Shown here one piece after another: positions 1-59,270 of a stretch of 59,270 nt of DNA. The notes below the pieces were generated by a model that was given only the letters and a program-made list of their open reading frames with translations, ran no database searches and was not told where the DNA came from. The stretch spans positions 1 to 59,270 of the IMG/VR virus record IMGVR_UViG_3300025536_000003. One strand, 5' to 3'. The stretch's first letter is position 1. The number at the start of each line of letters is the position of its first letter. Source of the stretch: a virus. A program made the translations under genes and the position numbers.

Positions 1-127
1 GAACAGCGGGCCGTTCGCGGTGTCGGTGACGGAGAGCCAGCGATAGGTGTCGCGGTTGTTGCGGGCGAACAGCATTGTGCCGGTGTCGGTTTCCTTCGAC
101 TCGATGGTCTGGAAGAACTCATCATAC
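1..127. repeat. Terminal overlap, copy A (identical to 59144-59270)
   Basis: Exact 127-nt identity between window start and end. The length is typical of a k-mer overlap on a circular contig. Confidence 0.9.
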
Positions 128-3100
128 GCCGCGCGAATGGCCGGGATCTCGTCCGCTGTCGGGTATGGATACGTGCCCTCTTTCTCCAGCAGCAGCGCCG
201 TAGCGGCGTTCCAGTAGTCCTCCGACACAATGTTCGCGAGGTAGTCGTTGGACTGATTCTGATCCTGCAGTTTGCCGATGACGTACGCCTCGAAGGCACG
301 AGCCGTCATCTCGGTGCCGGTGCTCCAGTAGGCTTTGATGCGCGAACCATCCAGTTTCTTCGAGCGCTGCAGCAGCGCCGCGTGATTGACGGCGCGTGCG
401 ACCTTGGCGAATGCCTCGACCATTTCGGGGCGGATGCTGTCATCGCCGGGAAACTTCAGGCGCGGGCGCTCCGTCAGGAACTGATCCCGCTCACCTCGAA
501 GCCGCGAAAAGTAGTTGTCGAGCGAATGCCACCATTCATGCGCGAGGCTGCCAGCACCCGCGCCCTTGGTCAGGTTGATGACGATCTCGCCACGTTCGTA
601 GTGGGCTGACGCACTTCCGCCACCGGCTCCTTTGCCACCCTTGCCGCGCGCGCCGAAGGCCAGACCGAGTTCGCCATTCAGTGATAGGGAACGTGGCGGG
701 ATGCCGAGCACGCCGGCCATGTCGAGCAGCGCGTCGTAGGCGTTGTTCAAGTCCTGTTGCCGACGATTGCCCTCGACGTAGTTGCCGAACTGGACGCCGC
801 GGAAGCCGAACGCATCCTGGAATTGTTCCGGTGTGACATCGGCACCGTTGCGGTGATCAGCACCGACACGGGGCGAATTGGACTCCTTGCGCTCAGATGG
901 GATCTCCTTGTGCTTGGCCAGCAGTTGCTCAAGCTCGGCCTGATGGTCCTTCAGGTACTCGCGGGCTTCCTTCACGCTGTCGAAGGTTTTCAGATCGACA
1001 TGGTTCTTGCCGATCTTTTTGCCGATGATGGCCTTCTTCGGATCCGTCCTGCGGGAGTAGATCTCGAAAGAGACTTGCCGGCTGGCGGGCGGGTTGACGT
1101 CGAGCGTGCTGATACGCTTCTTGAATGCCTCGATCGCAGCCTCTCGGGTGTCGGCGCTGGCCAGGGTGCGCGGCCAATTGCTGAACGCAGTCGCCTTGGC
1201 TTGCTGCTCGACGGTCCAGATGACTTTCGGCGGGTCGTACTTCTTGCCCTCGTAGAGCTGGTACTTGCCTTCGACGACACGTACGCCCCTCAGAGATTTG
1301 GCGTGACCAACGGCCTCGTAGAGTTCGATGCGTCCGCCCAGTTCACGGGCCAGCGTGAAGTATTTCGCCTTCCTCAGTTCCTCGCGCATGCGCTCGACGG
1401 AGATATTGCCAGTCAGCAGGTCGTCGGAGAATTTCCGCAGTAGCTCGACCTGCTGGACCCATCCCTTCAGCTTCCAGGCTTTCTTCGGCTTGGTCGGGAT
1501 CTCGTCTCGAGCGGCGTGGACGAAGGCCACGGTCCAGGGATCGGCGCCTTCGTCGAGCAGTTGCTGATAGTCTGGTTCCGGCCAGGACTGCGACAGCGGC
1601 GCGCTTGCAATGTCAGCGCCGAGGGCTTCCTTCATCTTGTCCGCGTAGGCGGCAGCGTATTCCTTGCGTGCGCCCGCGATCTTCTCGCCGAAGTCTTCGA
1701 TCTTGCCGACTTCCGGTTTTGCCGCAACGGATGCGGCCGGCGCATTCGCGACGAGCTTCGCCTTGCCCTTCTCGCTGCCTTCGAGCATTTCCACTTCGTG
1801 GAACGTCTTGCCGGCGACGGTTTCGGTTTTGCCGGTGTAGCGAGCTTTGTCGCCCTTGAAGTAGGTCTCGTCGTCCGCGGTCTGGAATTTCGGCGCAACC
1901 GGCGCCAGCAAGTCCTGCTGACCCGCAGCAGCGGCCTCGTCGGCCACTCGGTCACTACCAGTCAGAGAAAAGCTGTCGCGCTGGTCATCGGCCTGCGCGC
2001 GCAGTTCCTGCTGCTGGCGGGCCTTCTCGGCGTCCTTCTTCTGCTGTTCCCGTGCGGCGAGGTCGGCTTCGGTATAGCCGTCTACTGCAAAGTCTTCGGT
2101 GCCTCGTGTGTCGGCTGGACTCGTCGTTTCGGGACGTGACCCTTCTTCCGGTTCTCCCGCAGCACGAGCAGGACTTGCATCGCGTCCGCGTTGACTGGCT
2201 TCTTCTTCGAGGAGTCGGATGGCTTCTTCATTGGAATACCCCTGCGTCGCGGCCAACTCCACGATGGTTTCGATGTCTTCTTCCGGCACGCCAGCTTCGC
2301 GCGCGCGCTCGGCGGCGTCAAGGATCTGCTCCTGACCCACTTCCGTCAGTGCGGCGTACTCCGCATCATCCAGTAACGGTTCGTAGGTCTCCGACGTCAT
2401 GGCCTGGCCACGCAGAGCGTTGCCCAAGGCTTCCAGCATGGGATTCTCGCCGTAGCCGTGTTCGTTCGAGACGGGATAGCGGAGATCGGACAGGTATTCC
2501 GACATGCCTTCAAGGGAACGGCCGTTGGTCGTGAAGACCCGCTTGATCTTCCAGCCGCGGCGATTGAATTCAGCCGGGTCGATCCCTGCTGCTGTAGCGG
2601 CTTCGCGGGAAATACCACCGGCCTTGGCTATCGCTGCCAGCAGGTCGTCCTTTTTCGGGTCGATGACGGACTCTTTCTTGTGCCGTTGGGAGGCGGCGAG
2701 AGCTCGTAGACGAGCCATTTCGGCACGATTGTCTGCAGCGGAACTCGGTGCCGCGGCAGCCGGTTTCTTCGTCCGCTTGCCGTCGGCGAGCCACGCCTGG
2801 AACTCGTCCTGCGTCATCTCGGTGATACCGCCGAGTCCTTTCCAGCCCTTCGTGTAATTCTCGAGGTAACCGGCGCGCGCAGCCTTTTCACTGCGGAAGC
2901 CGAGCATTACTTTATGTTCGTCCAGCGTGCCGTCCTTGTTGACCTGATCGACGACGAACACCGGGCCCGTCCAGTCATCGGCGGTACCGGGCTTGATGAA
3001 GACGTCGACCTGGTCGCCGTCCTTGCCCTCGGTGCGCTTGAAGTAGCCGTAGTGGCTCTTGAGTTCCGGCCACTTGGGTTGACGGCGGCTGCCGGCGGGG

Positions 3101-4929
3101 TTCTCGATGGCGACGTCCAGGCCGGCAACGCGGACATGACCCTTCTTGTAGTTGCCTTCTTCCTTCTGGGCCTCGGTCGGTTCGGGGCGATCGTTCAGCG
3201 GGCTGGTGGCGGCTTCGTGTGCCGCGGTGTCGACAGTACGCGCAACAGCCTTGTCATCGATGGCCATGTTCTTCGGCACATCGATGCCTTTCGTGAAGCC
3301 ACTGGGCACACGGACGAGATCCTCCCGGCCACGCTCACGGCGCTGGGCGATCTGCAATTCGGCCTGGGTCAGTTCGCGGGCATTGCCTTGACTGTCGACC
3401 CGGAACACACCGGTCTTCTGCGGGGGCGGAAGCATGGCCTGCAACGGTGCAGGAGCAGCAGGGATGGACTCCAGGAAGGTTTCGCGGACTGTGACATTGC
3501 TGGCGGGCTTCTCGGGCGCGGGCTCTTCTTCGGCCAAAGGTGCGGGTTCGACGACTTCGACCGGCCAGTCGGCGAACTTGACGTCGATATTGGCTGGCGG
3601 TGGGGCTTGGTCGAGCGCGGTCTGCAGTTCTTCGGCCGCGATGGCGGGACCGCTACGGTCGTCCGGTGGCGGTGGCGCGGCTTCAATGGTCTCGACCTCG
3701 AGTTCGGTCGGCTCGCCTTCGACGGGTTCTGCGGTTGCCTCACCGATGAGTTCGTCGACGGTGGGCTCGGCGGCAGGATCGGCTACGGGTGCAGGAGGTG
3801 GCGCAGCGGGCTTGTCCTTGCGCGCGCCCATCCCGATTGCCGCCAGTTCGAAGGGTGCGGTGACGCCTTCGCCGGCAATCTCCGCGACGACCTCACCGGG
3901 TTTGGTGATCTCACCCTTCTCGTAGATCTGCGCCAGGGCTTCACCGCCACCGCCGCCGGCCATCTGCGCCAGCATCTGGATGACGCCATCGAGTACAGGT
4001 TTGCCGGGTGTCAGGGTCTTGCTGGCGATCCCAGCAGTCAGTGCATCGACAGCACCAATGATGGCGCCGCGACCGATCCCGGCCTTCGAGGCGCGGTTGA
4101 TGACTTCCGGGTCGCGGAGCTTCCCGAGCACGGCCTGAGGATCGTTGGCCTGGGGGCCGAGTTCTTCCTGGATGTTTTCCAGGAAACCCAAGGTGCCCTC
4201 GATGGTGGCCGAGCTGCCGCCTATTCCAAGGGCTGCGGCGACTGGACCAAGCGGACCGAATGCCAGAGCCGGGGCTGAAATGATCGCACTCTGTGCGCCG
4301 AATCCTGTGACAGCACCGACGGGATCTTGCATGGCACGACCGAACGCATCGCCGAACGACTCGGCCTCACCAATCTCGCGCGTGATCGGTGATCTCGGCT
4401 GCTCGGCCATGAACTGGCTTTGCTGGGTGATGTCTTTGGCGGACTGCTGAAGACCTTGATCGGCTTTCTCTGCGATGGCCGCCCGTCGCTCAGGGCTCAG
4501 CGGATCGGTGGTGTTCTTGGCGTAGTCGGCTTGAGCCGCGCTGGCGAGTGCTGACAGGACGTTGCCGCCCTGCTCGACCAGGCCGTAGCCGACACCGAAG
4601 TCGTCACGGAGACGCTGCAGGAAGGGGACTTCCTTGTTGTAGGCGTCGACCTCGCGGCCGATCCGATCGGTTTCCGACTCGATGCGCGCCCAGCTTTCCG
4701 GTGCATGGGGTTTGCCACCACGGTACTGCCAGACGCTACCACCGGAGCCGCGTTTCGTTTCACCGAGCTTCGGTGCCAGGATGGATTGCGTGATGTTGAG
4801 CTTGTCGCGTAGACGGGCTTCTGAGCGGGTCAGCGGAGACGGTGCGCCGAAGACTTCTTCGTCAGACAGCTTGCGCGGCGATGCAGTGGCAGGCTGCGCG
4901 CCAAACACCTCGGCGTCGGAGTAGATCAT
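1..4929 (-). CDS. Giant polyvalent virion/ejection protein, 5' part (1,643 codons). It continues across the circular junction into 59143..55679. The whole gene is 8,394 nt (2,797 aa).
   Basis: The minus-strand frame (plus triplets 1-3, 4-6, ...) has no TTA/CTA/TCA from nt 1 to 4929. The ATG at 4929-4927 overlaps the upstream stop as ATGA. It is absent from the track only because no stop lies inside the window. The codon phase matches ORF 55679..59218. Motifs: GNYKKGH (3136-3156), DGDQVDV (3001-3021), zincin HEWWH (526-540). Confidence 0.85.
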   Translation of the reverse strand, partial: MIYSDAEVFGAQPATASPRKLSDEEVFGAPSPLTRSEARLRDKLNITQSILAPKLGETKRGSGGSVWQYRGGKPHAPESWARIESETDRIGREVDAYNKEVPFLQRLRDDFGVGYGLVEQGGNVLSALASAAQADYAKNTTDPLSPERRAAIAEKADQGLQQSAKDITQQSQFMAEQPRSPITREIGEAESFGDAFGRAMQDPVGAVTGFGAQSAIISAPALAFGPLGPVAAALGIGGSSATIEGTLGFLENIQEELGPQANDPQAVLGKLRDPEVINRASKAGIGRGAIIGAVDALTAGIASKTLTPGKPVLDGVIQMLAQMAGGGGGEALAQIYEKGEITKPGEVVAEIAGEGVTAPFELAAIGMGARKDKPAAPPPAPVADPAAEPTVDELIGEATAEPVEGEPTELEVETIEAAPPPPDDRSGPAIAAEELQTALDQAPPPANIDVKFADWPVEVVEPAPLAEEEPAPEKPASNVTVRETFLESIPAAPAPLQAMLPPPQKTGVFRVDSQGNARELTQAELQIAQRRERGREDLVRVPSGFTKGIDVPKNMAIDDKAVARTVDTAAHEAATSPLNDRPEPTEAQKEEGNYKKGHVRVAGLDVAIENPAGSRRQPKWPELKSHYGYFKRTEGKDGDQVDVFIKPGTADDWTGPVFVVDQVNKDGTLDEHKVMLGFRSEKAARAGYLENYTKGWKGLGGITEMTQDEFQAWLADGKRTKKPAAAAPSSAADNRAEMARLRALAASQRHKKESVIDPKKDDLLAAIAKAGGISREAATAAGIDPAEFNRRGWKIKRVFTTNGRSLEGMSEYLSDLRYPVSNEHGYGENPMLEALGNALRGQAMTSETYEPLLDDAEYAALTEVGQEQILDAAERAREAGVPEEDIETIVELAATQGYSNEEAIRLLEEEASQRGRDASPARAAGEPEEGSRPETTSPADTRGTEDFAVDGYTEADLAAREQQKKDAEKARQQQELRAQADDQRDSFSLTGSDRVADEAAAAGQQDLLAPVAPKFQTADDETYFKGDKARYTGKTETVAGKTFHEVEMLEGSEKGKAKLVANAPAASVAAKPEVGKIEDFGEKIAGARKEYAAAYADKMKEALGADIASAPLSQSWPEPDYQQLLDEGADPWTVAFVHAARDEIPTKPKKAWKLKGWVQQVELLRKFSDDLLTGNISVERMREELRKAKYFTLARELGGRIELYEAVGHAKSLRGVRVVEGKYQLYEGKKYDPPKVIWTVEQQAKATAFSNWPRTLASADTREAAIEAFKKRISTLDVNPPASRQVSFEIYSRRTDPKKAIIGKKIGKNHVDLKTFDSVKEAREYLKDHQAELEQLLAKHKEIPSERKESNSPRVGADHRNGADVTPEQFQDAFGFRGVQFGNYVEGNRRQQDLNNAYDALLDMAGVLGIPPRSLSLNGELGLAFGARGKGGKGAGGGSASAHYERGEIVINLTKGAGAGSLAHEWWHSLDNYFSRLRGERDQFLTERPRLKFPGDDSIRPEMVEAFAKVARAVNHAALLQRSKKLDGSRIKAYWSTGTEMTARAFEAYVIGKLQDQNQSNDYLANIVSEDYWNAATALLLEKEGTYPYPTADEIPAIRAAYDEFFQTIESKETDTGTMLFARNNRDTYRWLSVTDTANGPLF

Positions 4930-6005
4930 TCGTCAGACCAGCCGTCACCGACCCAGCGCAGAGGGCCTTTCGGGGTCTGATACATCGTGCCGCTGACGCG
5001 CTCGTTGACGGGCGGGGCTGGTGGTACGGCGGTCGGCGCGCCCTGCTCGATGACACCAAGCCATTCGTTGTAGAAGTCCTGGAGCGGGCGGTAGTTGGGA
5101 TCGCCCGGGCTTACCATGGCGGCCTTCTGCGCATCGAATTCCGCGCGCGCCATCTGCCCCGCTGCGACCGTCGGGTTCTGCACCGCTTCATTGGCCTTCT
5201 TCCACGCTTTCGCAGGGTCTGTTTCAATGCCTTGTGCGATAAAATATTCCATCAACTGCACCTTGGCCGGCTGCGTTTCCGACGGCGGCCGGGTGATGGG
5301 TTCGACTTTTCCATCAGAGCTGATGCGATAGGTGCCGCCATCAGGGAGTCCCATGGCCTTGGCCTGCTCGGCACTAAGCACGCCGTAGGTGGCTCGGGTG
5401 CTCGGGGTTTCCAGGGTCCAGTCGTCCTTCTTCGGACTGTAGAGCGCGGTACGTCCATCGATGTTCTCGACCGTGGGACGGGAGCGGTTCTTCAGCGCTT
5501 CACGGCCTTCGGCGATCCAGGCTTCGTCGTACTCTGTCGGCACTTCGGACGTGTCCATGTCAGCGGCTTTGGCGACCTTCTCCAAACGTTTCCGCCAAGC
5601 CCCCCAGGTCTGCGGCGTAACCGTGGTGACGCCTGACAATACTTCTTCGTACGCACCCGCCATTTCGATGTCGCCCAGCACGTTCTTGCGCTCGCGATCC
5701 GTTCTCTGATAACCACGGTCTTCACGCTGCCAGTCCCGCTGTTCGCCTTGAAAGGCGCGGTCTTCTTCGGCCAGCGCCATCTGGCGAAGCTGAAGGGCGG
5801 TCTTCGGATCACCGCCGGCTTGCAGATACTGAGTCGCCGCGGTGTCGTAGTCCGCACCAGAGGCGAGGATCTGCCCCAACTGGTTCTGGCTCTGAATACC
5901 ACGCAGCGATTCCATGGCCTGCAGATCGGACAGCATGTTCTGCCGTTCCGCCCGAGGATCGGGCTGCATCTGCATGAACATGTTCGAGACTTGCGTCGGG
6001 TTCAT
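4926..6005 (-). CDS. Hypothetical protein, candidate internal/ejection protein (359 aa)
   Basis: Long ORF with high third-position GC, ATGA-coupled to the giant gene. Its position matches the ejection proteins of P22-like phages. No catalytic motif recognised. Confidence 0.65.
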   Translation of the reverse strand: MNPTQVSNMFMQMQPDPRAERQNMLSDLQAMESLRGIQSQNQLGQILASGADYDTAATQYLQAGGDPKTALQLRQMALAEEDRAFQGEQRDWQREDRGYQRTDRERKNVLGDIEMAGAYEEVLSGVTTVTPQTWGAWRKRLEKVAKAADMDTSEVPTEYDEAWIAEGREALKNRSRPTVENIDGRTALYSPKKDDWTLETPSTRATYGVLSAEQAKAMGLPDGGTYRISSDGKVEPITRPPSETQPAKVQLMEYFIAQGIETDPAKAWKKANEAVQNPTVAAGQMARAEFDAQKAAMVSPGDPNYRPLQDFYNEWLGVIEQGAPTAVPPAPPVNERVSGTMYQTPKGPLRWVGDGWSDE

Positions 6006-6251
6006 GGTCGGTCGTCCTCGTCCAAGGGCTCAATTGCCTAGGAAACTCGATTAACTAATTGAATTTATAACCATTAATCAACTCACGTCACCGTAAATTA
6101 ACCGGCTAATTTACGCTTCGGCGCTTGACCGGATGCCATCCTCGCTAGCACGAGAAAGCGACATGCGCTAAGCGCGTGTCGTGTTTTCTGAAAGCACCCC
6201 GAATTAGATCGCGAAATCGCAATTTAATTTGAGGTGCTTGACAGGCGCCGA

Positions 6252-7013
6252 TTACCAGACCGGAGTCGAAGTGGAATATTGCTGCTGCGGCTGCCGAGAC
6301 AGACTCTGCAGGTAGTTGGCGTAGGCGTCACGCAAGGGATCGGGCTTGTACGAATCCACGATATTCCCGACCGCATTGGTCCACAGTGCACTACTTCCAG
6401 CGCCGGCATCCGCCGCTGAATTGACCCCGGCTCCTGTAGCCCCGGCCGCACCAATGCCATATCCCCCTACCATGTCAGCGGTCCGGCTGCCGGCATTGGC
6501 AAGAATGGAATTGCCTTCTCGACCGTAACCGGCCAGGGTCTGCAACTGATTGGTCCAGTCTTGAAAGGCGGGACGGGCCAGGTTTCCTGATGTCCAGTCC
6601 GTGAGGGCCTTCATGACGCGGCCGTTGTTCGTACCACCCGCCCCTCGAGATCGGCTGGAATACTGGTTCTCCCATGCCTTCATGCCTTCATCGAGGGCGA
6701 ACTGGTAGCCGGGTAGGTTGGTCAGGTAGTTGCTGACCTGGTTCGGTTTCAGTTTCCCGGGTGTCGCGATCTTCTCCAGCCAGCCGAGCGCGTTGGTGCC
6801 GGCCTTTCTCCAGGGCTCGTAGTCGGACCGGGTCGTCTCGAAGCGGTCTTGTGCCAGCTCGGCGGCGCGGTCATTGGCCTGTGCGATGAGCGCGGCGGCT
6901 TCCTGTTCCGCCTTGCCCTTCTTCTTCGTTGCTTTGGACCCGACGTAGGCCGTCGCCAATGGCACGGCCACCTTGGTGCCGAAGTCCCAGAGTTTGCCCC
7001 AATCGAATGCCAT
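6252..7013 (-). CDS. Hypothetical virion protein (253 aa), Gly/Ala-rich
   Basis: ORF in the late operon with an N-terminal hydrophobic stretch and a GGYGIGAAGATGAGV segment. Confidence 0.65.
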   Translation of the reverse strand: MAFDWGKLWDFGTKVAVPLATAYVGSKATKKKGKAEQEAAALIAQANDRAAELAQDRFETTRSDYEPWRKAGTNALGWLEKIATPGKLKPNQVSNYLTNLPGYQFALDEGMKAWENQYSSRSRGAGGTNNGRVMKALTDWTSGNLARPAFQDWTNQLQTLAGYGREGNSILANAGSRTADMVGGYGIGAAGATGAGVNSAADAGAGSSALWTNAVGNIVDSYKPDPLRDAYANYLQSLSRQPQQQYSTSTPVW

Positions 7014-7016
7014 GGC

Positions 7017-7412
7017 TTATCTCCTGATCGCGGCGACCAGATAGGTCTCCGAGGTTGGGTCGATGCCGGACCCGGTGGTGTTCATGAAAGTGATTGCAAG
7101 CTCGTCGACATCCGAGGCGCGGACACCGACGATCCCGAGTCCAGCCTGATGCGTCGGTTTATTCACGTAGACGATGTCCGTCACGGCCAGCCCCACGACC
7201 GTGAAGGTCTGCTCGCTGGTCGTGTTGGCGTTCACTGTGGTCGGGTTAATCGTGATCTCGGTCGTGTTGATCTTCGCCGTCGCATCGGTGAGGCGCTGTA
7301 ACCATTTGTCCAGGGTTTCCATGAAGCGGGCGAACTGGCCCATGTTGGCCTTGCGCAAGTCTTCAAAACCGAGATCCGGTTTTGGCGGAGGCGATATTCC
7401 TTTCACGTTCAT
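7017..7412 (-). CDS. Hypothetical structural protein (131 aa)
   Basis: Start moved to ATG 7412 (MNVKGISPPP...), which overlaps the HNH stop as ATGA. The track start at 7475 would overlap the HNH gene by 67 nt. Confidence 0.6.
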   Translation of the reverse strand: MNVKGISPPPKPDLGFEDLRKANMGQFARFMETLDKWLQRLTDATAKINTTEITINPTTVNANTTSEQTFTVVGLAVTDIVYVNKPTHQAGLGIVGVRASDVDELAITFMNTTGSGIDPTSETYLVAAIRR

Positions 7413-8041
7413 AGCAGCTTGCCGCGGGTTTGCATAAAGTCCACTGGATGCTTTGCATGCTTCTGCATGTTGCATCGGCCATGCGTCAACTGAACATTGA
7501 AATCTTCGTTAGTGCCGCCTAATGACAAAGGAACGATGTGATCGAGGTGCTCGTCGCCGCAGAGCGGCTGGTAACAAATCGCGCAGCGCTCTTTCTGCAA
7601 TACTCTCAATCTCGGGATGATGCTGCCGCTGAGTGAACCGCCAACGAGTTTTGCGCGCTCTCGCCGACGTTGTTTATGTGCCCTCACAGCGTCAGGATTG
7701 GCTGCTTTCCATGCTTTCTTGGCTGCCGCCGCGCGTTCTTTGTTGCCGGCTTCCCACTCCCTGGACCGCGCATTTATTTTCTCGGCATTTTGCTTGTGAT
7801 ACTCGATTTTCCTTTCAGCAATGCGCTTTTTGTTTTTCTCTCTGTAGACTTTGTCCCTGGCGAGCGCGTGCTCTCGGTTGGCTTGGTACCATTCAGCCTG
7901 ACGCGCAAGCACTTCCTCTCTGCGTCGGTAGTAACGCTCCCGGCTTTGCTGCAATAGCTTTTCTTTATTGGCAAGGTGATACGCCGCAGCGTATTTCCGC
8001 TTCCGCTCCTTGCGTTCTTCCACTGTTAATTTCTTTCTCAT
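7409..8041 (-). CDS. HNH endonuclease (210 aa) inserted in the tail/ejection module
   Basis: C-terminal CAICYQPLCGDEHLDHIVPLSLGGTNEDFNVQLTHGRCNMQKH. Lys/Arg-rich helical N-terminus. Visibly lower GC than its neighbours. 4-nt overlaps on both sides. Confidence 0.85.
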   Translation of the reverse strand: MRKKLTVEERKERKRKYAAAYHLANKEKLLQQSRERYYRRREEVLARQAEWYQANREHALARDKVYREKNKKRIAERKIEYHKQNAEKINARSREWEAGNKERAAAAKKAWKAANPDAVRAHKQRRRERAKLVGGSLSGSIIPRLRVLQKERCAICYQPLCGDEHLDHIVPLSLGGTNEDFNVQLTHGRCNMQKHAKHPVDFMQTRGKLL

Positions 8042-9450
8042 GCTGCCAACACCGTGACGTCGGCGTAGGCCGCGATCAGGATGGCTTCAATGGGATCGGT
8101 GACAGCCAGTTCGAATCTGAAATCGTTCATCTGCCCCAGTCGGTACCAGATCGCTCTTCGGGTGTAATCGCCCAGGGCTCCCATCGGCTGCCAGAGTTCA
8201 TTGGACCAGGTGTTCCCGCCGTCGTAGCTGTACCGGAAAATGGCCTGTGGATCCGATCCCTGTCCATCCACCAGTCCCTTACCACGGGCGAATTCCACTT
8301 CGAACTCATTGACCTCGAATTGCAGCCCGTCCTTGTGCAGGACCGCTCCCCTTCTGACCCGTCGGATGGTCTGTCCGTCGTCGGTGTACTTGGTCGGATC
8401 CAGGGCATAGAGCTTGGCGTTCATGAAGTCGCCGACATAGTGCCGGCCGTTGAACCGTCCATACCCCCGGGAACGATGTCTGCCCATGCCGTGAGAGCTT
8501 CTGTCATGCCACTGACCTTGTTCGACGTGGTAGGTCAGCGTGAGATCCTCAGAGGGGAAGGTCAGCACGTAGAACGTCTGATCGGCTTCGGTATAGGCAT
8601 AACCTTCCGCATCGGCGATCGTCGTCATCCGGGACAGGGTGTAGGCGATGTCGGGATCGGCAATACGCTGAGCCTGAAACCCGTTGATCCGGAGTACCGT
8701 GATCCCACCACCTTCGACCTGGGCCAGCATGAAAATGTTGCCACCAGTCTTCGTGACACTGGCTGGCGCTGGTGTGCCGAATTCCAAGACACCATTGGCA
8801 TAGAGATCGAACGGGAACTGCGGATTGCCGGAGTTGTAGTAGACCTGGGTCGTCAGGGTTCCGATGATGTAGAGATCGCGGTAGGTCGTGACAATCGCAA
8901 CGGCATCATCGGGACTGGCTTCAGCACTGGCGAATTCCAAAGCATCCCAACTGGTCGGGTTTTCTGAGGCTGACTTGTTCCACTGATCCGTGTTCGCATC
9001 GAGGACGAGAAAGAAGCCGTCGAGATAGCCGCAGTAGGACGGATTGGCCGGGAAGTCGCCATCGCTGATCGCGGCGAAGGTCGTATCGTTCCACGTGTAT
9101 CCATCGCCACCATCGGTGATCATGAGATAAGTTCTGCCAGCGGCGAGGTAGCAGTAACCGGTATTCGTATTGAGCGAACCGACCGCAGACACGGATTCCG
9201 CGGTGGTCATCTTCATCAGCTCACTACCTGATACCCAGTAGGCCGCGCCAGCAAACTCGACGATGTTGGAACGAGTCGGGCCGTTACCAAACTCGATCCG
9301 GCGATCGAGTCCCGGGGTCGGTAACATGGTCAGCACGCTCTTGGCCCCATCCCCTTCCAGAGACGGATACCAGTTGATGCTGCGTTGACTGTTGACCTGA
9401 ATGGCGCGGTCGCTTTGACGCGCACCGGAGAGCGGCAGGGAGACGCGCAT
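8038..9450 (-). CDS. Tail hub / DNA-stabilisation protein, P22 gp10-like (470 aa)
   Basis: Size and position are like P22 gp10. The N-terminal ...SINWYPSLEG... and propeller-like repeats are recalled from the phage stabilisation protein family; this was not searched. Confidence 0.5.
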   Translation of the reverse strand: MRVSLPLSGARQSDRAIQVNSQRSINWYPSLEGDGAKSVLTMLPTPGLDRRIEFGNGPTRSNIVEFAGAAYWVSGSELMKMTTAESVSAVGSLNTNTGYCYLAAGRTYLMITDGGDGYTWNDTTFAAISDGDFPANPSYCGYLDGFFLVLDANTDQWNKSASENPTSWDALEFASAEASPDDAVAIVTTYRDLYIIGTLTTQVYYNSGNPQFPFDLYANGVLEFGTPAPASVTKTGGNIFMLAQVEGGGITVLRINGFQAQRIADPDIAYTLSRMTTIADAEGYAYTEADQTFYVLTFPSEDLTLTYHVEQGQWHDRSSHGMGRHRSRGYGRFNGRHYVGDFMNAKLYALDPTKYTDDGQTIRRVRRGAVLHKDGLQFEVNEFEVEFARGKGLVDGQGSDPQAIFRYSYDGGNTWSNELWQPMGALGDYTRRAIWYRLGQMNDFRFELAVTDPIEAILIAAYADVTVLAA

Positions 9451-10673
9451 CAGGCGTAGATGTTCCAGGGCTGAGCGTTTCTCAACACGCTGTCCACCGC
9501 CCCTGCCCGGGTGCCGTGCTTGGTTCCGGGTTTGTTGCCTCCGAAGAGATCTTGGGCGTCAGGTTCACCGCCGAAGAAGCCGGGCTTCAGGGTTTGCGGC
9601 ATCTGCGGCGTCCCATAGGTGTAGGGCACGGCATCAGGCTGGTAGATGTTCGTGACCGGCGGCATGCCCTGACCACCCTGTTGCTGTGGGCGTCCAGACG
9701 GGAAGTCCAGCGCATCCAGAGCATCTTTCCAGTTCGGTTTCTTGCCCGGCCCGCCCAGCGCTTCCGGCTGGTAGAGTTGTTCCGGTTTCAGCCCTTCCAG
9801 ACCGGGACGTGGCGCGAAGTCGAAGGCACCCCAAGTACCGGTCAAGGCTTCGGGGCGGTAGAGGTGGCTCGAGGACAGTCCTTCGAATCCGCGGACGGTG
9901 GTGCCAGCAGGGGCGGACAGGGCTTCAGGAGAGTAGAGACCGCCGGCCTTGTCACCGAGTCCCAGTGCATCGGGATTCTTGAAGCCACCGCCGCCGAGGT
10001 CGTTGAGGATGTTGTTGAAAGCGCCATCGCTCGCCGCCACACCAGACAGCGAACCAAATGCCTTAATCGGATTCCCTTCACGCGCTCCAGTGCCCATGCT
10101 GAACAGCCCGGCCGGTATGGCGAGCGGCGAAGCAGGTCCGCCTGTAAGCAGCGCGGCGATGTTGAGCACATCACCGAAGAGACCTGGTCCGGTCGGTCCT
10201 AATCGCTCGGCGTCCTGAGCTTTCGCGAGATCGACCGGCGCGCTCAGCGTGTCACCCAGTCCGGCCGGCATGTCGTAGCCGTAGTATTGCGCGAGCCTGG
10301 GATTCGGTGAGTTGACGATCTTGGCCGCGGCATTGATCTGATTCGGTTCGGCGCCGCTTCCCGTACCTCGCGTCCGATCCCCGATATCGGCCTGAACCCG
10401 AGCCGCGATCCCCATGTCGTTGATACCACCGCTCTGTGCGAGCGTGACGGCTTCACGGAGATTCGCTGGGATGTTCCCATCGGGGTAGTGCTTCGCGATG
10501 TACTGCGCGAGTTCCTGGAGCGCTACGTCATTGGGCTTGACGTCTGCATTGGCGGTCTTGACGTTGGCCTTGACCTTCTGCTTGGCCTGTTCCGCGGTCA
10601 GGTTGTTGCCCTTCAAACGTTCGATGGTCTGCAGCATGCTGGCTGCGCCGTCGGTGGGATCGTAGATGTTCAT
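9450..10673 (-). CDS. Hypothetical Gly/Pro-rich virion protein (407 aa)
   Basis: Long ORF with three LYxPEAL repeats (9756-9938) and low-complexity G/P segments. Confidence 0.65.
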   Translation of the reverse strand: MNIYDPTDGAASMLQTIERLKGNNLTAEQAKQKVKANVKTANADVKPNDVALQELAQYIAKHYPDGNIPANLREAVTLAQSGGINDMGIAARVQADIGDRTRGTGSGAEPNQINAAAKIVNSPNPRLAQYYGYDMPAGLGDTLSAPVDLAKAQDAERLGPTGPGLFGDVLNIAALLTGGPASPLAIPAGLFSMGTGAREGNPIKAFGSLSGVAASDGAFNNILNDLGGGGFKNPDALGLGDKAGGLYSPEALSAPAGTTVRGFEGLSSSHLYRPEALTGTWGAFDFAPRPGLEGLKPEQLYQPEALGGPGKKPNWKDALDALDFPSGRPQQQGGQGMPPVTNIYQPDAVPYTYGTPQMPQTLKPGFFGGEPDAQDLFGGNKPGTKHGTRAGAVDSVLRNAQPWNIYA

Positions 10674-10930
10674 CGTCCCCCCAGAGCTGTCCGTAGGGTC
10701 TCGATCTCAGGGATATCACTCGTGGGCTTCGCGAGTTCGGCTTCGATGATTTTCTCGACCACGGCGGCACGGGCTGCGGCACGGGCTTCAGCAATGCCGT
10801 CTTGTAGCGCTCTGGCATTCTTCTCCAGGAACCATGCCGCTTCTTCTGATACGCGAGCGTTTTCCTCTGCTGCTGTCAAAGGAACAATTTTGACGGCTCG
10901 AGTGATTACGTCCAGGACGTGCTTGTCCAT
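10670..10930 (-). CDS. Hypothetical helical protein (86 aa)
   Basis: ORF with a 4-nt overlap to the downstream gene. Ala/Glu-rich. Confidence 0.55.
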   Translation of the reverse strand: MDKHVLDVITRAVKIVPLTAAEENARVSEEAAWFLEKNARALQDGIAEARAAARAAVVEKIIEAELAKPTSDIPEIETLRTALGGR

Positions 10931-10932
10931 GA

Positions 10933-12042
10933 TTAAGCCCTCACTCCGTAAAGCGTATAGTTCATCGCGGCGATGTTGCCCGACGAAAAAAACACCCGGA
11001 ACGCGGTCGTCGGGCCGGCTGCCTGGATCTGCCCGCTGCCATGATTCACGTTCAACGCAGGACCGTTCGACTGGTAAGAGACACGGAAAAGAACCTGCGT
11101 GATCCCTGTGCCTGCGGGGTTCAGTAGAATGATCTCTCCTGACATTTCTTCGGCTGCTTGATTCCCGCTGTTCCCTGTCAATTCTATAAAGGCAGCTTCG
11201 TCATCGCCGAGGGCTCCGGTGGTCCCCGCTTCGGTCGCCCAAATGTAGTTCCACGCATAATCGGCAGCGTCTGCTTCGTAAGTTGATCCTCCGTCATCTG
11301 ACAATCGGAGCCGAAAAGGCACGTTATCTGTCGCCGGCTTCAATCCATCGAACACGAGTCGAATTTCTCGATAGGCGGCAGTCAACCCAGTGATGTCGAG
11401 TGTGGCGGCAGAGGCAACAGTTCCAGACGCCATTTTCTGCATTGCGCCATTGATGATGGCGTGCCAGTTGACTCCGTCACAGCGAAGATCGCAGCCTTCT
11501 CCATACCCGAAGGCCAGCGTGGTGGAACCGTTGATGGTCTCGGATCCATCGCCGTCCATCGTGACGACACCGGTACCGATGTTGAGGAAATTCAGCACGA
11601 ACCCATCGCCTGCCGTCGCCGCTGCTGGTAACGTCAGCGTCCAGGTTCCTGATGTCGCCACAATGGCCTTGCCATCATCCGCTACCGCTACGGTATAGGC
11701 CGCCGTCTTGGTCAGGACGCCAGAATCCTTGTCGGCCCAGGAGCCGAAGCCTTCCGCATCGGGATTCAGATTGTCGCCGCCGACTGGCGTGATCAGGACG
11801 TCATCCGCGTCATACACCAGCGCTTTGGTGTCGCCATCGAACCAGATCTGACCTGAAGGCGGACGGCCGTACGCATCCAGAATGATCGGGTTCGCGTGCG
11901 GTGTCGTGAGATCGGAATCTTGGTAGGCCGTCTTCGGTGTCGTGGTACCGACTTCGTAGGTGTAGATCTTCCCGCCAGCAAGAGGATCGCCGGCATTGTC
12001 GTGGAACTGGACACCACCGCCATACCAGAGTGCTTTGCCCAT
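10933..12042 (-). CDS. Tail fibre / tailspike-like protein (369 aa)
   Basis: The N-terminus MGKALWYGGGVQFHDNAGDPLAGGKIYTYEVGTTTPKTAYQD matches the conserved particle-binding N-terminus of many podophage fibres (recalled, not searched). Confidence 0.5.
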   Translation of the reverse strand: MGKALWYGGGVQFHDNAGDPLAGGKIYTYEVGTTTPKTAYQDSDLTTPHANPIILDAYGRPPSGQIWFDGDTKALVYDADDVLITPVGGDNLNPDAEGFGSWADKDSGVLTKTAAYTVAVADDGKAIVATSGTWTLTLPAAATAGDGFVLNFLNIGTGVVTMDGDGSETINGSTTLAFGYGEGCDLRCDGVNWHAIINGAMQKMASGTVASAATLDITGLTAAYREIRLVFDGLKPATDNVPFRLRLSDDGGSTYEADAADYAWNYIWATEAGTTGALGDDEAAFIELTGNSGNQAAEEMSGEIILLNPAGTGITQVLFRVSYQSNGPALNVNHGSGQIQAAGPTTAFRVFFSSGNIAAMNYTLYGVRA

Positions 12043-12746
12043 TACTCGAAGTCTCCGCTCTGGAAGTTGAACCGTGCGCGACTCAGCAGAGCTGGATCGA
12101 CCGTCAGCGTGGGAACACGAGACGACAGGTTGTGCCCCATGACTTGATTCATCGTCTGCTGCGCCATGGCTTTGGTGGTCTGCGAGGCTTCCTTGCCGTA
12201 GTCCGGGGCCAATCGAACAGCGAGGTTGCTGACCAGCAGTTCGTCATACTCGGTCGGCAGATCGTCATCCGTGGTCAGTTCTGCGAATCCGGTCAGCGGC
12301 TTCAGGCTCCACAGGATCAGCGTGTAGGCTTGATCCAAGGTGCGGTTGAAGTAGAGCCGGCCCAGCGGTTCTGACGGCTCGTAGTGGACGCTGTCCGGAC
12401 GGCCGGAATCGCTCTTGTCGATCTCGCGTTCCAGCAATTCCAGGCTGATCAGCCTCAGGCTGTATTCCGTGTCGCCGGACTTCAGCTTGGCAATGACGAT
12501 CTCCATCGGCCTGACCGTGCTCAGCGTGCCACCCGTTCCGATGGTGTAGGTGTCCGCACCGCCCGAGATCGCGAGTTCTTCGCGGGTGCGGTACGGGATC
12601 ATCAAACCCTTGGCGCCGGACCAATGCCCGATCATGCGGTTCAGCTTGCGGAAGCCGAGTTGCATGTCATCTGCAGACACTGAGAACCCGGCCCGCTTCA
12701 CCCGCAGTTCGGACAGAGCATCCTCAACGATCGCTTGCGCTTTCAC
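12042..12746 (-). CDS. Head-to-tail adaptor / tail tubular A-type protein candidate (234 aa)
   Basis: GTG start. The pattern ...FRKLNRMIGHWSG... and its position before the fibre gene support the call. Function is from memory only. Confidence 0.4.
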   Translation of the reverse strand: MKAQAIVEDALSELRVKRAGFSVSADDMQLGFRKLNRMIGHWSGAKGLMIPYRTREELAISGGADTYTIGTGGTLSTVRPMEIVIAKLKSGDTEYSLRLISLELLEREIDKSDSGRPDSVHYEPSEPLGRLYFNRTLDQAYTLILWSLKPLTGFAELTTDDDLPTEYDELLVSNLAVRLAPDYGKEASQTTKAMAQQTMNQVMGHNLSSRVPTLTVDPALLSRARFNFQSGDFE

Positions 12747-12897
12747 GGACTTCCTCCAGCATCACGGTCGGCAACCGGTAGGTCTTGCCGTGGTGCCTGC
12801 AGTCGGGGTTGTCACAGGCGAGCGTCGGTGGATCACCGTATTCCAGAGACAGCGCCCGACTGCACTCACAGGTCAGCTCGGTGATGTACGCCTTCAT
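12724..12897 (-). CDS. Small zinc-ribbon protein (57 aa), not in the ORF track
   Basis: The ATG at 12897 overlaps the upstream stop as ATGA. Translation: MKAYITELTCECSRALSLEYGDPPTLACDNPDCRHHGKTYRLP... (CxC...CxxxxC). Confidence 0.45.
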   Translation of the reverse strand: MKAYITELTCECSRALSLEYGDPPTLACDNPDCRHHGKTYRLPTVMLEEVRESASDR

Positions 12898-13472
12898 TCC
12901 AGCGCTTCCGCTTCGGCGACGAGATCTTCGAGCTTCTTGCGGCGATCGATGTCGATGCCGTGTTTCGCCTTGACGTAGGCTTCGATGCCTTCCTTCTTCG
13001 CTTCGGCTTTCTTGGTCGGCGGCATGTCATCGGTCAACACAGCTTTGCACCAGGCTTCCATGAAGGCATTGAAACCGGTGAACCCACTGGGATCCGGCTG
13101 CCCATCGGCTTGTGCGTCCTCGATGACGAGATCGGCCGGGATCCAGTTCGCGGCCTTCGTCGGTGAGTCGAACCAGCCGTCTTCCTCGCGCGGGAGTTCG
13201 TTGGTCCAAAACCGCTTCGCCCCATGGTCCTTGTGGTAACGGAAGCACTCCGTCGGTGCGTCTCGAGCCGCCGGAGATGCATCCGGGTCCAACCGTCCGT
13301 AGGGCTGCTTGAACCCCGGGAACTTGGCCGGGGTATCCACCCAGCCTTCCGCCTCGTCTGGCAGTTCATCCGTCCAGAACCGACGCCCCTTGGGGGCGAG
13401 CGTCGGGTGGTAGCGGAAGCACTGCGTGGTCTGGCCGTCGTAGATCCCCTCGCGGGATTCGATGACTTCCAT
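12894..13472 (-). CDS. Hypothetical protein with an internal domain duplication (192 aa)
   Basis: Two copies of the CFRYH...RFWT(D/N)ELP.E..GW.D(T/S)P motif (13158-13427). Confidence 0.65.
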   Translation of the reverse strand: MEVIESREGIYDGQTTQCFRYHPTLAPKGRRFWTDELPDEAEGWVDTPAKFPGFKQPYGRLDPDASPAARDAPTECFRYHKDHGAKRFWTNELPREEDGWFDSPTKAANWIPADLVIEDAQADGQPDPSGFTGFNAFMEAWCKAVLTDDMPPTKKAEAKKEGIEAYVKAKHGIDIDRRKKLEDLVAEAEALE

Positions 13473-13473
13473 A

Positions 13474-13977
13474 TCAGTTCACCCGCTTGACGTGGAGCAC
13501 CAGACCCAAGAGTTCGATGTCGGTCGAGCCCAGCGTGGTCGCCGTCAACAGAGCGAACAAGGTCCGGTCCTGCTGCACACGCACGCGATTGGCGGTGGTC
13601 AGCTTGGTTTCGGTGTTGTTGATATCGAGCTTGGTGTCCGCCGTGACGCTGACTTGCGTCATGTCGGTCCCGGACAAGGCCGCAGAAGCCGAAGCGGCTG
13701 CCGCCGGCACGAACTCATGCAGGGCCGCATCCAAGGTCACGGCGTTACCAGCGGATTCGATCTGCCCGAGCAGGTGGTAGCCGACGATCAGATCGCCGAC
13801 CCGCAGCCCGGGCAGCGGCATGATCAAGATGCCAGCGGTCTGCGAAGCTGCCACCGTGGACATCCAGGTACTGGCTGCTGCACGAACCGTCCAGCCCGCG
13901 GCACCACCGACCTTGCCGTCCTGATACAGGATCTTCTCGATCCCATCGCCGAAGCGATCATTCCAATGTTCACCCAT
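13474..13977 (-). CDS. Hypothetical protein (167 aa)
   Basis: ORF in the late operon with high third-position GC. Confidence 0.6.
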   Translation of the reverse strand: MGEHWNDRFGDGIEKILYQDGKVGGAAGWTVRAAASTWMSTVAASQTAGILIMPLPGLRVGDLIVGYHLLGQIESAGNAVTLDAALHEFVPAAAASASAALSGTDMTQVSVTADTKLDINNTETKLTTANRVRVQQDRTLFALLTATTLGSTDIELLGLVLHVKRVN

Positions 13978-13995
13978 TTGAGGTCTCCTGAAGTT

Positions 13996-14583
13996 TCACG
14001 CGGCGTCTGCCGCAGCATCAGCGTCCGGACAGTCCCGACGCCACGTGTAAGGCCCGGTATGCGAGACTCGAATCGAGCCATCGACCCACACCGTGCCGCC
14101 CGCCTCCTGCACTTTCTGGCAGAAGGCAATGTCTTCGCCCATGAAGCGCTCGCCTATCCAGCGCGCGTCGAACAGGCGTCCTGTCAGCCGCTCGAGCAGC
14201 GCTCGGCGGATGCGTAGCAAACCGGTGCCGACGTAGTCCCGCGCGACCAGGGCGGCCGGCGCTTCGCGGTCGCACGCGATGCCGTCACCGCGCTTGGGGC
14301 AGACCGCGCCGACCACATCGACGTCATGCGTCAGCAGTCGACACCAGCCTTCGGCGTCGAAGCCGATGTCGTCATCGAGGAAGACGAGATCGGTGTAGTC
14401 GCTGGCCAGGAACTCCTGTACGGCGCGCTCGCGGATGACGTGAATGAAGCAGCCGCCCAGTTGCACCTTCCAGCGGTAGCGGATGCCGGTCAGGGTCATG
14501 GCGGCGGCGGCATCGGCCATGCCGAGCGCCGTCGGGACCGAAATGGCCGCGTTGTTCGACGGCGTAAAGATCCAGACTTTCAC
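13996..14583 (-). CDS. Glycosyltransferase (GT-A-like, DxD), 195 aa
   Basis: LVFLDDDIGF DxD motif, VCPKRGDG, GTGLLRIRRALLERL, GEDIAFCQKVQEAGGTVWVD. Paralogous to the N-half of 14580..15803. GTGA-coupled. Confidence 0.65.
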   Translation of the reverse strand: MKVWIFTPSNNAAISVPTALGMADAAAAMTLTGIRYRWKVQLGGCFIHVIRERAVQEFLASDYTDLVFLDDDIGFDAEGWCRLLTHDVDVVGAVCPKRGDGIACDREAPAALVARDYVGTGLLRIRRALLERLTGRLFDARWIGERFMGEDIAFCQKVQEAGGTVWVDGSIRVSHTGPYTWRRDCPDADAAADAA

Positions 14584-15803
14584 AGCACCAGTCCGAACGG
14601 CCGGTGCGCGTCAAAGCGGTGCAGGATGCGGCCGTTCGTCCAGCACCAATTTTCGATGTCCTTGCGGTAGGCGCGGTTATCGATGTCGTCGACCAGCACC
14701 GGGCATTGCGGCATCAGGGTTTCGAACAGCCCCAGGCGCCCGAGCTTTCCAGGGGGGCCGTCGCAGACGATGAAGTCATAGCTGCCAGTGACCTCGGCGT
14801 ACCAAGAGCCACTATTGCGCGGCACCAGATCAACGACACGCACCTCCAGATTGTCGAGACCATTCATGCGCGCAACGTGCTCGACTTTACTCGCCCAAGC
14901 GGGCGAGCTTTCGAGCGCGACGACCGGTGCGGTCGTGGCGGCGGCGAGGACCAGCGAGGACAGGCCCGAGCCGCAGTCGAGTACCGACGTCGCCTGTCGC
15001 GCCAGTTGCGCGGCGGTGAAGAGCGCTTCCGGGCCGAGCGCCCAGTTGTTGCCCCAGACGTTGAAGAGTTCGAGGTAGGTGCCCGCGTCCGCGGTGTTGG
15101 CTTTGATCGCTGCGAGTCCCTGTGGGATCGCGACATCGCGGCGCCACCAATAACCGAGACAGCCGTGCCACAGCTTCTCGCCGACATGGCCGAGCTGCAT
15201 CATCGGGTCGACGTAGACGGCGTACCCGGCGGCGCGTGCCTTGCGGCAGAATTCGTAGTCGCCGCCGCGCCGGCTGCGGCCGTTCAAGGTGCGCTCGAAA
15301 ATGATACCGATGTCGAGTCGGCCGGTGTCTTCGCGATCGACGAATTTTTCGGCCGTGGCATGTAATCGCTCTAGCACGCCGCGGCGGATCTTGAGAAAGC
15401 CAGTCGGCACGCCTTCGACTTCGACCAGTCCCATAGGATCTGGTGTGCGCGGGCCGGGTAGCGGCTTGACCGGGTACTCGGTATCGCCATCTGATCGTTT
15501 CGGATAGACCCCGGCCACGATGTCGACCGGGTAGTCGATGAGCTTGCGCAGATCGTTGTCGAGCCAGCACACATCGGCATCCAGGAAGACGAGTTGTTCG
15601 CACCCGCTTTCCAGGAAGTCGCGCACCAGTCGATTGCGCGCATCATCGACATGGCAATTGCCTTCGAGAACGCAGAGCCCGATGTCATCGGCGACGGAGC
15701 GAAACAAGGACGCCACGAAGGGGCCGGATAGCCCGCTGTACGCAGCGACCGCGAGAAAGGTGCCCGCCCCATGACGGGGCGGGACGTATTGGATAAAACT
15801 CAC
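14580..15803 (-). CDS. Glycosyltransferase fused to a class-I SAM-dependent methyltransferase (407 aa)
   Basis: N-half: LVFLDADVCW, VYPKRSDGD, PTGFLKIRRGVLERL, GGDYEFCRKARAAGYAVYVD. C-half: VLDCGSGLSSLVLAA (motif I) and FIVCDGPP. Confidence 0.65.
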   Translation of the reverse strand: MSFIQYVPPRHGAGTFLAVAAYSGLSGPFVASLFRSVADDIGLCVLEGNCHVDDARNRLVRDFLESGCEQLVFLDADVCWLDNDLRKLIDYPVDIVAGVYPKRSDGDTEYPVKPLPGPRTPDPMGLVEVEGVPTGFLKIRRGVLERLHATAEKFVDREDTGRLDIGIIFERTLNGRSRRGGDYEFCRKARAAGYAVYVDPMMQLGHVGEKLWHGCLGYWWRRDVAIPQGLAAIKANTADAGTYLELFNVWGNNWALGPEALFTAAQLARQATSVLDCGSGLSSLVLAAATTAPVVALESSPAWASKVEHVARMNGLDNLEVRVVDLVPRNSGSWYAEVTGSYDFIVCDGPPGKLGRLGLFETLMPQCPVLVDDIDNRAYRKDIENWCWTNGRILHRFDAHRPFGLVL

Positions 15804-16045
15804 GAACTCGCCAGCAAGCCGAGTGTTTCGAGCTTGCCGAGCAGCGAGTTGAACTTGCTGCGCAGACTGTCGAGATCCGCCGTCAGTGCGGTAGTGGTCG
15901 AGGTCGTGGTGGTGGTATTGGTCGCGTCGGCGATATTCGTCTGCCGTACGACCGGGTCAGCTCCGAAGAAGCCCACCAAGTCGGTCGCGCTTTGACCAAT
16001 CTTGAGGCCGTCCGGACGCAGGTCCGATACTTGTTTTGCAGTCAT
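15800..16045 (-). CDS. Thr-run microprotein, possible head fibre/decoration protein (81 aa)
   Basis: Strong SD (AGGAGA). Contains GFFGADPVVRQ, a run NTTTTTSTTT (15887-15922), then the amphipathic helix LDSLRSKFNSLLGKLETLGLL. Confidence 0.55.
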   Translation of the reverse strand: MTAKQVSDLRPDGLKIGQSATDLVGFFGADPVVRQTNIADATNTTTTTSTTTALTADLDSLRSKFNSLLGKLETLGLLASS

Positions 16046-16048
16046 GGT

Positions 16049-16231
16049 TCAGATCTCCTGATGCGTGCCCGGTGCGGGCTTGGGATCGGACCAGCCGTGG
16101 TTGTTGCCGAGCAACTTGTCCGCTTGGCGCGGGTCGACGATGCGGCGTTCGCCGGCATCGGGGTGCTCGATGATCAACTGACGGTTGGCTGGGGTGCGCT
16201 TGCGAGTGCGAGAGGTATGGATGTAAGCCAT
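16049..16231 (-). CDS. Hypothetical small basic protein (60 aa)
   Basis: Start moved to ATG 16231 (MAYIHTSRTRKR...), preceded by AAGGAGA. The track start is a TTG further upstream. Confidence 0.5.
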   Translation of the reverse strand: MAYIHTSRTRKRTPANRQLIIEHPDAGERRIVDPRQADKLLGNNHGWSDPKPAPGTHQEI

Positions 16232-16241
16232 ACGGTCTCCT

Positions 16242-16249
16242 TGTATAAT
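16242..16249 (+). promoter_or_regulatory. Extended -10 element (TGTATAAT) for the plus-strand HNH-like gene
   Basis: TGTATAAT lies 30 nt upstream of ATG 16279 in the 47-bp divergent gap. It is the only plausible promoter for a gene antisense to the late operon. Confidence 0.4.
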
Positions 16250-16278
16250 TAACCCCTGATTCAAACTCGGGGCGATGA

Positions 16279-16986
16279 ATGAACATTTCTCTCAGTGATT
16301 TCGGACTCGAACCCTGGTCTTCCAGCATCGTTCGCGACCGTTATGGTCGGCTCACGGTGCTGGCTGTTGGACGTGTTCCAGGCACGTACCGCTACTTCGC
16401 TGTGTGCTCTTGCGACTGCGACGCTCCGTTGAAGCGTTACCGCATCGACAAATTGCAATCAGGACACACGACAAGCTGCGGTTGTGCGCAGCGAGAAGCG
16501 ACCACGAAGCATGGTCTATGGGACCATCCGCTCTACAGCATTTGGAGTCACGCTATGCAGAGGTGTTATTACGCCTCCGCGTCACGCTTCTCTCGCTATG
16601 GCGGTCGCGGCATTCGTGTCTGTGATCGCTGGCACGATGTTTCGGCTTTCGTCGAAGACATGGCGCCTACGTACTGGCCTGGAGCCTCGCTTGATCGCAT
16701 CGACTGTGACGGTCATTACGAACCAGCCAATTGCCGATGGGTGGAGCTTTCCGCTCAAGCCACCAACAAAACGACAACCATCAGCATCACCCATCAAGGC
16801 CGCACGCTGCGGCTGGTCGAATGGGCTGAAATCGTCGGCATCCCTTATGGGACACTATGGGATCGCTTCGTCAAACAAGGGTGGTCGGTATCCAGAACGC
16901 TAACCACTCCGCCAATGGACGCCCAATCCAGATGCGCGCTAGCCCGCGCGGCATGGAAACCGCGCAAGCGCGAAAAAGCACTGTAA
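16279..16986 (+). CDS. Zn-finger + His-Me (HNH-like) + C-terminal HTH homing-endonuclease-like protein, paralog 1 (235 aa)
   Basis: CSCDCD...SCGC, HGLWDHPLYSIWSHAMQRC, YGGRGIRVCDRW, SLDRIDCDGHYEPANCRW, then LVEWAEIVGIPYGTLWDRFVKQGWS. Antisense to the late operon. Confidence 0.6.
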   Translation: MNISLSDFGLEPWSSSIVRDRYGRLTVLAVGRVPGTYRYFAVCSCDCDAPLKRYRIDKLQSGHTTSCGCAQREATTKHGLWDHPLYSIWSHAMQRCYYASASRFSRYGGRGIRVCDRWHDVSAFVEDMAPTYWPGASLDRIDCDGHYEPANCRWVELSAQATNKTTTISITHQGRTLRLVEWAEIVGIPYGTLWDRFVKQGWSVSRTLTTPPMDAQSRCALARAAWKPRKREKAL

Positions 16987-16999
16987 AATCAATGAGTTA

Positions 17000-18211
17000 C
17001 TATCCCCACAATCTCGATCCCAAATCGGGGTATATCGCGCGAACCCCCCATAGGATGTCGAGCCGGATGATGTCCTCGTCGTCGACGATGGAGAAATCCT
17101 TCACGACTCGGATCGAGATCCCGTCATGCTGCGTGCGGGCCTTGAACGACGCACCATCCGGCAGTGCCAGCGGGCACATGACGAGGGCGAGGGCGTTCTT
17201 GTGGAAGGCCAGGTTCTGCGGGAACGTGGTCGAGTTCGTGCCCAGGAACGTGATCGCGGCATCGTTGATCGGCGCGGCGTCCACGTTCTGGTAGGCGCCA
17301 CTGGACACGATAGCCGGCGAGATCACGACGTCCGACTCGTTGCTGACCGGGGTTACCGCGGTGACCACAGTGAACTGCATCAAGCGTCCGGTGGACTGCT
17401 TGCTGATCGGGTTGACCGAGTAGACATCAGCGATGGTGAAGACGTCCCCGACACGCAGGGAGTTCGCGGTGTCACCACCGAAACCATCCATGTGGATGGT
17501 CATCGTGTTGGCCTGCGGGGTTGAATTGGAGTTCAACGTGCCGTTGTCGATGAGGATGGCCGCATCATCGACTCGCGCGCCGCAGGTATGCATGGCGACG
17601 TTCTGATCACCGTAGATGTCGAAGTTCGCGATCCGACCCAAGAGACCCTTTCGGATCAGTTCGCGCGGCATCGAGTTGTCGTAGATACCCTTGAGGGCAT
17701 CCGCCATCGCCCAGCGGGACGCCGGGTTCAGGACCAGTTTCCGCATGCCGTCATCCGGGACTGCGAACTCGTCCAGGTACTGCGCGGCGGTACCGAGCGT
17801 CGAGAACGAATTGGGCGTGGTACCCGGGGTGCCGGCGGAAATGAACAGGCTGCTGTAGAGCCCGGTCAGCGAGAGATCGACATCGTTCGCCAGTCGGATG
17901 TTCGCCGGCTTCAGGTAGCGCTCGGCATACTGATCCACGGTCAGCGTGAGATCTTCGGAGTTGAAGCCCCAGCCGACGTGTTTCCGCTGGTCGATGGTGA
18001 TCGAGACCGAGCCTTCCTCGACGTCCTGCTTGGACAGCGTGGCTCCGGTGGTGGACGTGAACTTGACCGGCTTCCGGATGGAAACCGAGTTCCCGACCTT
18101 GACGAACTCCTTTTTGTATTCCCGGTGGACATTCATCGCCATGACGAGGTTGTTCGTCAGTTGGAACAACGACTCCTTGGCGATGATGCTCGGGGTGATG
18201 AGCGTATTCAT
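17000..18211 (-). CDS. Major capsid protein, P22-type coat (403 aa)
   Basis: The N-terminus ITPSIIAKESLFQLTNNLVMAMNVHREYKKEFVKVGNSVSIRKPVKF matches the P22 coat family pattern. It follows the scaffold gene. Confidence 0.8.
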   Translation of the reverse strand: MNTLITPSIIAKESLFQLTNNLVMAMNVHREYKKEFVKVGNSVSIRKPVKFTSTTGATLSKQDVEEGSVSITIDQRKHVGWGFNSEDLTLTVDQYAERYLKPANIRLANDVDLSLTGLYSSLFISAGTPGTTPNSFSTLGTAAQYLDEFAVPDDGMRKLVLNPASRWAMADALKGIYDNSMPRELIRKGLLGRIANFDIYGDQNVAMHTCGARVDDAAILIDNGTLNSNSTPQANTMTIHMDGFGGDTANSLRVGDVFTIADVYSVNPISKQSTGRLMQFTVVTAVTPVSNESDVVISPAIVSSGAYQNVDAAPINDAAITFLGTNSTTFPQNLAFHKNALALVMCPLALPDGASFKARTQHDGISIRVVKDFSIVDDEDIIRLDILWGVRAIYPDLGSRLWG

Positions 18212-18249
18212 GGTGGTACTCCGTATGGTCGATACAGGGCACCCTCAAC

Positions 18250-19344
18250 TCAGCGAATGCCGAGTTCCTCCTTGCGTCTGCGCTCGATGTACGAACTTAC
18301 CGGTTCGGCATCAGGGTTGCGCCGGGGTGGCGCAGCGCCGTTCACGGGACGGATGGGGGCGGGTGCGGATGAGGCCCTTGCGGGCGGCCTTGCCTCGGTG
18401 TCGAACCCAGAGTCAGGAGCCTTGTCGGCACTCGTGCCAGACGTGCGTGCTTCGGCTTTCGCCAGAGCACGGATGGCGCCGCGGACGTTGCCTTGATCGA
18501 GCAGGACTCGGATCTGTTTGGCTTCGTCGACGTGGCTGCCGAGATAGTGAAATGCGGCTGGAGCGTCTTCCGCTTCAGCAATGAGAAAGCTGGTCATCAG
18601 CGTGTCAAAGGGTGCTGATGGGTTGTTCTTGACGACGTCTTCGAAGTCATCGAAGCGTTCGGTGCCTTCCTCGAGCATGGCTGCGGCGTCACGCGCGAGC
18701 TTCTGCTGCGCCGCGCGCTGAGCGTCGTCTGCGGTCTCTGATTTGGTTTCAGCCGGCTTGGCATGCGCTTCCTGCGCGGCCTTCCATTCGTCGCGGGCGT
18801 CGGCCCATTCGTCTACAGAATCGAAGTCCTCGACACTCGGTCGTGGCGCTTCCTTGGCGAGCCAGGGCTTGTCCTTGACGTCTTCGGCGTGGCGGGTCTC
18901 CGCGATCTGCGCCTTGATCTCGGCGAGCTCGCGGGCGTGTCGCTCCTGCTGTTCTTGCAGGGCCTGCTGGCTTTCCTCGACCTGCTTGGACAGGGTCTGA
19001 TACCACTTGCGTCGGGATACTCCGGCGGGTGGTAGTTCGTCGCGATCGAGAATGACCGTGGTGCCGTCGGCCTTGGTGACTTCGTAGCGGCCGTCTTCGA
19101 GGAAGCGGCCCTTGCGTTCACCTTTCTCGGCCTTCTCGTCTTCGTCGTCGTCTTTCTCGTCGGCCGACTTGTCCGCAGGCTCCTTCTCTGCCGGATCGTC
19201 CTTGGCCGGCTCACTGTCCGGTCGTGTCTGGCCTTCGTGGCGTTCCAGTTCGTCGGTGACGACAGAGCGCTCGACGGCGTGGTCATCGTTGATCTCGACG
19301 CCATCAGTGCTGTCGATTTCAGGCTCGAAGTTTTCTCCGGACAT
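18250..19344 (-). CDS. Scaffolding protein (364 aa)
   Basis: Highly acidic, coiled-coil-rich ORF directly upstream of the coat gene. Start moved to ATG 19344 after GGTGGAGGA. Confidence 0.7.
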   Translation of the reverse strand: MSGENFEPEIDSTDGVEINDDHAVERSVVTDELERHEGQTRPDSEPAKDDPAEKEPADKSADEKDDDEDEKAEKGERKGRFLEDGRYEVTKADGTTVILDRDELPPAGVSRRKWYQTLSKQVEESQQALQEQQERHARELAEIKAQIAETRHAEDVKDKPWLAKEAPRPSVEDFDSVDEWADARDEWKAAQEAHAKPAETKSETADDAQRAAQQKLARDAAAMLEEGTERFDDFEDVVKNNPSAPFDTLMTSFLIAEAEDAPAAFHYLGSHVDEAKQIRVLLDQGNVRGAIRALAKAEARTSGTSADKAPDSGFDTEARPPARASSAPAPIRPVNGAAPPRRNPDAEPVSSYIERRRKEELGIR

Positions 19345-19373
19345 AAGATCCTCCACCGGCCATGGGCCAGGCG

Positions 19374-19393
19374 AAAAAAAACCCCGCAGGGTC
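19374..19393 (-). terminator. Weak intrinsic terminator after the accessory island
   Basis: Minus strand GACCCTGCGGGGTTTTTTTT: a 4-5 bp stem, a UGCG loop and a U8 run. Confidence 0.3.
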
Positions 19394-19433
19394 TTGTTTC
19401 AGTGATGCCGACGAGCGGCTTTGGGTATGTGAG

Positions 19434-21083
19434 TTAGGTGGCTTCGCGCCACGGCCGGAACAGCATCGACCCGCCCATCAATACAGCCAGCCCCATCATC
19501 AGCCCCGACCACAGTGTCGACCAGTCGCCGAGGTCGACGGACTGACCGGGCTTGTCGCAGCGGAATGCACAGATGTCAGCGGGATAGCCCATGGGGAGAT
19601 CGTCGAAGTCTCGGGCGCCTGCGATGTAGGTGCCGGCGGCGCACAATGGAGAATCAGCCGAGGGCCGCAGCATGTCTGCTGTGGTTGCTGAGCGCAGCGC
19701 CAGCCATGCCGTTATCTCGTCAGCGCTCAGTTCGCTATTGTCCGTGTACGTCGACTCCGGCGGCGTGTAATCGCCGGCTGCGCCGTAGTTTCTATAGTTC
19801 GCCCCCATGCCGCCGCCGAGGCTCCGATTGCTGACGATCATGTTCGGGCCGACTGGGCCGCGTCGCTGGTTGCCTGTAATCCCGCTTGCTGGATTGACGC
19901 TATTAAGATTCGCCTCACGAATGGCTAGGTAGGTGAAGTTGTTATCGCCAGTACCTACGCCGTCTGTCTCTCCGTAGACGACGTTGTTGTAGATCTGGTT
20001 GTTGATCCCGATCCCGTGCAGCACGATGCCGGACACATTCGCACGGTGACTTGCCAGCGTAGGCATGACGACGTTGTGCGCAATCGTGTTCCCGTAGCAG
20101 GATAACTGCACCGAAACGCCGTCACCGACTTGGATCAAGGCATAGTCACCGCCATCAATGCTGAGCGTGAAACTCGCGCCGGAATGTGTCGTGATCTTGT
20201 GCCGCGTGCCGGCCAGATCCCCAGATGTGAACACGGCGTCGTAACGGCTGCTGTTGTATGTCGTCTGCGCCGCCCAGTCGCCATCAGCCAAAGTAATGAC
20301 TGAACTGCCAGGAGTCGTGGCGACCGTGTCGTACTCTCGCAGGACGGTCCACGTCCCGTTATTCGCCAGCGAATCAAAGGAAATGCCTTCCTCCGACGTG
20401 TTTAGTACGATATTCGAAATGATCCGATTGCCGGTGCACGGCAGCCGAAAAGCATTGAGATCGTGGCGGCCCAATGCTCCGATCCCTATTTGCCCGCCCG
20501 TGATGAAGTTGCGCGCAATGTAGTGATTCGAGCCCCAATACCGGATCGGGTAACCGTCCGTGTCGAAGTCGAAGAATCGATTGCCGACGATGTGCGTTGC
20601 GTCAGCGAACTCTTCATACACTTCGACGCCGAAAAAGTCGTTATCTTCGATGTCTATGTTGCGCTGATAGGTGGCGAATCCTTGCGAGATGCGGACCTGC
20701 GGGTTCGTCGTGATCGTGCCGGTCGTCATGAACGTATTACCGGAGAGCACCGCACCATCAACGTGCGTGTCACCGGATTCCGCTTCGGTCTTCAATTCGC
20801 TGTCGTTCGCCATGCGAACTTGCACGCCACGAAGCTCGAAGCCGTCGCGGTACTCGAAAATCACCGAGCTGTTTATGTAGAGCGTGGCGCCTTCCGTAGC
20901 CGTGACGATGACATCTGCGGCGGTCGTGAAGTTCGCCGCAATCGTGTGCGCACCGTCCTGTAACTCGTATTCGCCGGAGCTATTCAGCACTCCGGTCAGG
21001 TCCGTGCCAGCCGTGATCTCAGTCGGGACTGCCCATGCTGGCAACGTCAGCGCAACGCCGAGCAGCGCCGACAGCCACCTCAC
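19434..21083 (-). CDS. Exported right-handed beta-helix (pectate-lyase-fold) protein with a C-terminal TM anchor (549 aa)
   Basis: Signal peptide MRWLSALLGVALTLPAWA|V (GTG start). Repeats GNRFFDF, IARNFITGG, GNRIISNIVLN, GNTIAHNVV, NNQIYNNVV. C-terminus WSGLMMGLAVLMGGSMLFRPWREAT. Confidence 0.6.
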   Translation of the reverse strand: MRWLSALLGVALTLPAWAVPTEITAGTDLTGVLNSSGEYELQDGAHTIAANFTTAADVIVTATEGATLYINSSVIFEYRDGFELRGVQVRMANDSELKTEAESGDTHVDGAVLSGNTFMTTGTITTNPQVRISQGFATYQRNIDIEDNDFFGVEVYEEFADATHIVGNRFFDFDTDGYPIRYWGSNHYIARNFITGGQIGIGALGRHDLNAFRLPCTGNRIISNIVLNTSEEGISFDSLANNGTWTVLREYDTVATTPGSSVITLADGDWAAQTTYNSSRYDAVFTSGDLAGTRHKITTHSGASFTLSIDGGDYALIQVGDGVSVQLSCYGNTIAHNVVMPTLASHRANVSGIVLHGIGINNQIYNNVVYGETDGVGTGDNNFTYLAIREANLNSVNPASGITGNQRRGPVGPNMIVSNRSLGGGMGANYRNYGAAGDYTPPESTYTDNSELSADEITAWLALRSATTADMLRPSADSPLCAAGTYIAGARDFDDLPMGYPADICAFRCDKPGQSVDLGDWSTLWSGLMMGLAVLMGGSMLFRPWREAT

Positions 21084-21220
21084 AGCCCCACCCTCCCCAG
21101 CAACCGCTGCACGATGGCCGGCAGGACACGCAGCACCACGGTGCGCACGTCCTTGCTGATGACGCAGGCGATGATGAGCAGGGCGGCCAGGAGGATGAGG
21201 ACGGGGGCGGCGAAGTGCAT
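21080..21220 (-). CDS. Small single-pass membrane protein (46 aa)
   Basis: MHFAAPVLILLAALLIIACVISK... The ATG lies 1 nt after the upstream stop. GTGA-coupled to the beta-helix gene. Confidence 0.45.
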   Translation of the reverse strand: MHFAAPVLILLAALLIIACVISKDVRTVVLRVLPAIVQRLLGRVGL

Positions 21221-21221
21221 G

Positions 21222-21815
21222 TCAGGTCTTGAGATGAATGGCGACGTTACGCGCAGCCGGTGTCGCGCCGATCGCTCTAGCAGCGATGGTCTTGATCCGC
21301 TCTTCACCGTTGAACTTCACAAACAGGCGATCGGTCATCAGGAACAGCAGACCGCAGTTCGCCATTTCAACTGGCGGCGCTGTGGGCGTCGCATCAGTCT
21401 CGCCTACCGCTGCGGTCAGGATGGTGCCGAGGGCACTGTGATCGTCGTAGGTCGGCGACCAGACCACGGCCACACCCTCCGTTGCGATGACGCCCGTCCC
21501 GGCTACCGGCGTCCCTGCAATTCGGGCCTCGAACTCCGTACAGCCTGACGTGTTTTTCCAGGTGTTGTCACTGCCTGGATTGCTGGTCGTCGCTGCCAGT
21601 ACCAACGCTGAAGGGGATCCACGACTCCCTGCGGTCTGCAGCGCCCAGTCCGTCGTCGTGCCCTGACTCGGATCACCCTTCCAGAGGAACACGTTGCCGG
21701 TATCACTCTCGTAGAACAGCGAGCCGGGATAGATGTTCTGGACCGGTTTGGTATCCGACGACAGACCGATGAACGCCTGCTGCCGCTCACCCTGCGCCAT
21801 GCTTCTGACTGTCAT
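21222..21815 (-). CDS. Hypothetical protein (197 aa)
   Basis: ORF chained within the accessory island. Confidence 0.6.
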   Translation of the reverse strand: MTVRSMAQGERQQAFIGLSSDTKPVQNIYPGSLFYESDTGNVFLWKGDPSQGTTTDWALQTAGSRGSPSALVLAATTSNPGSDNTWKNTSGCTEFEARIAGTPVAGTGVIATEGVAVVWSPTYDDHSALGTILTAAVGETDATPTAPPVEMANCGLLFLMTDRLFVKFNGEERIKTIAARAIGATPAARNVAIHLKT

Positions 21816-21825
21816 ATCTCTATCC

Positions 21826-23409
21826 TCACGCCGCGCTCAGCAAGAGCAGGGTTGTCATGATGTTGCGATTGCGCTTTGCGAGCGCCACTTGCAGTCGTCG
21901 CTGCTCGAGTTCGTCTCGGGCCTGCGCTTCGAGTCGTGCTCGTTCCGTCTTCGCCGCGGTGGCGCGCTTCGCCTGGACTCTGGCCCGGGCTTCGTTGGCT
22001 TCTCGAAGCTCGTCCCGCAGCGCCTTGAGATGCCCGCCGTAATGGTCCTGCCATTGCTGACGGGCTTCGGTGATCGCCTCGTTCAGCGCGATGAACTGTT
22101 CGATCTCGTCACCGTCTTCTTCGGCCTGTTCCCTTGCCACCCGGGCAATGATGTCTTCGGCTTCCGAGGGGACCGGCCCGTAGTCCTTGCGTGACTGCTG
22201 TGCCCGTTCTCTGGCCACCCGCTCGACTTCACGGGGATCGGCCATGCCCATCCAGTAGGGGGAGTAGAAGTCACGGGTGGCCCAGCCTTGGGCGGCGTAT
22301 TCGTCAGTGACGGGCTCGCCGAGCGCAGGCTGCCCGAGCGTCGGCGTTACGGTAATGTCGCCGGCCAGGAGGACGTGGACCTGACCGAGCGTGGCTGCGG
22401 TCAGCGTCGGCGCGATCGAGAGATCATCGGCCGTCAGAGCATCGGTACCGTCGATTGCCAGCACCGGCTCTGAGAGCGTCGGCGTCGTGCTGATGTCGTT
22501 GGCGGTGAGCGCGTGCACTTGCCCGACTGACGGCTCGGTCAGCGTCGGCGTCGTCGCCAGGTCATCGGCGAGCAGCGCATGGACCTGGCCCAGAGCGGGT
22601 TCGGTCAGTGTTGCGGTGGTCGTTACGTCATCCGCGGCGAGGACGTGGGTCTGGCCGATGCTCGGTTCGGTGAGCGTTGGCGTGGTCGAGAGATCGTCGG
22701 CTAGGAGATTGTGATCGCCGCCGGTAGCGGCGGGAAATGGAATGATGATCGCCCCGCCGCGTGAAGTAAGCGGATGATCCGCATACGCTGGCGATCCGGT
22801 GAGAGTCCACGAGCCAGCAATCAAATCAGGCTCTGGCGAACCCCTACCGAAAACCGGCGCGTAAGATACAAGCGCTGCTGGTCGGATCAGGACAGGAGAG
22901 ACTCCGCGCGCCAAGGCTGCAACTTCTTCTGCTGACAGCGCTACGTTCCAGAAGGCCACCTCCGCCACCGAGACGTCGCTGTAAAAGTATCCGTTCCCCG
23001 AATTGTAGGCTCCAATCAGGGTATCGGTCGGCGTCGCAGGGGTTGTGCTTGTGGTGTTTGTTCCAGAGTTCCCGCCATTGAGATACACCGTCCGGCTTGT
23101 TGCCGACGAAAAAACCCCACACCCGTGCTGCCAAACACCGCTCGAAAACCCTGATGATGTCGAAGCGACACGGAATGTATTCGAAACAGCCGCAATCGCT
23201 TGAACCGGATCTCCTCCACTCGCCCCAGCGAACGATAGGTAAAAGGCATCCGTATTACCAGACACGCCGTCAATCTGGAACAATCCAGCGATTGTGTGGT
23301 TCGCTGTTATATTGGCTGGGTTCGCCCAGGCCGAGATCGTAAACGGATAATCCGTCAGGATCGCTGAACCGTAATTCAGCCGGAGATTGGTGCCAAAGGT
23401 GCGTGCCAT
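21826..23409 (-). CDS. LamG/concanavalin-like protein with 22-aa tandem repeats and a C-terminal coiled coil (527 aa)
   Basis: N-terminal features are FTISAWANP...AFYLSF...VYLNG...VAEVAFWNVALSAEEV. Six repeats of H.L.ADD(L/V).TTPTLTEP.(L/I)GQV. Start moved to ATG 23409. Confidence 0.6.
   Translation of the reverse strand: MARTFGTNLRLNYGSAILTDYPFTISAWANPANITANHTIAGLFQIDGVSGNTDAFYLSFAGASGGDPVQAIAAVSNTFRVASTSSGFSSGVWQHGCGVFSSATSRTVYLNGGNSGTNTTSTTPATPTDTLIGAYNSGNGYFYSDVSVAEVAFWNVALSAEEVAALARGVSPVLIRPAALVSYAPVFGRGSPEPDLIAGSWTLTGSPAYADHPLTSRGGAIIIPFPAATGGDHNLLADDLSTTPTLTEPSIGQTHVLAADDVTTTATLTEPALGQVHALLADDLATTPTLTEPSVGQVHALTANDISTTPTLSEPVLAIDGTDALTADDLSIAPTLTAATLGQVHVLLAGDITVTPTLGQPALGEPVTDEYAAQGWATRDFYSPYWMGMADPREVERVARERAQQSRKDYGPVPSEAEDIIARVAREQAEEDGDEIEQFIALNEAITEARQQWQDHYGGHLKALRDELREANEARARVQAKRATAAKTERARLEAQARDELEQRRLQVALAKRNRNIMTTLLLLSAA
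22315..22713 (-). repeat. About six tandem 66-bp coding repeats
   Basis: Repeats HVLAADDVTTTATLTEPALGQV / HALLADDLATTPTLTEPSVGQV and similar, inside 21826..23409. Confidence 0.8.
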
Positions 23410-23411
23410 GG

Positions 23412-23894
23412 CTAGGTCGTCGTGTACTCGATCGACACGGCCCACAACTCCATGTCACCCGAGGCGTTAGTACCGCTCGTGCCATTCTCTCGACCGAGTC
23501 GCAGCGTCATGTTGTCACCAGCGGCGATGGTCGGTGTTCCGAGCGCTTCGCTGATCTCGCCCATCAGTCCCGCAGTTCCTGGCACTGCATCATCTGCACT
23601 GGCTTCGACGGACGAGAAGCTATCAGTGTCGATATCTTCTCCATCCGCGATTGCCATGGCCTCAGTGCGGATCGCGACGTTGTTCGTCGTAGCTGAGGCC
23701 ATGCTGTACTGTGCTTTGACAGTCATGCCGCTGGCGTAATTCTCCGGCACGCGGAACGTCCAGAGACAGAGTTCGTCAGTCGTGTCGTCGAACAGCAGGT
23801 ACGGTCGGCCGGCTGCGGTGAATGCCAGCGCGGGCGGGTTCGTCGGATCGCCTATGGCGGCAAGAATCGGCAACAGAATCGTACCGGTCGCCAT
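23412..23894 (-). CDS. Hypothetical protein (160 aa)
   Basis: ORF chained within the accessory island. Confidence 0.6.
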   Translation of the reverse strand: MATGTILLPILAAIGDPTNPPALAFTAAGRPYLLFDDTTDELCLWTFRVPENYASGMTVKAQYSMASATTNNVAIRTEAMAIADGEDIDTDSFSSVEASADDAVPGTAGLMGEISEALGTPTIAAGDNMTLRLGRENGTSGTNASGDMELWAVSIEYTTT

Positions 23895-24328
23895 TAGAGC
23901 TTGCTCCGTATGGCGTCACGCAACTCGCGCAGCGTGCGTGTCGGGTGATCGGTGATGGCGCCCGCCGCTGCCTTCATCGCAGCGAGGTTCGATGCCCCGT
24001 CGATCCCGTCCAGCAGCGCGTTCATCTTCAGCGCGTGCCGGTTGAGTTCGTCGAGCAACACTTCCGCGAGCGCGCGCATGATAGTTTGCTGCTGCTCGAT
24101 CTCCGCAGCCAGAGTATCGAGTCGGCTGGCTTCATCGGCGAGGTCAAGCGCCTGGCGCTCGCTTTCGGATAGCAGCGCAACCGTATCGCCTGTGACGATC
24201 CAGTAACGCGAATCGAAGCCGGTTACAGCCGAGAGATCGGGATCGATGATCCAGTCCTCGATCGGATAGTCCGGCGTGTTGACGCTCTGCCGGTACTCTC
24301 GCGTCGTTCTGTGTAGCACGTCAGCCAT
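23894..24328 (-). CDS. Hypothetical protein (144 aa)
   Basis: ORF with 1-nt overlaps on both sides. C-terminal half is helical. Confidence 0.6.
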   Translation of the reverse strand: MADVLHRTTREYRQSVNTPDYPIEDWIIDPDLSAVTGFDSRYWIVTGDTVALLSESERQALDLADEASRLDTLAAEIEQQQTIMRALAEVLLDELNRHALKMNALLDGIDGASNLAAMKAAAGAITDHPTRTLRELRDAIRSKL

Positions 24329-26409
24329 CAGGGCAGCCTCATCGCGTAGACCGGGCCGTTGTTGCGGTTGACCACAATGGCGACTTCTTCCTTCCCATAT
24401 TTCGCAACTTGAAATCGCGTATAGGTTCCGGTCGAGTTAGTTGTGCCTTCCGGCACTACGTCGCCTATCGAAATCTGTTTCCAAGTCCAATTAAGATCCG
24501 CAGGATCGGGGCTGTCCTTAGTCAGCACAGAAATGTGCGCACCATGGTTGTACAGCAGTCCTTGATGGCGATCAGACCATTGCAGCCCCATCCCACCCCT
24601 GCGCACAGGGATTTCGCCGCCCTGCACAATTTCTTTCAATGGGGCATCGAGATTCTTCAGATCTCGGATATAGACCGGACAGCGCGTCGAGCATGAACGC
24701 CACGCTGCGATCACGAGAAGGTCATGCACCGGGTCGATCGCAGTCGCGAGATCGATTGGTATCCCTGACATCTTGTAGCCGTAGCGATATTCTCCAGTCA
24801 CGTTGTCGTAGACCGTCATCGGCATGTTGTAACTTGGAAGCTGATAGATCAGATCGCGTGCTTCGTCGTAGACCGCTGATCCACCAGACAAAGCGGCGGC
24901 GGTGTGTTCCTCGGTGTGCCGCCATTGTTTCGTATCGAGGTCGAGAAAATAGGCCCGTTTCACATTGGCTGCATCAGAGCCCATCAACAGATCGTAGATC
25001 CCCCGCATCATGTAGAACTCGTTCGTGCGCGGGATGTAACCAACGGTTGAATAGGTGTGCGGTGGTAGCGGCGATCCGTCCGGATAGATGCCTTTGTTGT
25101 CCGGGGTCATCGGGTCTTTGTCCATCCACGGCGCTAACGCCCCTGTGTAAGGATCGGTTGCGCGGTGCCACAGACGCGTGGAGAGGTCAAAAGCGTAGAC
25201 CTCAGACCCGGAATACCCAGCGTGCCCGCCGCCGTAGAGCAGCAATGATCCGTGTTCACCATAGCCTGTGGCGAGTGCGCCGCCATTCCAGCAGGCGATC
25301 ACGCACATCTGCCCGCTATTCGCTGACCACGCTGCGTTGCCGGGGGCTTTAGGGTTGAGCTTCGGATCTAGCTTTGGATCGACATCCGTCATCGTGTTCA
25401 AAGAGATAGGGGTCCACACGCCCGGTTCGAGGTCGGCGACCCAGGCCGGGGCGGCGCTCGTTGGCGGTTCCGGCGCTGGTTCGGCCGGCTTGACCGGGCA
25501 CTTGCACGCGCATGTGCATGTGCATGCACAGTCGGTGGGCTCTGTTGTCACTGGCGGAACTGGAGTCGATTCGGCTGGCGGCTCTACAGATGCATCGAGG
25601 GCATCGCGGAACGGCTGTCGAGACATCACGAAATAGTCGTAATCGACGCGCCCCACGGGGTGCTCGGTCGGTTTCTTGCCGGTCATGTAGACCGTCAACA
25701 TGGCTCGGTGGAAACCCGGTCCGCTGCCATTCAGCGTCGCATCATCCCGGTAGGTGTAGCGTTTCCACTCTCCATCGACGCGCTGCCAGAAGACGACCCG
25801 GCTGTTCGGTTTGCCGTAGTCTCCTAGCGTGATCTCGATGTAGTGCTCTTCCCACACATCGGGGCGAGAAATAGCACAATCCTGCGGCGGCTGGCCGGTG
25901 TTGTGATACCGGCAGTCGTGATCTCCAGTCTGGAAAATGTGATTGTGGTAGTTCGCGGGATCAGGGATCGCGAACGTCTTGGCGCCACAATTGTAATTCG
26001 GCTGTAGAAACGGCTTTCCGCTCCACTTGTAGCTGTCGACGATTTCCAGGTCAGTACAGGAACTCGAACCGCGCCAGATGTTGAGCAGCTTTCTTGTAGG
26101 CCAGGGCGAGGTCAGCGTGACTTCATCGGATCGGACCTTGAATGCGACATAGAGCGACTGCCCTGGACCCACTGCTGGCCAATCGAGCACGCCATACCAA
26201 CCGCCTGCGTTTGCCCCACTCATCGAGGGAATGGTGAAGCGGAGCATGCCGCCCTCGACGACCGGCGTCGCATCGCCTGGGTAGAGGGTCCCGGCGAGCT
26301 CGGACGCATCGTCGAACGAGTCGCAGACGAACACGCCCGGCTTGTCGCACGGCAGGGCCTGCGCAGTGCTAACGAACAGAGCCAGGATTAGAAAGGCGAA
26401 GCGCATCAT
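24328..26409 (-). CDS. Exported lectin/polysaccharide-lyase-like + Kelch-like beta-propeller protein (693 aa)
   Basis: Start moved to ATG 26409 (ATGA-coupled). Signal peptide MMRFAFLILALFVSTAQA|L. Linker TDCACTCTCACKCPVKPAEPAPEPP. C-terminal repeats such as LLLYGGGHAGYSGSEVYAFDLSTRLW. Confidence 0.55.
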   Translation of the reverse strand: MMRFAFLILALFVSTAQALPCDKPGVFVCDSFDDASELAGTLYPGDATPVVEGGMLRFTIPSMSGANAGGWYGVLDWPAVGPGQSLYVAFKVRSDEVTLTSPWPTRKLLNIWRGSSSCTDLEIVDSYKWSGKPFLQPNYNCGAKTFAIPDPANYHNHIFQTGDHDCRYHNTGQPPQDCAISRPDVWEEHYIEITLGDYGKPNSRVVFWQRVDGEWKRYTYRDDATLNGSGPGFHRAMLTVYMTGKKPTEHPVGRVDYDYFVMSRQPFRDALDASVEPPAESTPVPPVTTEPTDCACTCTCACKCPVKPAEPAPEPPTSAAPAWVADLEPGVWTPISLNTMTDVDPKLDPKLNPKAPGNAAWSANSGQMCVIACWNGGALATGYGEHGSLLLYGGGHAGYSGSEVYAFDLSTRLWHRATDPYTGALAPWMDKDPMTPDNKGIYPDGSPLPPHTYSTVGYIPRTNEFYMMRGIYDLLMGSDAANVKRAYFLDLDTKQWRHTEEHTAAALSGGSAVYDEARDLIYQLPSYNMPMTVYDNVTGEYRYGYKMSGIPIDLATAIDPVHDLLVIAAWRSCSTRCPVYIRDLKNLDAPLKEIVQGGEIPVRRGGMGLQWSDRHQGLLYNHGAHISVLTKDSPDPADLNWTWKQISIGDVVPEGTTNSTGTYTRFQVAKYGKEEVAIVVNRNNGPVYAMRLP

Positions 26410-26780
26410 GCCGGATCCGGGAACGTGATCGAGATCGCGTCGAGCGTGAACGTGTTGCCCGACGTCACCGCCTGACTCGACGACAGCGCCTGCGCGGCGA
26501 GCAGCGCGGCTGTGGCGCTGGTCTTGGAATACGCCCAATGCGTCGCGGTGCCGGTCCCGGTCACGCTGCCGTCCGTGATCGCGGGAATGACCGTGCGTCG
26601 ACCGCTGCTCGCGCCGTTCTGCAGGCTGCCGGCCGTGAGGCTGGTCTTGTTGCCGAGCGTGTAGGTGCTGGTGGCCTCGGTGTAGTTCGCGGGCTCCTGG
26701 CTGCAGATGTCGAGGCGGCTACCATTGGTCACGACATAGGCCAAGCCGTTGTCGAGGACGTCGTCGTTCAGGTACGGCAT
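26406..26780 (-). CDS. Hypothetical protein (124 aa)
   Basis: ORF, Ser/Thr/Gly-rich. Confidence 0.6.
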   Translation of the reverse strand: MPYLNDDVLDNGLAYVVTNGSRLDICSQEPANYTEATSTYTLGNKTSLTAGSLQNGASSGRRTVIPAITDGSVTGTGTATHWAYSKTSATAALLAAQALSSSQAVTSGNTFTLDAISITFPDPA

Positions 26781-26781
26781 G

Positions 26782-27018
26782 TCAGATCTCCGCGAAGTCG
26801 ATCACGTCATCAGTCGGCACCACGCCACCCGCTGCGGTGACCGCCTCGGCTTCGGTGTCGTGCATCGAGACGCGGACATAGCGGTCCACGATCTCGCCCC
26901 GCGCGCCACGCACGGGACACAGGCAGTAGACGTACCAGGCGCGGTCTCGGCTTAGCGTGCCATCGGGCAGGCGTTTCCAGCCGTCTTCCACCCGCACGCG
27001 GTCGGTGATGTCGATCAT
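26782..27018 (-). CDS. Hypothetical protein (78 aa)
   Basis: ORF directly after the portal gene. Confidence 0.55.
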   Translation of the reverse strand: MIDITDRVRVEDGWKRLPDGTLSRDRAWYVYCLCPVRGARGEIVDRYVRVSMHDTEAEAVTAAGGVVPTDDVIDFAEI

Positions 27019-27027
27019 GATGTGCTC

Positions 27028-29391
27028 CTACTGAATTCTGATTTCGCCGAAGCCGACGACCTGCATACCCACAGGGTTGCCCTGCTCGTCGAAGGTGGCG
27101 ACGCGATCGGCCTTGATGAAAGCGGTGATCATGTCGGCTGATTGCGCGATCCGTTCCGCACTGGCACTCGTTGCTGCTACGGCTTCCCGAATGGCCTGGC
27201 CGTTCTGTGCCATGCCCTGAGCGATCTGTTGACCGATGGACTGGAATGCGGCCATGGCCTGTTCCGTACGGGTCATGATGTCTTGATGGGCCTGGAGCAT
27301 CTGACCGACTTCTTGTCCGGCCTGCTGTTCGACACCGGTACGCATATCGTCGACGCTCTTCTCCAGAGCCATGACGCGCTTGTCGTAGTCGAGTGCGGCC
27401 TTCTCGCGCTTCAATTCGTCGGCCTGTTTGTTCATGGCCTGTTCGACCTTGGCTCTGTCGGCATCCATCTTGGCTTTGGTCAATTCGACCTGCGCCTTCT
27501 CCAGTTCCGGCATGGCTTGCTGAAGCTGGGCCTGCAACTGCTGGATCATCATGTCCATCTGCTGCATCTGCTGCTCGACGTGGGCGGGTAACGGTTCTTC
27601 GCCACTGGTCTTGGCATCTTCGGCGGCCCTGATCTCCGGCGGTAACAGGTACTTCAGGCGCTCTGAGAACTGCTTGGCAAGCGGCCAGTCCTGCATCTGC
27701 GCGATGAGGTCGCCGGTCAGTGCACCGGCCGCAGGAACCGCGGTGATGAAGCGTTCCATCTGATCGGACACTTCCTGTCGCAGCGTGGTGTAACTGGGGC
27801 CGATGTCCACGGAGACTTCGAAGTTGCAGATCGAGAGGTCGTTCAGCTTGACCATCTGCCCGGTCTGCTCGTCTCGTATCTCCTGATTCACGATCAGGCT
27901 GACTTCGGACTCGTCGGCATTCAGCATCCTTGCGGCACGGCGGGTATCCAGGATCTTCGGGATGAGATCTGAGACGACCTTGGCCTCGTAGTTCAGCGAA
28001 CGGCCCATGTTGTCGATGAACGGGAACGACATGACGTCACTTTCCCGCTGACGCGCCATGATGGCCTTGCCTGAAGTCTCGTTCGATCGATTCCCGACAC
28101 CAGCGTCGTACATTCCAACAGCACCCTTGATGTCTTCCCGGGCTTGATTCGCTTCCTGCAACATCCCCGTCGCGGCCTGCTGTGGGAACTGTCGCTGCGG
28201 TGGGTTGGGATTGACGCTGTCGTCGTAGGGCAGGAAGGCGTGCGTCATGTAGTTCGCCGTCTTCCACAGTCCCTGGTAGTCGCCGAGTTGGCTGGCACCG
28301 ATGATGAACGGCACCTTGGGCTCGAGGGCTATACGTTCGATTCCAGCGGTGCGCATGTAGTCGACCATGCGCTGGGCGTCATGGGCGTAACGGATGAGGC
28401 TGCGGTAGCGGATACGGCCACCACCGCTGTTCTGCTCCTTGCCCCAGACCGAGACGATCGGAATGTAACGCCCCGGATAGTCGGTCTGACGTTCCAAGAT
28501 TTCTAGACCGGTGGCCTTGTACCACTCGACCTTGTGATCCTGGATGGTGCGGTCCTTGACGACCGTGATCCCTTGAGTCTTGAGTTCGTCGGCGATCGGT
28601 TCCAACTGATCGGCGTCGACCACTCGGCCATCGGAGAGCAGGACAATCGTTCGACTGACCGGGACCTTGCGGAAATACTCACCGACTCTGACAGTGTCTC
28701 CGGCAAACCAGTCCTGCAGATGGGTCGGTACCGGGAGATCAGCGGCAGACATCGCACCAGGAAAGTCCCGCTCGAATGACTTCCTGGGCATCGTGACAAC
28801 GATCTGGCACCACCATGCATTCTCTCGGCTGTACGAATAGTCGGAGGGATCCCAGTAGACGGAGAACTGATCGGTGATCCGGTGATACTTGATGACCTGA
28901 TCGAAGCCGGTCTTCGAATACTCGGTGACGATACGGTAATGTCCGAAACCGGAGGACACGGCCTGTTCGAACGCCATGTCGCGGGCTTCTTTCGCGCCCC
29001 CATCACGGACCGTGGCGCGGATGAGACCGGCATAGGCTTCGTGGGCTTCGACTTTCTGGCCCTGCTCCGTGACGAACTCACGGGGTGCCATCTGGCCCTC
29101 ACCGGGACGGGCGATGATCTCGGCGCGGTTCTGTCGCCAGTCGCCGATGACCTGATCCGTATACTGGTTCAGCAGCGGGAACTGCATGCAGGGACGACCA
29201 TCTGCCTCACGCTGCTGCCTGTCCGCTTCTGACCAGGTGTTGCCGGCGAGGATGGCGAGGTCTTTCTCCGCGGCTTCGCGGTTCTCCCGCTCGAACTCAT
29301 AGGCGAGCTCGTAGTTGTCGAGCATCTCCTGAATGATTTCAGCGTCGCCCGCGAGCGGGGCGTTGGCTTCCTGGGTCTCAGTCGCCACCAC
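27028..29391 (-). CDS. Portal protein, P22-like with a long C-terminal coiled-coil barrel (787 aa)
   Basis: Size and position after terL fit a portal. The Gln-rich C-terminal helix is QQMQQMDMMIQQLQAQLQQAMPELEKAQVELTKAKMD. Start set to GTG 29391 after GGAG; the track start at 29445 is also GTG. Confidence 0.8.
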   Translation of the reverse strand: MVATETQEANAPLAGDAEIIQEMLDNYELAYEFERENREAAEKDLAILAGNTWSEADRQQREADGRPCMQFPLLNQYTDQVIGDWRQNRAEIIARPGEGQMAPREFVTEQGQKVEAHEAYAGLIRATVRDGGAKEARDMAFEQAVSSGFGHYRIVTEYSKTGFDQVIKYHRITDQFSVYWDPSDYSYSRENAWWCQIVVTMPRKSFERDFPGAMSAADLPVPTHLQDWFAGDTVRVGEYFRKVPVSRTIVLLSDGRVVDADQLEPIADELKTQGITVVKDRTIQDHKVEWYKATGLEILERQTDYPGRYIPIVSVWGKEQNSGGGRIRYRSLIRYAHDAQRMVDYMRTAGIERIALEPKVPFIIGASQLGDYQGLWKTANYMTHAFLPYDDSVNPNPPQRQFPQQAATGMLQEANQAREDIKGAVGMYDAGVGNRSNETSGKAIMARQRESDVMSFPFIDNMGRSLNYEAKVVSDLIPKILDTRRAARMLNADESEVSLIVNQEIRDEQTGQMVKLNDLSICNFEVSVDIGPSYTTLRQEVSDQMERFITAVPAAGALTGDLIAQMQDWPLAKQFSERLKYLLPPEIRAAEDAKTSGEEPLPAHVEQQMQQMDMMIQQLQAQLQQAMPELEKAQVELTKAKMDADRAKVEQAMNKQADELKREKAALDYDKRVMALEKSVDDMRTGVEQQAGQEVGQMLQAHQDIMTRTEQAMAAFQSIGQQIAQGMAQNGQAIREAVAATSASAERIAQSADMITAFIKADRVATFDEQGNPVGMQVVGFGEIRIQ

Positions 29392-29554
29392 TCTGCTCCA
29401 TGATGGTCTTGTCGCACGCTGCGCAGGCGATCCGAATGGCGCCACGACGGCCGGCGGGATGGGCTTGCGTCATGTAGATGCGGAACAGTTCGCCGTGGCA
29501 ATCCGCACAGGCCGTGGGCTTGACCGGTTTCGGCATTGCGACGACGTTGTTCAT
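29378..29554 (-). CDS. Small zinc-ribbon protein between terL and portal (58 aa), not in the ORF track
   Basis: The ATG at 29554 overlaps the terL stop as ATGA. Translation: MNNVVAMPKPVKPTACADCHGELFRIYMTQAHPAGRRGAIRIACAACDKTIMEQSGGD. Confidence 0.5.
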   Translation of the reverse strand: MNNVVAMPKPVKPTACADCHGELFRIYMTQAHPAGRRGAIRIACAACDKTIMEQSGGD

Positions 29555-31080
29555 GCAGCCATCCAGCTTGATCCGCTCGGCCCGCGGCCGGCGGTGGTTT
29601 TGAGTTTCGTTTTCTCGATCATGGGAAACTTCAGCAATCGCTGTTCCTCGAGGTCTTCGAGGCGCGACAGCATGTCGAGGAAGTCGTCATAGGGCGCCAC
29701 CGGGAAGCCTTTCACTTCTTGATCGATGACGTTGGCCATGAGGTCGTAGCGCGTACCATCAGCGGCGGTGCGCATCAGTTGCGTCGGGAACCACAGCCCA
29801 CCGCGCTCGAGGCGCGGGATAACGCGCCGGATGCGGTCTTCCTTGCGCAGGCTGCCGCCCAGCTCGATGAGCCGGAACCGGTACTGATCGCGTTCCATCC
29901 GGTCTTGGATGTGCGCGCTGTCCGACTGCATGCCGTACTGCTCATAGCCGACGAGCTGCGGCTTGTACTTCGCGACCCACTCGAACAGGATGTCGGTGCG
30001 CTCGATGAGTCCGATGCGTTCACGGACGCCGTCGAGTAGGTAGACGTTGCCATCGGCACGGGTTTCGAACACACCCATGGCGGTGTTGTCCTTGCGCCCT
30101 TTCCTTCCGGGTTTCCGCTCGCCAGCCGGGTCGACGAGGATGTAGCGCAGGCCCTTGCCGTCGTCTTCGGTCTTGCGATAGCGCTGGAACCAATCGGCTT
30201 TGATCTCACCACCTCCGACCGGCACCGGGTCTTGTTGGTAGAGCGCTGACCACGACCGCACATCACGCTTGGCCTGGTCGCGCATGCCGTCGGTGAACCA
30301 TTCCGGCCACAGCGGCTCGCCCGGTTCCCGACCCAGCGGGTCATCGGACTCGGCCTCCATGCGCAGCTTGACTATTTCCCAGCGCTCGCCGCCGGCTTCC
30401 ATGTCGCGCAGTAGTCGTCCGGCGAGATCATCCTCATGCCAGCGCTGCATGATGAGCACGACCGCGGCACCTGGTTTCAGTCGAGTCCAGAGGTCGTTCA
30501 GATACCACTGGTAGGTCTTCTCGCGTTCGGTCTCGGAGTCCGCCTGTTCTCGTCCTGCAATCGGGTCGTCGATGATGGCGATATCGGCGCGGAAGCCGAC
30601 GATGGCGGCGCCGACACCCGAGGCGAGGTATTCACCGCCGTCCTGCGTCGCCCAGCGCGCGGCGGCCATCGAGTCTGGCGCGAGCCGGGTCTTGAAGATC
30701 TCGGCGTACTCAGCAGCGCCGACGAGGTTACGCACCTTGCGGCCGAACCGCTCGGCCAGGGTAGCTGTGTGCGAAGCGGCGATGATCGAGCGCTTGCCGT
30801 TGCGTCCGATCATCCAGGCCGGCGCCAGAATGCTGGCGTAAGTCGACTTGGCCGACCCGGGCGGCATGAACACCATCAGGCGCTTGATATCACCGCGCTC
30901 GACCGCTTCAAGACGTTCGATCAGGTAACGGTGATGCCGTGCTGGCTGGAATCCTAGACCGACAGCCTCAGTGAACTTGGTCAGGCTTGCTTGTGCTGCC
31001 CGCGTCTTCGCTTCGTTTGCCAGCAGGTACGCTTTCAGCAATTCCGAGCGCGTCAGTGATTGCAGCGCGGAGCTGTTCAT
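29551..31080 (-). CDS. terL: Terminase large subunit (509 aa)
   Basis: Walker A FMPPGSAKST, IIDDP, and a C-terminal nuclease-type region. Follows terS. Confidence 0.85.
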   Translation of the reverse strand: MNSSALQSLTRSELLKAYLLANEAKTRAAQASLTKFTEAVGLGFQPARHHRYLIERLEAVERGDIKRLMVFMPPGSAKSTYASILAPAWMIGRNGKRSIIAASHTATLAERFGRKVRNLVGAAEYAEIFKTRLAPDSMAAARWATQDGGEYLASGVGAAIVGFRADIAIIDDPIAGREQADSETEREKTYQWYLNDLWTRLKPGAAVVLIMQRWHEDDLAGRLLRDMEAGGERWEIVKLRMEAESDDPLGREPGEPLWPEWFTDGMRDQAKRDVRSWSALYQQDPVPVGGGEIKADWFQRYRKTEDDGKGLRYILVDPAGERKPGRKGRKDNTAMGVFETRADGNVYLLDGVRERIGLIERTDILFEWVAKYKPQLVGYEQYGMQSDSAHIQDRMERDQYRFRLIELGGSLRKEDRIRRVIPRLERGGLWFPTQLMRTAADGTRYDLMANVIDQEVKGFPVAPYDDFLDMLSRLEDLEEQRLLKFPMIEKTKLKTTAGRGPSGSSWMAA

Positions 31081-31576
31081 CGGTCAGTGACTCGTGCGGG
31101 CGTTTCTGCGCGTTGTCTTTCTCATACAGACCCATGTGTTTCATCAGCATGTCGAGTGCCGCTGCCTTGGGCCAAGCGCGCACCTTGGTGACGTACTTCA
31201 GTCCTTCTTCGCCGCCGATACTGGTCACTTCGACGCTGGCGATCGCCGACGCGATGCCGTCCGGCCATTCGTGAATCGGCTTCAGATTCATGTGTTCGTC
31301 GAAGATCTGGCGCAGGTCTGAGAGGGCTACGCGGGCGGCTTCCTCGAGCACTCTTGCGGTGCTCACTTCGGCGCGTTTGACGGTCTTTTCCGCTGCCGCC
31401 GCAATCCTTGCAGCGACTTTGCTGTTTTTCAGTATCCGACAGGCCGCTTCACTGACCGTCTTAGAAGTCATCCGTTCCGCCTTGTAAGCGGCGCGGTAAG
31501 CGGCTGATGCGTTGTTGCCGTTCTTCAGGTATTCGGCGACGAACCGTTCCTGTTTAGGCGTCAGTTTCCTGGCCAT
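30968..31576 (-). CDS. terS: Terminase small subunit (202 aa)
   Basis: MARKLTPKQERFVAEYLKNGNNASAAYRAAYK is the typical Terminase_2 N-terminus. Overlaps the terL start by 113 nt. Confidence 0.8.
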   Translation of the reverse strand: MARKLTPKQERFVAEYLKNGNNASAAYRAAYKAERMTSKTVSEAACRILKNSKVAARIAAAAEKTVKRAEVSTARVLEEAARVALSDLRQIFDEHMNLKPIHEWPDGIASAIASVEVTSIGGEEGLKYVTKVRAWPKAAALDMLMKHMGLYEKDNAQKRPHESLTDEQLRAAITDALGIAESVPAGKRSEDAGSTSKPDQVH

Positions 31577-31577
31577 T

Positions 31578-31865
31578 TCAATACGACCTACACTCGCCCC
31601 AGGCTTGCCGACCCGTCAGGCCGGCGTCGATCCAATTACGGGCACTGAGGACGTAGCGCTGCACGACCTGGTCGGCTTCTCTCATCCAGGTGTCCCATTC
31701 CCGCTGCGCGGCCGGCAGCGCTTCGATCCTTTCCACGAGACGGGCCCACGTCGGGCATTCGCTCGAGTAATTGCGGGCGTAACCGTCGGCACGGGCCGCC
31801 CAGGCCACCGTCAGCACGGCCATCGCGACCAGCGTCAGGATGACGATGTAGTCAGTCCGGTTCAC
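31578..31865 (-). CDS. Small exported/membrane protein (95 aa)
   Basis: GTG start. N-terminal hydrophobic segment YIVILTLVAMAVLTVAWAA. Confidence 0.5.
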   Translation of the reverse strand: MNRTDYIVILTLVAMAVLTVAWAARADGYARNYSSECPTWARLVERIEALPAAQREWDTWMREADQVVQRYVLSARNWIDAGLTGRQAWGECRSY

Positions 31866-32154
31866 GACGCTTTACCACGCGAGTGATTTCGCCGCCGTTG
31901 ATGGCGCTGACCAGATCATCGGTTGCCACGGTCAGCAGCCCGAGTGAGCGGAGCGGATCACCGTCGCGGCCTGTCAATCGGACGTCGCAACCGTAATCCT
32001 GATGGCTACCGACCCAATCGATGATGACGATGCACGCCTTCGCGCCCTCTTCGTCTCGCTCTATCTCGTCAGCAATCTGTCGCAGCAGCGCCGGCACGTC
32101 GCTGAGCGGAGCCGTGTAGGGGCTGGGGCAAAGTTTCACCACAGCCCCATCCAT
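31852..32154 (-). CDS. Hypothetical protein (100 aa)
   Basis: ORF with an ATG start. Confidence 0.55.
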   Translation of the reverse strand: MDGAVVKLCPSPYTAPLSDVPALLRQIADEIERDEEGAKACIVIIDWVGSHQDYGCDVRLTGRDGDPLRSLGLLTVATDDLVSAINGGEITRVVKRREPD

Positions 32155-32372
32155 GGCCGCAGCGTCTGCTTCAATTCGGCGAACGCGGCATCCACGATAC
32201 CCAGGCGTTCAGGCATTTCCATGGTCGCCACCAGTCGGCCGGCAAAGCGGCCTGTAATCGGCGAGAGTCGAATGAAGCCCTTGTGCTGCATGAACTGCCA
32301 GAATAGTTCAGGGCCAACCAGGAACGGTCCGTTGCCATGGATCAGGCTTGTCCATACTGCAGATGGAATCAT
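32136..32372 (-). CDS. Hypothetical protein (78 aa)
   Basis: Start moved to ATG 32372, ATGA-coupled to the o-spanin stop. Confidence 0.5.
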   Translation of the reverse strand: MIPSAVWTSLIHGNGPFLVGPELFWQFMQHKGFIRLSPITGRFAGRLVATMEMPERLGIVDAAFAELKQTLRPWMGLW

Positions 32373-32698
32373 TGCATCGCCCACGCTCGCCACAGCGCCT
32401 CGCGTTCACGCAGAGCCCGATAGCCGTCGATGATCATCTCGACGCCGGCACGCGTGATCCCGTAATCACCCTCGCCCACCGGTAGCAGGGTCGGCGTTTC
32501 CAACGCGAGCGGTGCAGTCAGCTCGGCCGGCGGGCCTGGTAGGACCGGCTCAGGACAGATCAACGGCTCGGCGACGTCGACGAGCACGATCGGATCGGGT
32601 TTCGTTCCGCCGCCGCAGCCGACGAGCATGGACACCGTCGCAATGAACGTGAATTCCCGAATTCTCCCGAATATCCGGGAATATTCCGGAATTCTCAC
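32369..32698 (-). CDS. o-spanin candidate (outer-membrane lipoprotein, 109-aa precursor)
   Basis: GTG 32698. Lipobox SMLVG|C followed by Pro-rich PLICPEPVLPGPPAEL and a C-terminal YRALREREALWRAW. Confidence 0.5.
   Translation of the reverse strand: MRIPEYSRIFGRIREFTFIATVSMLVGCGGGTKPDPIVLVDVAEPLICPEPVLPGPPAELTAPLALETPTLLPVGEGDYGITRAGVEMIIDGYRALREREALWRAWAMQ
32651..32698. repeat. Five helically phased GAAT(T/A)(T)C motifs
   Basis: GAAT starts at 32651, 32659, 32669, 32679 and 32689. The block holds three GAATTC sites and the palindrome GGAATATTCC, forming a locally AT-rich island. Confidence 0.8.
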
Positions 32699-32708
32699 GG
32701 CGCTCGGC

Positions 32709-33020
32709 TCAGCACGGCTCGAACGAGCCGGCACGCAAATAGCCGTGCCAGTTGCATCCACCAGGGTCGGCTCGTTGCAGCGAAGGCGAAAGTGTCATGG
32801 TTTCGAAGTCGTCGCCTTCACGGCGCCACGCGGGCTCACCCACTGCCGGACCGCCATCGGGCGGGTTCTCGAAGTAGATCGCCACGCGTTCGCCCTCGGC
32901 GCCGCACGGGCAATTGAACGTCATGCCAATCTTCGAGCGATACGGTACCGGCTCGCCGTTGCGCGTCACGCCTTCGCCGCCCGTCGATAGCCAGCGCGGA
33001 TTCTGTTCAGTGAGTCGCAT
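32709..33020 (-). CDS. DUF6527-like small Cys-rich protein (103 aa)
   Basis: MTFNCPCG...W.REGDDFETMTLSPSL...GGCNWHGYLRAGSF resembles the CPxCG...W...PTxSPS...C.WHG pattern (recalled, not searched). Confidence 0.4.
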   Translation of the reverse strand: MRLTEQNPRWLSTGGEGVTRNGEPVPYRSKIGMTFNCPCGAEGERVAIYFENPPDGGPAVGEPAWRREGDDFETMTLSPSLQRADPGGCNWHGYLRAGSFEPC

Positions 33021-33031
33021 CGGAATCCCTC

Positions 33032-33418
33032 CTACAAAGCGCGAGCAGCGTCAGCGAGCGCATCGGCCATTTCCTCGGGTGGTGGCACGTCAGGACGGGC
33101 ACGGCGGTCGCGGTCACGTTGTGTCGCCTCAGCTTTCGCCTGCCGTACTTTCGCTTCATCGGCTTTGCGCTTCCGGTCAGCTTCCTCGAGCGCCGTGGCG
33201 AGGGCACGCTGCGCCTGCTGGTAGGCGGTGCGTTCAGCGGTGAGACGGCCATTGATGGCACCGGCGTGCTTGAGTTCGGTCTGCAGCGTGATGACCCGTC
33301 GTCCGAGCTCGTCGACCTTGGCGCGGGTTGCGTCATGTCGGACGCGCTCGAGCACGAGTAACCCAGACATCAGCAGACAGCCGGCGATGGCGGCGATGAG
33401 CGGCTTGCTGAAGATCAT
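33032..33418 (-). CDS. i-spanin candidate (128 aa)
   Basis: Start moved to ATG 33418 (ATGA-coupled). N-terminal TM KPLIAAIAGCLLMSGLLVL, then a coiled coil. Confidence 0.55.
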   Translation of the reverse strand: MIFSKPLIAAIAGCLLMSGLLVLERVRHDATRAKVDELGRRVITLQTELKHAGAINGRLTAERTAYQQAQRALATALEEADRKRKADEAKVRQAKAEATQRDRDRRARPDVPPPEEMADALADAARAL

Positions 33419-33708
33419 CTGAACCACCCCTCGGTGACGGCGTAATGCAGCATGAAGCCAGCCGTCGCCATGCCTGACATACACCCGCAGAAGGCCCCGA
33501 CCACGGCAGACAGCAGGACGTTCTTCACTTCTGTCCTACCGACCACAGCCAGCACCTGAACGAGGCGTTCATCGACGGACTTGAATCGGCCCTCGATACG
33601 ATCCATACGCAAGACGGTCTCGCCGATCATCGCGCTGAGCTGGCCCATGTCGCGATGCTGCTGTGCGGCCGCCGTGTCTCGCGCCTGCTGCGTAATGGGA
33701 TCCGTCAT
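33415..33708 (-). CDS. Lysis-cassette membrane protein (97 aa, C-terminal TM); holin/antiholin-type candidate
   Basis: C-terminal NVLLSAVVGAFCGCMSGMATAGFML. Lies between the holin-like gene and the spanin. Confidence 0.4.
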   Translation of the reverse strand: MTDPITQQARDTAAAQQHRDMGQLSAMIGETVLRMDRIEGRFKSVDERLVQVLAVVGRTEVKNVLLSAVVGAFCGCMSGMATAGFMLHYAVTEGWFR

Positions 33709-34115
33709 AGCCGCGTCATCTCCCCTGTGTTATCGCCGTCCTCAGCGCGTCGATTGCGGGCGACCTTGAACACATCTGCCGATTCGTGACAGCCCCGCCA
33801 GCGCAGCACGGCTATCCAGAGATCAGCCACGACCGGCGCGGCCAGGCCGGCCGCTACGGCATGCACTGCGGCCTGCTCACCGGGCAGACCCCAGAGATAA
33901 CCGACCAACAACTGCATCGGCGCGCCGACAAGGAATGCCAGCGCGCGCACCTGTAGCCGGGTCAACTCCCGTTTGCGTGTATAAGATCGGTCCAGCCGAG
34001 CCGCACGCACCTGAGAGATCGCGAACAGACAGGTGAACGTGTAGGACACGGCGACGAACAGCGGGATCCCCCATTCCGCTTTGACCCGCGCCGCGATGTC
34101 CAGCCACTCGTTCAT
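33705..34115 (-). CDS. Holin-like protein, three predicted TM segments (136 aa)
   Basis: Hydrophobic stretches IPLFVAVSYTFTCLFAI, ALAFLVGAPMQLLVGYLWGL and AGLAAPVVADLWIAVL, with a charged C-terminus. Coupled to the endolysin gene. Confidence 0.55.
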   Translation of the reverse strand: MNEWLDIAARVKAEWGIPLFVAVSYTFTCLFAISQVRAARLDRSYTRKRELTRLQVRALAFLVGAPMQLLVGYLWGLPGEQAAVHAVAAGLAAPVVADLWIAVLRWRGCHESADVFKVARNRRAEDGDNTGEMTRL

Positions 34116-34579
34116 CCGTACACGCTCGTCGGCAGCTCGAAGTGCGGCCCGTCAATCAGCGCCCGTCGTCCTTGCGCGCGACGATCAGCCCCGTACTTCT
34201 GCACGCGGTCGTGAATGGCGTCAGCGCTCGCCGGCAGTGTCGACAGCAGCGCCCAGCACCCGCCCCAGCGCACCGGGACGTCCTCCTGTAGCGCGGCACG
34301 TTTGAAGGCGAGCGCGATCTCGCAGTACAGCGGCAGCTCCCACGACCCGCGAGGACCGACGTAGGCCATCACGTCAATCGCATGACCGGACTGATGACGC
34401 GAGACCTGGACGGTTGAGGCGCCGGCCGCGAGCAGTTGCGCCTGGCGGGCGGCAGTGCGTAGACCTTCGATGACGCCGAAGTCGATGTTCGTCAGCGCCA
34501 AGGCACGATGCGCCACGCGCACCAGGTCGGGGTGGACGCCCTGCAGATTCCGCGATGACCGAGCGCTGAATCGGTACAT
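34112..34579 (-). CDS. Endolysin, peptidase M15 (VanY / L-Ala-D-Glu endopeptidase-like), 155 aa
   Basis: SRHQSGHAIDV and DGPHFE zinc-ligand motifs. Confidence 0.75.
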   Translation of the reverse strand: MYRFSARSSRNLQGVHPDLVRVAHRALALTNIDFGVIEGLRTAARQAQLLAAGASTVQVSRHQSGHAIDVMAYVGPRGSWELPLYCEIALAFKRAALQEDVPVRWGGCWALLSTLPASADAIHDRVQKYGADRRAQGRRALIDGPHFELPTSVYG

Positions 34580-34594
34580 GGCGGCCTCCGGTGT

Positions 34595-34671
34595 TGGTAG
34601 CGCGGGCCGGACTCGAACCGGCGACCTTCTGGTTATGAGCCAGACGAGCTAAGCCACTGCTCTACCGCGCA
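34595..34671 (-). tRNA. tRNA with CAT anticodon (Met, or Ile2 if lysidinylated), CCA encoded, T1/T72 mismatch
   Basis: TGCGCGG-TA-GAGC-AGTGGCTTA-GCTC-G-TCTGG-CTCATAA-CCAGA-AGGTC-GCCGG-TTCGAGT-CCGGC-CCGCGCT-A-CCA. Confidence 0.8.
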
Positions 34672-34690
34672 ATTGAAAGGGCCAGACACG

Positions 34691-34715
34691 AAAAAGCCCG
34701 CGCGAGGGCGGGCTT
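34691..34715 (-). terminator. tR'-like intrinsic terminator just downstream of the late promoter
   Basis: Minus strand AAGCCCGC-CCTCGC-GCGGGCTTTTT. Confidence 0.7.
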
Positions 34716-34743
34716 CGGTGTCACGTCTGGGAACTTGCCTGAA

Positions 34744-34771
34744 AGTATGCCCATCTTGGGCCACTTGTCAA
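34744..34771 (-). promoter_or_regulatory. PR'-like late promoter
   Basis: Minus strand TTGACA (34771-34766), a 16-nt spacer, then CATACT (34749-34744). The -35 overlaps the Q stop codon. Confidence 0.6.
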
Positions 34772-35316
34772 ATGCCGAGACGGTACATCAGCTCGCGGTG
34801 TGCCTCTTCCAGCCGCCGCCGGTAGGTCGTCCGCGCGTAGCCGAGTTCCTTCGCCTTCTGCTCCTGCGGCAGATCTCGACGGTATTCCATGTGCACTACG
34901 GTCTGTAACGACACCATCAACGCCGCCACCGCGAGCTCCGTTTCCTCTTCTTCCGGGCAGTCAGGATCGGGTCGCGGCCCGGTGCCGTGGATCAGGCTCG
35001 CCCAGGGTAGCGCTGTCGGAGTCGTCGGGAATTTCCGCCTGACGCGCTTGAGCCGATCGATCTCGTCCTGATCGTCCCCAGCGGCCTTGATCCGCTCGGT
35101 CAGGCTTTTTCGGATCTGCCGCATCGCGTCCAGGCTGCGGTTCACCGCCCGGCTGCCGCGATCCACCTCCATGCCCTCGCCGACCAGTCCAGCCAAGGGA
35201 TTCGGGTAGCCGCCGGTCGGGATGGCATTGGCATCGCGCCACCAGCGCGCCCAACGTTCCAGTCGGGCCTCGAGCAGTTCCTGCCTGGTCATGGCATTCC
35301 TCCGTAGTGCTGTCAT
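34768..35316 (-). CDS. Late-gene antiterminator, Q-like (182 aa; alternative start 35292 after GGAGG)
   Basis: LEARLERWARWW N-terminus and a C-terminal HTH KAKELGYARTTYRRRLEEAHRELMYRL, as in the phage antitermination Q family. Lies directly upstream of a promoter + terminator + lysis genes. Confidence 0.65.
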   Translation of the reverse strand: MTALRRNAMTRQELLEARLERWARWWRDANAIPTGGYPNPLAGLVGEGMEVDRGSRAVNRSLDAMRQIRKSLTERIKAAGDDQDEIDRLKRVRRKFPTTPTALPWASLIHGTGPRPDPDCPEEEETELAVAALMVSLQTVVHMEYRRDLPQEQKAKELGYARTTYRRRLEEAHRELMYRLGI

Positions 35317-35507
35317 CACATGCCTCCGCAGAACCGAATTCGCCCGCACTCACAGCGCAGCACCCACCGCTTGGTCGGGAGCTTGCTGCCGGTTTTGTAG
35401 GCTTCTGCGTCACGCCAGGAGCGGCCGCAGTCACAAGGTTTCGCCGGTCGGACGGCGCGGTGGAGATGGCCGGGACGGGTGTCCAGGCGCTGCTGGGGGA
35501 GGCTCAC
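35316..35507 (-). CDS. Small zinc-ribbon protein (63 aa)
   Basis: GTG 35507 overlaps the upstream stop as GTGA. Contains PCDCGRSW...RCECGRIRFCGG. Confidence 0.45.
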   Translation of the reverse strand: MSLPQQRLDTRPGHLHRAVRPAKPCDCGRSWRDAEAYKTGSKLPTKRWVLRCECGRIRFCGGM

Positions 35508-35965
35508 GCGACCCGCGCCCGCCCGCTCTGCCACAGATCGAGCCATACCGGATCAGGTATCCGCCCGGGCAGCGCCGCCACCGTATCCCGCCCTTCCGCC
35601 GGCCACAGCATTCCGCCCGTCACCCGCGACCACTCTTCGACATCCAGCTTCGGCACCACGATCAGCCCGTGGGCATAGAGCAGGGCAAACGTCGCGCGCC
35701 AGGCGTGGCGCCAGGCTTCACGACGGTCCTCTCGGTTGAGTCGATGCCCGCTGCCGATCGCGTAGTGGCAGCCAGGACGGCCACAGACCGGGCCGCACAT
35801 CGCCGCGATGAAGCAGTCGTGCGCTTTCCGCGAGAGGCATTTACCGTGCTGGCTGTCGTCACTGTGAGCTGCCTGCACCGGACGCAGGTTGCAGCCGTCC
35901 AGCGTGCTCTGACAGGTGAGCACGTGGACGACCTCGAGCAGCTTGCGGTTGCGGTAGGCTTTCAC
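35504..35965 (-). CDS. Cys/His-rich nin-region protein, YbcO (DUF1364)-like candidate (153 aa)
   Basis: CQSTLDGCNLRPVQAAHSDD...CGPVCGRPGCH pattern. Lies in a nin-like region. Confidence 0.35.
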   Translation of the reverse strand: MKAYRNRKLLEVVHVLTCQSTLDGCNLRPVQAAHSDDSQHGKCLSRKAHDCFIAAMCGPVCGRPGCHYAIGSGHRLNREDRREAWRHAWRATFALLYAHGLIVVPKLDVEEWSRVTGGMLWPAEGRDTVAALPGRIPDPVWLDLWQSGRARVA

Positions 35966-35967
35966 AC

Positions 35968-36387
35968 TCAGTGCTCGGTGCGCTCTTCTTCCAGGCGCTT
36001 GACCCAGTCAAGGCTTTCACCCGTCTCCAGGCCGTGGGCCGACCAGGACAGCCGGCGAGTCGCCTCGTATTTGACGCGTTCCGACTCGGTGCGACCGGCC
36101 TGCTTGTGGGTGTCCTGAAAGGCGTAGCGATCGAGCCCTTCGACCTCCAGATCCTCGTAGAGCGCCTTCGAGCGATCGTTCAAGGCTTTTTTCTTCGCCT
36201 TCAGTTGATCCATCTCGGCATCGATCGCCTCGCGCTCTTTGTCCAGCGCGAACATCTCCTGGACCTTGTTCTCGAGGAACTCGATCAGGTATTCCATGCG
36301 CTGCTCGCTCTTCGACTGCTGCTTCGCTTCGGCTGCGGCCTGGCGCTTGGCGGCGGCTTGCTGGTTGACTTCTGCTGCTGTGGTCAT
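35968..36387 (-). CDS. Hypothetical coiled-coil protein (139 aa)
   Basis: Start moved to ATG 36387 (ATGA-coupled). Confidence 0.55.
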   Translation of the reverse strand: MTTAAEVNQQAAAKRQAAAEAKQQSKSEQRMEYLIEFLENKVQEMFALDKEREAIDAEMDQLKAKKKALNDRSKALYEDLEVEGLDRYAFQDTHKQAGRTESERVKYEATRRLSWSAHGLETGESLDWVKRLEEERTEH

Positions 36388-36800
36388 GGGATCCTCCTTT
36401 TGAGGTTTGTGATGACGTCGTCGACAGAACGGGCCACAAATGCGACACCGTAGGATTCGTTGACCAGGGCAAGGAACGCGGCTTGTTCGGGGGTCAACGT
36501 GCCCGTCGCCGTCTTGCATTCGATGACACAAAGCCTGCCGTCCTTGAGCTGGCACCAGATGTCAGGACACCCAGGGAAGCCGAACCGGATGAACCGGCTC
36601 TTACCGCCGTCGTCGTAGGCGAGCTTGCCGGCGCCCGAATTCATTCTGCGAACCCATGCAACGGCCGGGTGACGCGCGAGCAGCCGCATGATCGCGGCCT
36701 GAATTTCTATCTCCTGCAACCCATCGTCCGGCCTGCGCTCCTGGCCCGGGACGTCCGGGTGCAGCGTCAGTACCGCCTGATGGATGTTGCGGCGTCTCAT
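36384..36800 (-). CDS. VRR-NUC domain nuclease (138 aa)
   Basis: FGFPGCPDIWC...VIECKTATGTLTPEQAAFL. Confidence 0.65.
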   Translation of the reverse strand: MRRRNIHQAVLTLHPDVPGQERRPDDGLQEIEIQAAIMRLLARHPAVAWVRRMNSGAGKLAYDDGGKSRFIRFGFPGCPDIWCQLKDGRLCVIECKTATGTLTPEQAAFLALVNESYGVAFVARSVDDVITNLKRRIP

Positions 36801-37009
36801 CAGTCTTTCCACCAAGCACGCCAGCCGTGGCCGCTCAGGCCGTAGTAGATGTTCAGCGCCATCGCAATCGGGCCAAACGCCACGTCAGTCCACGCATGCA
36901 CCTTCAGCCTTTTCGGAGGTATGCCGGCATTCTTGAAATACGCCACGCTTTCGCCGGCCGCGTGCACGCCGCATAGGATCCAGATCGCTATGTAGACCAC
37001 GTATTCCAT
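36800..37009 (-). CDS. Small membrane protein (69 aa)
   Basis: MEYVVYIAIWILCGVHAAG... and a second hydrophobic segment. TGATG junctions on both sides. Confidence 0.5.
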   Translation of the reverse strand: MEYVVYIAIWILCGVHAAGESVAYFKNAGIPPKRLKVHAWTDVAFGPIAMALNIYYGLSGHGWRAWWKD

Positions 37010-37386
37010 CAGCGACGCTCCGGCGGCGGGATGTAGCAGTCGAGCGTCGACGCCCAGCCGATGACAAGTTCGATGAACTGCGAATAGACCGCTTTCGATT
37101 CTTGGACGTCGAGCAGCTCGGGATCCCCAGGCACGGCGCACCCTGCTTCCACCTCGAACCGCTCGATCAAGACCTCGTGCATCTGGCGCGGCGTGTAGCC
37201 GGTGTAATCGCACAGCGCCCGGAGCACGACGCCCAGGTAATAGCCCTTCTGCCGCGGCGTCGGCGGATCGACGAACGGCACCAGCTTGAACGTCCAAGGC
37301 CGCACCGGGTCGAGCGGCAGCTCGCGCAGCGACTCGATCAGGCGGTCGCGGCCGGCGGCGTCGAAGATGACGAAGGTCTGGGTCAT
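37009..37386 (-). CDS. NinB/Orf-like recombination mediator candidate (125 aa)
   Basis: PWTFKLVPFVDPPTPRQKGYYLGVVLRAL loosely recalls NinB. ATGA-coupled. Confidence 0.3.
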   Translation of the reverse strand: MTQTFVIFDAAGRDRLIESLRELPLDPVRPWTFKLVPFVDPPTPRQKGYYLGVVLRALCDYTGYTPRQMHEVLIERFEVEAGCAVPGDPELLDVQESKAVYSQFIELVIGWASTLDCYIPPPERR

Positions 37387-37667
37387 CCGATGAGGGTGTA
37401 ACCTTCCTGGAAGGCGCCCGCCGGAGACCACGACTCGTAGCCATCCTGATAGAGGACGTAGTAGCCACCCGGTTCAGGCTCGTGCTTCTTGAGATAGGCA
37501 GCGCTGACCCGGATCCGATCGTGGTGATGGTTTACCGGCCAGAGGATGCCGTGACTGACTTCGTCGTCTTCGACGGTCTTGACGACCTCGACGGTTGCGA
37601 TCTTCATCGCCCTCACTTCCTTGTGGCAGCGGTAGCGCGGCATTGGCAGGAACGGTGAGTTTTCCAC
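37383..37667 (-). CDS. Hypothetical protein (94 aa)
   Basis: ORF with a GTG start after GAGGA. Confidence 0.5.
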   Translation of the reverse strand: MENSPFLPMPRYRCHKEVRAMKIATVEVVKTVEDDEVSHGILWPVNHHHDRIRVSAAYLKKHEPEPGGYYVLYQDGYESWSPAGAFQEGYTLIG

Positions 37668-37683
37668 TGGTCTTGTCCTCGGG

Positions 37684-37908
37684 TTAGATGGTCGTCGGCT
37701 GTCCGATGCCGCGGATCACGGCCATCCAGCCCTTCTGCAAGTCGGTGTGGCCGATGCTGATGAAGCGCTGATCGAGCCCGGCCGTGGCTCGGAGCTTCGC
37801 GACCATCGCTTCGCACTGCGCATCGAGTTCCTTGCACTCGTTGATGAGATCGATCTCGACTTGCGTCAGGTCGCGATAGCCCTTCATGAGCCGGTGTTGG
37901 TTTTCCAT
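37684..37908 (-). CDS. Acb2/Tad1-hairpin-like small protein, candidate cyclic-nucleotide sponge (74 aa)
   Basis: YRDLTQVEIDLINECKEL...LDQRFISIGHTDLQKGWMAVIRGIGQPTTI matches the widespread two-helix family I recall being annotated as Acb2/Tad1 domain. Not searched. Confidence 0.45.
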   Translation of the reverse strand: MENQHRLMKGYRDLTQVEIDLINECKELDAQCEAMVAKLRATAGLDQRFISIGHTDLQKGWMAVIRGIGQPTTI

Positions 37909-37941
37909 AGCTGTCTCCTGGGTTGAATGTTCCGCGTGGAG

Positions 37942-38682
37942 TTACGCCATCAGCGCCTGATCGAGCATCGACACGACGCGGTGCACCTCAGACGGCGAGC
38001 CGGTGACGACTATCTCGACCTCGCCGTTGGTCATGCGGAATTCGGCGTGCGGCAGCTTCAGTATCTTGTCGACGCTCGGCACTTTGTTCGGCACATAGGG
38101 CACATCTTCCGGCTCGAACATCTCGGTCAGTTCTTCCGGCGTCCACTGATCAGCGAATGCCGCCGCCGGCCCCATTACCGGCGGCGGACTTTCTGGTGCG
38201 CTCACGACAGGGGCGTCCCCGACCGGTTCGGGCGTTGCAACCGCCTCCGGTACTTCTGTCGGGGCCGGTGCACCGGCCTCGCGCGTTGCTGCTTCGCTGG
38301 GTGTATTTCTGCGCCACCGGCCGCGACCAGCGGCGACGATCTCGCCTTTCTCTTCAAGTACGCCGAGGTATTCGACGGCGCGCGCTTTCTTGGCCGGCAT
38401 GGCGTCCCTGAATTCGGCCGTGGTGAATTCGTTTTGTGTTTGGACCCACTCGAGTGCGGTCGCATACGCGGTGGGCTTCGGTTTGTCGCCGGTTCTCAGC
38501 GACCAGTATTCCCATGGGCGTCCTTCCTGAGTGACGCCTATCAGTCCGCGCTCGATGAGCATGGTCAACGTGTCGTCGATGACGTTCTTCGACATAAGGC
38601 TGAAGTGGTCGCAGATTTTCACGTAACTCGTGCGACCAGCCGCTTCGAGATAGCACAGGATGTTGGTTTCGGCGCGGCTCAT
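37942..38682 (-). CDS. Winged-helix DNA-binding protein with a Pro/Ala-rich linker (246 aa)
   Basis: Start moved to ATG 38682 (ATGA-coupled). N-terminal ILCYLEAAGRTSYVKICDHFSLMSKNVIDDTLTMLIERGLI. Confidence 0.5.
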   Translation of the reverse strand: MSRAETNILCYLEAAGRTSYVKICDHFSLMSKNVIDDTLTMLIERGLIGVTQEGRPWEYWSLRTGDKPKPTAYATALEWVQTQNEFTTAEFRDAMPAKKARAVEYLGVLEEKGEIVAAGRGRWRRNTPSEAATREAGAPAPTEVPEAVATPEPVGDAPVVSAPESPPPVMGPAAAFADQWTPEELTEMFEPEDVPYVPNKVPSVDKILKLPHAEFRMTNGEVEIVVTGSPSEVHRVVSMLDQALMA

Positions 38683-39170
38683 ACAGCCCCCTCGTACTTC
38701 GTGTCGATGAACCGGTCGCCGAGGTAGTCCTTGGCGAGCACCTTCTCGCCGTCGACCAGGAAGCCCCAGTCCTGCTTCGCGCGAAACGAGATGAACAGCG
38801 TCCAGCATGACGAGTCAGCATCGATCGCCGATGGCAGTCCCAGTCGGTGCCACGTCGATGCTCGGCGGAATGCAATGCTGCCCGGTCCACGCCAGCGACA
38901 CGGTGCATAGCCGCAGTTGCCGTCCAAGCAGCACCGGCAACTGCGCTGCTCCCAGTAGCCGCCGCGCAGCACGATGCTCAGGAACGCCCACGGGTGATCG
39001 TGCAGGTGGCGATCGTTGTCCGAGCGCAGGATGTGATGCAGTCGAATGGCGATCCCGAAGGGCAGACTGCCGTACGGGAACAACCAGTAGCGCTCCAAAT
39101 ATCCATGTAGATGGATATAAGGCGTTTTCTCTGCCCTGCGAATCAAATAATCAACCAGTCGCCGGAGCAT
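38679..39170 (-). CDS. Hypothetical protein with an HDHPW motif (163 aa)
   Basis: LHHILRSDNDRHLHDHPWAFLSIVLRGGY. Start at ATG 39170. Confidence 0.55.
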   Translation of the reverse strand: MLRRLVDYLIRRAEKTPYIHLHGYLERYWLFPYGSLPFGIAIRLHHILRSDNDRHLHDHPWAFLSIVLRGGYWEQRSCRCCLDGNCGYAPCRWRGPGSIAFRRASTWHRLGLPSAIDADSSCWTLFISFRAKQDWGFLVDGEKVLAKDYLGDRFIDTKYEGAV

Positions 39171-39651
39171 GATAATTCTCTCTCGTGTTTTGTCGCTGCT
39201 GCTTTGGCGTGGCCCACCGAACATTATTCGGCTCGTAATCTCCGTATGGGTTTATGCGATCTATAGAATGTGATTCAGATGGCGGATCCCCTACGTCTGC
39301 ATAGAACTGTTCGAACGTCTTCCATGCGTCGCACACTTTGATTCCTTTCGCGCCATACCACGGATAAGGCGTGCTATTCGGGTTTCTGCAGCGCTGGTGC
39401 ATTAGCATCCATATCCGCCATATACGGGTGTTCGACATGCCGTGCTTCGTTGCGGACTCTGTTTGTCGTTCTTTTTGATAGCAGCCACAACTCGCGATAG
39501 CCCCGCTCGTTACATGAGAAACTCTTGCCACTTTCTCCTGGCCGCAATCGCAAATGAACCGCCACATCGTGTAGCAACCTTTGCGTTCCGCTACTTCTAT
39601 CGCTGTCAGTCGATTGAATTTCTGCCCGGTAATGTCACGAAATGCGCTCAT
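39151..39651 (-). CDS. Zn-finger + His-Me (HNH-like) homing-endonuclease-like protein, paralog 2 (166 aa; lacks the C-terminal HTH)
   Basis: CDCGQEK...SCGC, HGMSNTRIWRIWMLMHQRC, YGAKGIKVCDAW, SIDRINPYGDYEPNNVRW. Confidence 0.6.
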   Translation of the reverse strand: MSAFRDITGQKFNRLTAIEVAERKGCYTMWRFICDCGQEKVARVSHVTSGAIASCGCYQKERQTESATKHGMSNTRIWRIWMLMHQRCRNPNSTPYPWYGAKGIKVCDAWKTFEQFYADVGDPPSESHSIDRINPYGDYEPNNVRWATPKQQRQNTRENYHAPATG

Positions 39652-39815
39652 GCCAATTCACCACGGAAGTAACTCAACCAAAACGGCCACGACTCTTCCG
39701 GCTCCTGACGCAGGTCCGCGAGGCACGCGTCGTAGTGGCCTTCGGGCGCTTGAGTCCGGTGGCAGTGATTGCGGACTGCGGTGCGCATGGCGTCGCCGAG
39801 TTCTGCGCGGGTCAT
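39648..39815 (-). CDS. Small protein (55 aa), not in the ORF track
   Basis: ATG 39815 is ATGA-coupled to the helicase stop, and its own stop is ATGA-coupled to ATG 39651. Translation: MTRAELGDAMRTAVRNHCHRTQAPEGHYDACLADLRQEPEESWPFWLSYFRGELA. Confidence 0.5.
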   Translation of the reverse strand: MTRAELGDAMRTAVRNHCHRTQAPEGHYDACLADLRQEPEESWPFWLSYFRGELA

Positions 39816-41350
39816 GCCGTCTTCCTCGCCTTACCCTGCGCCTTCGCCCAGGCGATCTGGCGTGATCGGATCCAGCGCGTCGTCTCGATCGACGGTGTGC
39901 AGGGCGGATCGTTGTTCCAGTCCCACGGCGGCATGACGCCGAATTTTTCTTTGTACTTGAACGCTGCCCAGCCGCGCTTGTAGCCGCGCTCACCGGCAAA
40001 GCCTCGGAGCTCGGCGAAGAACTTCGGATCGCCGAGCGGCTTCACCGTGGCATTGAGTTCGACGAGTTCGCCTTCCGCGACTTCCAAGTCCTTGCCGGCT
40101 TTTCGAAGCTGGTAGCCACACTCGGGACAGATGATCGCTTTCGAGAACACGGCGAAGCATTCCGGGCAGTCGATGAGCTTCGCGTCGCCTTCCTTTTTCG
40201 GGCGGGTGTCATCGCCCTTGCCGAGCTTCATCGTGCCGTCGAGGGTCCAGTGCCACTGGGTATCCGCGAAGCCGTGCAGATGGACGCAGCCGGCGTGATC
40301 GAGCACGAGGCAGTCGGTCTTGCCTTCAGCAGGACGGAGGCCACGACCGATCATCTGCAGGTAGAGCATCAGGCTCTTCGTCGGACGCGCGAGAACCACG
40401 CACGACAGCGCCGGCAGGTCGAAGCCGTAGCTGGCCAGGAAGCAGTTCGTCAGCACCTGCGTCTGGCCGCTGATGAAGCGCTCGAAGATCTGTTCGCGTT
40501 CCCAGGTCGGTGTCTCGGCGTCGACGTGCTCCGCGGCCACGCCGTTCTGCAGGAAGGTTCCAGCGAGCGCGATCGAGTGCGCGATCGAGGTGGCGAAGAC
40601 GACCGTCCTTCTGCCGGCGGCGTGTTGCAGCCAGTGCCTGACGATGTCGCCGACGAGTTCCTGCTTGTTGACCAGTTCCTCGAGGTCTTTCGCGTTGAAG
40701 TCGCCGGCCGTGATGCGGACTTTGCGAAGGTCCGGTTCCGACAGGCTGAAGTAGCGCGCTGACACCAGATGGCCCGCTTCGGTCAGGGCTTTCACACTGG
40801 TCGGTTCGACCAGCGCATCGAACAGCATGCCGAGCGCCCGGCCATCCCGTCGTACCGGTGTTGCGGTGAGGCCGAGCAGGATGGCGTCCGGCCACAGGTC
40901 GAGCAGCTCCTTGCGGCGCTCAGTGACCGCAAGATGGGCCTCATCGACGATGACGAGCGAGAAGTCGGGTAGGTCGAGTTCCTGGCGACGGCGGAAGGCG
41001 CGCGAGATCAGCGTGTCGATGCTCGCCACCTGCACCGGCAGATCGGTATCTTCGAGATGGCCCTCACCGGCCAGCAGGACGCCGTGGTAGATGCCGGCGT
41101 CGCGCAGGCGGGTGCTGGCCTGGCGTATGAGTTCCCTGCGTGGTGCCAGGAACAGCGCCGCGCCGCCGCGCTCGACTTCGCGCTTGATGAGCCAGGCCGC
41201 CCACGTGGTCTTGCCGCTGCCGGTCGGGGCCACGAACAGCGGCGCTTCGCGGCCCATGGCGAGGGCCTGATCGAGCAGCGCGATGCCGTGTTCCTGATAA
41301 TCGCGCAGGACAATGGCATTGCGCGGGACGTGGCCGAAGAAGTCGTTCAT
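39812..41350 (-). CDS. SF2 DEAD/DEAH-box helicase with a C-terminal zinc ribbon (512 aa)
   Basis: APTGSGKTT, VIVDEAH, and CPECFAVFSKAIICPECGY. Start moved to ATG 41350 (ATGA-coupled). Confidence 0.8.
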   Translation of the reverse strand: MNDFFGHVPRNAIVLRDYQEHGIALLDQALAMGREAPLFVAPTGSGKTTWAAWLIKREVERGGAALFLAPRRELIRQASTRLRDAGIYHGVLLAGEGHLEDTDLPVQVASIDTLISRAFRRRQELDLPDFSLVIVDEAHLAVTERRKELLDLWPDAILLGLTATPVRRDGRALGMLFDALVEPTSVKALTEAGHLVSARYFSLSEPDLRKVRITAGDFNAKDLEELVNKQELVGDIVRHWLQHAAGRRTVVFATSIAHSIALAGTFLQNGVAAEHVDAETPTWEREQIFERFISGQTQVLTNCFLASYGFDLPALSCVVLARPTKSLMLYLQMIGRGLRPAEGKTDCLVLDHAGCVHLHGFADTQWHWTLDGTMKLGKGDDTRPKKEGDAKLIDCPECFAVFSKAIICPECGYQLRKAGKDLEVAEGELVELNATVKPLGDPKFFAELRGFAGERGYKRGWAAFKYKEKFGVMPPWDWNNDPPCTPSIETTRWIRSRQIAWAKAQGKARKTA

Positions 41351-41898
41351 AACGCTGCTCCGACATGCTTCCACGCGAACCCTCGCGCCACTTTGCTCAC
41401 GTGATTGCGATGCACCCCGAATTCTCTTGCCAGGGTCTTAATCGACTCGCCTGCGGCACGGCGGCCTCTGATTTCGCGAACTTCCTTTTCCTTCAGTTTC
41501 GCAAATGGATGACTTTCTCCGCGCGTCTCTAACGATGGGTCATACCTTGTGCCGTGCTTTATCGAATCCTTCTGGTTCTGCGATCGGGTATCCCAACGCA
41601 AGTTCTCTAGCCGATTGTTCGCTCGATCGCGATCCGGGAAGTGGCACGCTTCCATTCCCTTCGGGCACGGCCCGACAAACGCTTCGAGCACGAGACGATG
41701 CAGCTTGGCTGTTACTTGCTTGCCGTTTACGCACAACGCGACTCTGAGATAGCCGCAGCCGTTATCTCGTCCAGCAATTACTCTACCTTTGCGCCTCGCT
41801 CCGGAAGCGTCGACGCGATCGAGTGATCGGAATCGCCCTTGATCGCTGACTTCGTAGATGCCTTCGTACCCAACGACTGGCTGCCATTGCTCGTTCAC
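41347..41898 (-). CDS. NUMOD4 + HNH_3-type homing endonuclease with a C-terminal HTH (183 aa)
   Basis: GTG 41898 overlaps the primase stop as GTGA. Contains WQPVVGYEGIYEVSDQGRFRS, HRLVLEAFVG, ACHFPDRDRANNRLENLRWDTRSQN. Confidence 0.7.
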   Translation of the reverse strand: MNEQWQPVVGYEGIYEVSDQGRFRSLDRVDASGARRKGRVIAGRDNGCGYLRVALCVNGKQVTAKLHRLVLEAFVGPCPKGMEACHFPDRDRANNRLENLRWDTRSQNQKDSIKHGTRYDPSLETRGESHPFAKLKEKEVREIRGRRAAGESIKTLAREFGVHRNHVSKVARGFAWKHVGAAL

Positions 41899-42899
41899 TG
41901 CAGCGGCCCTCGCAGCACGTCGTTCCAATCCTTGAACGCACCGGGCGGTATGCGCGTTTCCACTGCGCAACGACCGTCGAGTTCTTCCGTCAGCTTCAAT
42001 GCGGCCTCTAGCCCGGCGATGTCCTTGTCCGCGAAGATGACGAGACGATGCACATCCGGCGGCGGTACGAACTTCGCCAGCAGGCCCGCATTCAGGCATG
42101 ACCACGTCGCGATGTTGTCGTGCAGGGCTGAAGCGGATAACGCGGTTTCGATCCCTTCGGCGACGGCAAGGACTCGTTCCGTGATCGGCATCAGACGCAC
42201 TGCGCAACCGACTCGACCCGTGACCGGCGACAGCAATTTGCGCGACGGGCATTCGTCACCGCGATCGAGCTTGGTACCGTTTTCGAGATACGTTGTGTGA
42301 ACCGTCACCGACTCGCCGGCAAGATCGCGCACGACACCGACCATCGCCGGGAATCGGCCGATGCGCTCGATGGCTTTCTCGCCGTCGTTCAGTCGGCGGA
42401 AGTAATCGACGCCGACGTGTGCGCGCAGGTCGTTCGTCGTGTTCAACGGCCACAGCTTCCGCGATCGCAGGTACTCGACCACGTCCGGCACCATCTCCGG
42501 CGACGTCGTGCCCTTGAGCAGATCTCGGCCACGGGCGGTGAGTTGGGCGCGTTCCGGCTCGCGGCGCGGCGCGGGACGTGCCTGGCGCTCAGGCATGGAC
42601 GTGTCGTAGCCGAGATAGCCGGCGACGGCCTGCAGGGCTTCGCGGAAGCTCCAGCCGTGGACGCCCATGAGCAGCTTGAAGCCGTCCCCGGCGCCGCACT
42701 GGCGGCAGTGATAATTTCCTCGGTCGCGGTAGTCGGTCCAGGTGTAGCGGTCCTTCCCGCCGCACATCGGGCATGGACTGTTGCGCTTTCGGAGGGCGGC
42801 TTCGTCGATGCCGAGGCCGAGCAGGCAGTCGCGCCACTGGCCGGCCAGCACCCGATGCAGGTCGTTCGCGTCAGGCGGGCGGCGGGCGGCTTCAGCCAT
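41895..42899 (-). CDS. DNA primase (zinc ribbon + Toprim), 334 aa
   Basis: CPMCGGKDRYTW...YHCRQCGAGDG. Toprim features AVAEGIETALS and FADKD. Confidence 0.75.
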   Translation of the reverse strand: MAEAARRPPDANDLHRVLAGQWRDCLLGLGIDEAALRKRNSPCPMCGGKDRYTWTDYRDRGNYHCRQCGAGDGFKLLMGVHGWSFREALQAVAGYLGYDTSMPERQARPAPRREPERAQLTARGRDLLKGTTSPEMVPDVVEYLRSRKLWPLNTTNDLRAHVGVDYFRRLNDGEKAIERIGRFPAMVGVVRDLAGESVTVHTTYLENGTKLDRGDECPSRKLLSPVTGRVGCAVRLMPITERVLAVAEGIETALSASALHDNIATWSCLNAGLLAKFVPPPDVHRLVIFADKDIAGLEAALKLTEELDGRCAVETRIPPGAFKDWNDVLRGPLQ

Positions 42900-43467
42900 G
42901 GGTGCCGTCCCCTCGCGCGTGTGCGTACGTGTGTGCGTGCGTGGGAGGATCTTCCCCTAGTCCTACTACCCTGTTCTCTCGACTGAGAAAGGGTTGGTTC
43001 CTCTCCTCTCCTTTCCTCTCCTGTTTGCTATACCGTTCCGCAAATCCTTTCAAAAGGGTTTTTGTATTCGTTTCGAAATGGTTGCCGTAACCCATCATGA
43101 CGGCGCATAAATGCGGGTGAATACTGGCTTTCTTCGGCACCAAATCGAACTCTTTCACGCGCGCTTTCGCGATGTTCGAGTTCGAGATCGGGTTCCATCG
43201 CAGGAAGTTGGGAAGCAGCACGAACCAGGTGCTTTCACACCGCTCAACAAACCCTATCTGAAACAGTTCCAGAAACACTTCAGCAATGGTTTCGGACGAC
43301 CAACCGAAATCCGCATTGATGTAGCCGTCGGGCAGCTTGTAGCAACCCAGTCCGTTCGAGTGCGGGCCGGTCAGGAGGTAGCATGCGAATAGCTTCGCGC
43401 GCTCACTCAGTGGCTGAGTGTCCTCGCTCGACCAGAAGCCGCACTGGATCTGGCCGTACTCTCTCAT
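42892..43467 (-). CDS. Hypothetical replication-module protein (191 aa)
   Basis: Start moved to ATG 43467 (ATGA-coupled). The 3' end carries low-complexity DNA tracts. Confidence 0.55.
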   Translation of the reverse strand: MREYGQIQCGFWSSEDTQPLSERAKLFACYLLTGPHSNGLGCYKLPDGYINADFGWSSETIAEVFLELFQIGFVERCESTWFVLLPNFLRWNPISNSNIAKARVKEFDLVPKKASIHPHLCAVMMGYGNHFETNTKTLLKGFAERYSKQERKGEERNQPFLSRENRVVGLGEDPPTHAHTYAHARGDGTHG

Positions 43468-44006
43468 TGGTCCCCCCTGATCTTGTTCCAGCACACCTTG
43501 CAGAAGTAGAGAAACAGACGACGATCTCCGCAGTCGGCTATCTTCGAGCGGGCGAGTTCTGCCGTATCGAGCACTTCGTGAACGCCGATTTTTTCGATGA
43601 ACATGCGGATCGAACGAAGCTGATCGGTGGGATAGCCCGCATCCGAGCATCCCGGCTTCATCTCTTCCGCGACTCGCCACGTTTCGTCTTCGAGACGGTT
43701 GCGCTTTGCTTCCAGAATTTCCTGGTAGCCACGTAACTGCTCTTCACGCTCCGCGATCTCGGAGGCTTTACTCGCCAACGACTGCGGCACGTTCGTGAGC
43801 GGTACCGCGCCTTTGCCGAGATTGCAGGCATCACAGGCAGCGACGAGGTTGTCGATCTCGTTCTCGCCGCCCAGCGCAACGGGATTGATGTGATCGACGT
43901 GCAAGATCACAGCAGGCGGGTGCGCGCCGCAGTATTGGCAGGTGAACTGGTCGCGCTTGAATACCTCGAAGCGCAGACCTTTTGGTATGGCTTTGCGGGC
44001 TGCCAT
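43464..44006 (-). CDS. HNH endonuclease with a C-terminal extension (180 aa)
   Basis: FTCQYCGAHPPAVILHVDHINPVALGGENEIDNLVAACDACNLGK. Confidence 0.8.
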   Translation of the reverse strand: MAARKAIPKGLRFEVFKRDQFTCQYCGAHPPAVILHVDHINPVALGGENEIDNLVAACDACNLGKGAVPLTNVPQSLASKASEIAEREEQLRGYQEILEAKRNRLEDETWRVAEEMKPGCSDAGYPTDQLRSIRMFIEKIGVHEVLDTAELARSKIADCGDRRLFLYFCKVCWNKIRGDQ

Positions 44007-44185
44007 CAGAACCGCTCACTTCTCCGCCCGTAGCAGGAGCGCTCGACGAGCAGCGCGTAGTTCACGCCGGTGCTCTTGCGGTAGGCGTCGACCCGTCTCA
44101 GCAGCTTGGTGCCGGGCGGATTCTTCTTGCCGCCCGGGCCACGGTGGAAGGCGCGCGTATTGCGCTGGCTTCGCTTGCTGCTCAT
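44006..44185 (-). CDS. Small basic protein (59 aa)
   Basis: ATG 44185 is ATGA-coupled to the upstream stop. It corresponds to the C-terminal part of track ORF 44006..44359. Confidence 0.45.
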   Translation of the reverse strand: MSSKRSQRNTRAFHRGPGGKKNPPGTKLLRRVDAYRKSTGVNYALLVERSCYGRRSERF

Positions 44186-44529
44186 TCGGGATCCTCGAAA
44201 AGGTCTTCTGCTGAACGCAGTGAATTCATCCCGATCCGCGCCCAGTGCAGCAGCGAGTCCAGCGTCTGCTGATCCTTCACGCACTTGGCGTGGATCGGCA
44301 CGAGCTTGTAGCCCATGGCCGCGATGGCCTTGCCCAGGGCATCGACGTTCTCCGCACACCAGCGGGACGCCATCGACTCGGTCACACCGGCGTATTCGGC
44401 GATGTTCATCTGGCCGACTGAACGGGCCGCTTTCAGGATGGCTGTCGTGTTCTTGCGCGCGGTCTCATCGCGTTGCATGCCCTTGCACGGGGCGGGCGTG
44501 ATGACGTGATCGCTGGCGTGCGCTTGCAT
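44182..44529 (-). CDS. CII-type (CP76-like) regulatory protein candidate (115 aa)
   Basis: QMNIAEYAGVTESMASRWCAEN HTH-like segment. Second gene of the leftward early operon. Confidence 0.4.
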   Translation of the reverse strand: MQAHASDHVITPAPCKGMQRDETARKNTTAILKAARSVGQMNIAEYAGVTESMASRWCAENVDALGKAIAAMGYKLVPIHAKCVKDQQTLDSLLHWARIGMNSLRSAEDLFEDPE

Positions 44530-44737
44530 ATCGGTTACCCGACGATGGCGTTATGAACAGCGAACGAGAGGCGCCCCGCCGACACCCTCAGCGCCGAGGG
44601 GAGGTCGGTCTCTGCCTGTTGGGGATGGGTGCGGCGGGGCATGGACCGCAGGCATGACGCAAAAATTGACAAGTAAGTCAGTAGCGTTACAGGCCGGTGG
44701 CCGCTACGCTGAATGTCCGTACTACATGAAGGGGAGA

Positions 44738-44980
44738 TCATGCAGCGCGTCCATTCTTTCGGCGGGGTGCCGCCTTAGCCGGGTATCGCTCGGGATAGAG
44801 GATCTCCAACTCGGTCACGTTGCCGAGGATGGAGGAGAGCTTTTCAGCGAGCTTCGTCGACGCCGTGTAGCCGCCGGTTTCTATGCGGGAAAGCGTGCCT
44901 TTCGCGATCCCCGCCGCATGGGCGACATCGGTCAGCGTCCGGTTTGCGTTCAATCGCGCTCTGCGCAAAGGAGTGTCCAT
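44738..44980 (-). CDS. XRE-family HTH regulator (Cro/CI-type), first gene of the leftward operon, probably leaderless (80 aa)
   Basis: LTDVAHAAGIAKGTLSRIETG. The ATG lies 7-8 nt downstream of the -10 of the promoter at 44988-45016. Confidence 0.75.
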   Translation of the reverse strand: MDTPLRRARLNANRTLTDVAHAAGIAKGTLSRIETGGYTASTKLAEKLSSILGNVTELEILYPERYPAKAAPRRKNGRAA

Positions 44981-44987
44981 GGACCAC

Positions 44988-45016
44988 AATATAGTTTCCT
45001 TTTTGGAAACTGCCAA
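44988..45016 (-). promoter_or_regulatory. Leftward early promoter with its operator as the spacer
   Basis: Minus strand TTGGCA (45016-45011), the 17-nt palindrome GTTTCC-N5-GGAAAC (44994-45010), then TATATT (44993-44988). Confidence 0.6.
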
Positions 45017-45077
45017 GCCCCTCAGTGTTTCGATCTTGGATTTGCCCTCTGAGACGGGCTGCCAGATCCTGAGATTC

Positions 45078-45398
45078 ATGAAATACGACCGGCAGATGGG
45101 TGAGCTGATCCGCGAAATGCGGAAGCAGCGGGGCATGACCGTGGCGGCATTGGCCGACGTCCTGGTGATGGAGAAAGGCACGCTCAGCAAGAAAGAGCGC
45201 GGTCAGTCCTCGTTCGATGAAGCGGACCTGGAGCGGGCGGCAGCCTACTTCCACATAGAGAAATGGAAGCTGGTCGCGCTCGCGTCGGGTGTGCCGCGCG
45301 AGAAGCTCGAATTCGCCGATGTGTATGACGTGGTGACCCCGGGGTTCCGGGCAGATCTCCTGAGCCTGGTCCGGGCCAAACGGAATCACACCGCCTGA
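45078..45398 (+). CDS. XRE-family HTH regulator, stand-alone gene with its own terminator; repressor candidate (106 aa; alternative start 44979)
   Basis: LIREMRKQRGMTVAALADVLVMEKGTLSKKERG. Followed by a strong terminator. Confidence 0.6.
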   Translation: MKYDRQMGELIREMRKQRGMTVAALADVLVMEKGTLSKKERGQSSFDEADLERAAAYFHIEKWKLVALASGVPREKLEFADVYDVVTPGFRADLLSLVRAKRNHTA

Positions 45399-45423
45399 CC
45401 TTCCGTCCCATGGTTTAAGATTG

Positions 45424-45447
45424 CCCCGTTCTTCGGGGCTTTTTTTT
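45424..45447 (+). terminator. Intrinsic terminator
   Basis: GCCCCG-TTCTT-CGGGGC followed by T8. Confidence 0.8.
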
Positions 45448-45449
45448 GC

Positions 45450-45478
45450 TTGACGGTTTCCATTTTGGAAACTAGGAT
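45450..45478 (+). promoter_or_regulatory. Rightward early promoter with its operator as the spacer
   Basis: TTGACG (45450-45455), the 17-nt palindrome GTTTCC-ATTTT-GGAAAC (45456-45472), then TAGGAT (45473-45478). Confidence 0.65.
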
Positions 45479-45519
45479 GTTTCCTAATCTGCAACTCGAT
45501 GCTCGTTCCAGGAGGGATG

Positions 45520-45708
45520 ATGGATTACGCAATCAACGATCAGGTGGCTCTCCGGAGAGATTGGTACGACCTGAAGGAAGGCGCGCGGGCTGTCGTGAAA
45601 CGCGTTGGCGAGGATTACATCGACGTGGTCTGGATCGGTATGGACGCGTACGGCATCGACTCACTGTCCGTGAGCGAAGCGCGGGATGTGCTGGAGGTGG
45701 TGCAATGA
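45520..45708 (+). CDS. Hypothetical small protein (62 aa)
   Basis: AGGAGG at 45510-45515, then ATG 45520. Confidence 0.55.
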   Translation: MDYAINDQVALRRDWYDLKEGARAVVKRVGEDYIDVVWIGMDAYGIDSLSVSEARDVLEVVQ

Positions 45709-45869
45709 TCTCGGTCGACTACGCCTACCGCGCCAACCTCCGCCCCGCCTCCTGGCGCCGCGCCTCGCTGACGTTCGCGGGCTGGTTCTGGTCGTTGTAT
45801 TCGCTGGCCTGTGTGCTCGTCTTGCTGACTGCGTACTCGTGGTGCGCCGTGGCCGAGTTCTACAAGTGA
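45705..45869 (+). CDS. Small membrane protein (54 aa)
   Basis: ATGA-coupled. Contains FAGWFWSLYSLACVLVLLTAYSW. Confidence 0.45.
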   Translation: MISVDYAYRANLRPASWRRASLTFAGWFWSLYSLACVLVLLTAYSWCAVAEFYK

Positions 45870-46123
45870 CCGCCCTCGGCATCGGTGTTCGCGTGTGGGT
45901 CGGCTGGTGTCCCGATCATTGTCTTGCAGCCGACATCCTTGTAGATGGTCGGCTGCAAAGCGGAACGATCACCGACGGTCCATTTCATTTTTCCGGGTGG
46001 ACCGGCTGGAACGTCGCGCTCGATAGCGGCGGTGCGATCGGCGCCAACGAGATCGTGCTCAGTCCGATTAACGACGGCGACGCGGGCGTCGAGGTGAGTG
46101 ATGCGCGTGAGGTGACGGCGTGA
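45866..46123 (+). CDS. Hypothetical protein (85 aa)
   Basis: GTG 45866 is GTGA-coupled to the upstream stop. Confidence 0.45.
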   Translation: MTALGIGVRVWVGWCPDHCLAADILVDGRLQSGTITDGPFHFSGWTGWNVALDSGGAIGANEIVLSPINDGDAGVEVSDAREVTA

Positions 46124-46446
46124 GCGTGCCCTGCAACGGCTGCCGTCGCTGCTGCATCAATGATGCGGTACGCATTCTCGACCACGAGGACGCCAGCCAG
46201 TGGCAGACCGAACCACACCCGAACGATCCGCGTCGTCGAATGCTCGCGCACAAACCGAATCGGGAGTGCGTCTATCTCGGCCCTGACGGTTGCGAGATAC
46301 ACGATCAGCCACGTCCACAGCAGTGCGTGACGATGGACTGTCGCAACGTGGCCAATGGGATCTCGCTCAAGCAGGCGCGTCGTGGCGGCCCTGAGTCGGT
46401 TGAGGTCTGGCGCATGGGACGCAAGTTGCTGAGGGCCACCGCATGA
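46120..46446 (+). CDS. YkgJ-family CxxCxxCC zinc/iron-chelating protein (108 aa)
   Basis: CNGCRRCC motif plus downstream Cys residues. Confidence 0.6.
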   Translation: MSVPCNGCRRCCINDAVRILDHEDASQWQTEPHPNDPRRRMLAHKPNRECVYLGPDGCEIHDQPRPQQCVTMDCRNVANGISLKQARRGGPESVEVWRMGRKLLRATA

Positions 46447-46523
46447 CCCACACCCTTTACTTCATCGCCGGCTCGGTCTCGACCAGCGTGGCGATCTACA
46501 TCATCGCGAGGATCGTTTCATGA
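46443..46523 (+). CDS. 26-aa hydrophobic micropeptide candidate
   Basis: MTHTLYFIAGSVSTSVAIYIIARIVS, ATGA-coupled on both sides. Confidence 0.3.
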   Translation: MTHTLYFIAGSVSTSVAIYIIARIVS

Positions 46524-47758
46524 CCGAAGCTGCTACCAATCTACCCACCGTCCGCACGACGGGCCTGCAGTTGCACGAAGGCCAGACCGTGCTCGGCGAG
46601 CGCCAGGTGCACATCCAGACCAGCGGCAAAATCCGACCCGGGATCATGCGGCTGACGCGTGCCGGCGCCGAGGATCCGAGAGCCGTCGCGGCCTACGAGG
46701 CCGGTGTTGCGGCTGGCAAGTCGTTCGAGGAAGTCGCACGTGACGTCAAGGCCGCGCTGGGTCTCGGCGATGGGCAACGCGCGCCGATGACGCCACAGAA
46801 CACGCCCTATTTCACGTGCCGTCGAGGTGACTTCACATCACCCGAGATCGCAGATCGCATCATGGAACAGTATGCGGAAGACCGCGGCGACGGACCGCAC
46901 CTGTATCGGTTTCCGGTGGTGTTCCCGGTCGACTCCTGGCAAGCGGTGCTGCCGCATGAGCTGGCCGCCTACACCCAGCGCGAGCGCCGCTACTGGTCGG
47001 AATATCACGACGGCGTGCGCTACTGCATGCAGAAGGCACCCTTGCAGAAGGACGAGCACGCGAAGCGCTACAAGCGCACCTTCGGCGGTCGACCGTCGGT
47101 GCTACGTGACTGGAACGGCGGTCGCTGCGATCCCGATCAGTGTCCTGAATATCAGGCCCACCCGCAGCAGTGCCGGCTCACGGGTCGGATCCTGTTCAAC
47201 ATTCACGGGATCCCGGGCAACCCGCTCGAGATGCGTACGAACTCGTTCTACGCGATGCAGGGCATTCGCCAGCAGCTCGAACTCATGATGTACATGCGCG
47301 GGCGCATTGCGGGGCTCTTCAACGGTAAGCCGGGCTTCTATCTGACCAAGCGGCAGGAAGAAGTCAGCATGCTCGACCTCGAGAAGGGCGTGCCGACCAA
47401 GGTCAAGCAGTGGATCACGGTGCTGGAGACGACCGCCGACTTGACGCTGCTGCTGACGGCGCCGGAGGACGAGCACGACGAAGTGCCGAACGCCATCGCG
47501 GTGCTTCAAGGGCCGGATGACGACATCGCAGAGGGCGAGTTCGACGAGCCGGTGCCGACTGTCGAAGACCTGCAGAAGGTCATCGCCGCGCGCGTCGCCG
47601 AACTGGCTTTCCCATGGCGCGAGCTCGCGCCCTATCTCGACAAGACGTACGGCGAGTGGAAGACCGACGTCCAGAAACTCGGGCAGATCCGCGAGGTACT
47701 GAAGAACGTCGCGGACGCGGCTGCCTTGGCGAAACTGACAGAAGGAGCACCGTTCTGA
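46520..47758 (+). CDS. Conserved hypothetical protein of the recombination module (412 aa)
   Basis: Long ORF upstream of the SbcCD-like genes. Contains the cluster CDPDQCPEYQAHPQQC. No family recognised. Confidence 0.65.
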   Translation: MTEAATNLPTVRTTGLQLHEGQTVLGERQVHIQTSGKIRPGIMRLTRAGAEDPRAVAAYEAGVAAGKSFEEVARDVKAALGLGDGQRAPMTPQNTPYFTCRRGDFTSPEIADRIMEQYAEDRGDGPHLYRFPVVFPVDSWQAVLPHELAAYTQRERRYWSEYHDGVRYCMQKAPLQKDEHAKRYKRTFGGRPSVLRDWNGGRCDPDQCPEYQAHPQQCRLTGRILFNIHGIPGNPLEMRTNSFYAMQGIRQQLELMMYMRGRIAGLFNGKPGFYLTKRQEEVSMLDLEKGVPTKVKQWITVLETTADLTLLLTAPEDEHDEVPNAIAVLQGPDDDIAEGEFDEPVPTVEDLQKVIAARVAELAFPWRELAPYLDKTYGEWKTDVQKLGQIREVLKNVADAAALAKLTEGAPF

Positions 47759-48375
47759 TGGGTGCTCCAGCGAAAGACCTGACGGGCATGTTGTTCGGCG
47801 ACCTGATCGTTTTGATCCGCGATGGGTCGCGCGGCAAGAGCGTGCTCTGGCGCTGCGCTTGCTCGTGCGGCGGCGAAAAGGTCGTGCTGGGGCAGAATCT
47901 GAAGAACGGATCAGTGCGCTCTTGCGGTTGCAAATCACATCCCAAAACGCACGGCATGACCGACACGCGCCTGTATCAAACGTGGGCTTCTATGCACGCT
48001 CGGTGTCGTTCGAAAAGCTATCACGCTCGCCAGCACTACACCGATCGTGGGATCGCTGTGTGCGACGAGTGGAAGGCGTTCGAACCATTCCGCGACTGGG
48101 CATTGGCGAAAGGATACAGCGACGACTTGACGCTCGATCGCCTCGACAACGATCGCGGCTATGCACCAGACAACTGCCGCTTCATCACGCTCGCTGAGCA
48201 GCAACGCAATAAGCGCAACCACAGAATGCTCACCGCCCACGGCAACACCCGCATGCTTGTCGACTGGGCGGCTCTGCTGGGCGTCAAACCTTCCACCATT
48301 CTCGGGCGCTTAAAGAATGGCTGGTCCGTTGAAGACGCTGTCACCAAACCATCACAAGGGAGAGTATCCGCATGA
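47758..48375 (+). CDS. Zn-finger + His-Me (HNH-like) + HTH homing-endonuclease-like protein, paralog 3 (205 aa)
   Basis: CACSCGGEK...SCGC, HGMTDTRLYQTWASMHARC, TDRGIAVCDEW, TLDRLDNDRGYAPDNCRF, MLVDWAALLGVKPSTILGRLKNGWS. Start is a TGATG junction at 47758. Confidence 0.6.
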   Translation: MGAPAKDLTGMLFGDLIVLIRDGSRGKSVLWRCACSCGGEKVVLGQNLKNGSVRSCGCKSHPKTHGMTDTRLYQTWASMHARCRSKSYHARQHYTDRGIAVCDEWKAFEPFRDWALAKGYSDDLTLDRLDNDRGYAPDNCRFITLAEQQRNKRNHRMLTAHGNTRMLVDWAALLGVKPSTILGRLKNGWSVEDAVTKPSQGRVSA

Positions 48376-49568
48376 ACCTCAACCTATTCCACGCCTCAGA
48401 CTTACATTTCTGCGAGAAGCACCTGAAGCACGTCGATCGCGCCTTTGCGTTCGCCGTCGACGAAGCCATCGCACGCAAGTGCGACATGGCCGTGCTCTCC
48501 GGCGACAGCTTCGACGCGAGCGTCAGCCTGCACGAACCGGCCGTGAATGCGTTCTTCTCTCAGGTCCGCCGGCTGGCCGATCACATGCCGATATGCGTCC
48601 TCCAAGGAACGTACAGCCATGACAGGCCCGGCTCGCTTTCTCCGCTGCGCCACATCGGTGGGCACTACCCGGTGCTGGTCGCCGATCGCATCGGCCAGGC
48701 CGCGTGGGATGGTCAGCACTGGATCCAGTCGAAGGGCGCGAAGTTCGATCAGATCCCGGACGGCCCTCTGGCGCTGTTGAATCTCCTGCCGTCCATCAAT
48801 AAGGGCGCGGTCGCCGCGGCGGTTGGTGCTGAGGCAGCGGCGGAAGCCGCGGGCGAAGCAGTATTCCAACTCTGTCGCGGATGGGCGTCGACGAACGAAG
48901 CCGCTCGCCAAGCGGGAATTCCGACCATCATGGTCACGCACGGGACCGTCAACGGCAGTGTGACGGAATGCGCCACGGCTTTGATTTCTCAAGACCATGA
49001 ATTTACCGCAGGCGCCTTGTTTGCTGCGCAGACCAGCGTGGTGCTCATCGGGCATATCCATGCCGCTCAGGAATTCCGTGACGGACGGCGGGTAATCGCC
49101 TATCCCGGTTCCATCACGAAGCTGATCTACGGTCACAAGGGCCAGGTCGGCTGTCTGTTCTGGAATATCAATGCGCACGGTGCCGACTACGAACACGTCG
49201 CGACTCCGAGTCGCGAGATGATCGAGATCGACTTCGAAGGCTCGCCCGACATGGAGCGCCTTGCCGCGCTTGCTGCCGATGCACCGGATGGTGCGTACGT
49301 GCGCATTCGATGGGCGATCGACGAGGAATTCCGAGCGTCAGTCGACAAGGCCGCGATGCTCGCGCTGTTCCCGACGGCCGAGGACGTGAAGCTCGAAGGC
49401 CGAGTGCTCCCGGTTTCCAGACAACGATGTGCAGGTATTGGTCAGGCCGTCAGCACTGCCGACAAACTCAGGCGCTGGGGCGAACTCACCGACACCGACA
49501 CCGGCCCGCTGCTCGAGCGCTTGGCGCTGCTCGAGGCCGGGCAACCTGCGCAGGAGGAAGCTGCATGA
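48372..49568 (+). CDS. sbcD: SbcD/Mre11-like metallophosphoesterase nuclease (398 aa)
   Basis: HASDLHF, LSGDSFD, GTYSHD, GHIH motifs. Confidence 0.7.
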   Translation: MNLNLFHASDLHFCEKHLKHVDRAFAFAVDEAIARKCDMAVLSGDSFDASVSLHEPAVNAFFSQVRRLADHMPICVLQGTYSHDRPGSLSPLRHIGGHYPVLVADRIGQAAWDGQHWIQSKGAKFDQIPDGPLALLNLLPSINKGAVAAAVGAEAAAEAAGEAVFQLCRGWASTNEAARQAGIPTIMVTHGTVNGSVTECATALISQDHEFTAGALFAAQTSVVLIGHIHAAQEFRDGRRVIAYPGSITKLIYGHKGQVGCLFWNINAHGADYEHVATPSREMIEIDFEGSPDMERLAALAADAPDGAYVRIRWAIDEEFRASVDKAAMLALFPTAEDVKLEGRVLPVSRQRCAGIGQAVSTADKLRRWGELTDTDTGPLLERLALLEAGQPAQEEAA

Positions 49569-51976
49569 ACCCGCTCAAATTGACACTCGTAGGTTTCAAG
49601 GGCATCAAGGCCGGCCAAGGCGTGGACGAGATCACGATCGATCTGACCGTCGACGGTGAGCTGCTCGCGCTCGCCGGCAAGAACGGCGCCGGCAAGACCA
49701 CGGTGTTGGACAACCTCTCGCCTTACAGAATCATGCCCAGCCGCGCCTCGTCCTACTCGACCGGCTCGTTCTCGTACTTCGATCACGCGTACGGCCAGGC
49801 GAAAAAGGTGCTGCTCTGGGAGCACGATGGGATCACCTACGAGTCGACCATCCTCATCAAGGGCGCGAACAAGACCAAGTCGCAGGAGTGCTACCTGAAT
49901 CGCGTGATGGACGGCAAGACCGTGCCGTGCACGCTCGTCGACGGCACGGTCAGTGACGGCAAGACCCGCTCGTACGACCTGCTCGTCGAGGGGATCCTGG
50001 GCACGCCGGAGATGTTCTTCACCGCGGCGTTTTCTTGCCAAGGCCGCAAGACCCTGAACGACTACGCGCCCGGCGAGGTCAAGACCCTGATGGGCGACAT
50101 GCTCGGGCTCGAACCGTTACGGACCCTGTCGGCCGAGGCCAATGACCGCGCCAAGAGCTACCGGGCGCAACTGGACGCGCTTCGTGGGCGGCAGGGACGG
50201 GCTACGGAGATCCTTGCCGAGCAGACTGACCTGCTGGAACGTGAAGTCGCCGCCGTCGAAGCGAAATGCACCGCTGAGCTACGCAAGGACGCCGCCAAGG
50301 CCGCCGAGACCCAGACCGCTCAGCGCCTGCTCGAAGCGCGCCAGGACGCCGCCAGTCAAGCGGAGACCATCCGCCGCAGGGAAACCCTCACCCAACAACT
50401 GGACGGCGTCACCGCGCGCGCTACAGCCGCGCTGCGTGACCTGACGAGCGACTTCGAAGCCCGTCAGGATGCCATCCGCCACGGGATCGCTCAGGCCAAG
50501 GGCGAGCAGCAGCGCAACGAGCTTCAGCGGAATGCAGCACAACGCCGGATCGCCGAGGACACCGCGCTGCTCGCCGAGCGTGAGGCGATCGAGGCGGCGA
50601 ACGAACGACTCTTGACCATCGACGCGGAACTGGTGACGGCTCGTGACGCCCTCGCCGCCGCGGAAGCCGAGGACGCCGCCTATCAGGCGACTGCACAGGC
50701 CGTCGAGAAAGCTGCCGCTGCGCTGCGAGTACTGGACTCTGAAGGTAAGTCCATGGGCGCTGCCTGTCAGGCTGCCAAGGACCGCGCCGGCCTTACCGAT
50801 GACGTTCCCTGCCGTGGCACCGACCTGCAAGGCCGCTGCCAACTCCTGAGCGAAGCGATGACGGCGAAGGCGGCCCTGCCGGCCCAGAAACAAGCCCTCG
50901 AAGCGAAGCGCGAAGAGCGCCGAGCTGCACACGCCAAGCTGACCACCGAGCAGACCGCACTCGGACTCATGGACCGGCCCGATGTGAAGGCCGCGCGCGG
51001 CACGGTCGCGAAACTCGAACAGGAAGCCCGTGCTACCAGTTCCCTGGCTGCGAAGCAGTCGGCGATCACTGCTGCGGTCGCGCGGCTCGCCGACGATCAG
51101 GCCGCGATCGAGAACATGACTCAGGCCATGGCTTCACTGGACGAGCGGATCGCATCGAGCACAGAGCAGCTCGTTCAGATCGAAGCCGACCACGTCATGC
51201 GGTTCTCTGATCTGTCTCTGCAATTCGATGCCGAGAAAAAGACGCTGCAGGCCGAGATCGACGCCCTCCCGCCGACCGATGCCGAGGCGCTCAAAGCCGC
51301 GACCGCCGCATCGGCACAGGCCATCGTCGAACTCGAGAACGCCGAACAGGCCCTGGATGAAGCCCGCACCCGGGTCACGACCATCGCCGCGCGCCAGGAA
51401 GCGCTCGCCCACGAGTTGCAGGCGCTGTCGGCCGATCTATCGAAGGCCAAAACGCTCGAACACGAGGTCGCGCAGTGGACGCTGCTGTCGAAAGCCTTGG
51501 GCAACGAGGGCATCATCGCGCTCTCGATCGATGACGCCGGCCCGACGCTGACGAGCCTCGCCAATGACATCCTGACCGAGTGCTATGGGCCGCGGTTCTC
51601 GGTGGCCCTGGTGACCCAGGAAGAGACCAAGACCGGTACCCTGCGGGAAACGTTCGACATCATCGTCTACGACGCCGAGCGCGGCGATCAGAAGTCCCTC
51701 AGTGATGTTTCGGGTGGTGAGCGGGTCTATCTCAACGAAGCCCTCACACGCGCCATTGCGCTCTATCTCGGTCAGCTCTCCGGCCGGCAGTACGAGTGCC
51801 TGTTCTCGGACGAGGCCGACGGCGCCCTGGACGCGGAGAAAAAGCGCCAGTGGGCGCGAATGATGCGCGCGGTGCTGAGACTGTCAGGCGCGCGGCGGCA
51901 GATCTTCATCACTCACTCGGCCGAGGTCCGTGAATGCGCGGACACGGTCATCGACGTTGCGGCGATGGCCGCGTAA
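49565..51976 (+). CDS. sbcC: SbcC/Rad50-like ATPase (803 aa)
   Basis: Start at ATG 49565 (ATGA-coupled). Walker A GKNGAGKTT, a long coiled coil, signature VSGGER, Walker B LFSDEADGALD. Confidence 0.75.
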   Translation: MNPLKLTLVGFKGIKAGQGVDEITIDLTVDGELLALAGKNGAGKTTVLDNLSPYRIMPSRASSYSTGSFSYFDHAYGQAKKVLLWEHDGITYESTILIKGANKTKSQECYLNRVMDGKTVPCTLVDGTVSDGKTRSYDLLVEGILGTPEMFFTAAFSCQGRKTLNDYAPGEVKTLMGDMLGLEPLRTLSAEANDRAKSYRAQLDALRGRQGRATEILAEQTDLLEREVAAVEAKCTAELRKDAAKAAETQTAQRLLEARQDAASQAETIRRRETLTQQLDGVTARATAALRDLTSDFEARQDAIRHGIAQAKGEQQRNELQRNAAQRRIAEDTALLAEREAIEAANERLLTIDAELVTARDALAAAEAEDAAYQATAQAVEKAAAALRVLDSEGKSMGAACQAAKDRAGLTDDVPCRGTDLQGRCQLLSEAMTAKAALPAQKQALEAKREERRAAHAKLTTEQTALGLMDRPDVKAARGTVAKLEQEARATSSLAAKQSAITAAVARLADDQAAIENMTQAMASLDERIASSTEQLVQIEADHVMRFSDLSLQFDAEKKTLQAEIDALPPTDAEALKAATAASAQAIVELENAEQALDEARTRVTTIAARQEALAHELQALSADLSKAKTLEHEVAQWTLLSKALGNEGIIALSIDDAGPTLTSLANDILTECYGPRFSVALVTQEETKTGTLRETFDIIVYDAERGDQKSLSDVSGGERVYLNEALTRAIALYLGQLSGRQYECLFSDEADGALDAEKKRQWARMMRAVLRLSGARRQIFITHSAEVRECADTVIDVAAMAA

Positions 51977-51985
51977 GGAGCATCC

Positions 51986-52456
51986 ATGAACGCACAACTG
52001 ATCGAGACCAACATCGACGGCCACGACGTGATGCTCTCGCGCGAGACCATCATCATGCTGGCGCGCAGGGCGCAGGTGACGGAGACCGAGTTACAGGGCC
52101 CGGCCATCATCGAAGACAGCGACGCACAACGCGTGCTCGGCTTGGCTGATGGCAGTCTCATCACGATCGCGAAACTGGAAAACGACACGAAGTACGGTGT
52201 CCGCATCCATAACATTTACCGATCTGGCCAACTCGTCAATCTGAACTCCGGCAAAGCTATACCTGTCGACGAGCCCATCATGATCTTCCGCGCCCAGGAC
52301 AAGCTCGCGCTGACGGCCATCGAAGCCTATGCACGCGCGGTCGAGAACGCCGGCAGCATGGTCAACCCGCTGACCACGCAATCGGCGGCCGAGCGGTTCA
52401 TGAAGTTCTGCGAGTTCCAGCGCGAGCACCCGGAGCGGGTGAAGGAGCCGTCGTGA
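51986..52456 (+). CDS. Hypothetical protein (156 aa)
   Basis: ORF. Confidence 0.6.
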   Translation: MNAQLIETNIDGHDVMLSRETIIMLARRAQVTETELQGPAIIEDSDAQRVLGLADGSLITIAKLENDTKYGVRIHNIYRSGQLVNLNSGKAIPVDEPIMIFRAQDKLALTAIEAYARAVENAGSMVNPLTTQSAAERFMKFCEFQREHPERVKEPS

Positions 52457-53040
52457 CCACCAGAGTCATCTGCGCAGATCCGCCTTGGGCCTTCAGTGAT
52501 TCTCTGCCCGGCAAGAGTCGCGGCGCGTCGAAAAGCTATCGCTGCCTGCCACTGCACGAGATCATGCGCTTCCCGTTGCCCGATCTCGCCGACAACTGCG
52601 TGCTGTTCCTGTGGCGTGTCTCGGCGATGCAGGAGGAAGCGTTACAGGTCGTCAGAGCCTGGGGTTTCAAGCCGCACTCGGAGATGGTCTGGGTGAAGCT
52701 CACTGTCACCGGCAAGAAGAGCTTCGGCATGGGCCGCATCGTGAGAGGCGCACACGAGACCTGCATCATCGCCGTCCGTGGTCGCAACGTCCCTGAGAGT
52801 CGTCGCGAACGTAGCGTGTTCGAAGCGCCGATCGGTGAGCACTCGGCGAAGCCTGAGCAGTTCTACGACATCGTCGAGCGAATGTTCCCAGGGCCGTATG
52901 CCGAACTCTTCGCGCGGCGGCAGCGGGACGGCTGGTCTTGCTTTGGCGATGAACTACCGAACACCTGCCCGGCGGACGTAACCATGCTTGGTTCGTCGGA
53001 TGACGTCGGGCAGGGTCTTAACGGAGAGCGATTAGTATGA
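52453..53040 (+). CDS. MT-A70-family N6-adenine DNA methyltransferase (195 aa)
   Basis: ICADPPWAF (DPPW) and the MT-A70-like core. Confidence 0.75.
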   Translation: MTTRVICADPPWAFSDSLPGKSRGASKSYRCLPLHEIMRFPLPDLADNCVLFLWRVSAMQEEALQVVRAWGFKPHSEMVWVKLTVTGKKSFGMGRIVRGAHETCIIAVRGRNVPESRRERSVFEAPIGEHSAKPEQFYDIVERMFPGPYAELFARRQRDGWSCFGDELPNTCPADVTMLGSSDDVGQGLNGERLV

Positions 53041-53363
53041 GCCACCTGCTCAAGGCTCAAGAGGTCGCCGACCAACTCGGCGTCAGCCTGCAGACCGTCT
53101 GGCGGCTGGTGGACACCGACAAGCTGACGGCGGTACGCTTGACCGCGCACCGTAGAGGATGGAGGTTTACGCAGGCTGACGTGGCTGCGTGCATAGAAGC
53201 ATGTCGATCCGGCCACGTGGCTCCAGCTACATCGTCGACGTTAAAGTCGGCGCTCGCCGCGCTCGACGAACAGCTCGGACCCGCGCGGAAGCCCGCGAAC
53301 TCGAGGGCCAGATCCGCGCCGAACTCAAGGCCGCCCCGGCTCGCGGTATTGCCGAGGCCCTGA
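53037..53363 (+). CDS. xis: Excisionase-type HTH protein (108 aa)
   Basis: LLKAQEVADQLGVSLQTVWRLVDTDKL. Directly upstream of int, with its 3' end overlapping int in another frame. Confidence 0.55.
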   Translation: MSHLLKAQEVADQLGVSLQTVWRLVDTDKLTAVRLTAHRRGWRFTQADVAACIEACRSGHVAPATSSTLKSALAALDEQLGPARKPANSRARSAPNSRPPRLAVLPRP

Positions 53364-54106
53364 CCGACTACCTGGCTGGTGAAGCAACAACCCTCCGTGA
53401 CAGCAAGGGTCTGAAGACCAACGCCCGAGCCCTTCTTCCGTACATTCTGACCGCGACCCTGGACGAGGCACCGACCGTCGCGGCCCGGATGCGCCGAGAC
53501 TGGCTCGAAGCGGGGCTGGCGCCGGCCACCATCAATCGCCGCCTGGCCCTGCTACGTCGACTCATGAATCTGGCATTCGAGTGGGGCTGGACGGACAAGG
53601 CTTTGGGCAGGCGGATCAAGCTGCTCCCCGAGCACAACGAGCGCCACGTCTACCTGACGCCGGTCCAGGTCGAAGCCATCGCGGCCGCCATGCCCCAGGC
53701 GGGCGATCTCGTGCGAGTCTCGGCGTACACCGGCCTGCGGCTCGGCGAACTCATGCGGCTGACCGCTGACAACGTCGTCGACGGCACCCTCGTCATCTAC
53801 ATGACGAAGAACGCCAAGCCGCGGACGATCCCGGTGCCAGACCGGATCACCCATTTACTGGAACAGATCCCTTGGGCGGTGACCGAGTATGTCCGGCGCA
53901 CCGAGTGGGAAGCCGCCCGGGTGGCCGTCGGCCTGCCGAATGTCCACTGGCACGATCTCCGGCACACCTACGCGTCCTGGTTGGCGGCGCGCGGCGTCAG
54001 CGACCGCGAACTCGGTGAACTCTTAGGCCACCGCTCGGCCAGCATGGTCCGCCGCTACGCCCACCTGCGGGCCGATCATCTGCGGGCGCGGGTGGCTGAC
54101 TTGTGA
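53201..54106 (+). CDS. int: Tyrosine integrase (301 aa)
   Basis: YTGLRLGEL, HWHDLRHTYASW, LLGHRSASMVRRYAHL. Confidence 0.85.
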   Translation: MSIRPRGSSYIVDVKVGARRARRTARTRAEARELEGQIRAELKAAPARGIAEALTDYLAGEATTLRDSKGLKTNARALLPYILTATLDEAPTVAARMRRDWLEAGLAPATINRRLALLRRLMNLAFEWGWTDKALGRRIKLLPEHNERHVYLTPVQVEAIAAAMPQAGDLVRVSAYTGLRLGELMRLTADNVVDGTLVIYMTKNAKPRTIPVPDRITHLLEQIPWAVTEYVRRTEWEAARVAVGLPNVHWHDLRHTYASWLAARGVSDRELGELLGHRSASMVRRYAHLRADHLRARVADL

Positions 54107-54116
54107 GAAAATAACA

Positions 54117-54148
54117 GGGACACCGACGGCTGGAACCGTCGGTGTCCC
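54117..54148. terminator. Perfect 13-bp hairpin after int (no U tract)
   Basis: GGGACACCGACGG-CTGGAA-CCGTCGGTGTCCC. Confidence 0.4.
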
Positions 54149-54175
54149 CTGACCGCATCGCCTGAGAAGGAGGCA

Positions 54176-54766
54176 ATGATGGCTGATCCCGATACTATCT
54201 TGCCACGCGGTGTTAGAAAACGCGGCTCTAGTTTTTACGTCGATTACAAGGTGATGGGTCGTCGATGCCGTCATGTTGTATCTGCCACCAGCCCAGAGGA
54301 AGCGGCGCAACAGCGCGATAAACTCGTGTCTGAGGCGATGCGGCTGCACCCATGGAGGAAGCAGGCCGGCAAAGCTATCCCGCCAGAGTTGAGCATTATG
54401 CCGTGGGCGGATCCCAGCAAGTGGATGCAGACTTATTTCGCTCGCGTTGCTCGCAATGCGGTGGCGCGAGGAATAGAAGTTCAGATGACTGCGGATGAGG
54501 CTATTACTCTGCTTGCAGAGACCGGCGGCTATTGTTCTCTGACCGGATTACCGTTTTCGGATAGGCGACAAGCGGGTTGGCGCGTTGCACCATTCAAGCC
54601 GTCACTAGATCGAGTCAGAAACAATGCGCCGTATTCTGCGAATAACTGCCGATGGATCTGCGCAGCGGCCAATATCGCCCTTAACGATTATGGAGAAAAC
54701 GTATTCTCGCAAATCGCACTGGCTTATGCTGAGCGCGTCCTTCGTGCGGCACGATATAGGGCTTGA
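54176..54766 (+). CDS. Integrase-arm-binding-like N-domain fused to a His-Me (HNH-like) domain (196 aa)
   Basis: SD AAGGAGG. RKRGSSFYVDYKVMGRRCRH parallels the Int N-terminus RPRGSSYIVDVKVGARRARR. C-half PSLDRVRNNAPYSANNCRW. Lower GC. Confidence 0.5.
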   Translation: MMADPDTILPRGVRKRGSSFYVDYKVMGRRCRHVVSATSPEEAAQQRDKLVSEAMRLHPWRKQAGKAIPPELSIMPWADPSKWMQTYFARVARNAVARGIEVQMTADEAITLLAETGGYCSLTGLPFSDRRQAGWRVAPFKPSLDRVRNNAPYSANNCRWICAAANIALNDYGENVFSQIALAYAERVLRAARYRA

Positions 54767-54825
54767 GTAGGGGCACACTTGCATGAGACCGGTTTCACTT
54801 TAAGCTCGCAAGCTGCTGAAATATT

Positions 54826-54884
54826 TGGTGCCCGGGGCCGGAATCGAACCGGCACGGCCGTGAGGCCGGCGGATTTTAAGTCGG
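54826..54884 (-). other. attP core: 3' portion of a tRNA-Leu(UAA) (anticodon loop to CCA)
   Basis: Minus strand CTTAAAA-TCCGC-CGGCCTCACGGCCGTG-CCGGTTCGATTCCGG... CCCCGGGC-A-CCA. The 5' half of the tRNA is absent. Confidence 0.7.
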
Positions 54885-55052
54885 GCGCACGAGGATTCTC
54901 AACGCGTTTTCAATGAGATAAGCGCGCTCTTCATTCCTGGAACAACGATTTAGGCCCTGCCATTCCCCGACTGGGGCACAAAGTGGGGCACATCACAATG
55001 TCCAATTTGCCACCCACGCCGCTCCCGGTGTAGCCTTCGCTCGGGGGTGCCT

Positions 55053-55385
55053 ATGAAACGCTACGCGCTATTCCTGATCTTGCTGACCGGCTGTGCTTCG
55101 AGCCAAGTCTCCCGCTATGCCGGCGGGATCTTCCTCGAGAAGCACGCCATGGAACAGGACGTGACAGCCTGCGAAGCTGATCGCGCATTCTCTCCGACCT
55201 TCATGAAGACCCATGTGATAGGCGAGACCTACTGTGAGACGGCCTTGAAGAAGGCCCGGTGCTGGATGGGTCAAGTCGATTACAGCCCGCCGTGGTATGA
55301 CCGCTCCGTACGCGGGTTCGAGCGGCCTTTCTGCGAGCGATTCGGGAAGGCGCCGGAATCGGTGACGCATAAACCCTTGGGGTGA
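55053..55385 (+). CDS. Lipoprotein (110-aa precursor), moron candidate
   Basis: MKRYALFLILLTG|C lipobox. ATG after GGGGG. Several Cys residues. Confidence 0.65.
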   Translation: MKRYALFLILLTGCASSQVSRYAGGIFLEKHAMEQDVTACEADRAFSPTFMKTHVIGETYCETALKKARCWMGQVDYSPPWYDRSVRGFERPFCERFGKAPESVTHKPLG

Positions 55386-55705
55386 AAGCTGCGGTGGTGT
55401 TGTTGGTGCTCGTCGCTGTCTGGCAGACCGAGCGCTTTCAACGCTGGATCAATCCCGACACCTACTACACCAATCAAGTCCGCGACTACCAGGACGCGAT
55501 TGCGTACGCGCGCATGGCTATCCTGGAACACCGAGAGGCGATCAGCACGCTGCCCTTGATTGATGAGGCCGATGCTGAGGTCCGGCCGATGTTGGTCCGT
55601 GGGCTCGAAGCGGACATCGCCGCGGAGGAAGAGATGATTGACTGGTACCAGGAGCAGATCCGCGCCCTGGATGCGGCCTTAGCGGAGTTTCGCCGACACC
55701 ACTGA
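55382..55705 (+). CDS. Membrane-anchored coiled-coil protein (107 aa)
   Basis: GTG is GTGA-coupled to the lipoprotein gene. N-terminal AAVVLLVLVAVW. Convergently overlaps the end of the giant gene by 27 nt. Confidence 0.5.
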   Translation: MKAAVVLLVLVAVWQTERFQRWINPDTYYTNQVRDYQDAIAYARMAILEHREAISTLPLIDEADAEVRPMLVRGLEADIAAEEEMIDWYQEQIRALDAALAEFRRHH

Positions 55706-58700
55706 TTCTCTGGCGAAGGTCTGTAGATCCTTCTGCATGCGGATCAGCTTCTCGCGGTACTTTTCTGCCATCGCCTTACGTTCGTCACGGCTGAGGGAGC
55801 GATCTTTCATGATGGCCGACTGCGCCCGTTTCACTTCCGAGATCTGCCACTTCATGTAGCGGATGGTCTGCTGGCGTTGCTTCAGCGGTTCGATGGGGTA
55901 GATGTTGATGCCGGCGAACCGTGCCAGTGCTTGCGGCAAGGTCGATCGCGGTTCGCCGCGCTTGTCGGTCACACCTGCCAGGGCTTCGTAGAGATGTCCT
56001 GCAGCCCCTCGATAGGTGCTGTGGTCATGGAACGGAGGTATGCCGACCAGCCAGCCCGGGGCGGCCATGCCGTAGAGATAGGTGATCCAGGCATGCAGTT
56101 TTTCAGAGCCGGTCGACGATTCGCGGACGATTTCTTTCTTCGTGAAGGAATCACGACCGGTCTTGATCGCCGCCAACAGATCGGGAAGTGGACCACCGAA
56201 CAAGCCATTGGCCATGACGAGATCGCCCAAGTGACTCGACTCTCCGGTTGTCGCGAGATCTTTCGCGGTCCGTCCAATCTTGGTCAGTGTCTCGGTATAG
56301 AACGACCACGGCATGAAGTAGCCGAGATCGGCGTACTGCCAGCGGCCATGCTCGTCCTTGACCGGGATCATGACGGCGTGGCCCTTCTCTCTGAGCCATT
56401 CAGGAAGCGCCTTCTTCAGGGCATCCATGTCGTCGTCATCCGCACCGGTCATCAACTGGGCAATCAGTCCAGCACCGTAGAACAGGGCCAGGTAGGGCAG
56501 GTATCTCCAAGGGGCGGTAATGGCCACCTCGAGCAGTCTGGGCAGGACTTTTAAGGTAAAGGTAAGGAATGGGAACCCTATCGGCGCGTTCCTGAGATAG
56601 CGGGTATTCCGACCTACCAGCGAGTAGTCGAACAGCCATTCCTGCGCTTCCAGTGCGGCATCGGCCTCTGACTTCCCTTCCCGTTCCACGGCATCCATGA
56701 TCTTCATGATCTTGCCCAGGGTCTCGGCCATCTGATAGGCATCCCCGGTAACGTCGATGATCTTGCCGGCCAAGGTCTTCAGCGTCAGCAGACTGAAGCC
56801 ATCCCGTTGACGGACCAGCATGTCGGTCACTTCGTTCTCGATGCGCATCAATTCCTGCGCGGCGAAGGTCGATTCCGTCACCCCGTACTTGACGCCGATC
56901 TTGTAGAACGGGCCCTTGGTGCGGACTTCCATGGCGGCGCGGCGCATGTAGCCCGGGATCTTGTGCATCGGCACGCCGGACAGATTGAGCAGGACGAGAT
57001 TGGACACGATGTTGCGGATCTGAGCTGGCGGATTGGCTGCCACTTTCGCCCACTTCCAGAGTTGGGTCGCCTTCGTGCCCCAGCCGCCGTAACCCAGGAT
57101 CTTTTCAGCGATCCCAGCTTCGTCGCCCAGGATCCTTCCGACACCGACGATGTCGTCGTAGATCTCCCGACGTACCACCAGTCCCCTGATAGCCCCGTAG
57201 CGGGCCGTGTTCGGCACCTTGGCGTAACCCTGCGGGACTTCTTCAGCAGAGATCCCTGCAGCAGCCAGCGTTGAATCCGCCAGCTCGTCCATGGTCTTCG
57301 CGGCGTCCATGGCTTGCTTCTGGTGATCGCCCTGGTAATAGGCCGCCCGTTCACGAAGTTTCGAGGCTTCCGCTTTCAGCCAGAACGGCGTCACCTTGCG
57401 GGCCTTGGTCATTCCCGGAGCCGTCCAGCCGACGGTCTGCCCTGGCAGGGCCCAGTCCGCATTCTCTGCGATACGGGACAGCCAGTTCAGGATGGCGAGG
57501 TCACGGAGCGGAATACCCAGTGCACGAGACGCGAGGAAGGCCGGATCCTTGATCTCACCCAGGATGACGTCGCGGTACTCCTGTGGCAGGGTTTCATTAC
57601 GCTTCTTGGCGTACCCTTGGGATGACAGGGTCTTGCCCGTCCCAACAGCAGCCACGGCCCGGTCACCCAAGAGATAGGCGAGGTAGACCCGGGGAAGATA
57701 CCGGCCCTGGTAGGCTTCGAACGATTCCACCGGAATGACGCCAGCCTCGACCAGCGCTTGTCCCGTCTTGTCGATGAGCGCCTTGGCCTTGGCCGCTTCC
57801 TTCTTCAGGGCGGGATCGGACACGGTGTCCAGCGTCCCTTCGGTGTCGGTCAGGTAGGCGTAGAGCGCTTCACCGTCGGCCTTGCTGGCTTTGCGGAAGA
57901 TGTCGTAGATGGACCGTGCTACGCGCTGCGTTTCGGCAATTCGACCGAGCGTCAGATAGCGATCCTTGAGGTAGTCCGTACGCCCGGCGAGCGTCGCCAA
58001 GGGTTTCGTCTTGGCATCCAGCCAGTTGACGATGGTCAGGGCGCGATCCTTCAGATTCTGGCGGGACTTCTCGGCTTCGGGTGCGATGGAGTCGGTGTCC
58101 TCGCTGCGCGCGAACTTCGTACCCACATCCCGCTCCGCCGATCGCATCGCAGCACCCTTCGCCAGCTCCACCAACGCATCCGGACTGATGGCGCGGGTGA
58201 AGCCCATGCGAATGAGGAAGGCGCGGATCTTGGCGATGATGCGCTTGACCAGCGGCAGGTCGTGGTTGGCTCTGTCGGTGACGAGCCAGGCCATCGTTTC
58301 TTCGGCGACGTGATCCGGGTTGGTGCTCGAGGGGACTTGCGCACGGGCCTGCTTGGCGGCGCGGGCCAGGGCGTTGTTGGTCTTCGACCGGGATGCCTGC
58401 ATGACCTGTTGCGACAGCTCGTCGAACAGCGTGTCGCCCAGCATCTGACGCAGGCCGTGGTGCACGCCGAGCTCGTGGAGCAGGATGGCGTAGGCGTCTT
58501 CGAGGCCGGCGACTGTCTGCCCTGCGGACAGTGCGTCGGCGATGAGATAGACCTTGCCCTTGTGCGTGAAGCCGTGGACCGTACCGGTGCTGATGGCGCG
58601 CTTGGCGTCCGGCGGCAGGGTCGTGTCTTCGCTCGTCGTGATGACGAGCGTGCCGGCGTCGACCAGACGTTGGACACCGGGACCGAGTCGGTCGGTCAGG

Positions 58701-59270
58701 TAGGTTTGGACTTGCTCCGGGCTGCTGCGATCTGATCGCGGACTTCCTTGGGCGCCAGCGTCGGCAGTTTCGCTTGTTCCGCGGCCCAGTCCGCGTACAT
58801 CTGCTGCTCGGCTGAAAGCGTCCCAGTCGAGGGTGGCGTCTGGTTTTTCGTCTCCGACGTAGTCATAAGCACCTACCTTGTCCCAGAATCCCCGCGCGTC
58901 GGGGAGGATGGAATGAATCGCGATGGTATCACTGTTCGCGGCGAGCGCCGCCATGACACTGGTCCCGAAGCCCTTCGAGCCGGTTTCGTTGTGGAGCCAG
59001 TACAGATCGGTGATCTTGCCATCTTCGACCCGCAAGGTGACGACACCGATGCGACGATCGTTCTCGTCGAGGACGTGATAGCCAGTCGTCTTGAAGGTGT
59101 TCGGGAACTTGGACGCCGGCCACAGCGTGAGCTTCTCGCCGACGAACAGCGGGCCGTTCGCGGTGTCGGTGACGGAGAGCCAGCGATAGGTGTCGCGGTT
59201 GTTGCGGGCGAACAGCATTGTGCCGGTGTCGGTTTCCTTCGACTCGATGGTCTGGAAGAACTCATCATAC
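55679..59270 (-). CDS. Giant polyvalent virion/ejection protein, 3' part (the frame stays open to the window edge; joins 4929..1)
   Basis: The track ORF 55679..59218 starts at an internal Met, and the frame continues through 59270 in phase with nt 1-4929. Contains a GNAT-like segment, LLHELGVHHG (58457-58477) and C-terminal hydrophobic helices. Confidence 0.85.
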   Translation of the reverse strand, partial: YDEFFQTIESKETDTGTMLFARNNRDTYRWLSVTDTANGPLFVGEKLTLWPASKFPNTFKTTGYHVLDENDRRIGVVTLRVEDGKITDLYWLHNETGSKGFGTSVMAALAANSDTIAIHSILPDARGFWDKVGAYDYVGDEKPDATLDWDAFSRAADVRGLGRGTSETADAGAQGSPRSDRSSPEQVQTYLTDRLGPGVQRLVDAGTLVITTSEDTTLPPDAKRAISTGTVHGFTHKGKVYLIADALSAGQTVAGLEDAYAILLHELGVHHGLRQMLGDTLFDELSQQVMQASRSKTNNALARAAKQARAQVPSSTNPDHVAEETMAWLVTDRANHDLPLVKRIIAKIRAFLIRMGFTRAISPDALVELAKGAAMRSAERDVGTKFARSEDTDSIAPEAEKSRQNLKDRALTIVNWLDAKTKPLATLAGRTDYLKDRYLTLGRIAETQRVARSIYDIFRKASKADGEALYAYLTDTEGTLDTVSDPALKKEAAKAKALIDKTGQALVEAGVIPVESFEAYQGRYLPRVYLAYLLGDRAVAAVGTGKTLSSQGYAKKRNETLPQEYRDVILGEIKDPAFLASRALGIPLRDLAILNWLSRIAENADWALPGQTVGWTAPGMTKARKVTPFWLKAEASKLRERAAYYQGDHQKQAMDAAKTMDELADSTLAAAGISAEEVPQGYAKVPNTARYGAIRGLVVRREIYDDIVGVGRILGDEAGIAEKILGYGGWGTKATQLWKWAKVAANPPAQIRNIVSNLVLLNLSGVPMHKIPGYMRRAAMEVRTKGPFYKIGVKYGVTESTFAAQELMRIENEVTDMLVRQRDGFSLLTLKTLAGKIIDVTGDAYQMAETLGKIMKIMDAVEREGKSEADAALEAQEWLFDYSLVGRNTRYLRNAPIGFPFLTFTLKVLPRLLEVAITAPWRYLPYLALFYGAGLIAQLMTGADDDDMDALKKALPEWLREKGHAVMIPVKDEHGRWQYADLGYFMPWSFYTETLTKIGRTAKDLATTGESSHLGDLVMANGLFGGPLPDLLAAIKTGRDSFTKKEIVRESSTGSEKLHAWITYLYGMAAPGWLVGIPPFHDHSTYRGAAGHLYEALAGVTDKRGEPRSTLPQALARFAGINIYPIEPLKQRQQTIRYMKWQISEVKRAQSAIMKDRSLSRDERKAMAEKYREKLIRMQKDLQTFARESVVSAKLR
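59144..59270. repeat. Terminal overlap, copy B (identical to 1-127)
   Basis: Exact identity to nt 1-127. Confidence 0.9.

Follow-up and report, generated by a model that had tools for sequence, protein, structure and literature searches.

A giant phage-type polyvalent protein gene divided by contig linearisation in a P22/933W-like podovirus

Results

Reconstruction of the Giant Gene

The window, by which we mean the whole stretch of 59,270 nt that was analysed, is cut inside its largest gene. Its first 127 nt are exactly identical to nt 59144-59270, which is the longest terminal overlap, and the genome is a circle of 59,143 bp (59,270 nt minus the 127-nt overlap). On the minus strand, the frame made of the plus triplets 1-3, 4-6 and so on contains zero stops over 1-4929 (1,643 codons) and starts with an ATG at 4929-4927; this ATG and the TGA that ends the upstream ORF 4926..6005 overlap as ATGA. 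This frame is in phase with ORF 55679..59218, and joining 4929 to 1 with 59143 to 55679 yields a gene of 8,394 nt (2,797 codons plus a TAA), which accounts for 14.2% of the circle and encodes a 305 kDa product.

1..4929, minus strand: 5' part of the giant gene, codons 1-1643; stop-free frame, identical to L005:11077-16005 of an independently linearised contig
55679..59143, minus strand: 3' part of the giant gene, codons 1644-2797 plus the TAA at 55679-55681; in phase with the 5' part and contiguous with it in L005
59144..59270, no strand: terminal duplicate of nt 1-127 with exact 127-nt identity; circular-assembly overlap outside the genome proper

The gene is absent from the ORF track because this copy was linearised inside it, and the track instead contains antisense ORFs on the plus strand (757..1443, 1516..2139 and 2914..4278). 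The initial annotation had claimed a hidden 2,797-aa gene split in this way, and its reasoning from the stop-free frame, the ATGA start, the 127-nt repeat and the common phase to an ORF of 8,394 nt (about 14% of the genome) was confirmed in full, as were the antisense ORFs. That the gene is missing from the ORF list is true of this copy, but it had already been called intact in a public assembly. The ENA contig ERZ27300258:k141_298303 (59,284 bp, i.e., 59,143 bp plus a 141-nt overlap) represents the same circle with another cut point, has 0 mismatches to the rotated window over 21,080 bp and holds the giant gene unbroken (L005:11077-19470), with a called product identical to the reconstructed 2,797 aa.

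An artefact (contig ends joined into a chimera, or a pseudogene in decay) could be suspected as the gene is split at exactly these ends, and the window by itself cannot prove that they join; moreover, the overlaps of 127 and 141 nt have lengths which we take to be assembler k-mer sizes. Nevertheless, the probability of this explanation is negligible. A chimeric join is ruled out because the independently linearised contig, with its different overlap length, spans the junction and is 100% identical over 21 kb. In addition, 3.2 kb of a JGI contig from a separate dataset match at 100% identity in a segment away from the junction, several homologues are collinear across the junction at aa 1643/1644 in the alignment, and the catalytic motifs are intact. 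A stop-free run of that length would occur by chance with P ~4e-38 at the base composition of the window. The giant ORF is one real and intact gene. GC3 is mirror-image on the two strands and does not discriminate between them, and therefore the strand call rests on the open frame and on homology. A terminator scan 3' of the stop codon found none.

Genomic Neighbourhood

The genes directly upstream of the giant gene are in the following arrangement, given in transcription order.

4926..9450, minus strand: late genes of the same operon, 5' of the giant gene (PHROG 578, 1035 and 598)
8038-9450, minus strand: P22 gp10-like head-closure gene, first of five
7409-8041, minus strand: HNH endonuclease, second
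7017-7475, minus strand: ORF, third
6252-7013, minus strand: 'DNA ejection' protein, fourth
4926-6005, minus strand: 359-aa ORF, fifth, directly upstream of the giant gene

Genes for terminase, portal, scaffold, capsid, adaptor, head closure and ejection are located upstream on the same strand, and the giant gene closes the late operon, directly behind the P22-like connector and ejection genes. The same order with a giant gene at the end is present in the relatives L002 and L003 and in 933W, which bears out the earlier placement of the gene behind ejection-protein-like ORFs. The source is a temperate P22/933W-like podovirus of alphaproteobacterial type, and the genome also encodes an integrase. 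A DNA search of phage genomes with the giant gene retrieved only short matches of 66-76% identity in the region of the InPase domain (see below), and the gene is therefore without a close cultured relative.

Domain Architecture of the Giant Protein

From the N- to the C-terminus, the following modules could be delimited.

3670..4647, minus strand: Gly/Ala/Pro-rich N-terminal module, aa 95-420, pI 4.3; 28-35% identity in at least 13 giant homologues
2788..3174, minus strand: InPase domain, aa 586-714; predicted family-I inorganic-pyrophosphatase-like OB fold of polyvalent-protein type (Pfam PF18823)
1255..1734, minus strand: helical start of the conserved core supermodule, aa 1066-1225; phrog_616 and phrog_26030, 16-sequence alignment, AF2 helices with pLDDT 79-91
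811..1254, minus strand: LPD5 domain, aa 1226-1373 (Pfam PF18799, E 6e-48)
94..810, minus strand: predicted metallopeptidase domain 1 (zincin-like), aa 1374-1612; motif, alignment and AF2 topology
within 94..810, minus strand: domain 1 motifs AHYE (aa 1442-1445) and HEWWHSLD (aa 1464-1471; HEWWH at nt 526-540)
94-351, minus strand: LPD1, aa 1527-1612, C-terminal helical part of domain 1 (Pfam, E 1.2e-19)
58793..59125, minus strand: GNAT-like acetyltransferase module, aa ~1650-1760; Pfam Acetyltransf_1 matched by 2/5 aligned homologues
58148..58675, minus strand: predicted metallopeptidase domain 2 of the HEXXXH type, aa 1800-1975; HELGVH at aa 1866-1871 (nt 58460-58477), E1925 downstream
55682..58075, minus strand: C-terminal all-alpha basic 'tail' module, aa 2000-2797, pI 9.4; homology to cyanophage A-4L gp26 by sequence and predicted fold
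55745-56650, minus strand: best gp26 sequence match within the tail module, aa 2475-2776 (profile match)

The N-terminal module is always found near the N-terminus of its giant homologues and harbours the sole strongly hydrophobic stretch of the protein (about aa 214-237); it has no Pfam match, and searches for similarity among PDB sequences and in A-4L gp27 were negative. The InPase domain matches PF18823 with E 2.9e-46 and 157.1 bits (cut-off 26.8) over model positions 1-134/135. Its residues E609, D637, D642, D670, E671 and K673 are at least 95% conserved among 59 sequences, and DGDQVD fits the family-I pyrophosphatase signature D-x-D-x-x-D. The predicted domain thus keeps the conserved acidic metal-binding residues of family-I pyrophosphatases, and polyvalent-protein InPases lack the beta-hairpin insert of the cellular enzymes (Iyer et al., 2017, PMC5512222). 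A pyrophosphatase-like stretch had already been suspected at 3001-3156; it is real, but extends over 2995-3162 and is thus 6 nt wider at each end.

Within the core supermodule, the H, E, H and D of metallopeptidase domain 1 as well as E1540 and E1547, both located in LPD1, are invariant in 16 sequences. In its AF2 model the strands 357-360, 377-380 and 385-388 are followed by the HEXXH helix (397-412) and the Glu helix (472-491). This is in line with the metallopeptidase variant of polyvalent proteins that has a His on strand 2 and the motif HEXXHxxD (PMC5512222). A match to NCBIfam CLCA_X (NF041907; E 6.5e-39, 134 bits) stays under the 260-bit cut-off, the profile of the core supermodule found no match among PDB sequences, and Foldseek against PDB returned nothing significant for the LPD5-zincin-LPD1 model, the best matches being anthrax lethal factor (E 0.13) and the HExxH domain of 8s5f (E 0.5). 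Motif, topology and weak fold matches support the prediction of a zincin-like metallopeptidase, as had been surmised from the HEWWH motif, whose position was correct. The weak match 8s5f is an oxygenase, and HExxH domains can be non-proteolytic.

In the GNAT-like module the assignment comes from homologues: Acetyltransf_1 was matched by two of the five that were aligned (best E 4.8e-6), whereas the sequence of the window itself gave no match at E <= 10. GxG and ARGFWxKMG motifs are present in the alignment. Metallopeptidase domain 2 has no Pfam match, but in 23 sequences conservation reaches at least 90% at H1866, E1867, H1871, G1873 and E1925. An HEXXXH motif with a downstream Glu is therefore present, as in the HEXXXH variant of polyvalent-protein metallopeptidases (PMC5512222), and the domain is predicted to be zincin-like. 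A profile of aa 1625-1975 found nothing in PDB, and Pfam searches on six sub-segments of the protein yielded no family for aa 1-360, 1644-2000 and 2401-2797.

The Tail Module Is Related to a Pre-ejectosome Protein

The tail module was compared with known proteins by its sequence profile and by its AF2 model (pLDDT 73, pTM 0.71). The profile matched PDB 9k3a_A, i.e., A-4L gp26, in hmmsearch (E 1.8e-7), hhalign against gp26 gave a probability of 95.2% (E 2.6e-8), and Foldseek/BFVD aligned the model with gp26 at E 5.4e-10 (TMq 0.52) and with the C-termini of polyvalent proteins down to E 1.5e-21. A Foldseek search against PDB returned nothing significant (N4 vRNAP on top at E 0.5) and did not list the solved 9K3A/9K2V chains in the top 50, so that the fold link to gp26 rests on predicted structure. 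Taking sequence and predicted fold together, the tail module is homologous to gp26, which forms the outer ring of the pentameric pre-ejectosome in the virion and holds the first turn of packaged DNA (PMC12002296). Like the tail module, gp26 (1,114 aa; PDB 9K3A/9K2V) is basic and all-alpha, and its gene closes the ejection-protein block, as the giant gene does here. On the other hand, gp26 shares only ~20% identity with the tail module and carries no enzymatic cargo that could be recognised (no Pfam domain reached significance). The phages differ as well: A-4L is lytic and T7-like and has an ejection set of four proteins, unlike the P22-like phage of the window.

The tail module was matched by 11,236 cluster representatives (50% identity clusters). 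Among the best 150 of these it is located at the extreme C-terminus in all 150, and they range from stand-alone proteins of 690-900 aa to giants of up to 5,093 aa, which fits a chassis with cargo added on the N-terminal side. No Pfam or NCBIfam model matches this branch. An assignment to the PLxRFG/'tail-700' domain (NCBIfam NF032893, a 681-position C-terminal model) was rejected: aa 1644-2797 gave no NCBIfam match at E <= 0.1, and the hhalign probability against P0008, which carries that domain at 2221-2882, is 0.3%. For LPD38 (Pfam PF18857) there is likewise no match in the giant protein, nor in A-4L gp26 and gp27, but hhalign placed the module weakly collinear beside the LPD38 of 933W p72 and P0001 (probability 8-11%) and a fold match to an LPD38-annotated protein reached E 1.2e-9. 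The module is therefore probably a distant structural relative of LPD38 and not a member of the family.

Discussion

The combination of several functionally unrelated catalytic and LPD domains within 2,797 aa, encoded by a phage among virion structural genes, identifies the giant protein as an ordinary and so far unnamed representative of the phage-type polyvalent proteins (Iyer, Burroughs, Anand, de Souza and Aravind, 2017, PMC5512222), which are also giant and multidomain and encoded beside virion genes. It shares with them InPase, LPD5, LPD1, exactly the two metallopeptidase variants described and a GNAT-like domain. In contrast, it has no full-length relative (the best match covers 28% of the query at 55% identity, and piecewise alignments extend over at most about half of the protein), and its N- and C-terminal modules lack a Pfam or NCBIfam model. 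The GNAT-like module occurs here in a phage of alphaproteobacterial type beside peptidase domains, whereas the two GNAT families of PMC5512222 come from gammaproteobacterial prophages, beside ART domains, and from conjugative elements. The initial annotation had not recognised this domain string, but all of its domains are of known kinds and it thus reflects normal shuffling within the class, to which it adds one more architecture.

The giants of Stx podoviruses, 933W ST933Wp72 (2,806 aa) and phi24B gp47 (2,811 aa), have the same size and the same position at the end of the late genes, behind the head-closure gene and small ORFs, and their LPD5-zincin-LPD1 core is 38-40% identical over aa 1076-1623. 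They differ in having MuF_C and LPD38 and in lacking InPase and the GNAT-like module, and their C-terminal regions are weakly collinear with that of the window (hhalign probability 8%). Of these, phi24B gp47 (LPD5, LPD1, LPD38) has been proposed to act as an ejection protein; mass spectrometry shows that it is abundant in virions, but the symmetric reconstruction does not reveal it. N4 virion RNA polymerase gp50, the non-significant top Foldseek/PDB match of the tail model, is also a giant that is encapsidated and ejected and has an embedded zincin-like domain in the region needed for encapsidation (PMC5512222), but the protein described here has no RNA polymerase module and no significant similarity to it.

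We assume that the 305-kDa protein is likely to be loaded into the capsid by its tail and ejected together with the DNA, with the enzymes as cargo. As a conserved chassis, the tail module would incorporate the protein into the capsid core above the portal, and upon infection the protein would leave through the tail, together with the DNA or before it, carrying in the N-terminal enzymes. The metallopeptidase domains might release separate units from the polyprotein, either inside the capsid or once it has entered the host, a self-processing role that has been proposed for both variants in polyvalent proteins (PMC5512222). The InPase might remove pyrophosphate or cleave a nucleotide-like signal and the GNAT-like domain might modify a host target, and the combined activities would favour early phage establishment. 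A pentameric outer ring in a P22-like capsid would be an extrapolation from A-4L. Against this reading, no peptidoglycan hydrolase that could account for passage through the cell wall was found in the protein or in the 10 neighbouring ORFs scanned.

The homology of the tail to a pre-ejectosome protein is also compatible with an essentially structural role, in which the whole chain builds an envelope channel and the enzymes serve penetration, for example peptidases cutting peptidoglycan cross-links, and do not act on cytoplasmic targets. The authors of the phi24B study propose gp47 as a trans-periplasmic conduit with a peptidase attacking peptidoglycan, the Gly/Ala-rich hydrophobic N-terminal module could insert into a membrane and many relatives carry a lytic transglycosylase domain (PF01464). 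We consider such a conduit rather unlikely for this protein, as an obvious role in wall penetration is lacking for InPase and GNAT, Pfam detects neither a transglycosylase nor an M23 domain in it, just one stretch exceeds a simple hydrophobicity threshold and self-processing is the role to which zincin-like domains of this kind have been linked (PMC5512222).

The initial annotation had also placed the protein among injected giants of the polyvalent-protein/DarB type. The first part of this assignment stands, based on LPD5, LPD1 and InPase, on synteny and on the virion proteomics of relatives; strict DarB type, however, does not. A DarB-type antirestriction protein, which in phage P1 is packaged with the DNA and shields it in cis against type I restriction, would agree with the match of aa 353-995 to PHROG 10089 ('DarB-like antirestriction', E 3e-46) and with the label borne by related giant genes in PBC5, POI1126, Atu_ph08, Bcep22 and JC1. 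P1 DarB and the 'DarB-like' giants Bcep22 gp75 and JC1 gp69 are likewise large and virion-associated, and their genes conclude the morphogenesis module; JC1 gp69, whose tail is of the LPD38 type, was detected in virions. But the PHROG match is limited to the linker and the InPase region, and no counterpart of DarA, DdrA, DdrB, Hdf or Ulx was found among 20 neighbouring and structural ORFs scanned against PHROGs. P1 DarB is characterised by its methyltransferase and helicase domains, which the 'DarB-like' giants also carry as modules, while Pfam finds no DNA methyltransferase or helicase domain in the giant protein at E <= 0.1. Because both are absent, membership was rejected, and an antirestriction function of the DarB type is highly improbable.

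For the preferred reading of an ejected enzyme carrier, the link to gp26 ties the C-terminal tails of polyvalent giants to a pre-ejectosome protein of known structure and gives a concrete, testable model for capsid loading and expulsion of these giants, with InPase and the GNAT-like domain as candidate early-acting effectors; these results extend the current understanding and do not change it. In a bolder version, which we regard as doubtful, the ~800-aa tail module would be a very large unmodelled family (>11,000 clusters at 50% identity) and would serve podovirus polyvalent proteins universally as the chassis for capsid loading and ejection, forming a gp26-like DNA-anchoring ring in P22/933W-like capsids, and the target of the cargo of InPase, GNAT-like module and LPD5 might be a nucleotide-based immune signal of the host and not pyrophosphate. 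If true, this would answer how giant ejection proteins like phi24B gp47 sit in the head, and a few copies of a 305-kDa enzyme string would be delivered per infection.

On the practical side, a circular phage contig that is cut inside its largest gene loses 14% of the genome from ORF lists, and rotation of circular contigs ahead of gene calling prevents such a loss. Finally, the same InPase family is also found on a capsid-interior protein in portal-InPase fusions (C-terminus of the gp19 portal in PDB 9b41; BcepF1.124), where it is joined to the portal, whereas in the protein described here it lies within a polyvalent protein.

The giant gene spans the linearisation point of a circular genome

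On the minus strand, the frame in which plus triplets 1-3, 4-6 and so on form the codons runs for 1,643 codons without a stop between the ATG at 4929-4927 and nt 1. The initial annotation had claimed this, and the plus-strand ORFs that it regarded as antisense shadows of this frame are present. The start codon and the TGA that ends the upstream ORF 4926..6005 overlap as ATGA, and the chance of an equally long stop-free run is about 4e-38 at the base composition of the window. The longest overlap of the window ends is an exact repeat of 127 nt (1-127 = 59144-59270), and the ORF ending at 55679 continues the open frame in phase. Joining 4929 to 1 with 59143 to 55679 yields 8,394 nt, i.e. 2,797 codons plus TAA, which encode a product of 305 kDa and make up 14.2% of the 59,143-bp circle.

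The 359-aa protein encoded next to the giant gene was looked up and led to the ENA contig ERZ27300258:k141_298303 (59,284 bp). Subtracting a 141-nt overlap from this length leaves 59,143, so the contig represents the same circle opened elsewhere. A fetched 21,080-bp part of it (L005) has 0 mismatches to the rotated window and contains both the window junction (at 16005/16006) and the contiguous giant gene (L005:11077-19470), whose annotated product of 2,797 aa matches the reconstructed protein exactly. This confirms the gene joined across the 59143/1 junction, and an assembly artefact as the source of the long ORF is excluded by the identical, uninterrupted sequence. Furthermore, several homologues are collinear in alignment across aa 1643/1644, and a JGI contig of 3.2 kb belonging to a different dataset (3300001798) is 100% identical to window 3710-6870, away from the junction. 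Overlaps of 127 and 141 nt correspond to the maximum k-mer sizes typical of two widely used metagenome assemblers. The terminal repeat therefore reflects the assembly of a circular molecule rather than a biological repeat, and the term "direct terminal repeat" says nothing about the real DNA ends of the phage.

Position at the end of the late operon

The window is a temperate podovirus-like genome, its temperate nature following from the integrase gene, and the phage carries its own SbcCD-type nuclease.

Late genes in order of transcription, followed by genes opposite to the late operon
29551-31080, minus strand, large terminase
27028-29445, minus strand, portal
18250-19356, minus strand, scaffold
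17000-18211, minus strand, major capsid protein
12042-12746, minus strand, P22 gp4-like adaptor
8038-9450, minus strand, P22 gp10-like head-closure protein
7409-8041, minus strand, HNH / endonuclease VII-like gene (PHROG 1035, E 9e-19)
6252-7013, minus strand, "DNA ejection" family protein
4926-6005, minus strand, 359-aa ORF
4929-1 and 59143-55679, minus strand, giant gene
53189-54106, plus strand, tyrosine integrase
48372-51976, plus strand, SbcD-like and SbcC-like nuclease genes

On the contigs that encode P0001 and P0013, the best homologues, the head-closure gene is likewise followed by a few ORFs and then by the giant gene as the last one, and the 2,806-aa protein ST933Wp72 of Stx phage 933W holds the same last-late-gene position. 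The public contig has a further called ORF of 107 aa, at about 55382-55705 on the plus strand (L005:19444-19767, minus strand), which runs towards the giant gene and overlaps the final 27 nt of that gene; a scan found no intrinsic terminator-like site between the two.

Domain architecture of the giant protein

Modules of the giant protein
aa 95-420, Gly/Ala/Pro-rich acidic module, always N-terminal in at least 13 homologues (28-35% identity)
aa 586-714, InPase (Pfam PF18823, E 2.9e-46)
aa 1066-1630, supermodule of a helical part, LPD5 (Pfam, E 6e-48), HEXXH domain and LPD1 (Pfam, E 1.2e-19), 27-64% identity with 17 giants and 933W p72
aa ~1650-1760, GNAT-like module, Acetyltransf_1 matches in two of five aligned homologues (best E 4.8e-6)
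aa 1800-1975, HEXXXH-type module, HELGVH (aa 1866-1871) and E1925
aa 2000-2797, C-terminal module, all-alpha, basic, pI 9.4

The recognisable domains, the gene position and the protein class are all known already, and domain shuffling of this kind is the rule among polyvalent proteins. A full-length relative was not found, the best match showing 55% identity over 28% of the query, and homologues align piecewise to at most about half of the protein. The aa 95-420 module contains the sole strongly hydrophobic stretch and has no match in Pfam or PDB. The initially noticed resemblance to a D-x-D-x-x-D pyrophosphatase signature proved right, as DGDQVD lies in the Pfam InPase domain, in which E609, D637, D642, D670, E671 and K673 are at least 95% conserved among 59 sequences; this family also forms the C-terminal end of the portal protein in PDB 9b41. 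The GNAT-like sequence of the window itself has no Pfam match.

Two domains are peptidase-like. In the first, the His of AHYE (aa 1442-1445), the H, E, H and D of HEWWHSLD (aa 1464-1471) and, within LPD1, E1540 and E1547 are invariant in 16 sequences. The AlphaFold2 model (pLDDT 76) places three strands before the HEXXH helix and a Glu-bearing helix after it, so that LPD1 is best read as the predicted C-terminal helical half of this domain. The NCBIfam model CLCA_X matches aa 1354-1609 with an E of 6.5e-39, yet under its cut-off, and Foldseek against the PDB gave nothing significant, with anthrax lethal factor (E 0.13) and an HExxH-domain oxygenase (E 0.5) on top. In the HEXXXH-type module the H, E and H of HELGVH as well as E1925 are at least 90% conserved (23 sequences). 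Iyer et al. (2017; PMC5512222) described two peptidase variants in polyvalent proteins, one with a conserved His ending strand 2 and an Asp three residues past HEXXH and one with HEXXXH, linked the superfamily to lethal factor and argued that the polyprotein is cleaved by these domains into functional units. In their motifs, the two domains of the giant protein correspond exactly to both variants.

The C-terminal module is related to a pre-ejectosome protein

A 12-sequence profile of the C-terminal module matches one solved structure, chain A of PDB 9k3a (E 1.8e-7), which is the pre-ejectosome of Anabaena phage A-4L; by length and name the 1,114-aa chain matches gene A4L_26 (gp26). In an hhalign comparison aa 2475-2776 align with gp26 717-1049 at a probability of 95.2%. 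Furthermore, the AlphaFold2 model of the module (pLDDT 73, pTM 0.71) finds gp26 among predicted viral structures over nearly the whole module (Foldseek E 5.4e-10, TMq 0.52), together with other polyvalent C-termini (to E 1.5e-21), one of them annotated as LPD38. The pentameric pre-ejectosome of A-4L sits on the portal; its outer layer consists of five copies each of gp26 and gp27, whose Arg/Lys residues grip the first turn of packaged DNA (PMC12002296). We did not find this link between polyvalent-protein tails and the pre-ejectosome in the searchable literature; its basis is remote homology together with predicted structures, and we regard it as the most useful by-product of the analysis. Gp26 itself (16766-20110 in the A-4L genome) carries no annotation beyond "tail protein", and Pfam gave no significant domain for it. 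Since gp26 is related by fold to many polyvalent C-termini including the LPD38-annotated one, the models suggest that LPD38-type tails and gp26 may belong to one structural superfamily.

An exhaustive profile search recovered the module in 11,236 cluster representatives at E ≤ 1e-3 and in 3,470 at E ≤ 1e-30. The 150 representatives listed are 691-5,093 aa long, and in every one of them no more than about 21 residues follow the match at the C-terminal end. This placement across such different lengths suggests a stand-alone ejection protein that may have repeatedly gained cargo domains on its N-terminal side. No NCBIfam or Pfam model matches this family of more than 11,000 clusters, which seems to be a gap in these libraries. 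For the C-termini of other giants, e.g. P0008, NCBIfam holds NF032893, "tail-700 / PLxRFG" (681 positions). Identity of the module with PLxRFG/"tail-700" or with Pfam LPD38 was rejected by sequence comparison; for LPD38, a distant relationship is suggested by faint collinear similarity and by the matches in fold.

A probably capsid-loaded protein with putative cargo enzymes

It is established that the gene is intact, where it lies, which domains with conserved catalytic motifs it encodes and that the tail of its product is homologous to a capsid-core ejection protein. We consider it probable that the C-terminal module would load the giant protein into the capsid core, that the protein would exit via the tail at infection and that the peptidase domains would split off the cargo, of which InPase might act on pyrophosphate or a nucleotide-like molecule, both substrate options of Iyer et al. 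(PMC5512222), and the GNAT-like domain might modify a host target. Processing would be expected to fall in the Pro/Ala-rich linkers near aa 370-560, 720-760, 925-1065 and 1760-1800. In the literature, gp47 of phi24B, the counterpart of the 933W type, is abundant in virions by mass spectrometry, yet it is not seen in the symmetric cryo-EM map and has been suggested to act in ejection; JC1 gp69 is virion-associated.

The main alternative, that the protein chiefly builds the conduit and its enzymes serve wall penetration, has in our view rather little probability: InPase and GNAT have no obvious part in such a process, and neither the giant protein nor the 10 neighbouring ORFs scanned contain a recognisable peptidoglycan hydrolase, an absence that also counts against the picture favoured here. 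A DarB-type antirestriction function is unlikely because Pfam searches found neither methyltransferase nor helicase domains in the giant protein.

Further genes of the late operon

The HNH gene (7409-8041) sits within the connector and ejection block and overlaps the ORFs on either side (8038-9450 and 7017-7475). Possible readings are a mobile insertion and an unusually placed HNH gene with a role in packaging. Another odd gene, between capsid and tail genes in the structural module, is the 407-aa ORF 14580-15803 (minus strand), with a PHROG of unknown function and weak Pfam matches to methyltransferase (E 5e-4) and glycosyltransferase (E 6e-3). The minus-strand late ORFs 19434-21083 (549 aa) and 24328-26538 (736 aa, TTG start) have no PHROG family; the latter shows weak Kelch / beta-propeller matches and may encode a receptor-binding or decoration protein.

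Follow-up and report, generated by a model that had tools for sequence, protein, structure and literature searches.

The closest described fibre systems to the locus analyzed here are those of the Ralstonia podophage GP4 (fibre I protein gp80, adaptor gp77; PDB 8JOU; PF23140 and PF23148) together with the related sets of collar whiskers in Bas63 and Sf14. The GP4 fibres are suspended from an Ig-like collar that surrounds the adaptor (PMC11445570, PMC12609058). A comparable set of genes was identified in a virus-derived stretch of 59,270 nucleotides (IMG/VR record IMGVR_UViG_3300025536_000003, hereafter the window), within a 7.6-kb minus-strand block of tightly coupled genes that parts a P22-type portal gene from the scaffold and coat genes. 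As in GP4, the fibres would be accessory to a main tail fibre (encoded at 10933-12042 in the window), Gp80-family proteins come first in the portal-scaffold islands of two related loci (L033 and L052; the window protein w124 is a weak member), and the w144-w160-LamG gene trio of the window travels with Gp80 and Gp77 homologues in three others (L065, L066, and L119). Unlike the window, cultured GP4-like phages (e.g., JC1) carry the fibre genes after the capsid gene and not after the portal gene, and GP4 has no exported partner proteins. The window itself yielded no Gp77 homologue, and neither the LamG-tipped, LLLL-tailed fibre nor the w160 protein has a solved or cultured counterpart. The head module agrees with that of P22 (portal gp1, scaffold gp8, and coat gp5) in the families present (PF16510, phrog_8865, and PF11651) and in their order but differs by the 7.6-kb insertion, and the tail is unlike that of P22 in that its adaptor is SU10/P22 gp4-like and its hub is Hc3; homologues of gp10, gp26, or gp9 were not detected among the tail genes of the window.

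Phage depolymerases include the tailspikes of P22, Sf6, Det7, and CBA120 as well as soluble enzymes that are freed at lysis. The island protein w549 resembles them in its predicted right-handed parallel beta-helix and in the modular swapping of catalytic cores between conserved ends, and the genes likewise are specific to their hosts and move horizontally (a copy in another phage is 93% identical in amino acids). Unlike depolymerases, w549 lacks a particle-binding domain: its conserved ends are a Sec signal peptide and an anchor in the membrane, and its predicted action is periplasmic and precedes lysis instead of taking place on the virion or after release. VexL, AlgL/AlgG, PslG, and RbmB, which are periplasmic enzymes that process glycans and whose genes belong to bacterial polysaccharide loci, share with w549 and w693 the predicted combination of a signal peptide with a beta-helix or jelly-roll glycan-active fold, and one w693 homologue (P0007) is encoded in a locus for exopolysaccharide (EPS) biosynthesis, where its neighbours are glycosyltransferases, Wzx, and a deacetylase. 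VexL is a periplasmic beta-helix lyase that degrades capsule in transit, which its cytosolic version does not, and the periplasmic location is what gives it access to the polymer (PMC6003464). In contrast to the bacterial enzymes, the window genes are phage-borne and part of a late structural operon, and their products are not members of those families at the sequence level: w693 and w549 had no Pfam, NCBIfam, or PDB sequence match to periplasmic glycan-enzyme families.

Receptor-blocking lipoproteins (e.g., T5 Llp) are encoded beside receptor-binding genes. T5 Llp and Cor of phi80 and N15, which block receptors or exclude superinfection, and the lambda late-region morons lom and bor are all small, being either lipoproteins or residents of the outer membrane, and they act by masking a protein receptor. 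The island proteins w693 and w549 would be comparable as exported phage proteins encoded beside adsorption genes and in their proposed benefit (progeny spared from debris and superinfection excluded) but are large, enzyme-like, aimed at glycans, and without promoters of their own.

Table 1. Features of the island and its boundaries in the window, in order of transcription.
Feature	Position	Strand	Evidence
Portal gene, upstream boundary	27028..29388	-	PF16510 P22_portal, E=2.6e-151; 786-aa call in public assemblies
w78, 78-aa protein, role unassigned	26782..27018	-	AGGAG ribosome-binding site
w124	26406..26780	-	phrog_240, E=0.0018; post-portal position
w693, exported protein (predicted)	24328..26409	-	AF2, Foldseek, homologues
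w144, helical or coiled-coil protein, trio gene 1	23894..24328	-	Homologues upstream of w160 homologues
w160, ~160 aa, uniform length, highly conserved, trio gene 2	23412..23894	-	189 homologues
w527, fibre protein (probable)	21826..23409	-	LamG, 22-aa repeats, C-terminal coiled coil, LLLLSAA tail
w197, small two-domain partner protein preceding beta-helix genes	21222..21815	-	Homologue neighbourhoods
w46, 46-aa single-pass membrane peptide	21080..21220	-	Hydrophobic stretch aa 1-19
w549, exported membrane-tethered beta-helix protein (predicted)	19434..21083	-	AF2, Foldseek, homologues
Weak hairpin and T8, in 89-nt gap upstream of scaffold gene	19374..19393	-	Sequence
Scaffold gene, downstream boundary	18250..19344	-	phrog_8865 head scaffolding protein, E=1e-17
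Major capsid protein (coat)	17000..18211	-	PF11651 P22_CoatProtein in public gene calls

Organization of the Island

The gene order on the minus strand is TerS, TerL, portal, nine island ORFs, scaffold, and coat (table 1). The nine ORFs encode proteins of 78, 124, 693, 144, 160, 527, 197, 46, and 549 aa and are the same in independent gene calls from two public assemblies of this contig; the original prediction spoke of ten ORFs, although its own list also held nine. The w78 protein had zero matches in Pfam, NCBIfam, and PDB, and its one PHROG match, to phrog_27757 (unknown function), stands at the reporting threshold (E=0.0083). The premise that portal, scaffold, and coat follow each other without an insert in P22-like phages was confirmed by cultured and metagenomic relatives. 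Vibrio phage 1.211.A and Thalassomonas phage BA3, which are the nearest cultured relatives, carry the three genes with the insert absent, and the stretch between the last position of the portal match and the coat start measures at most 1.43 kb in 21 out of 29 metagenomic relatives and ~9.4 kb in the window. The island is not restricted to this phage; insertions recur at the portal-scaffold junction both in its own lineage and in others. A related phage, L006, has a coat protein that is 90% identical to that of the window and a scaffold protein with 65-68% identity (BLASTP). Among 50,697 records of cultured phages no island protein had a homologue, and no description of a mixed arrangement of fibre and envelope proteins was found among the cultured phages searched.

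The island genes had been described as chained by short overlaps, which applies to four junctions (4, 1, 1, and 4 nt) but not to the others, which are gaps of 1-10 nt. The start of w693 overlaps the w124 stop within ATGA, and w46 is translationally coupled to w549, which has a GTG start and a GGAGG Shine-Dalgarno sequence. The w46 and w527 genes lack a Shine-Dalgarno sequence of their own and thus rely on upstream translation. No sigma-70-like promoter was found on the coding strand from TerS to coat, and a terminator scan picked up no terminators at the flanks of the island. The hairpin with T8 that was thought to close the block exists, but its stability does not exceed that of shuffled sequence (z = -0.82) and it is absent from the terminator scan.

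The Probable Fibre Cassette

Four island proteins (w124, w144, w160, and w527) are without an export signal and most likely belong to the virion as fibres, in line with the receptor-binding module that the original prediction listed last among its options. The set recurs in many unrelated phages beside homologues of the GP4 neck-fibre proteins Gp80 and Gp77.

The w124 protein probably belongs, as a divergent member, to the Gp80/phrog_240 family, whose GP4 representative is fibre I, a neck whisker. Its phrog_240 match spans the same profile region as that of bona fide members, it was the sole window protein matched by a custom Gp80 HMM (20.3 bits), its position after the portal gene is that of the Gp80 homologues in L033 and L052, and a homologue is found within the same cassette in L119. 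The L033 protein (L033_146) matches chain a of PDB 8JOU, a GP4 virion protein, with E=8e-7. For w124 itself, searches of Pfam (Gp80 model included) and of PDB sequences gave no match, and the hhalign comparison with Gp80 returned a low probability.

Homologues of w144 (36-52% identity) are located directly 5' of w160 homologues in L064, L065, L066, and L119, and the pairing was seen in 14 out of 73 viral loci. The w160 protein has 189 homologues (45-94% identity) and 73 viral loci; a fibre-like gene always comes after it, and the gene ahead of it is often Gp80-like or w144-like. One w160 cassette, that of L066, has a signal-peptide protein inside it. The LamG-like domain and coiled coil proposed for w527 were both recovered, the former as an N-terminal LamG lectin domain (aa 14-164; PF13385, 66 bits); the proposed 66-bp repeats are undetectable in the DNA but correspond to six 22-aa repeats in the protein (aa 237-368, nt 22306-22701). 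The C-terminal coiled coil is conserved and finishes with a basic cluster and the motif LLLLSAA. The N-terminus of w527 is homologous to the genes after w160 in L064, L066, and L119, and its C-terminal 160 aa are 65-70% identical to a separate 182-aa gene of L006. A tail of the w527 type closes the last pre-scaffold gene in L016, L033, L041, L044, and L052; overall, an LLLL-tail protein is the last gene before the scaffold gene in six independent islands. The w144-w160-LamG trio as a whole recurs in L064, L065, L066/L068, and L119, where its neighbours encode Gp80 (PF23140), the Gp77 fibre-tail adaptor (PF23148), tape-measure, tail-fibre, or head-tail connector proteins. Signal-peptide ORFs are not enriched beside w160 cassettes generally (18/417 vs 37/931), and the pairing of fibres with exported enzymes is confined to a few lineages (the window, L006, and L052).

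The Proteins with Predicted Export

An envelope-targeted, glycan-directed gene set had been proposed for the island, and this description suits three of the nine ORFs (w693, w46, and w549) but not the rest, with the fibre cassette carrying no export signals. The two proposed signal peptides were found again (MMRFAFLILALFVSTAQA before LPCD and M/VRWLSALLGVALTLPAWA before VPTE) with a home-made heuristic combined with conservation across homologues, and both N-termini have the canonical layout, in which a basic n-region leads into an uncharged hydrophobic core (~10-13 residues) and AXA.

The w693 protein consists of a signal peptide (aa 1-18), a beta-jelly-roll that resembles PL14/PL36 lyases (26-263), a Cys/Pro-rich linker (272-309), and a six-bladed Kelch propeller (320-693). 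The AF2 model (pLDDT 77) and its Foldseek matches (Kelch domains, PL14 5gmt, PL36 6kcv, and the Emp47 lectin) agree with the earlier lectin/lyase-like and Kelch-like assignment. Its 35 homologues (query counted) are mostly bacterial proteins of 1000-1160 aa, many with signal peptides. The tails of two of them (P0026 and P0027), made up of a hydrophobic stretch and then basic residues, look PEP-CTERM-like by eye, and a third (P0013) has almost the same signal peptide with the domain order swapped. The protein contains 16 Cys, compared with 0-3 in the head and tail proteins. Judged by its relatives, w693 appears to derive from bacterial (EPS-locus) proteins.

The w549 protein has a signal peptide (aa 1-18, nt 21030-21083), a right-handed parallel beta-helix (aa ~20-450), and a C-terminal transmembrane helix (aa ~522-542, nt 19458-19520) with a short basic tail, as had been anticipated. 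The AF2 model (pTM 0.77) places the C-terminal helix at 521-536, and Foldseek matches include PL6 lyases, AlgG, GH87, GH110, RbmB, and phage tailspikes. The w549 family is always found in head/neck gene neighbourhoods, on at least five backbones. Beta-helix homologues without a signal peptide occupy similar cassettes in L119 and L058, and for this reason the family may also act from the cytoplasm or on the virion. The expected membrane peptide w46 is 93% identical to a 46-aa gene upstream of the beta-helix gene P0049 in L054-L056 and lies within a 197-bp block of 91% nucleotide identity. The w197 family is rare (36 representatives among 1.84e9 proteins), and its members stand upstream of the beta-helix gene, usually adjoining it, in L005, L054, and L052; 11 out of 17 inspected homologues have a signal peptide, and the window copy has none. 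Two proteins in the equivalent position (L053_161 and L058_148) gave no BLAST match to the family and are putative members by eye, through C-terminal motifs in common with P0071 and P0065.

A signal peptide is present in 10 out of 13 w549 homologues, conserved in property and not in sequence, and the other three begin exactly at the predicted mature N-terminus. In L006 both counterparts have signal peptides, that of w693 (L006_707) at 31% identity and that of w549 at none. Between L054/P0049 and the window only w46, the signal-peptide-coding start, and the C-terminal anchor are shared (~92% nt), and the beta-helix core between these ends is unrelated to that of w549. The export signals appear to be functional units because they are conserved, because signal-peptide-less homologues start at the cleavage site, and because the ends are kept around a different core.

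Proposed Model and Alternative Explanations

The model put forward here, to which a slightly better than even probability is assigned, is a mosaic of an accessory virion-fibre cassette and envelope-targeted glycan enzymes in a late operon. Such a glycan-interaction module would occupy a recombination-permissive portal/scaffold junction in a temperate podophage with P22-type portal and coat, and both kinds of content would be translated from a late polycistronic mRNA. The Gp80-like whisker w124 and the w144-w160-w527 trio would be made and assembled in the cytoplasm as other virion parts are, with the LamG lectin of w527 held off the particle by the 22-aa repeats and coiled coil and its basic LLLLSAA tail as the likely docking end. 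Sec would carry w693 across the inner membrane, where the signal peptide is cleaved; w549 would follow the same route and remain held in the inner membrane through its C-terminal helix, probably with w46, and w197 would be its constant genetic partner. Given the carbohydrate-enzyme folds predicted for both, w693 and w549 are probably polysaccharide-cutting enzymes working from inside the cell, although the LamG and Kelch domains could be binding modules only. Late in infection they may cut capsule, EPS, or an O-antigen-type polymer at the periplasmic face or the surface, of the same kind that the lectin fibres bind, and the dying cell would thereby be stripped of glycan that traps progeny or admits superinfecting phage. 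Of this model, the genes present, their coupling and homologies, the folds, the conservation of the export signals, and the recurring cassettes are shown by the analysis; export as such, enzymatic activity and its substrate, the presence of the fibre proteins in virions, and the benefit are inferred.

It is unlikely that the exported proteins are instead lysis accessories, functionally unlinked to the fibres, which let virions out through a further envelope layer (capsule, sheath, S-layer glycan, or dense EPS) once holin, endolysin, and spanin have acted. Late expression, envelope targeting, and the predicted glycanase folds suit such a role, the w197/w549 pair of L005 lies directly upstream of ORFs that appear holin-like and spanin-like by eye (hydrophobic segments and position), and L052, L053, and L060 each carry several paralogous signal-peptide beta-helix genes. 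However, the lysis genes of the window are ~7-15 kb from the island (endolysin at 34112-34579), the exported genes are interleaved with fibre genes and not with lysis genes, and the role is computationally inseparable from a receptor-destroying variant of the mosaic model.

Less probable again is that the exported genes are lysogenic-conversion cargo (morons) expressed from the prophage, which remodel host EPS or capsule for the lysogen and have no lytic role. The phage is temperate (integrase at 53189-54106 and an HTH repressor-like gene), w693 has its apparent source in bacterial EPS loci, w693, w527, and w549 have a lower GC3 (0.68-0.73) than portal and coat (0.76-0.84), and lambda lom is a precedent for exported proteins in late regions. 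The missing promoter-like site and flanking terminators, the starts that overlap or abut upstream stops, the dependence of w46 and w527 on upstream translation, and the recurrence of the same genes in late operons of several phages all argue against such a role.

Tailed phage virions are assembled in the cytoplasm, and it is very unlikely that all nine island proteins are virion hardware, i.e., fibres or tailspike-like depolymerases on the head or neck whose N-termini are assembly elements or are not used for export. A position in a translationally coupled structural operon would be expected for virion proteins, and the tailspike matches of w549, the constant head/neck setting of its family, and the signal-peptide-less homologues in equivalent fibre cassettes or head-neck positions point the same way. 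They are opposed by the canonical N-termini, by homology to the signal-peptide-less forms that begins right after the predicted cleavage site, by the membrane segments of w549 and w46, by the secreted bacterial relatives and Cys-rich composition of w693, and by the lack of an N-terminal particle-binding domain.

Finally, it is highly improbable that the arrangement has no function and that host genes gained by recent horizontal transfer have simply accumulated, without selection, where insertion is permitted. The insertion site does vary among relatives, the island genes are lower in GC3, and mobile elements are nearby (an HNH endonuclease adjoins the coat gene, and the L006 portal contains an intein). 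Against this stand the intact, coupled reading frames, the recurrence of the same families in the same order in phages whose coat is only 90% identical or unrelated, and the clear conservation of the signal-peptide and anchor ends.

A Temperate Phage Genome with an Interrupted Head Module

The window is probably a complete circular or circularly permuted phage genome of ~59.14 kb, because it ends in an exact 127-bp direct repeat and because two independent public assemblies also yield this genome (~59.2 kb each). The phage is temperate, as genes for a tyrosine integrase and an HTH repressor-like protein are present (table). The late genes on the minus strand follow the order TerS, TerL, P22-type portal (PF16510, E=2.6e-151), island, scaffold (phrog_8865) and P22-type coat (PF11651). 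The coat gene is followed by an HNH endonuclease gene on the opposite strand, which lies directly downstream of it and inside the late operon, and then by two glycosyltransferase-like genes. Further late genes encode an SU10/P22 gp4-like adaptor, a conserved tail-fibre-like protein and an Hc3 hub. As the tail-fibre gene, the adaptor and the Hc3 hub are located downstream of the coat gene, the island was rejected as the sole receptor-binding module of the phage.

The original prediction described ten ORFs between portal and scaffold, chained by overlaps of 1–4 nt, and this observation is largely correct. The 7.6-kb block exists, but both our own and an independent gene call place nine ORFs in it, with products of 78, 124, 693, 144, 160, 527, 197, 46 and 549 aa from portal to scaffold (hereafter w78, w124 and so on). 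Overlaps of 4, 1, 1 and 4 nt are present, whereas the other junctions are gaps of 1–10 nt. The w527 and w46 genes have no Shine–Dalgarno sequence and start 1–2 nt past the preceding stop, so their translation must be coupled. A scan for the sigma-70-type consensus identified no sigma-70-like promoter on the minus (coding) strand between 16000 and 32000. The promoter and terminator of its own that define a moron were not found for the island, in which starts overlap or abut upstream stops. The predicted hairpin with T8 is present before the scaffold gene but is no more stable than shuffled sequence, and its role as a terminator was rejected as unsupported after a terminator scan and the shuffled-fold comparison.

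Features of the window and of the comparison loci
Feature	Locus	Position	Strand	Remarks
Terminal direct repeat	Window	1-127 and 59144-59270
Tail-fibre-like gene	Window	10933-12042
Glycosyltransferase-like gene pair	Window	13996-15803	minus	both match phrog_1574
HNH homing-endonuclease gene	Window	16279-16986	plus	phrog_374, E=9e-54
95-aa signal-peptide protein	Window	31578-31865	minus
Gp3-like recombination directionality factor domain protein and HTH repressor-like gene	Window	within 46520-47758, 44883-45398
Tyrosine integrase	Window	53189-54106
112-aa lipoprotein	Window	within 55047-55705	plus
Portal gene with intein-like insert	L006	6627-10001
Gp80-like protein L052_168, signal peptide	L052	6586-7092
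Signal-peptide-bearing form of an otherwise unexported family	L066	8217-8597
w549 family	Window, L052	between P22-type portal and scaffold
w549 family	L053, SU10-like phage	upstream of TerS		with three other signal-peptide proteins
w549 family	L054	after HK97-type capsid
w549 family	L060, lambda-like siphophage	between cement protein and gpZ		with second signal-peptide beta-helix
w549 family, no signal peptide	L058	just before head-tail connectors
w549 family, no signal peptide	L119	inside w160 cassette

The Portal–Scaffold Junction in Related Phages

The window contains the gene types of a P22-like head module in the same order (portal, scaffold, coat) but not their contiguity, as the nine ORFs (7.6 kb) intervene. 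The premise that the three genes are normally contiguous was confirmed for Vibrio phage 1.211.A and Thalassomonas phage BA3, the two cultured phages with the best-matching portals, and for most related loci. In a comparison set of 29 loci, consisting of related viral and genomic contigs that show both portal and coat, the distance between the end of the portal match and the start of the coat was ≤1.43 kb in 21 loci, about 1.8 kb in four and 3.5–4.0 kb in the remaining four, compared with about 9.4 kb in the window.

A 54.6-kb contig (L006) with a 90% identical coat carries an eight-gene island at the same site. Its products include a 707-aa w693 homologue (31% identity) that also bears a signal peptide, a 182-aa protein that corresponds to the C-terminal 160 aa of w527 (65–70% identity), a 177-aa protein that has only its first 57 aa in common with w197, and a 545-aa beta-helix-like protein bearing a signal peptide. 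Four loci (L016, L041, L044 and L033) contain smaller inserts with fibre-like genes, and L052, which combines a P22-type portal with a different capsid type, has an island at the same place (ORFs of 168, 145, 536 [with an LLLL tail], 198, 85, 518 and 487 aa). The comparison shows the portal–scaffold junction to be a recurrent site of cargo. The 1124-aa portal of L006, the closest relative, contains an intein-like insert of ~310 aa with a weak LAGLIDADG_3 match, and the halves flanking it are 71% identical to the window portal.

No match was found by megablast of positions 17000–31600 against cultured phages, by tblastn of the w527 C-terminus, w549, w197 and w693 against 50,697 phage records, or by an NCBIfam search of all island proteins. 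Sequence searches of the PDB with w124, w160, w197, w78, two proteins of L033 (L033_227 and L033_299) and the w549 family profile returned nothing significant.

A Probable Fibre Cassette within the Island

In L033 and L052, the portal gene is immediately followed by a member of PF23140 ("Podophage GP4 fiber I protein gp80")/phrog_240, and the L033 protein (L033_146; phrog_240 E=1e-18) matches chain 8JOU_a of the Ralstonia podophage GP4. The fibres of GP4 attach via an Ig-like adaptor ring around the head–tail adaptor, and homologous whiskers occur on Bas63 (PMC11445570, PMC12609058). The w124 gene occupies the same post-portal position as the true Gp80 members, its product matches phrog_240 in the same profile region as these (E=0.0018), and it is the sole window protein matched by a custom Gp80 HMM (20.3 bits). 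It has no match to Pfam PF23140 at E≤0.01, a phmmer search of the PDB was negative and the hhalign probability is low. Thus, w124 is a probable Gp80-family member, and its membership is not secure because Pfam and hhalign fail. None of the island ORFs has a Pfam match to the fibre–tail adaptor Gp77 (PF23148); Gp77 homologues were identified in L065 and, by eye, in L119.

The w160 family is very uniform (189 members of ~160 aa, 45–94% identity) and occurs in 73 viral contigs. L064, L065, L066/L068 and L119 all keep the gene order w144 homologue, w160 homologue and N-terminal LamG protein or fibre. In L065 this trio follows the tape-measure gene and an S74-chaperone tail fibre and precedes the Gp77 homologue, in L066 it is preceded by a Gp80 homologue, and in L119 it lies between capsid and head–tail connector together with a w124 homologue.

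The LamG-like domain predicted in w527 was recovered at aa 14–164 (PF13385, 66.1 bits against a cutoff of 27.6). The 66-bp repeats proposed for this gene are undetectable at the DNA level; the protein contains six 22-aa repeats of the form ADDLxTTPTLTEPxLGQVHxL, followed by a conserved tail. A C-terminal coiled coil, a basic cluster and a short hydrophobic tail are common to w527 and the proteins of six relatives (L006, L016, L033, L041, L044 and L052), in each of which the bearer of the tail is the last gene before the scaffold. The 8–12 hydrophobic residues that end these proteins (LLLLSAA, LLLLAA or LLLI) are too short for a transmembrane helix, and a membrane anchor was therefore rejected. 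Searches for similar structures or sequences gave no match to the tail, which may dock on capsid, portal or scaffold. We conclude from homology and synteny that w124, w144, w160 and w527 constitute a predicted GP4-like set of accessory virion fibre proteins whose lectin is distal. Homologues of these four were not found in cultured phages. The w144-w160-LamG cassette (73 viral loci) is widespread and uncharacterised, and is now tied to the recently solved neck fibres of GP4.

The Predicted Exported Protein w693

Signal peptides were called by a heuristic scan (basic n-region, uncharged hydrophobic core of ~8–16 residues, small residues at −3/−1) combined with conservation among homologues. Both proteins that had been proposed to be exported, w693 and w549, carry predicted Sec (type I) signal peptides by this approach, and these are conserved in homologues.

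The proposed lectin/lyase-like and Kelch-like folds of w693 are both supported by AF2 and Foldseek. In the AF2 model (pLDDT 77), an N-terminal helix corresponding to the signal peptide is followed by a beta-jelly-roll (26–263), a disordered Cys/Pro-rich linker and a six-bladed propeller. The modelled propeller region (aa 320–693) matches KLHL20, KEAP1 and others (probability 1.0, target TM 0.6), and Kelch matches in Pfam are below cutoff (17–19 bits). The jelly-roll matches the alginate lyases 5gmt (PL14) and 6kcv (PL36) with E about 1e-7 and target TM 0.53–0.63, and the lectin Emp47 scores similarly. As modelled, the jelly-roll has the fold of PL14/PL36/PL7-type polysaccharide lyases, and a lyase activity is putative. 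The protein contains 16 cysteines, compared with 0–3 in the head and tail proteins.

Besides the query, 34 homologues of w693 were identified, mostly bacterial proteins of 1000–1160 aa, many of them with signal peptides; a scan of viral contigs with the single w693 sequence found none. One homologue (P0007) is encoded between glycosyltransferases, a polysaccharide deacetylase and a Wzx flippase, and in two others (P0026 and P0027) hydrophobic residues and then basic ones form a C-terminus that is PEP-CTERM-like by eye. A 628-aa homologue on a 2.9-kb Logan contig (P0013) has a signal peptide almost identical to that of w693 (MRFAILILALFVSTVQA) and the opposite domain order, with the lyase-like jelly-roll at the C-terminus as in the bacterial homologues, suggesting that domains were shuffled recently while the export signal was kept.

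The Beta-Helix Protein w549 and Its Partners

The proposal that w549 is an exported beta-helix protein with a C-terminal membrane anchor agrees with its AF2 model (pTM 0.77), a right-handed parallel beta-helix with a predicted terminal helix at 521–536. The protein itself has no Pfam match. Foldseek matches (E about 1e-4) include PL6 lyases, the periplasmic epimerase AlgG, GH87, GH110, RbmB and phage tailspikes, and a BFVD fold search gave generic tailspikes that do not discriminate between the hypotheses. The beta-helix starts at approximately residue 20, right after the signal peptide, and the N-terminal particle-binding domain of tailspikes is absent. No PEP-CTERM, GlyGly-CTERM or MYXO-CTERM signal was found in the full protein or its last 68 aa (NCBIfam, E≤1). 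Signal peptides that differ in sequence and are alike in character occur in 10 out of 13 w549 homologues, and the other three start at the residue predicted to follow cleavage (TPI.AGTDL). Scanning viral contigs with the single w549 sequence revealed only a 93% identical copy, and the family alignment added only three distant, uninformative loci.

Phage L054, whose head is of the HK97 type, encodes a 46-aa peptide with 93% identity to w46 ahead of a 540-aa beta-helix protein (P0049). In nucleotide sequence, this region has only two 197-bp blocks in common with the window (about 92% identity), one comprising w46 and the signal-peptide-coding start, and the other the last 65 codons including the membrane anchor; the core between them is unrelated to that of w549. 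Yet another phage (L005) carries the same core as w549 (90.6% nucleotide identity). The shared ends around a different core are the strongest single argument that export and anchoring would matter.

Homologues of w197 are encoded upstream of, and usually directly adjoining, the beta-helix genes in L005, L054 and L052, and two proteins in the same position (L053_161 and L058_148) were assigned to the family by eye from C-terminal motifs in common with other members and have no BLAST match. The family is rare, and signal peptides are present in 11 out of 17 inspected members and absent from w197.

Forms with and without Signal Peptides

The w549 family is found on at least five head-gene backbones, always near portal, capsid or neck genes (table). 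Because the forms in L058 and L119 lack a signal peptide, w549-type putative enzymes exist in predicted exported and non-exported versions in equivalent positions, and the w197 family likewise has members with and without signal peptides in equivalent positions. The Gp80-like family is apparently also dimorphic, on the single example of L052_168 with its canonical signal peptide (MKLLMSRAAALALALLLSVPAFA followed by TSKGNTWEN). Signal-peptide-bearing forms of families that elsewhere have no export signal, most w197-family members included, are also found in L066 and among proteins P0060–P0082, and distant w160-domain proteins on low-GC viral contigs (L129–L137) have signal peptides, as do their neighbours.

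Around w160 cassettes, ORFs with signal peptides show no general enrichment (18/417 vs. 37/931). Signal-peptide genes as an integral slot of every such cassette were therefore rejected, and the fibre–enzyme combination is lineage-specific rather than a universal unit.

A Model for the Island and Its Alternatives

The data show a late, coupled block that combines a fibre cassette with proteins carrying conserved Sec signals, membrane segments and glycan-enzyme folds. The original description of an envelope-targeted, glycan-directed gene set holds for three ORFs and fails for at least four. In the mosaic model, the fibres would bind surface polysaccharide via LamG, while w693 and w549 would be exported before lysis. 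The latter would remain on the periplasmic side of the inner membrane, in the path of Wzy- or ABC-dependent polymers, and could cut capsule or EPS at this site. The likely pay-off would be that progeny leave an encapsulated cell and are less often re-adsorbed to debris, and that superinfection is excluded; T5 Llp, encoded adjoining the receptor-binding gene of its phage, follows an analogous logic. As a whole, this model of a fibre cassette with envelope-targeted glycan enzymes is, in our judgement, somewhat probable. VexL, a beta-helix lyase of the periplasm, breaks down Vi capsule in transit, which a cytosolic version fails to do (Whitfield laboratory, PMC6003464); a signal peptide would therefore change what such an enzyme can reach.

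A more specific and only tentative proposal is a class of inside-out depolymerases, that is, Sec-exported, inner-membrane-tethered beta-helix enzymes that destroy the glycan receptor of the linked lectin-tipped fibres. Here w549 would act with the w46 peptide and the w197 partner, cores would be swapped between conserved export and anchor ends, and late in infection the receptor would be destroyed in the periplasm, where it is assembled. The expected pay-off is again release of progeny, their protection from debris and exclusion of superinfecting phage. Such an enzyme would be the counterpart, in a bacterial virus, of a receptor-destroying enzyme, delivered via the host secretion pathway.

A purely accessory role in lysis is computationally inseparable from the mosaic model, and we consider it improbable. 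Slightly less credit is given to lysogenic-conversion morons, which would fit a temperate phage and a w693 derived from the host but not the coupled genes, for which no promoters were found. That all products are virion hardware agrees with the homologues without signal peptides, but the signals are canonical, conserved and modular, making this explanation more doubtful still. Neutral cargo is contradicted by recurrence and conservation and is very unlikely.

Phage fibre cassettes, depolymerases and exported proteins are all known individually, and phage depolymerases are usually viewed as spikes on the virion or as soluble enzymes set free when the cell lyses. The combination described here, which was not found in cultured phages or in the literature searched, consists of the placement between portal and scaffold, the predicted Sec-addressed, membrane-tethered beta-helix enzymes with swappable cores, and their putative link to lectin-tipped, GP4-like fibres. 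If the model is true, a late enzyme sent through Sec and tethered in the periplasm represents a different route against capsule or EPS that cuts at the assembly site before lysis, with consequences for progeny release, superinfection exclusion and the evolution of phage–host range, and such phages are a possible source of enzymes acting on nascent polysaccharide.

Sugar Genes and Small Envelope Proteins outside the Island

The two glycosyltransferase-like genes after the coat gene are paralogous and encode proteins of 407 aa (weak GT2 and methyltransferase matches) and 195 aa. Sugar genes are also present in the structural modules of L006 (a GT and a DegT aminotransferase), L054 (MptE/Maf-like, pyruvyl-transferase-like and GT2 genes, the latter two labelled by eye with no model match) and L119 (an MptE-like gene and a sialic-acid-synthase-like gene, the latter likewise labelled by eye with no model match), which suggests modification of virion or host glycans. 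Small envelope-targeted proteins are encoded at two further places in the window: a lipoprotein with a lipobox (LLTGC) and an overlapping gene for a 107-aa protein with an N-terminal TM segment adjoin the integrase region, and the 95-aa signal-peptide protein is encoded just upstream of TerS. These proteins could be spanins or exclusion proteins.
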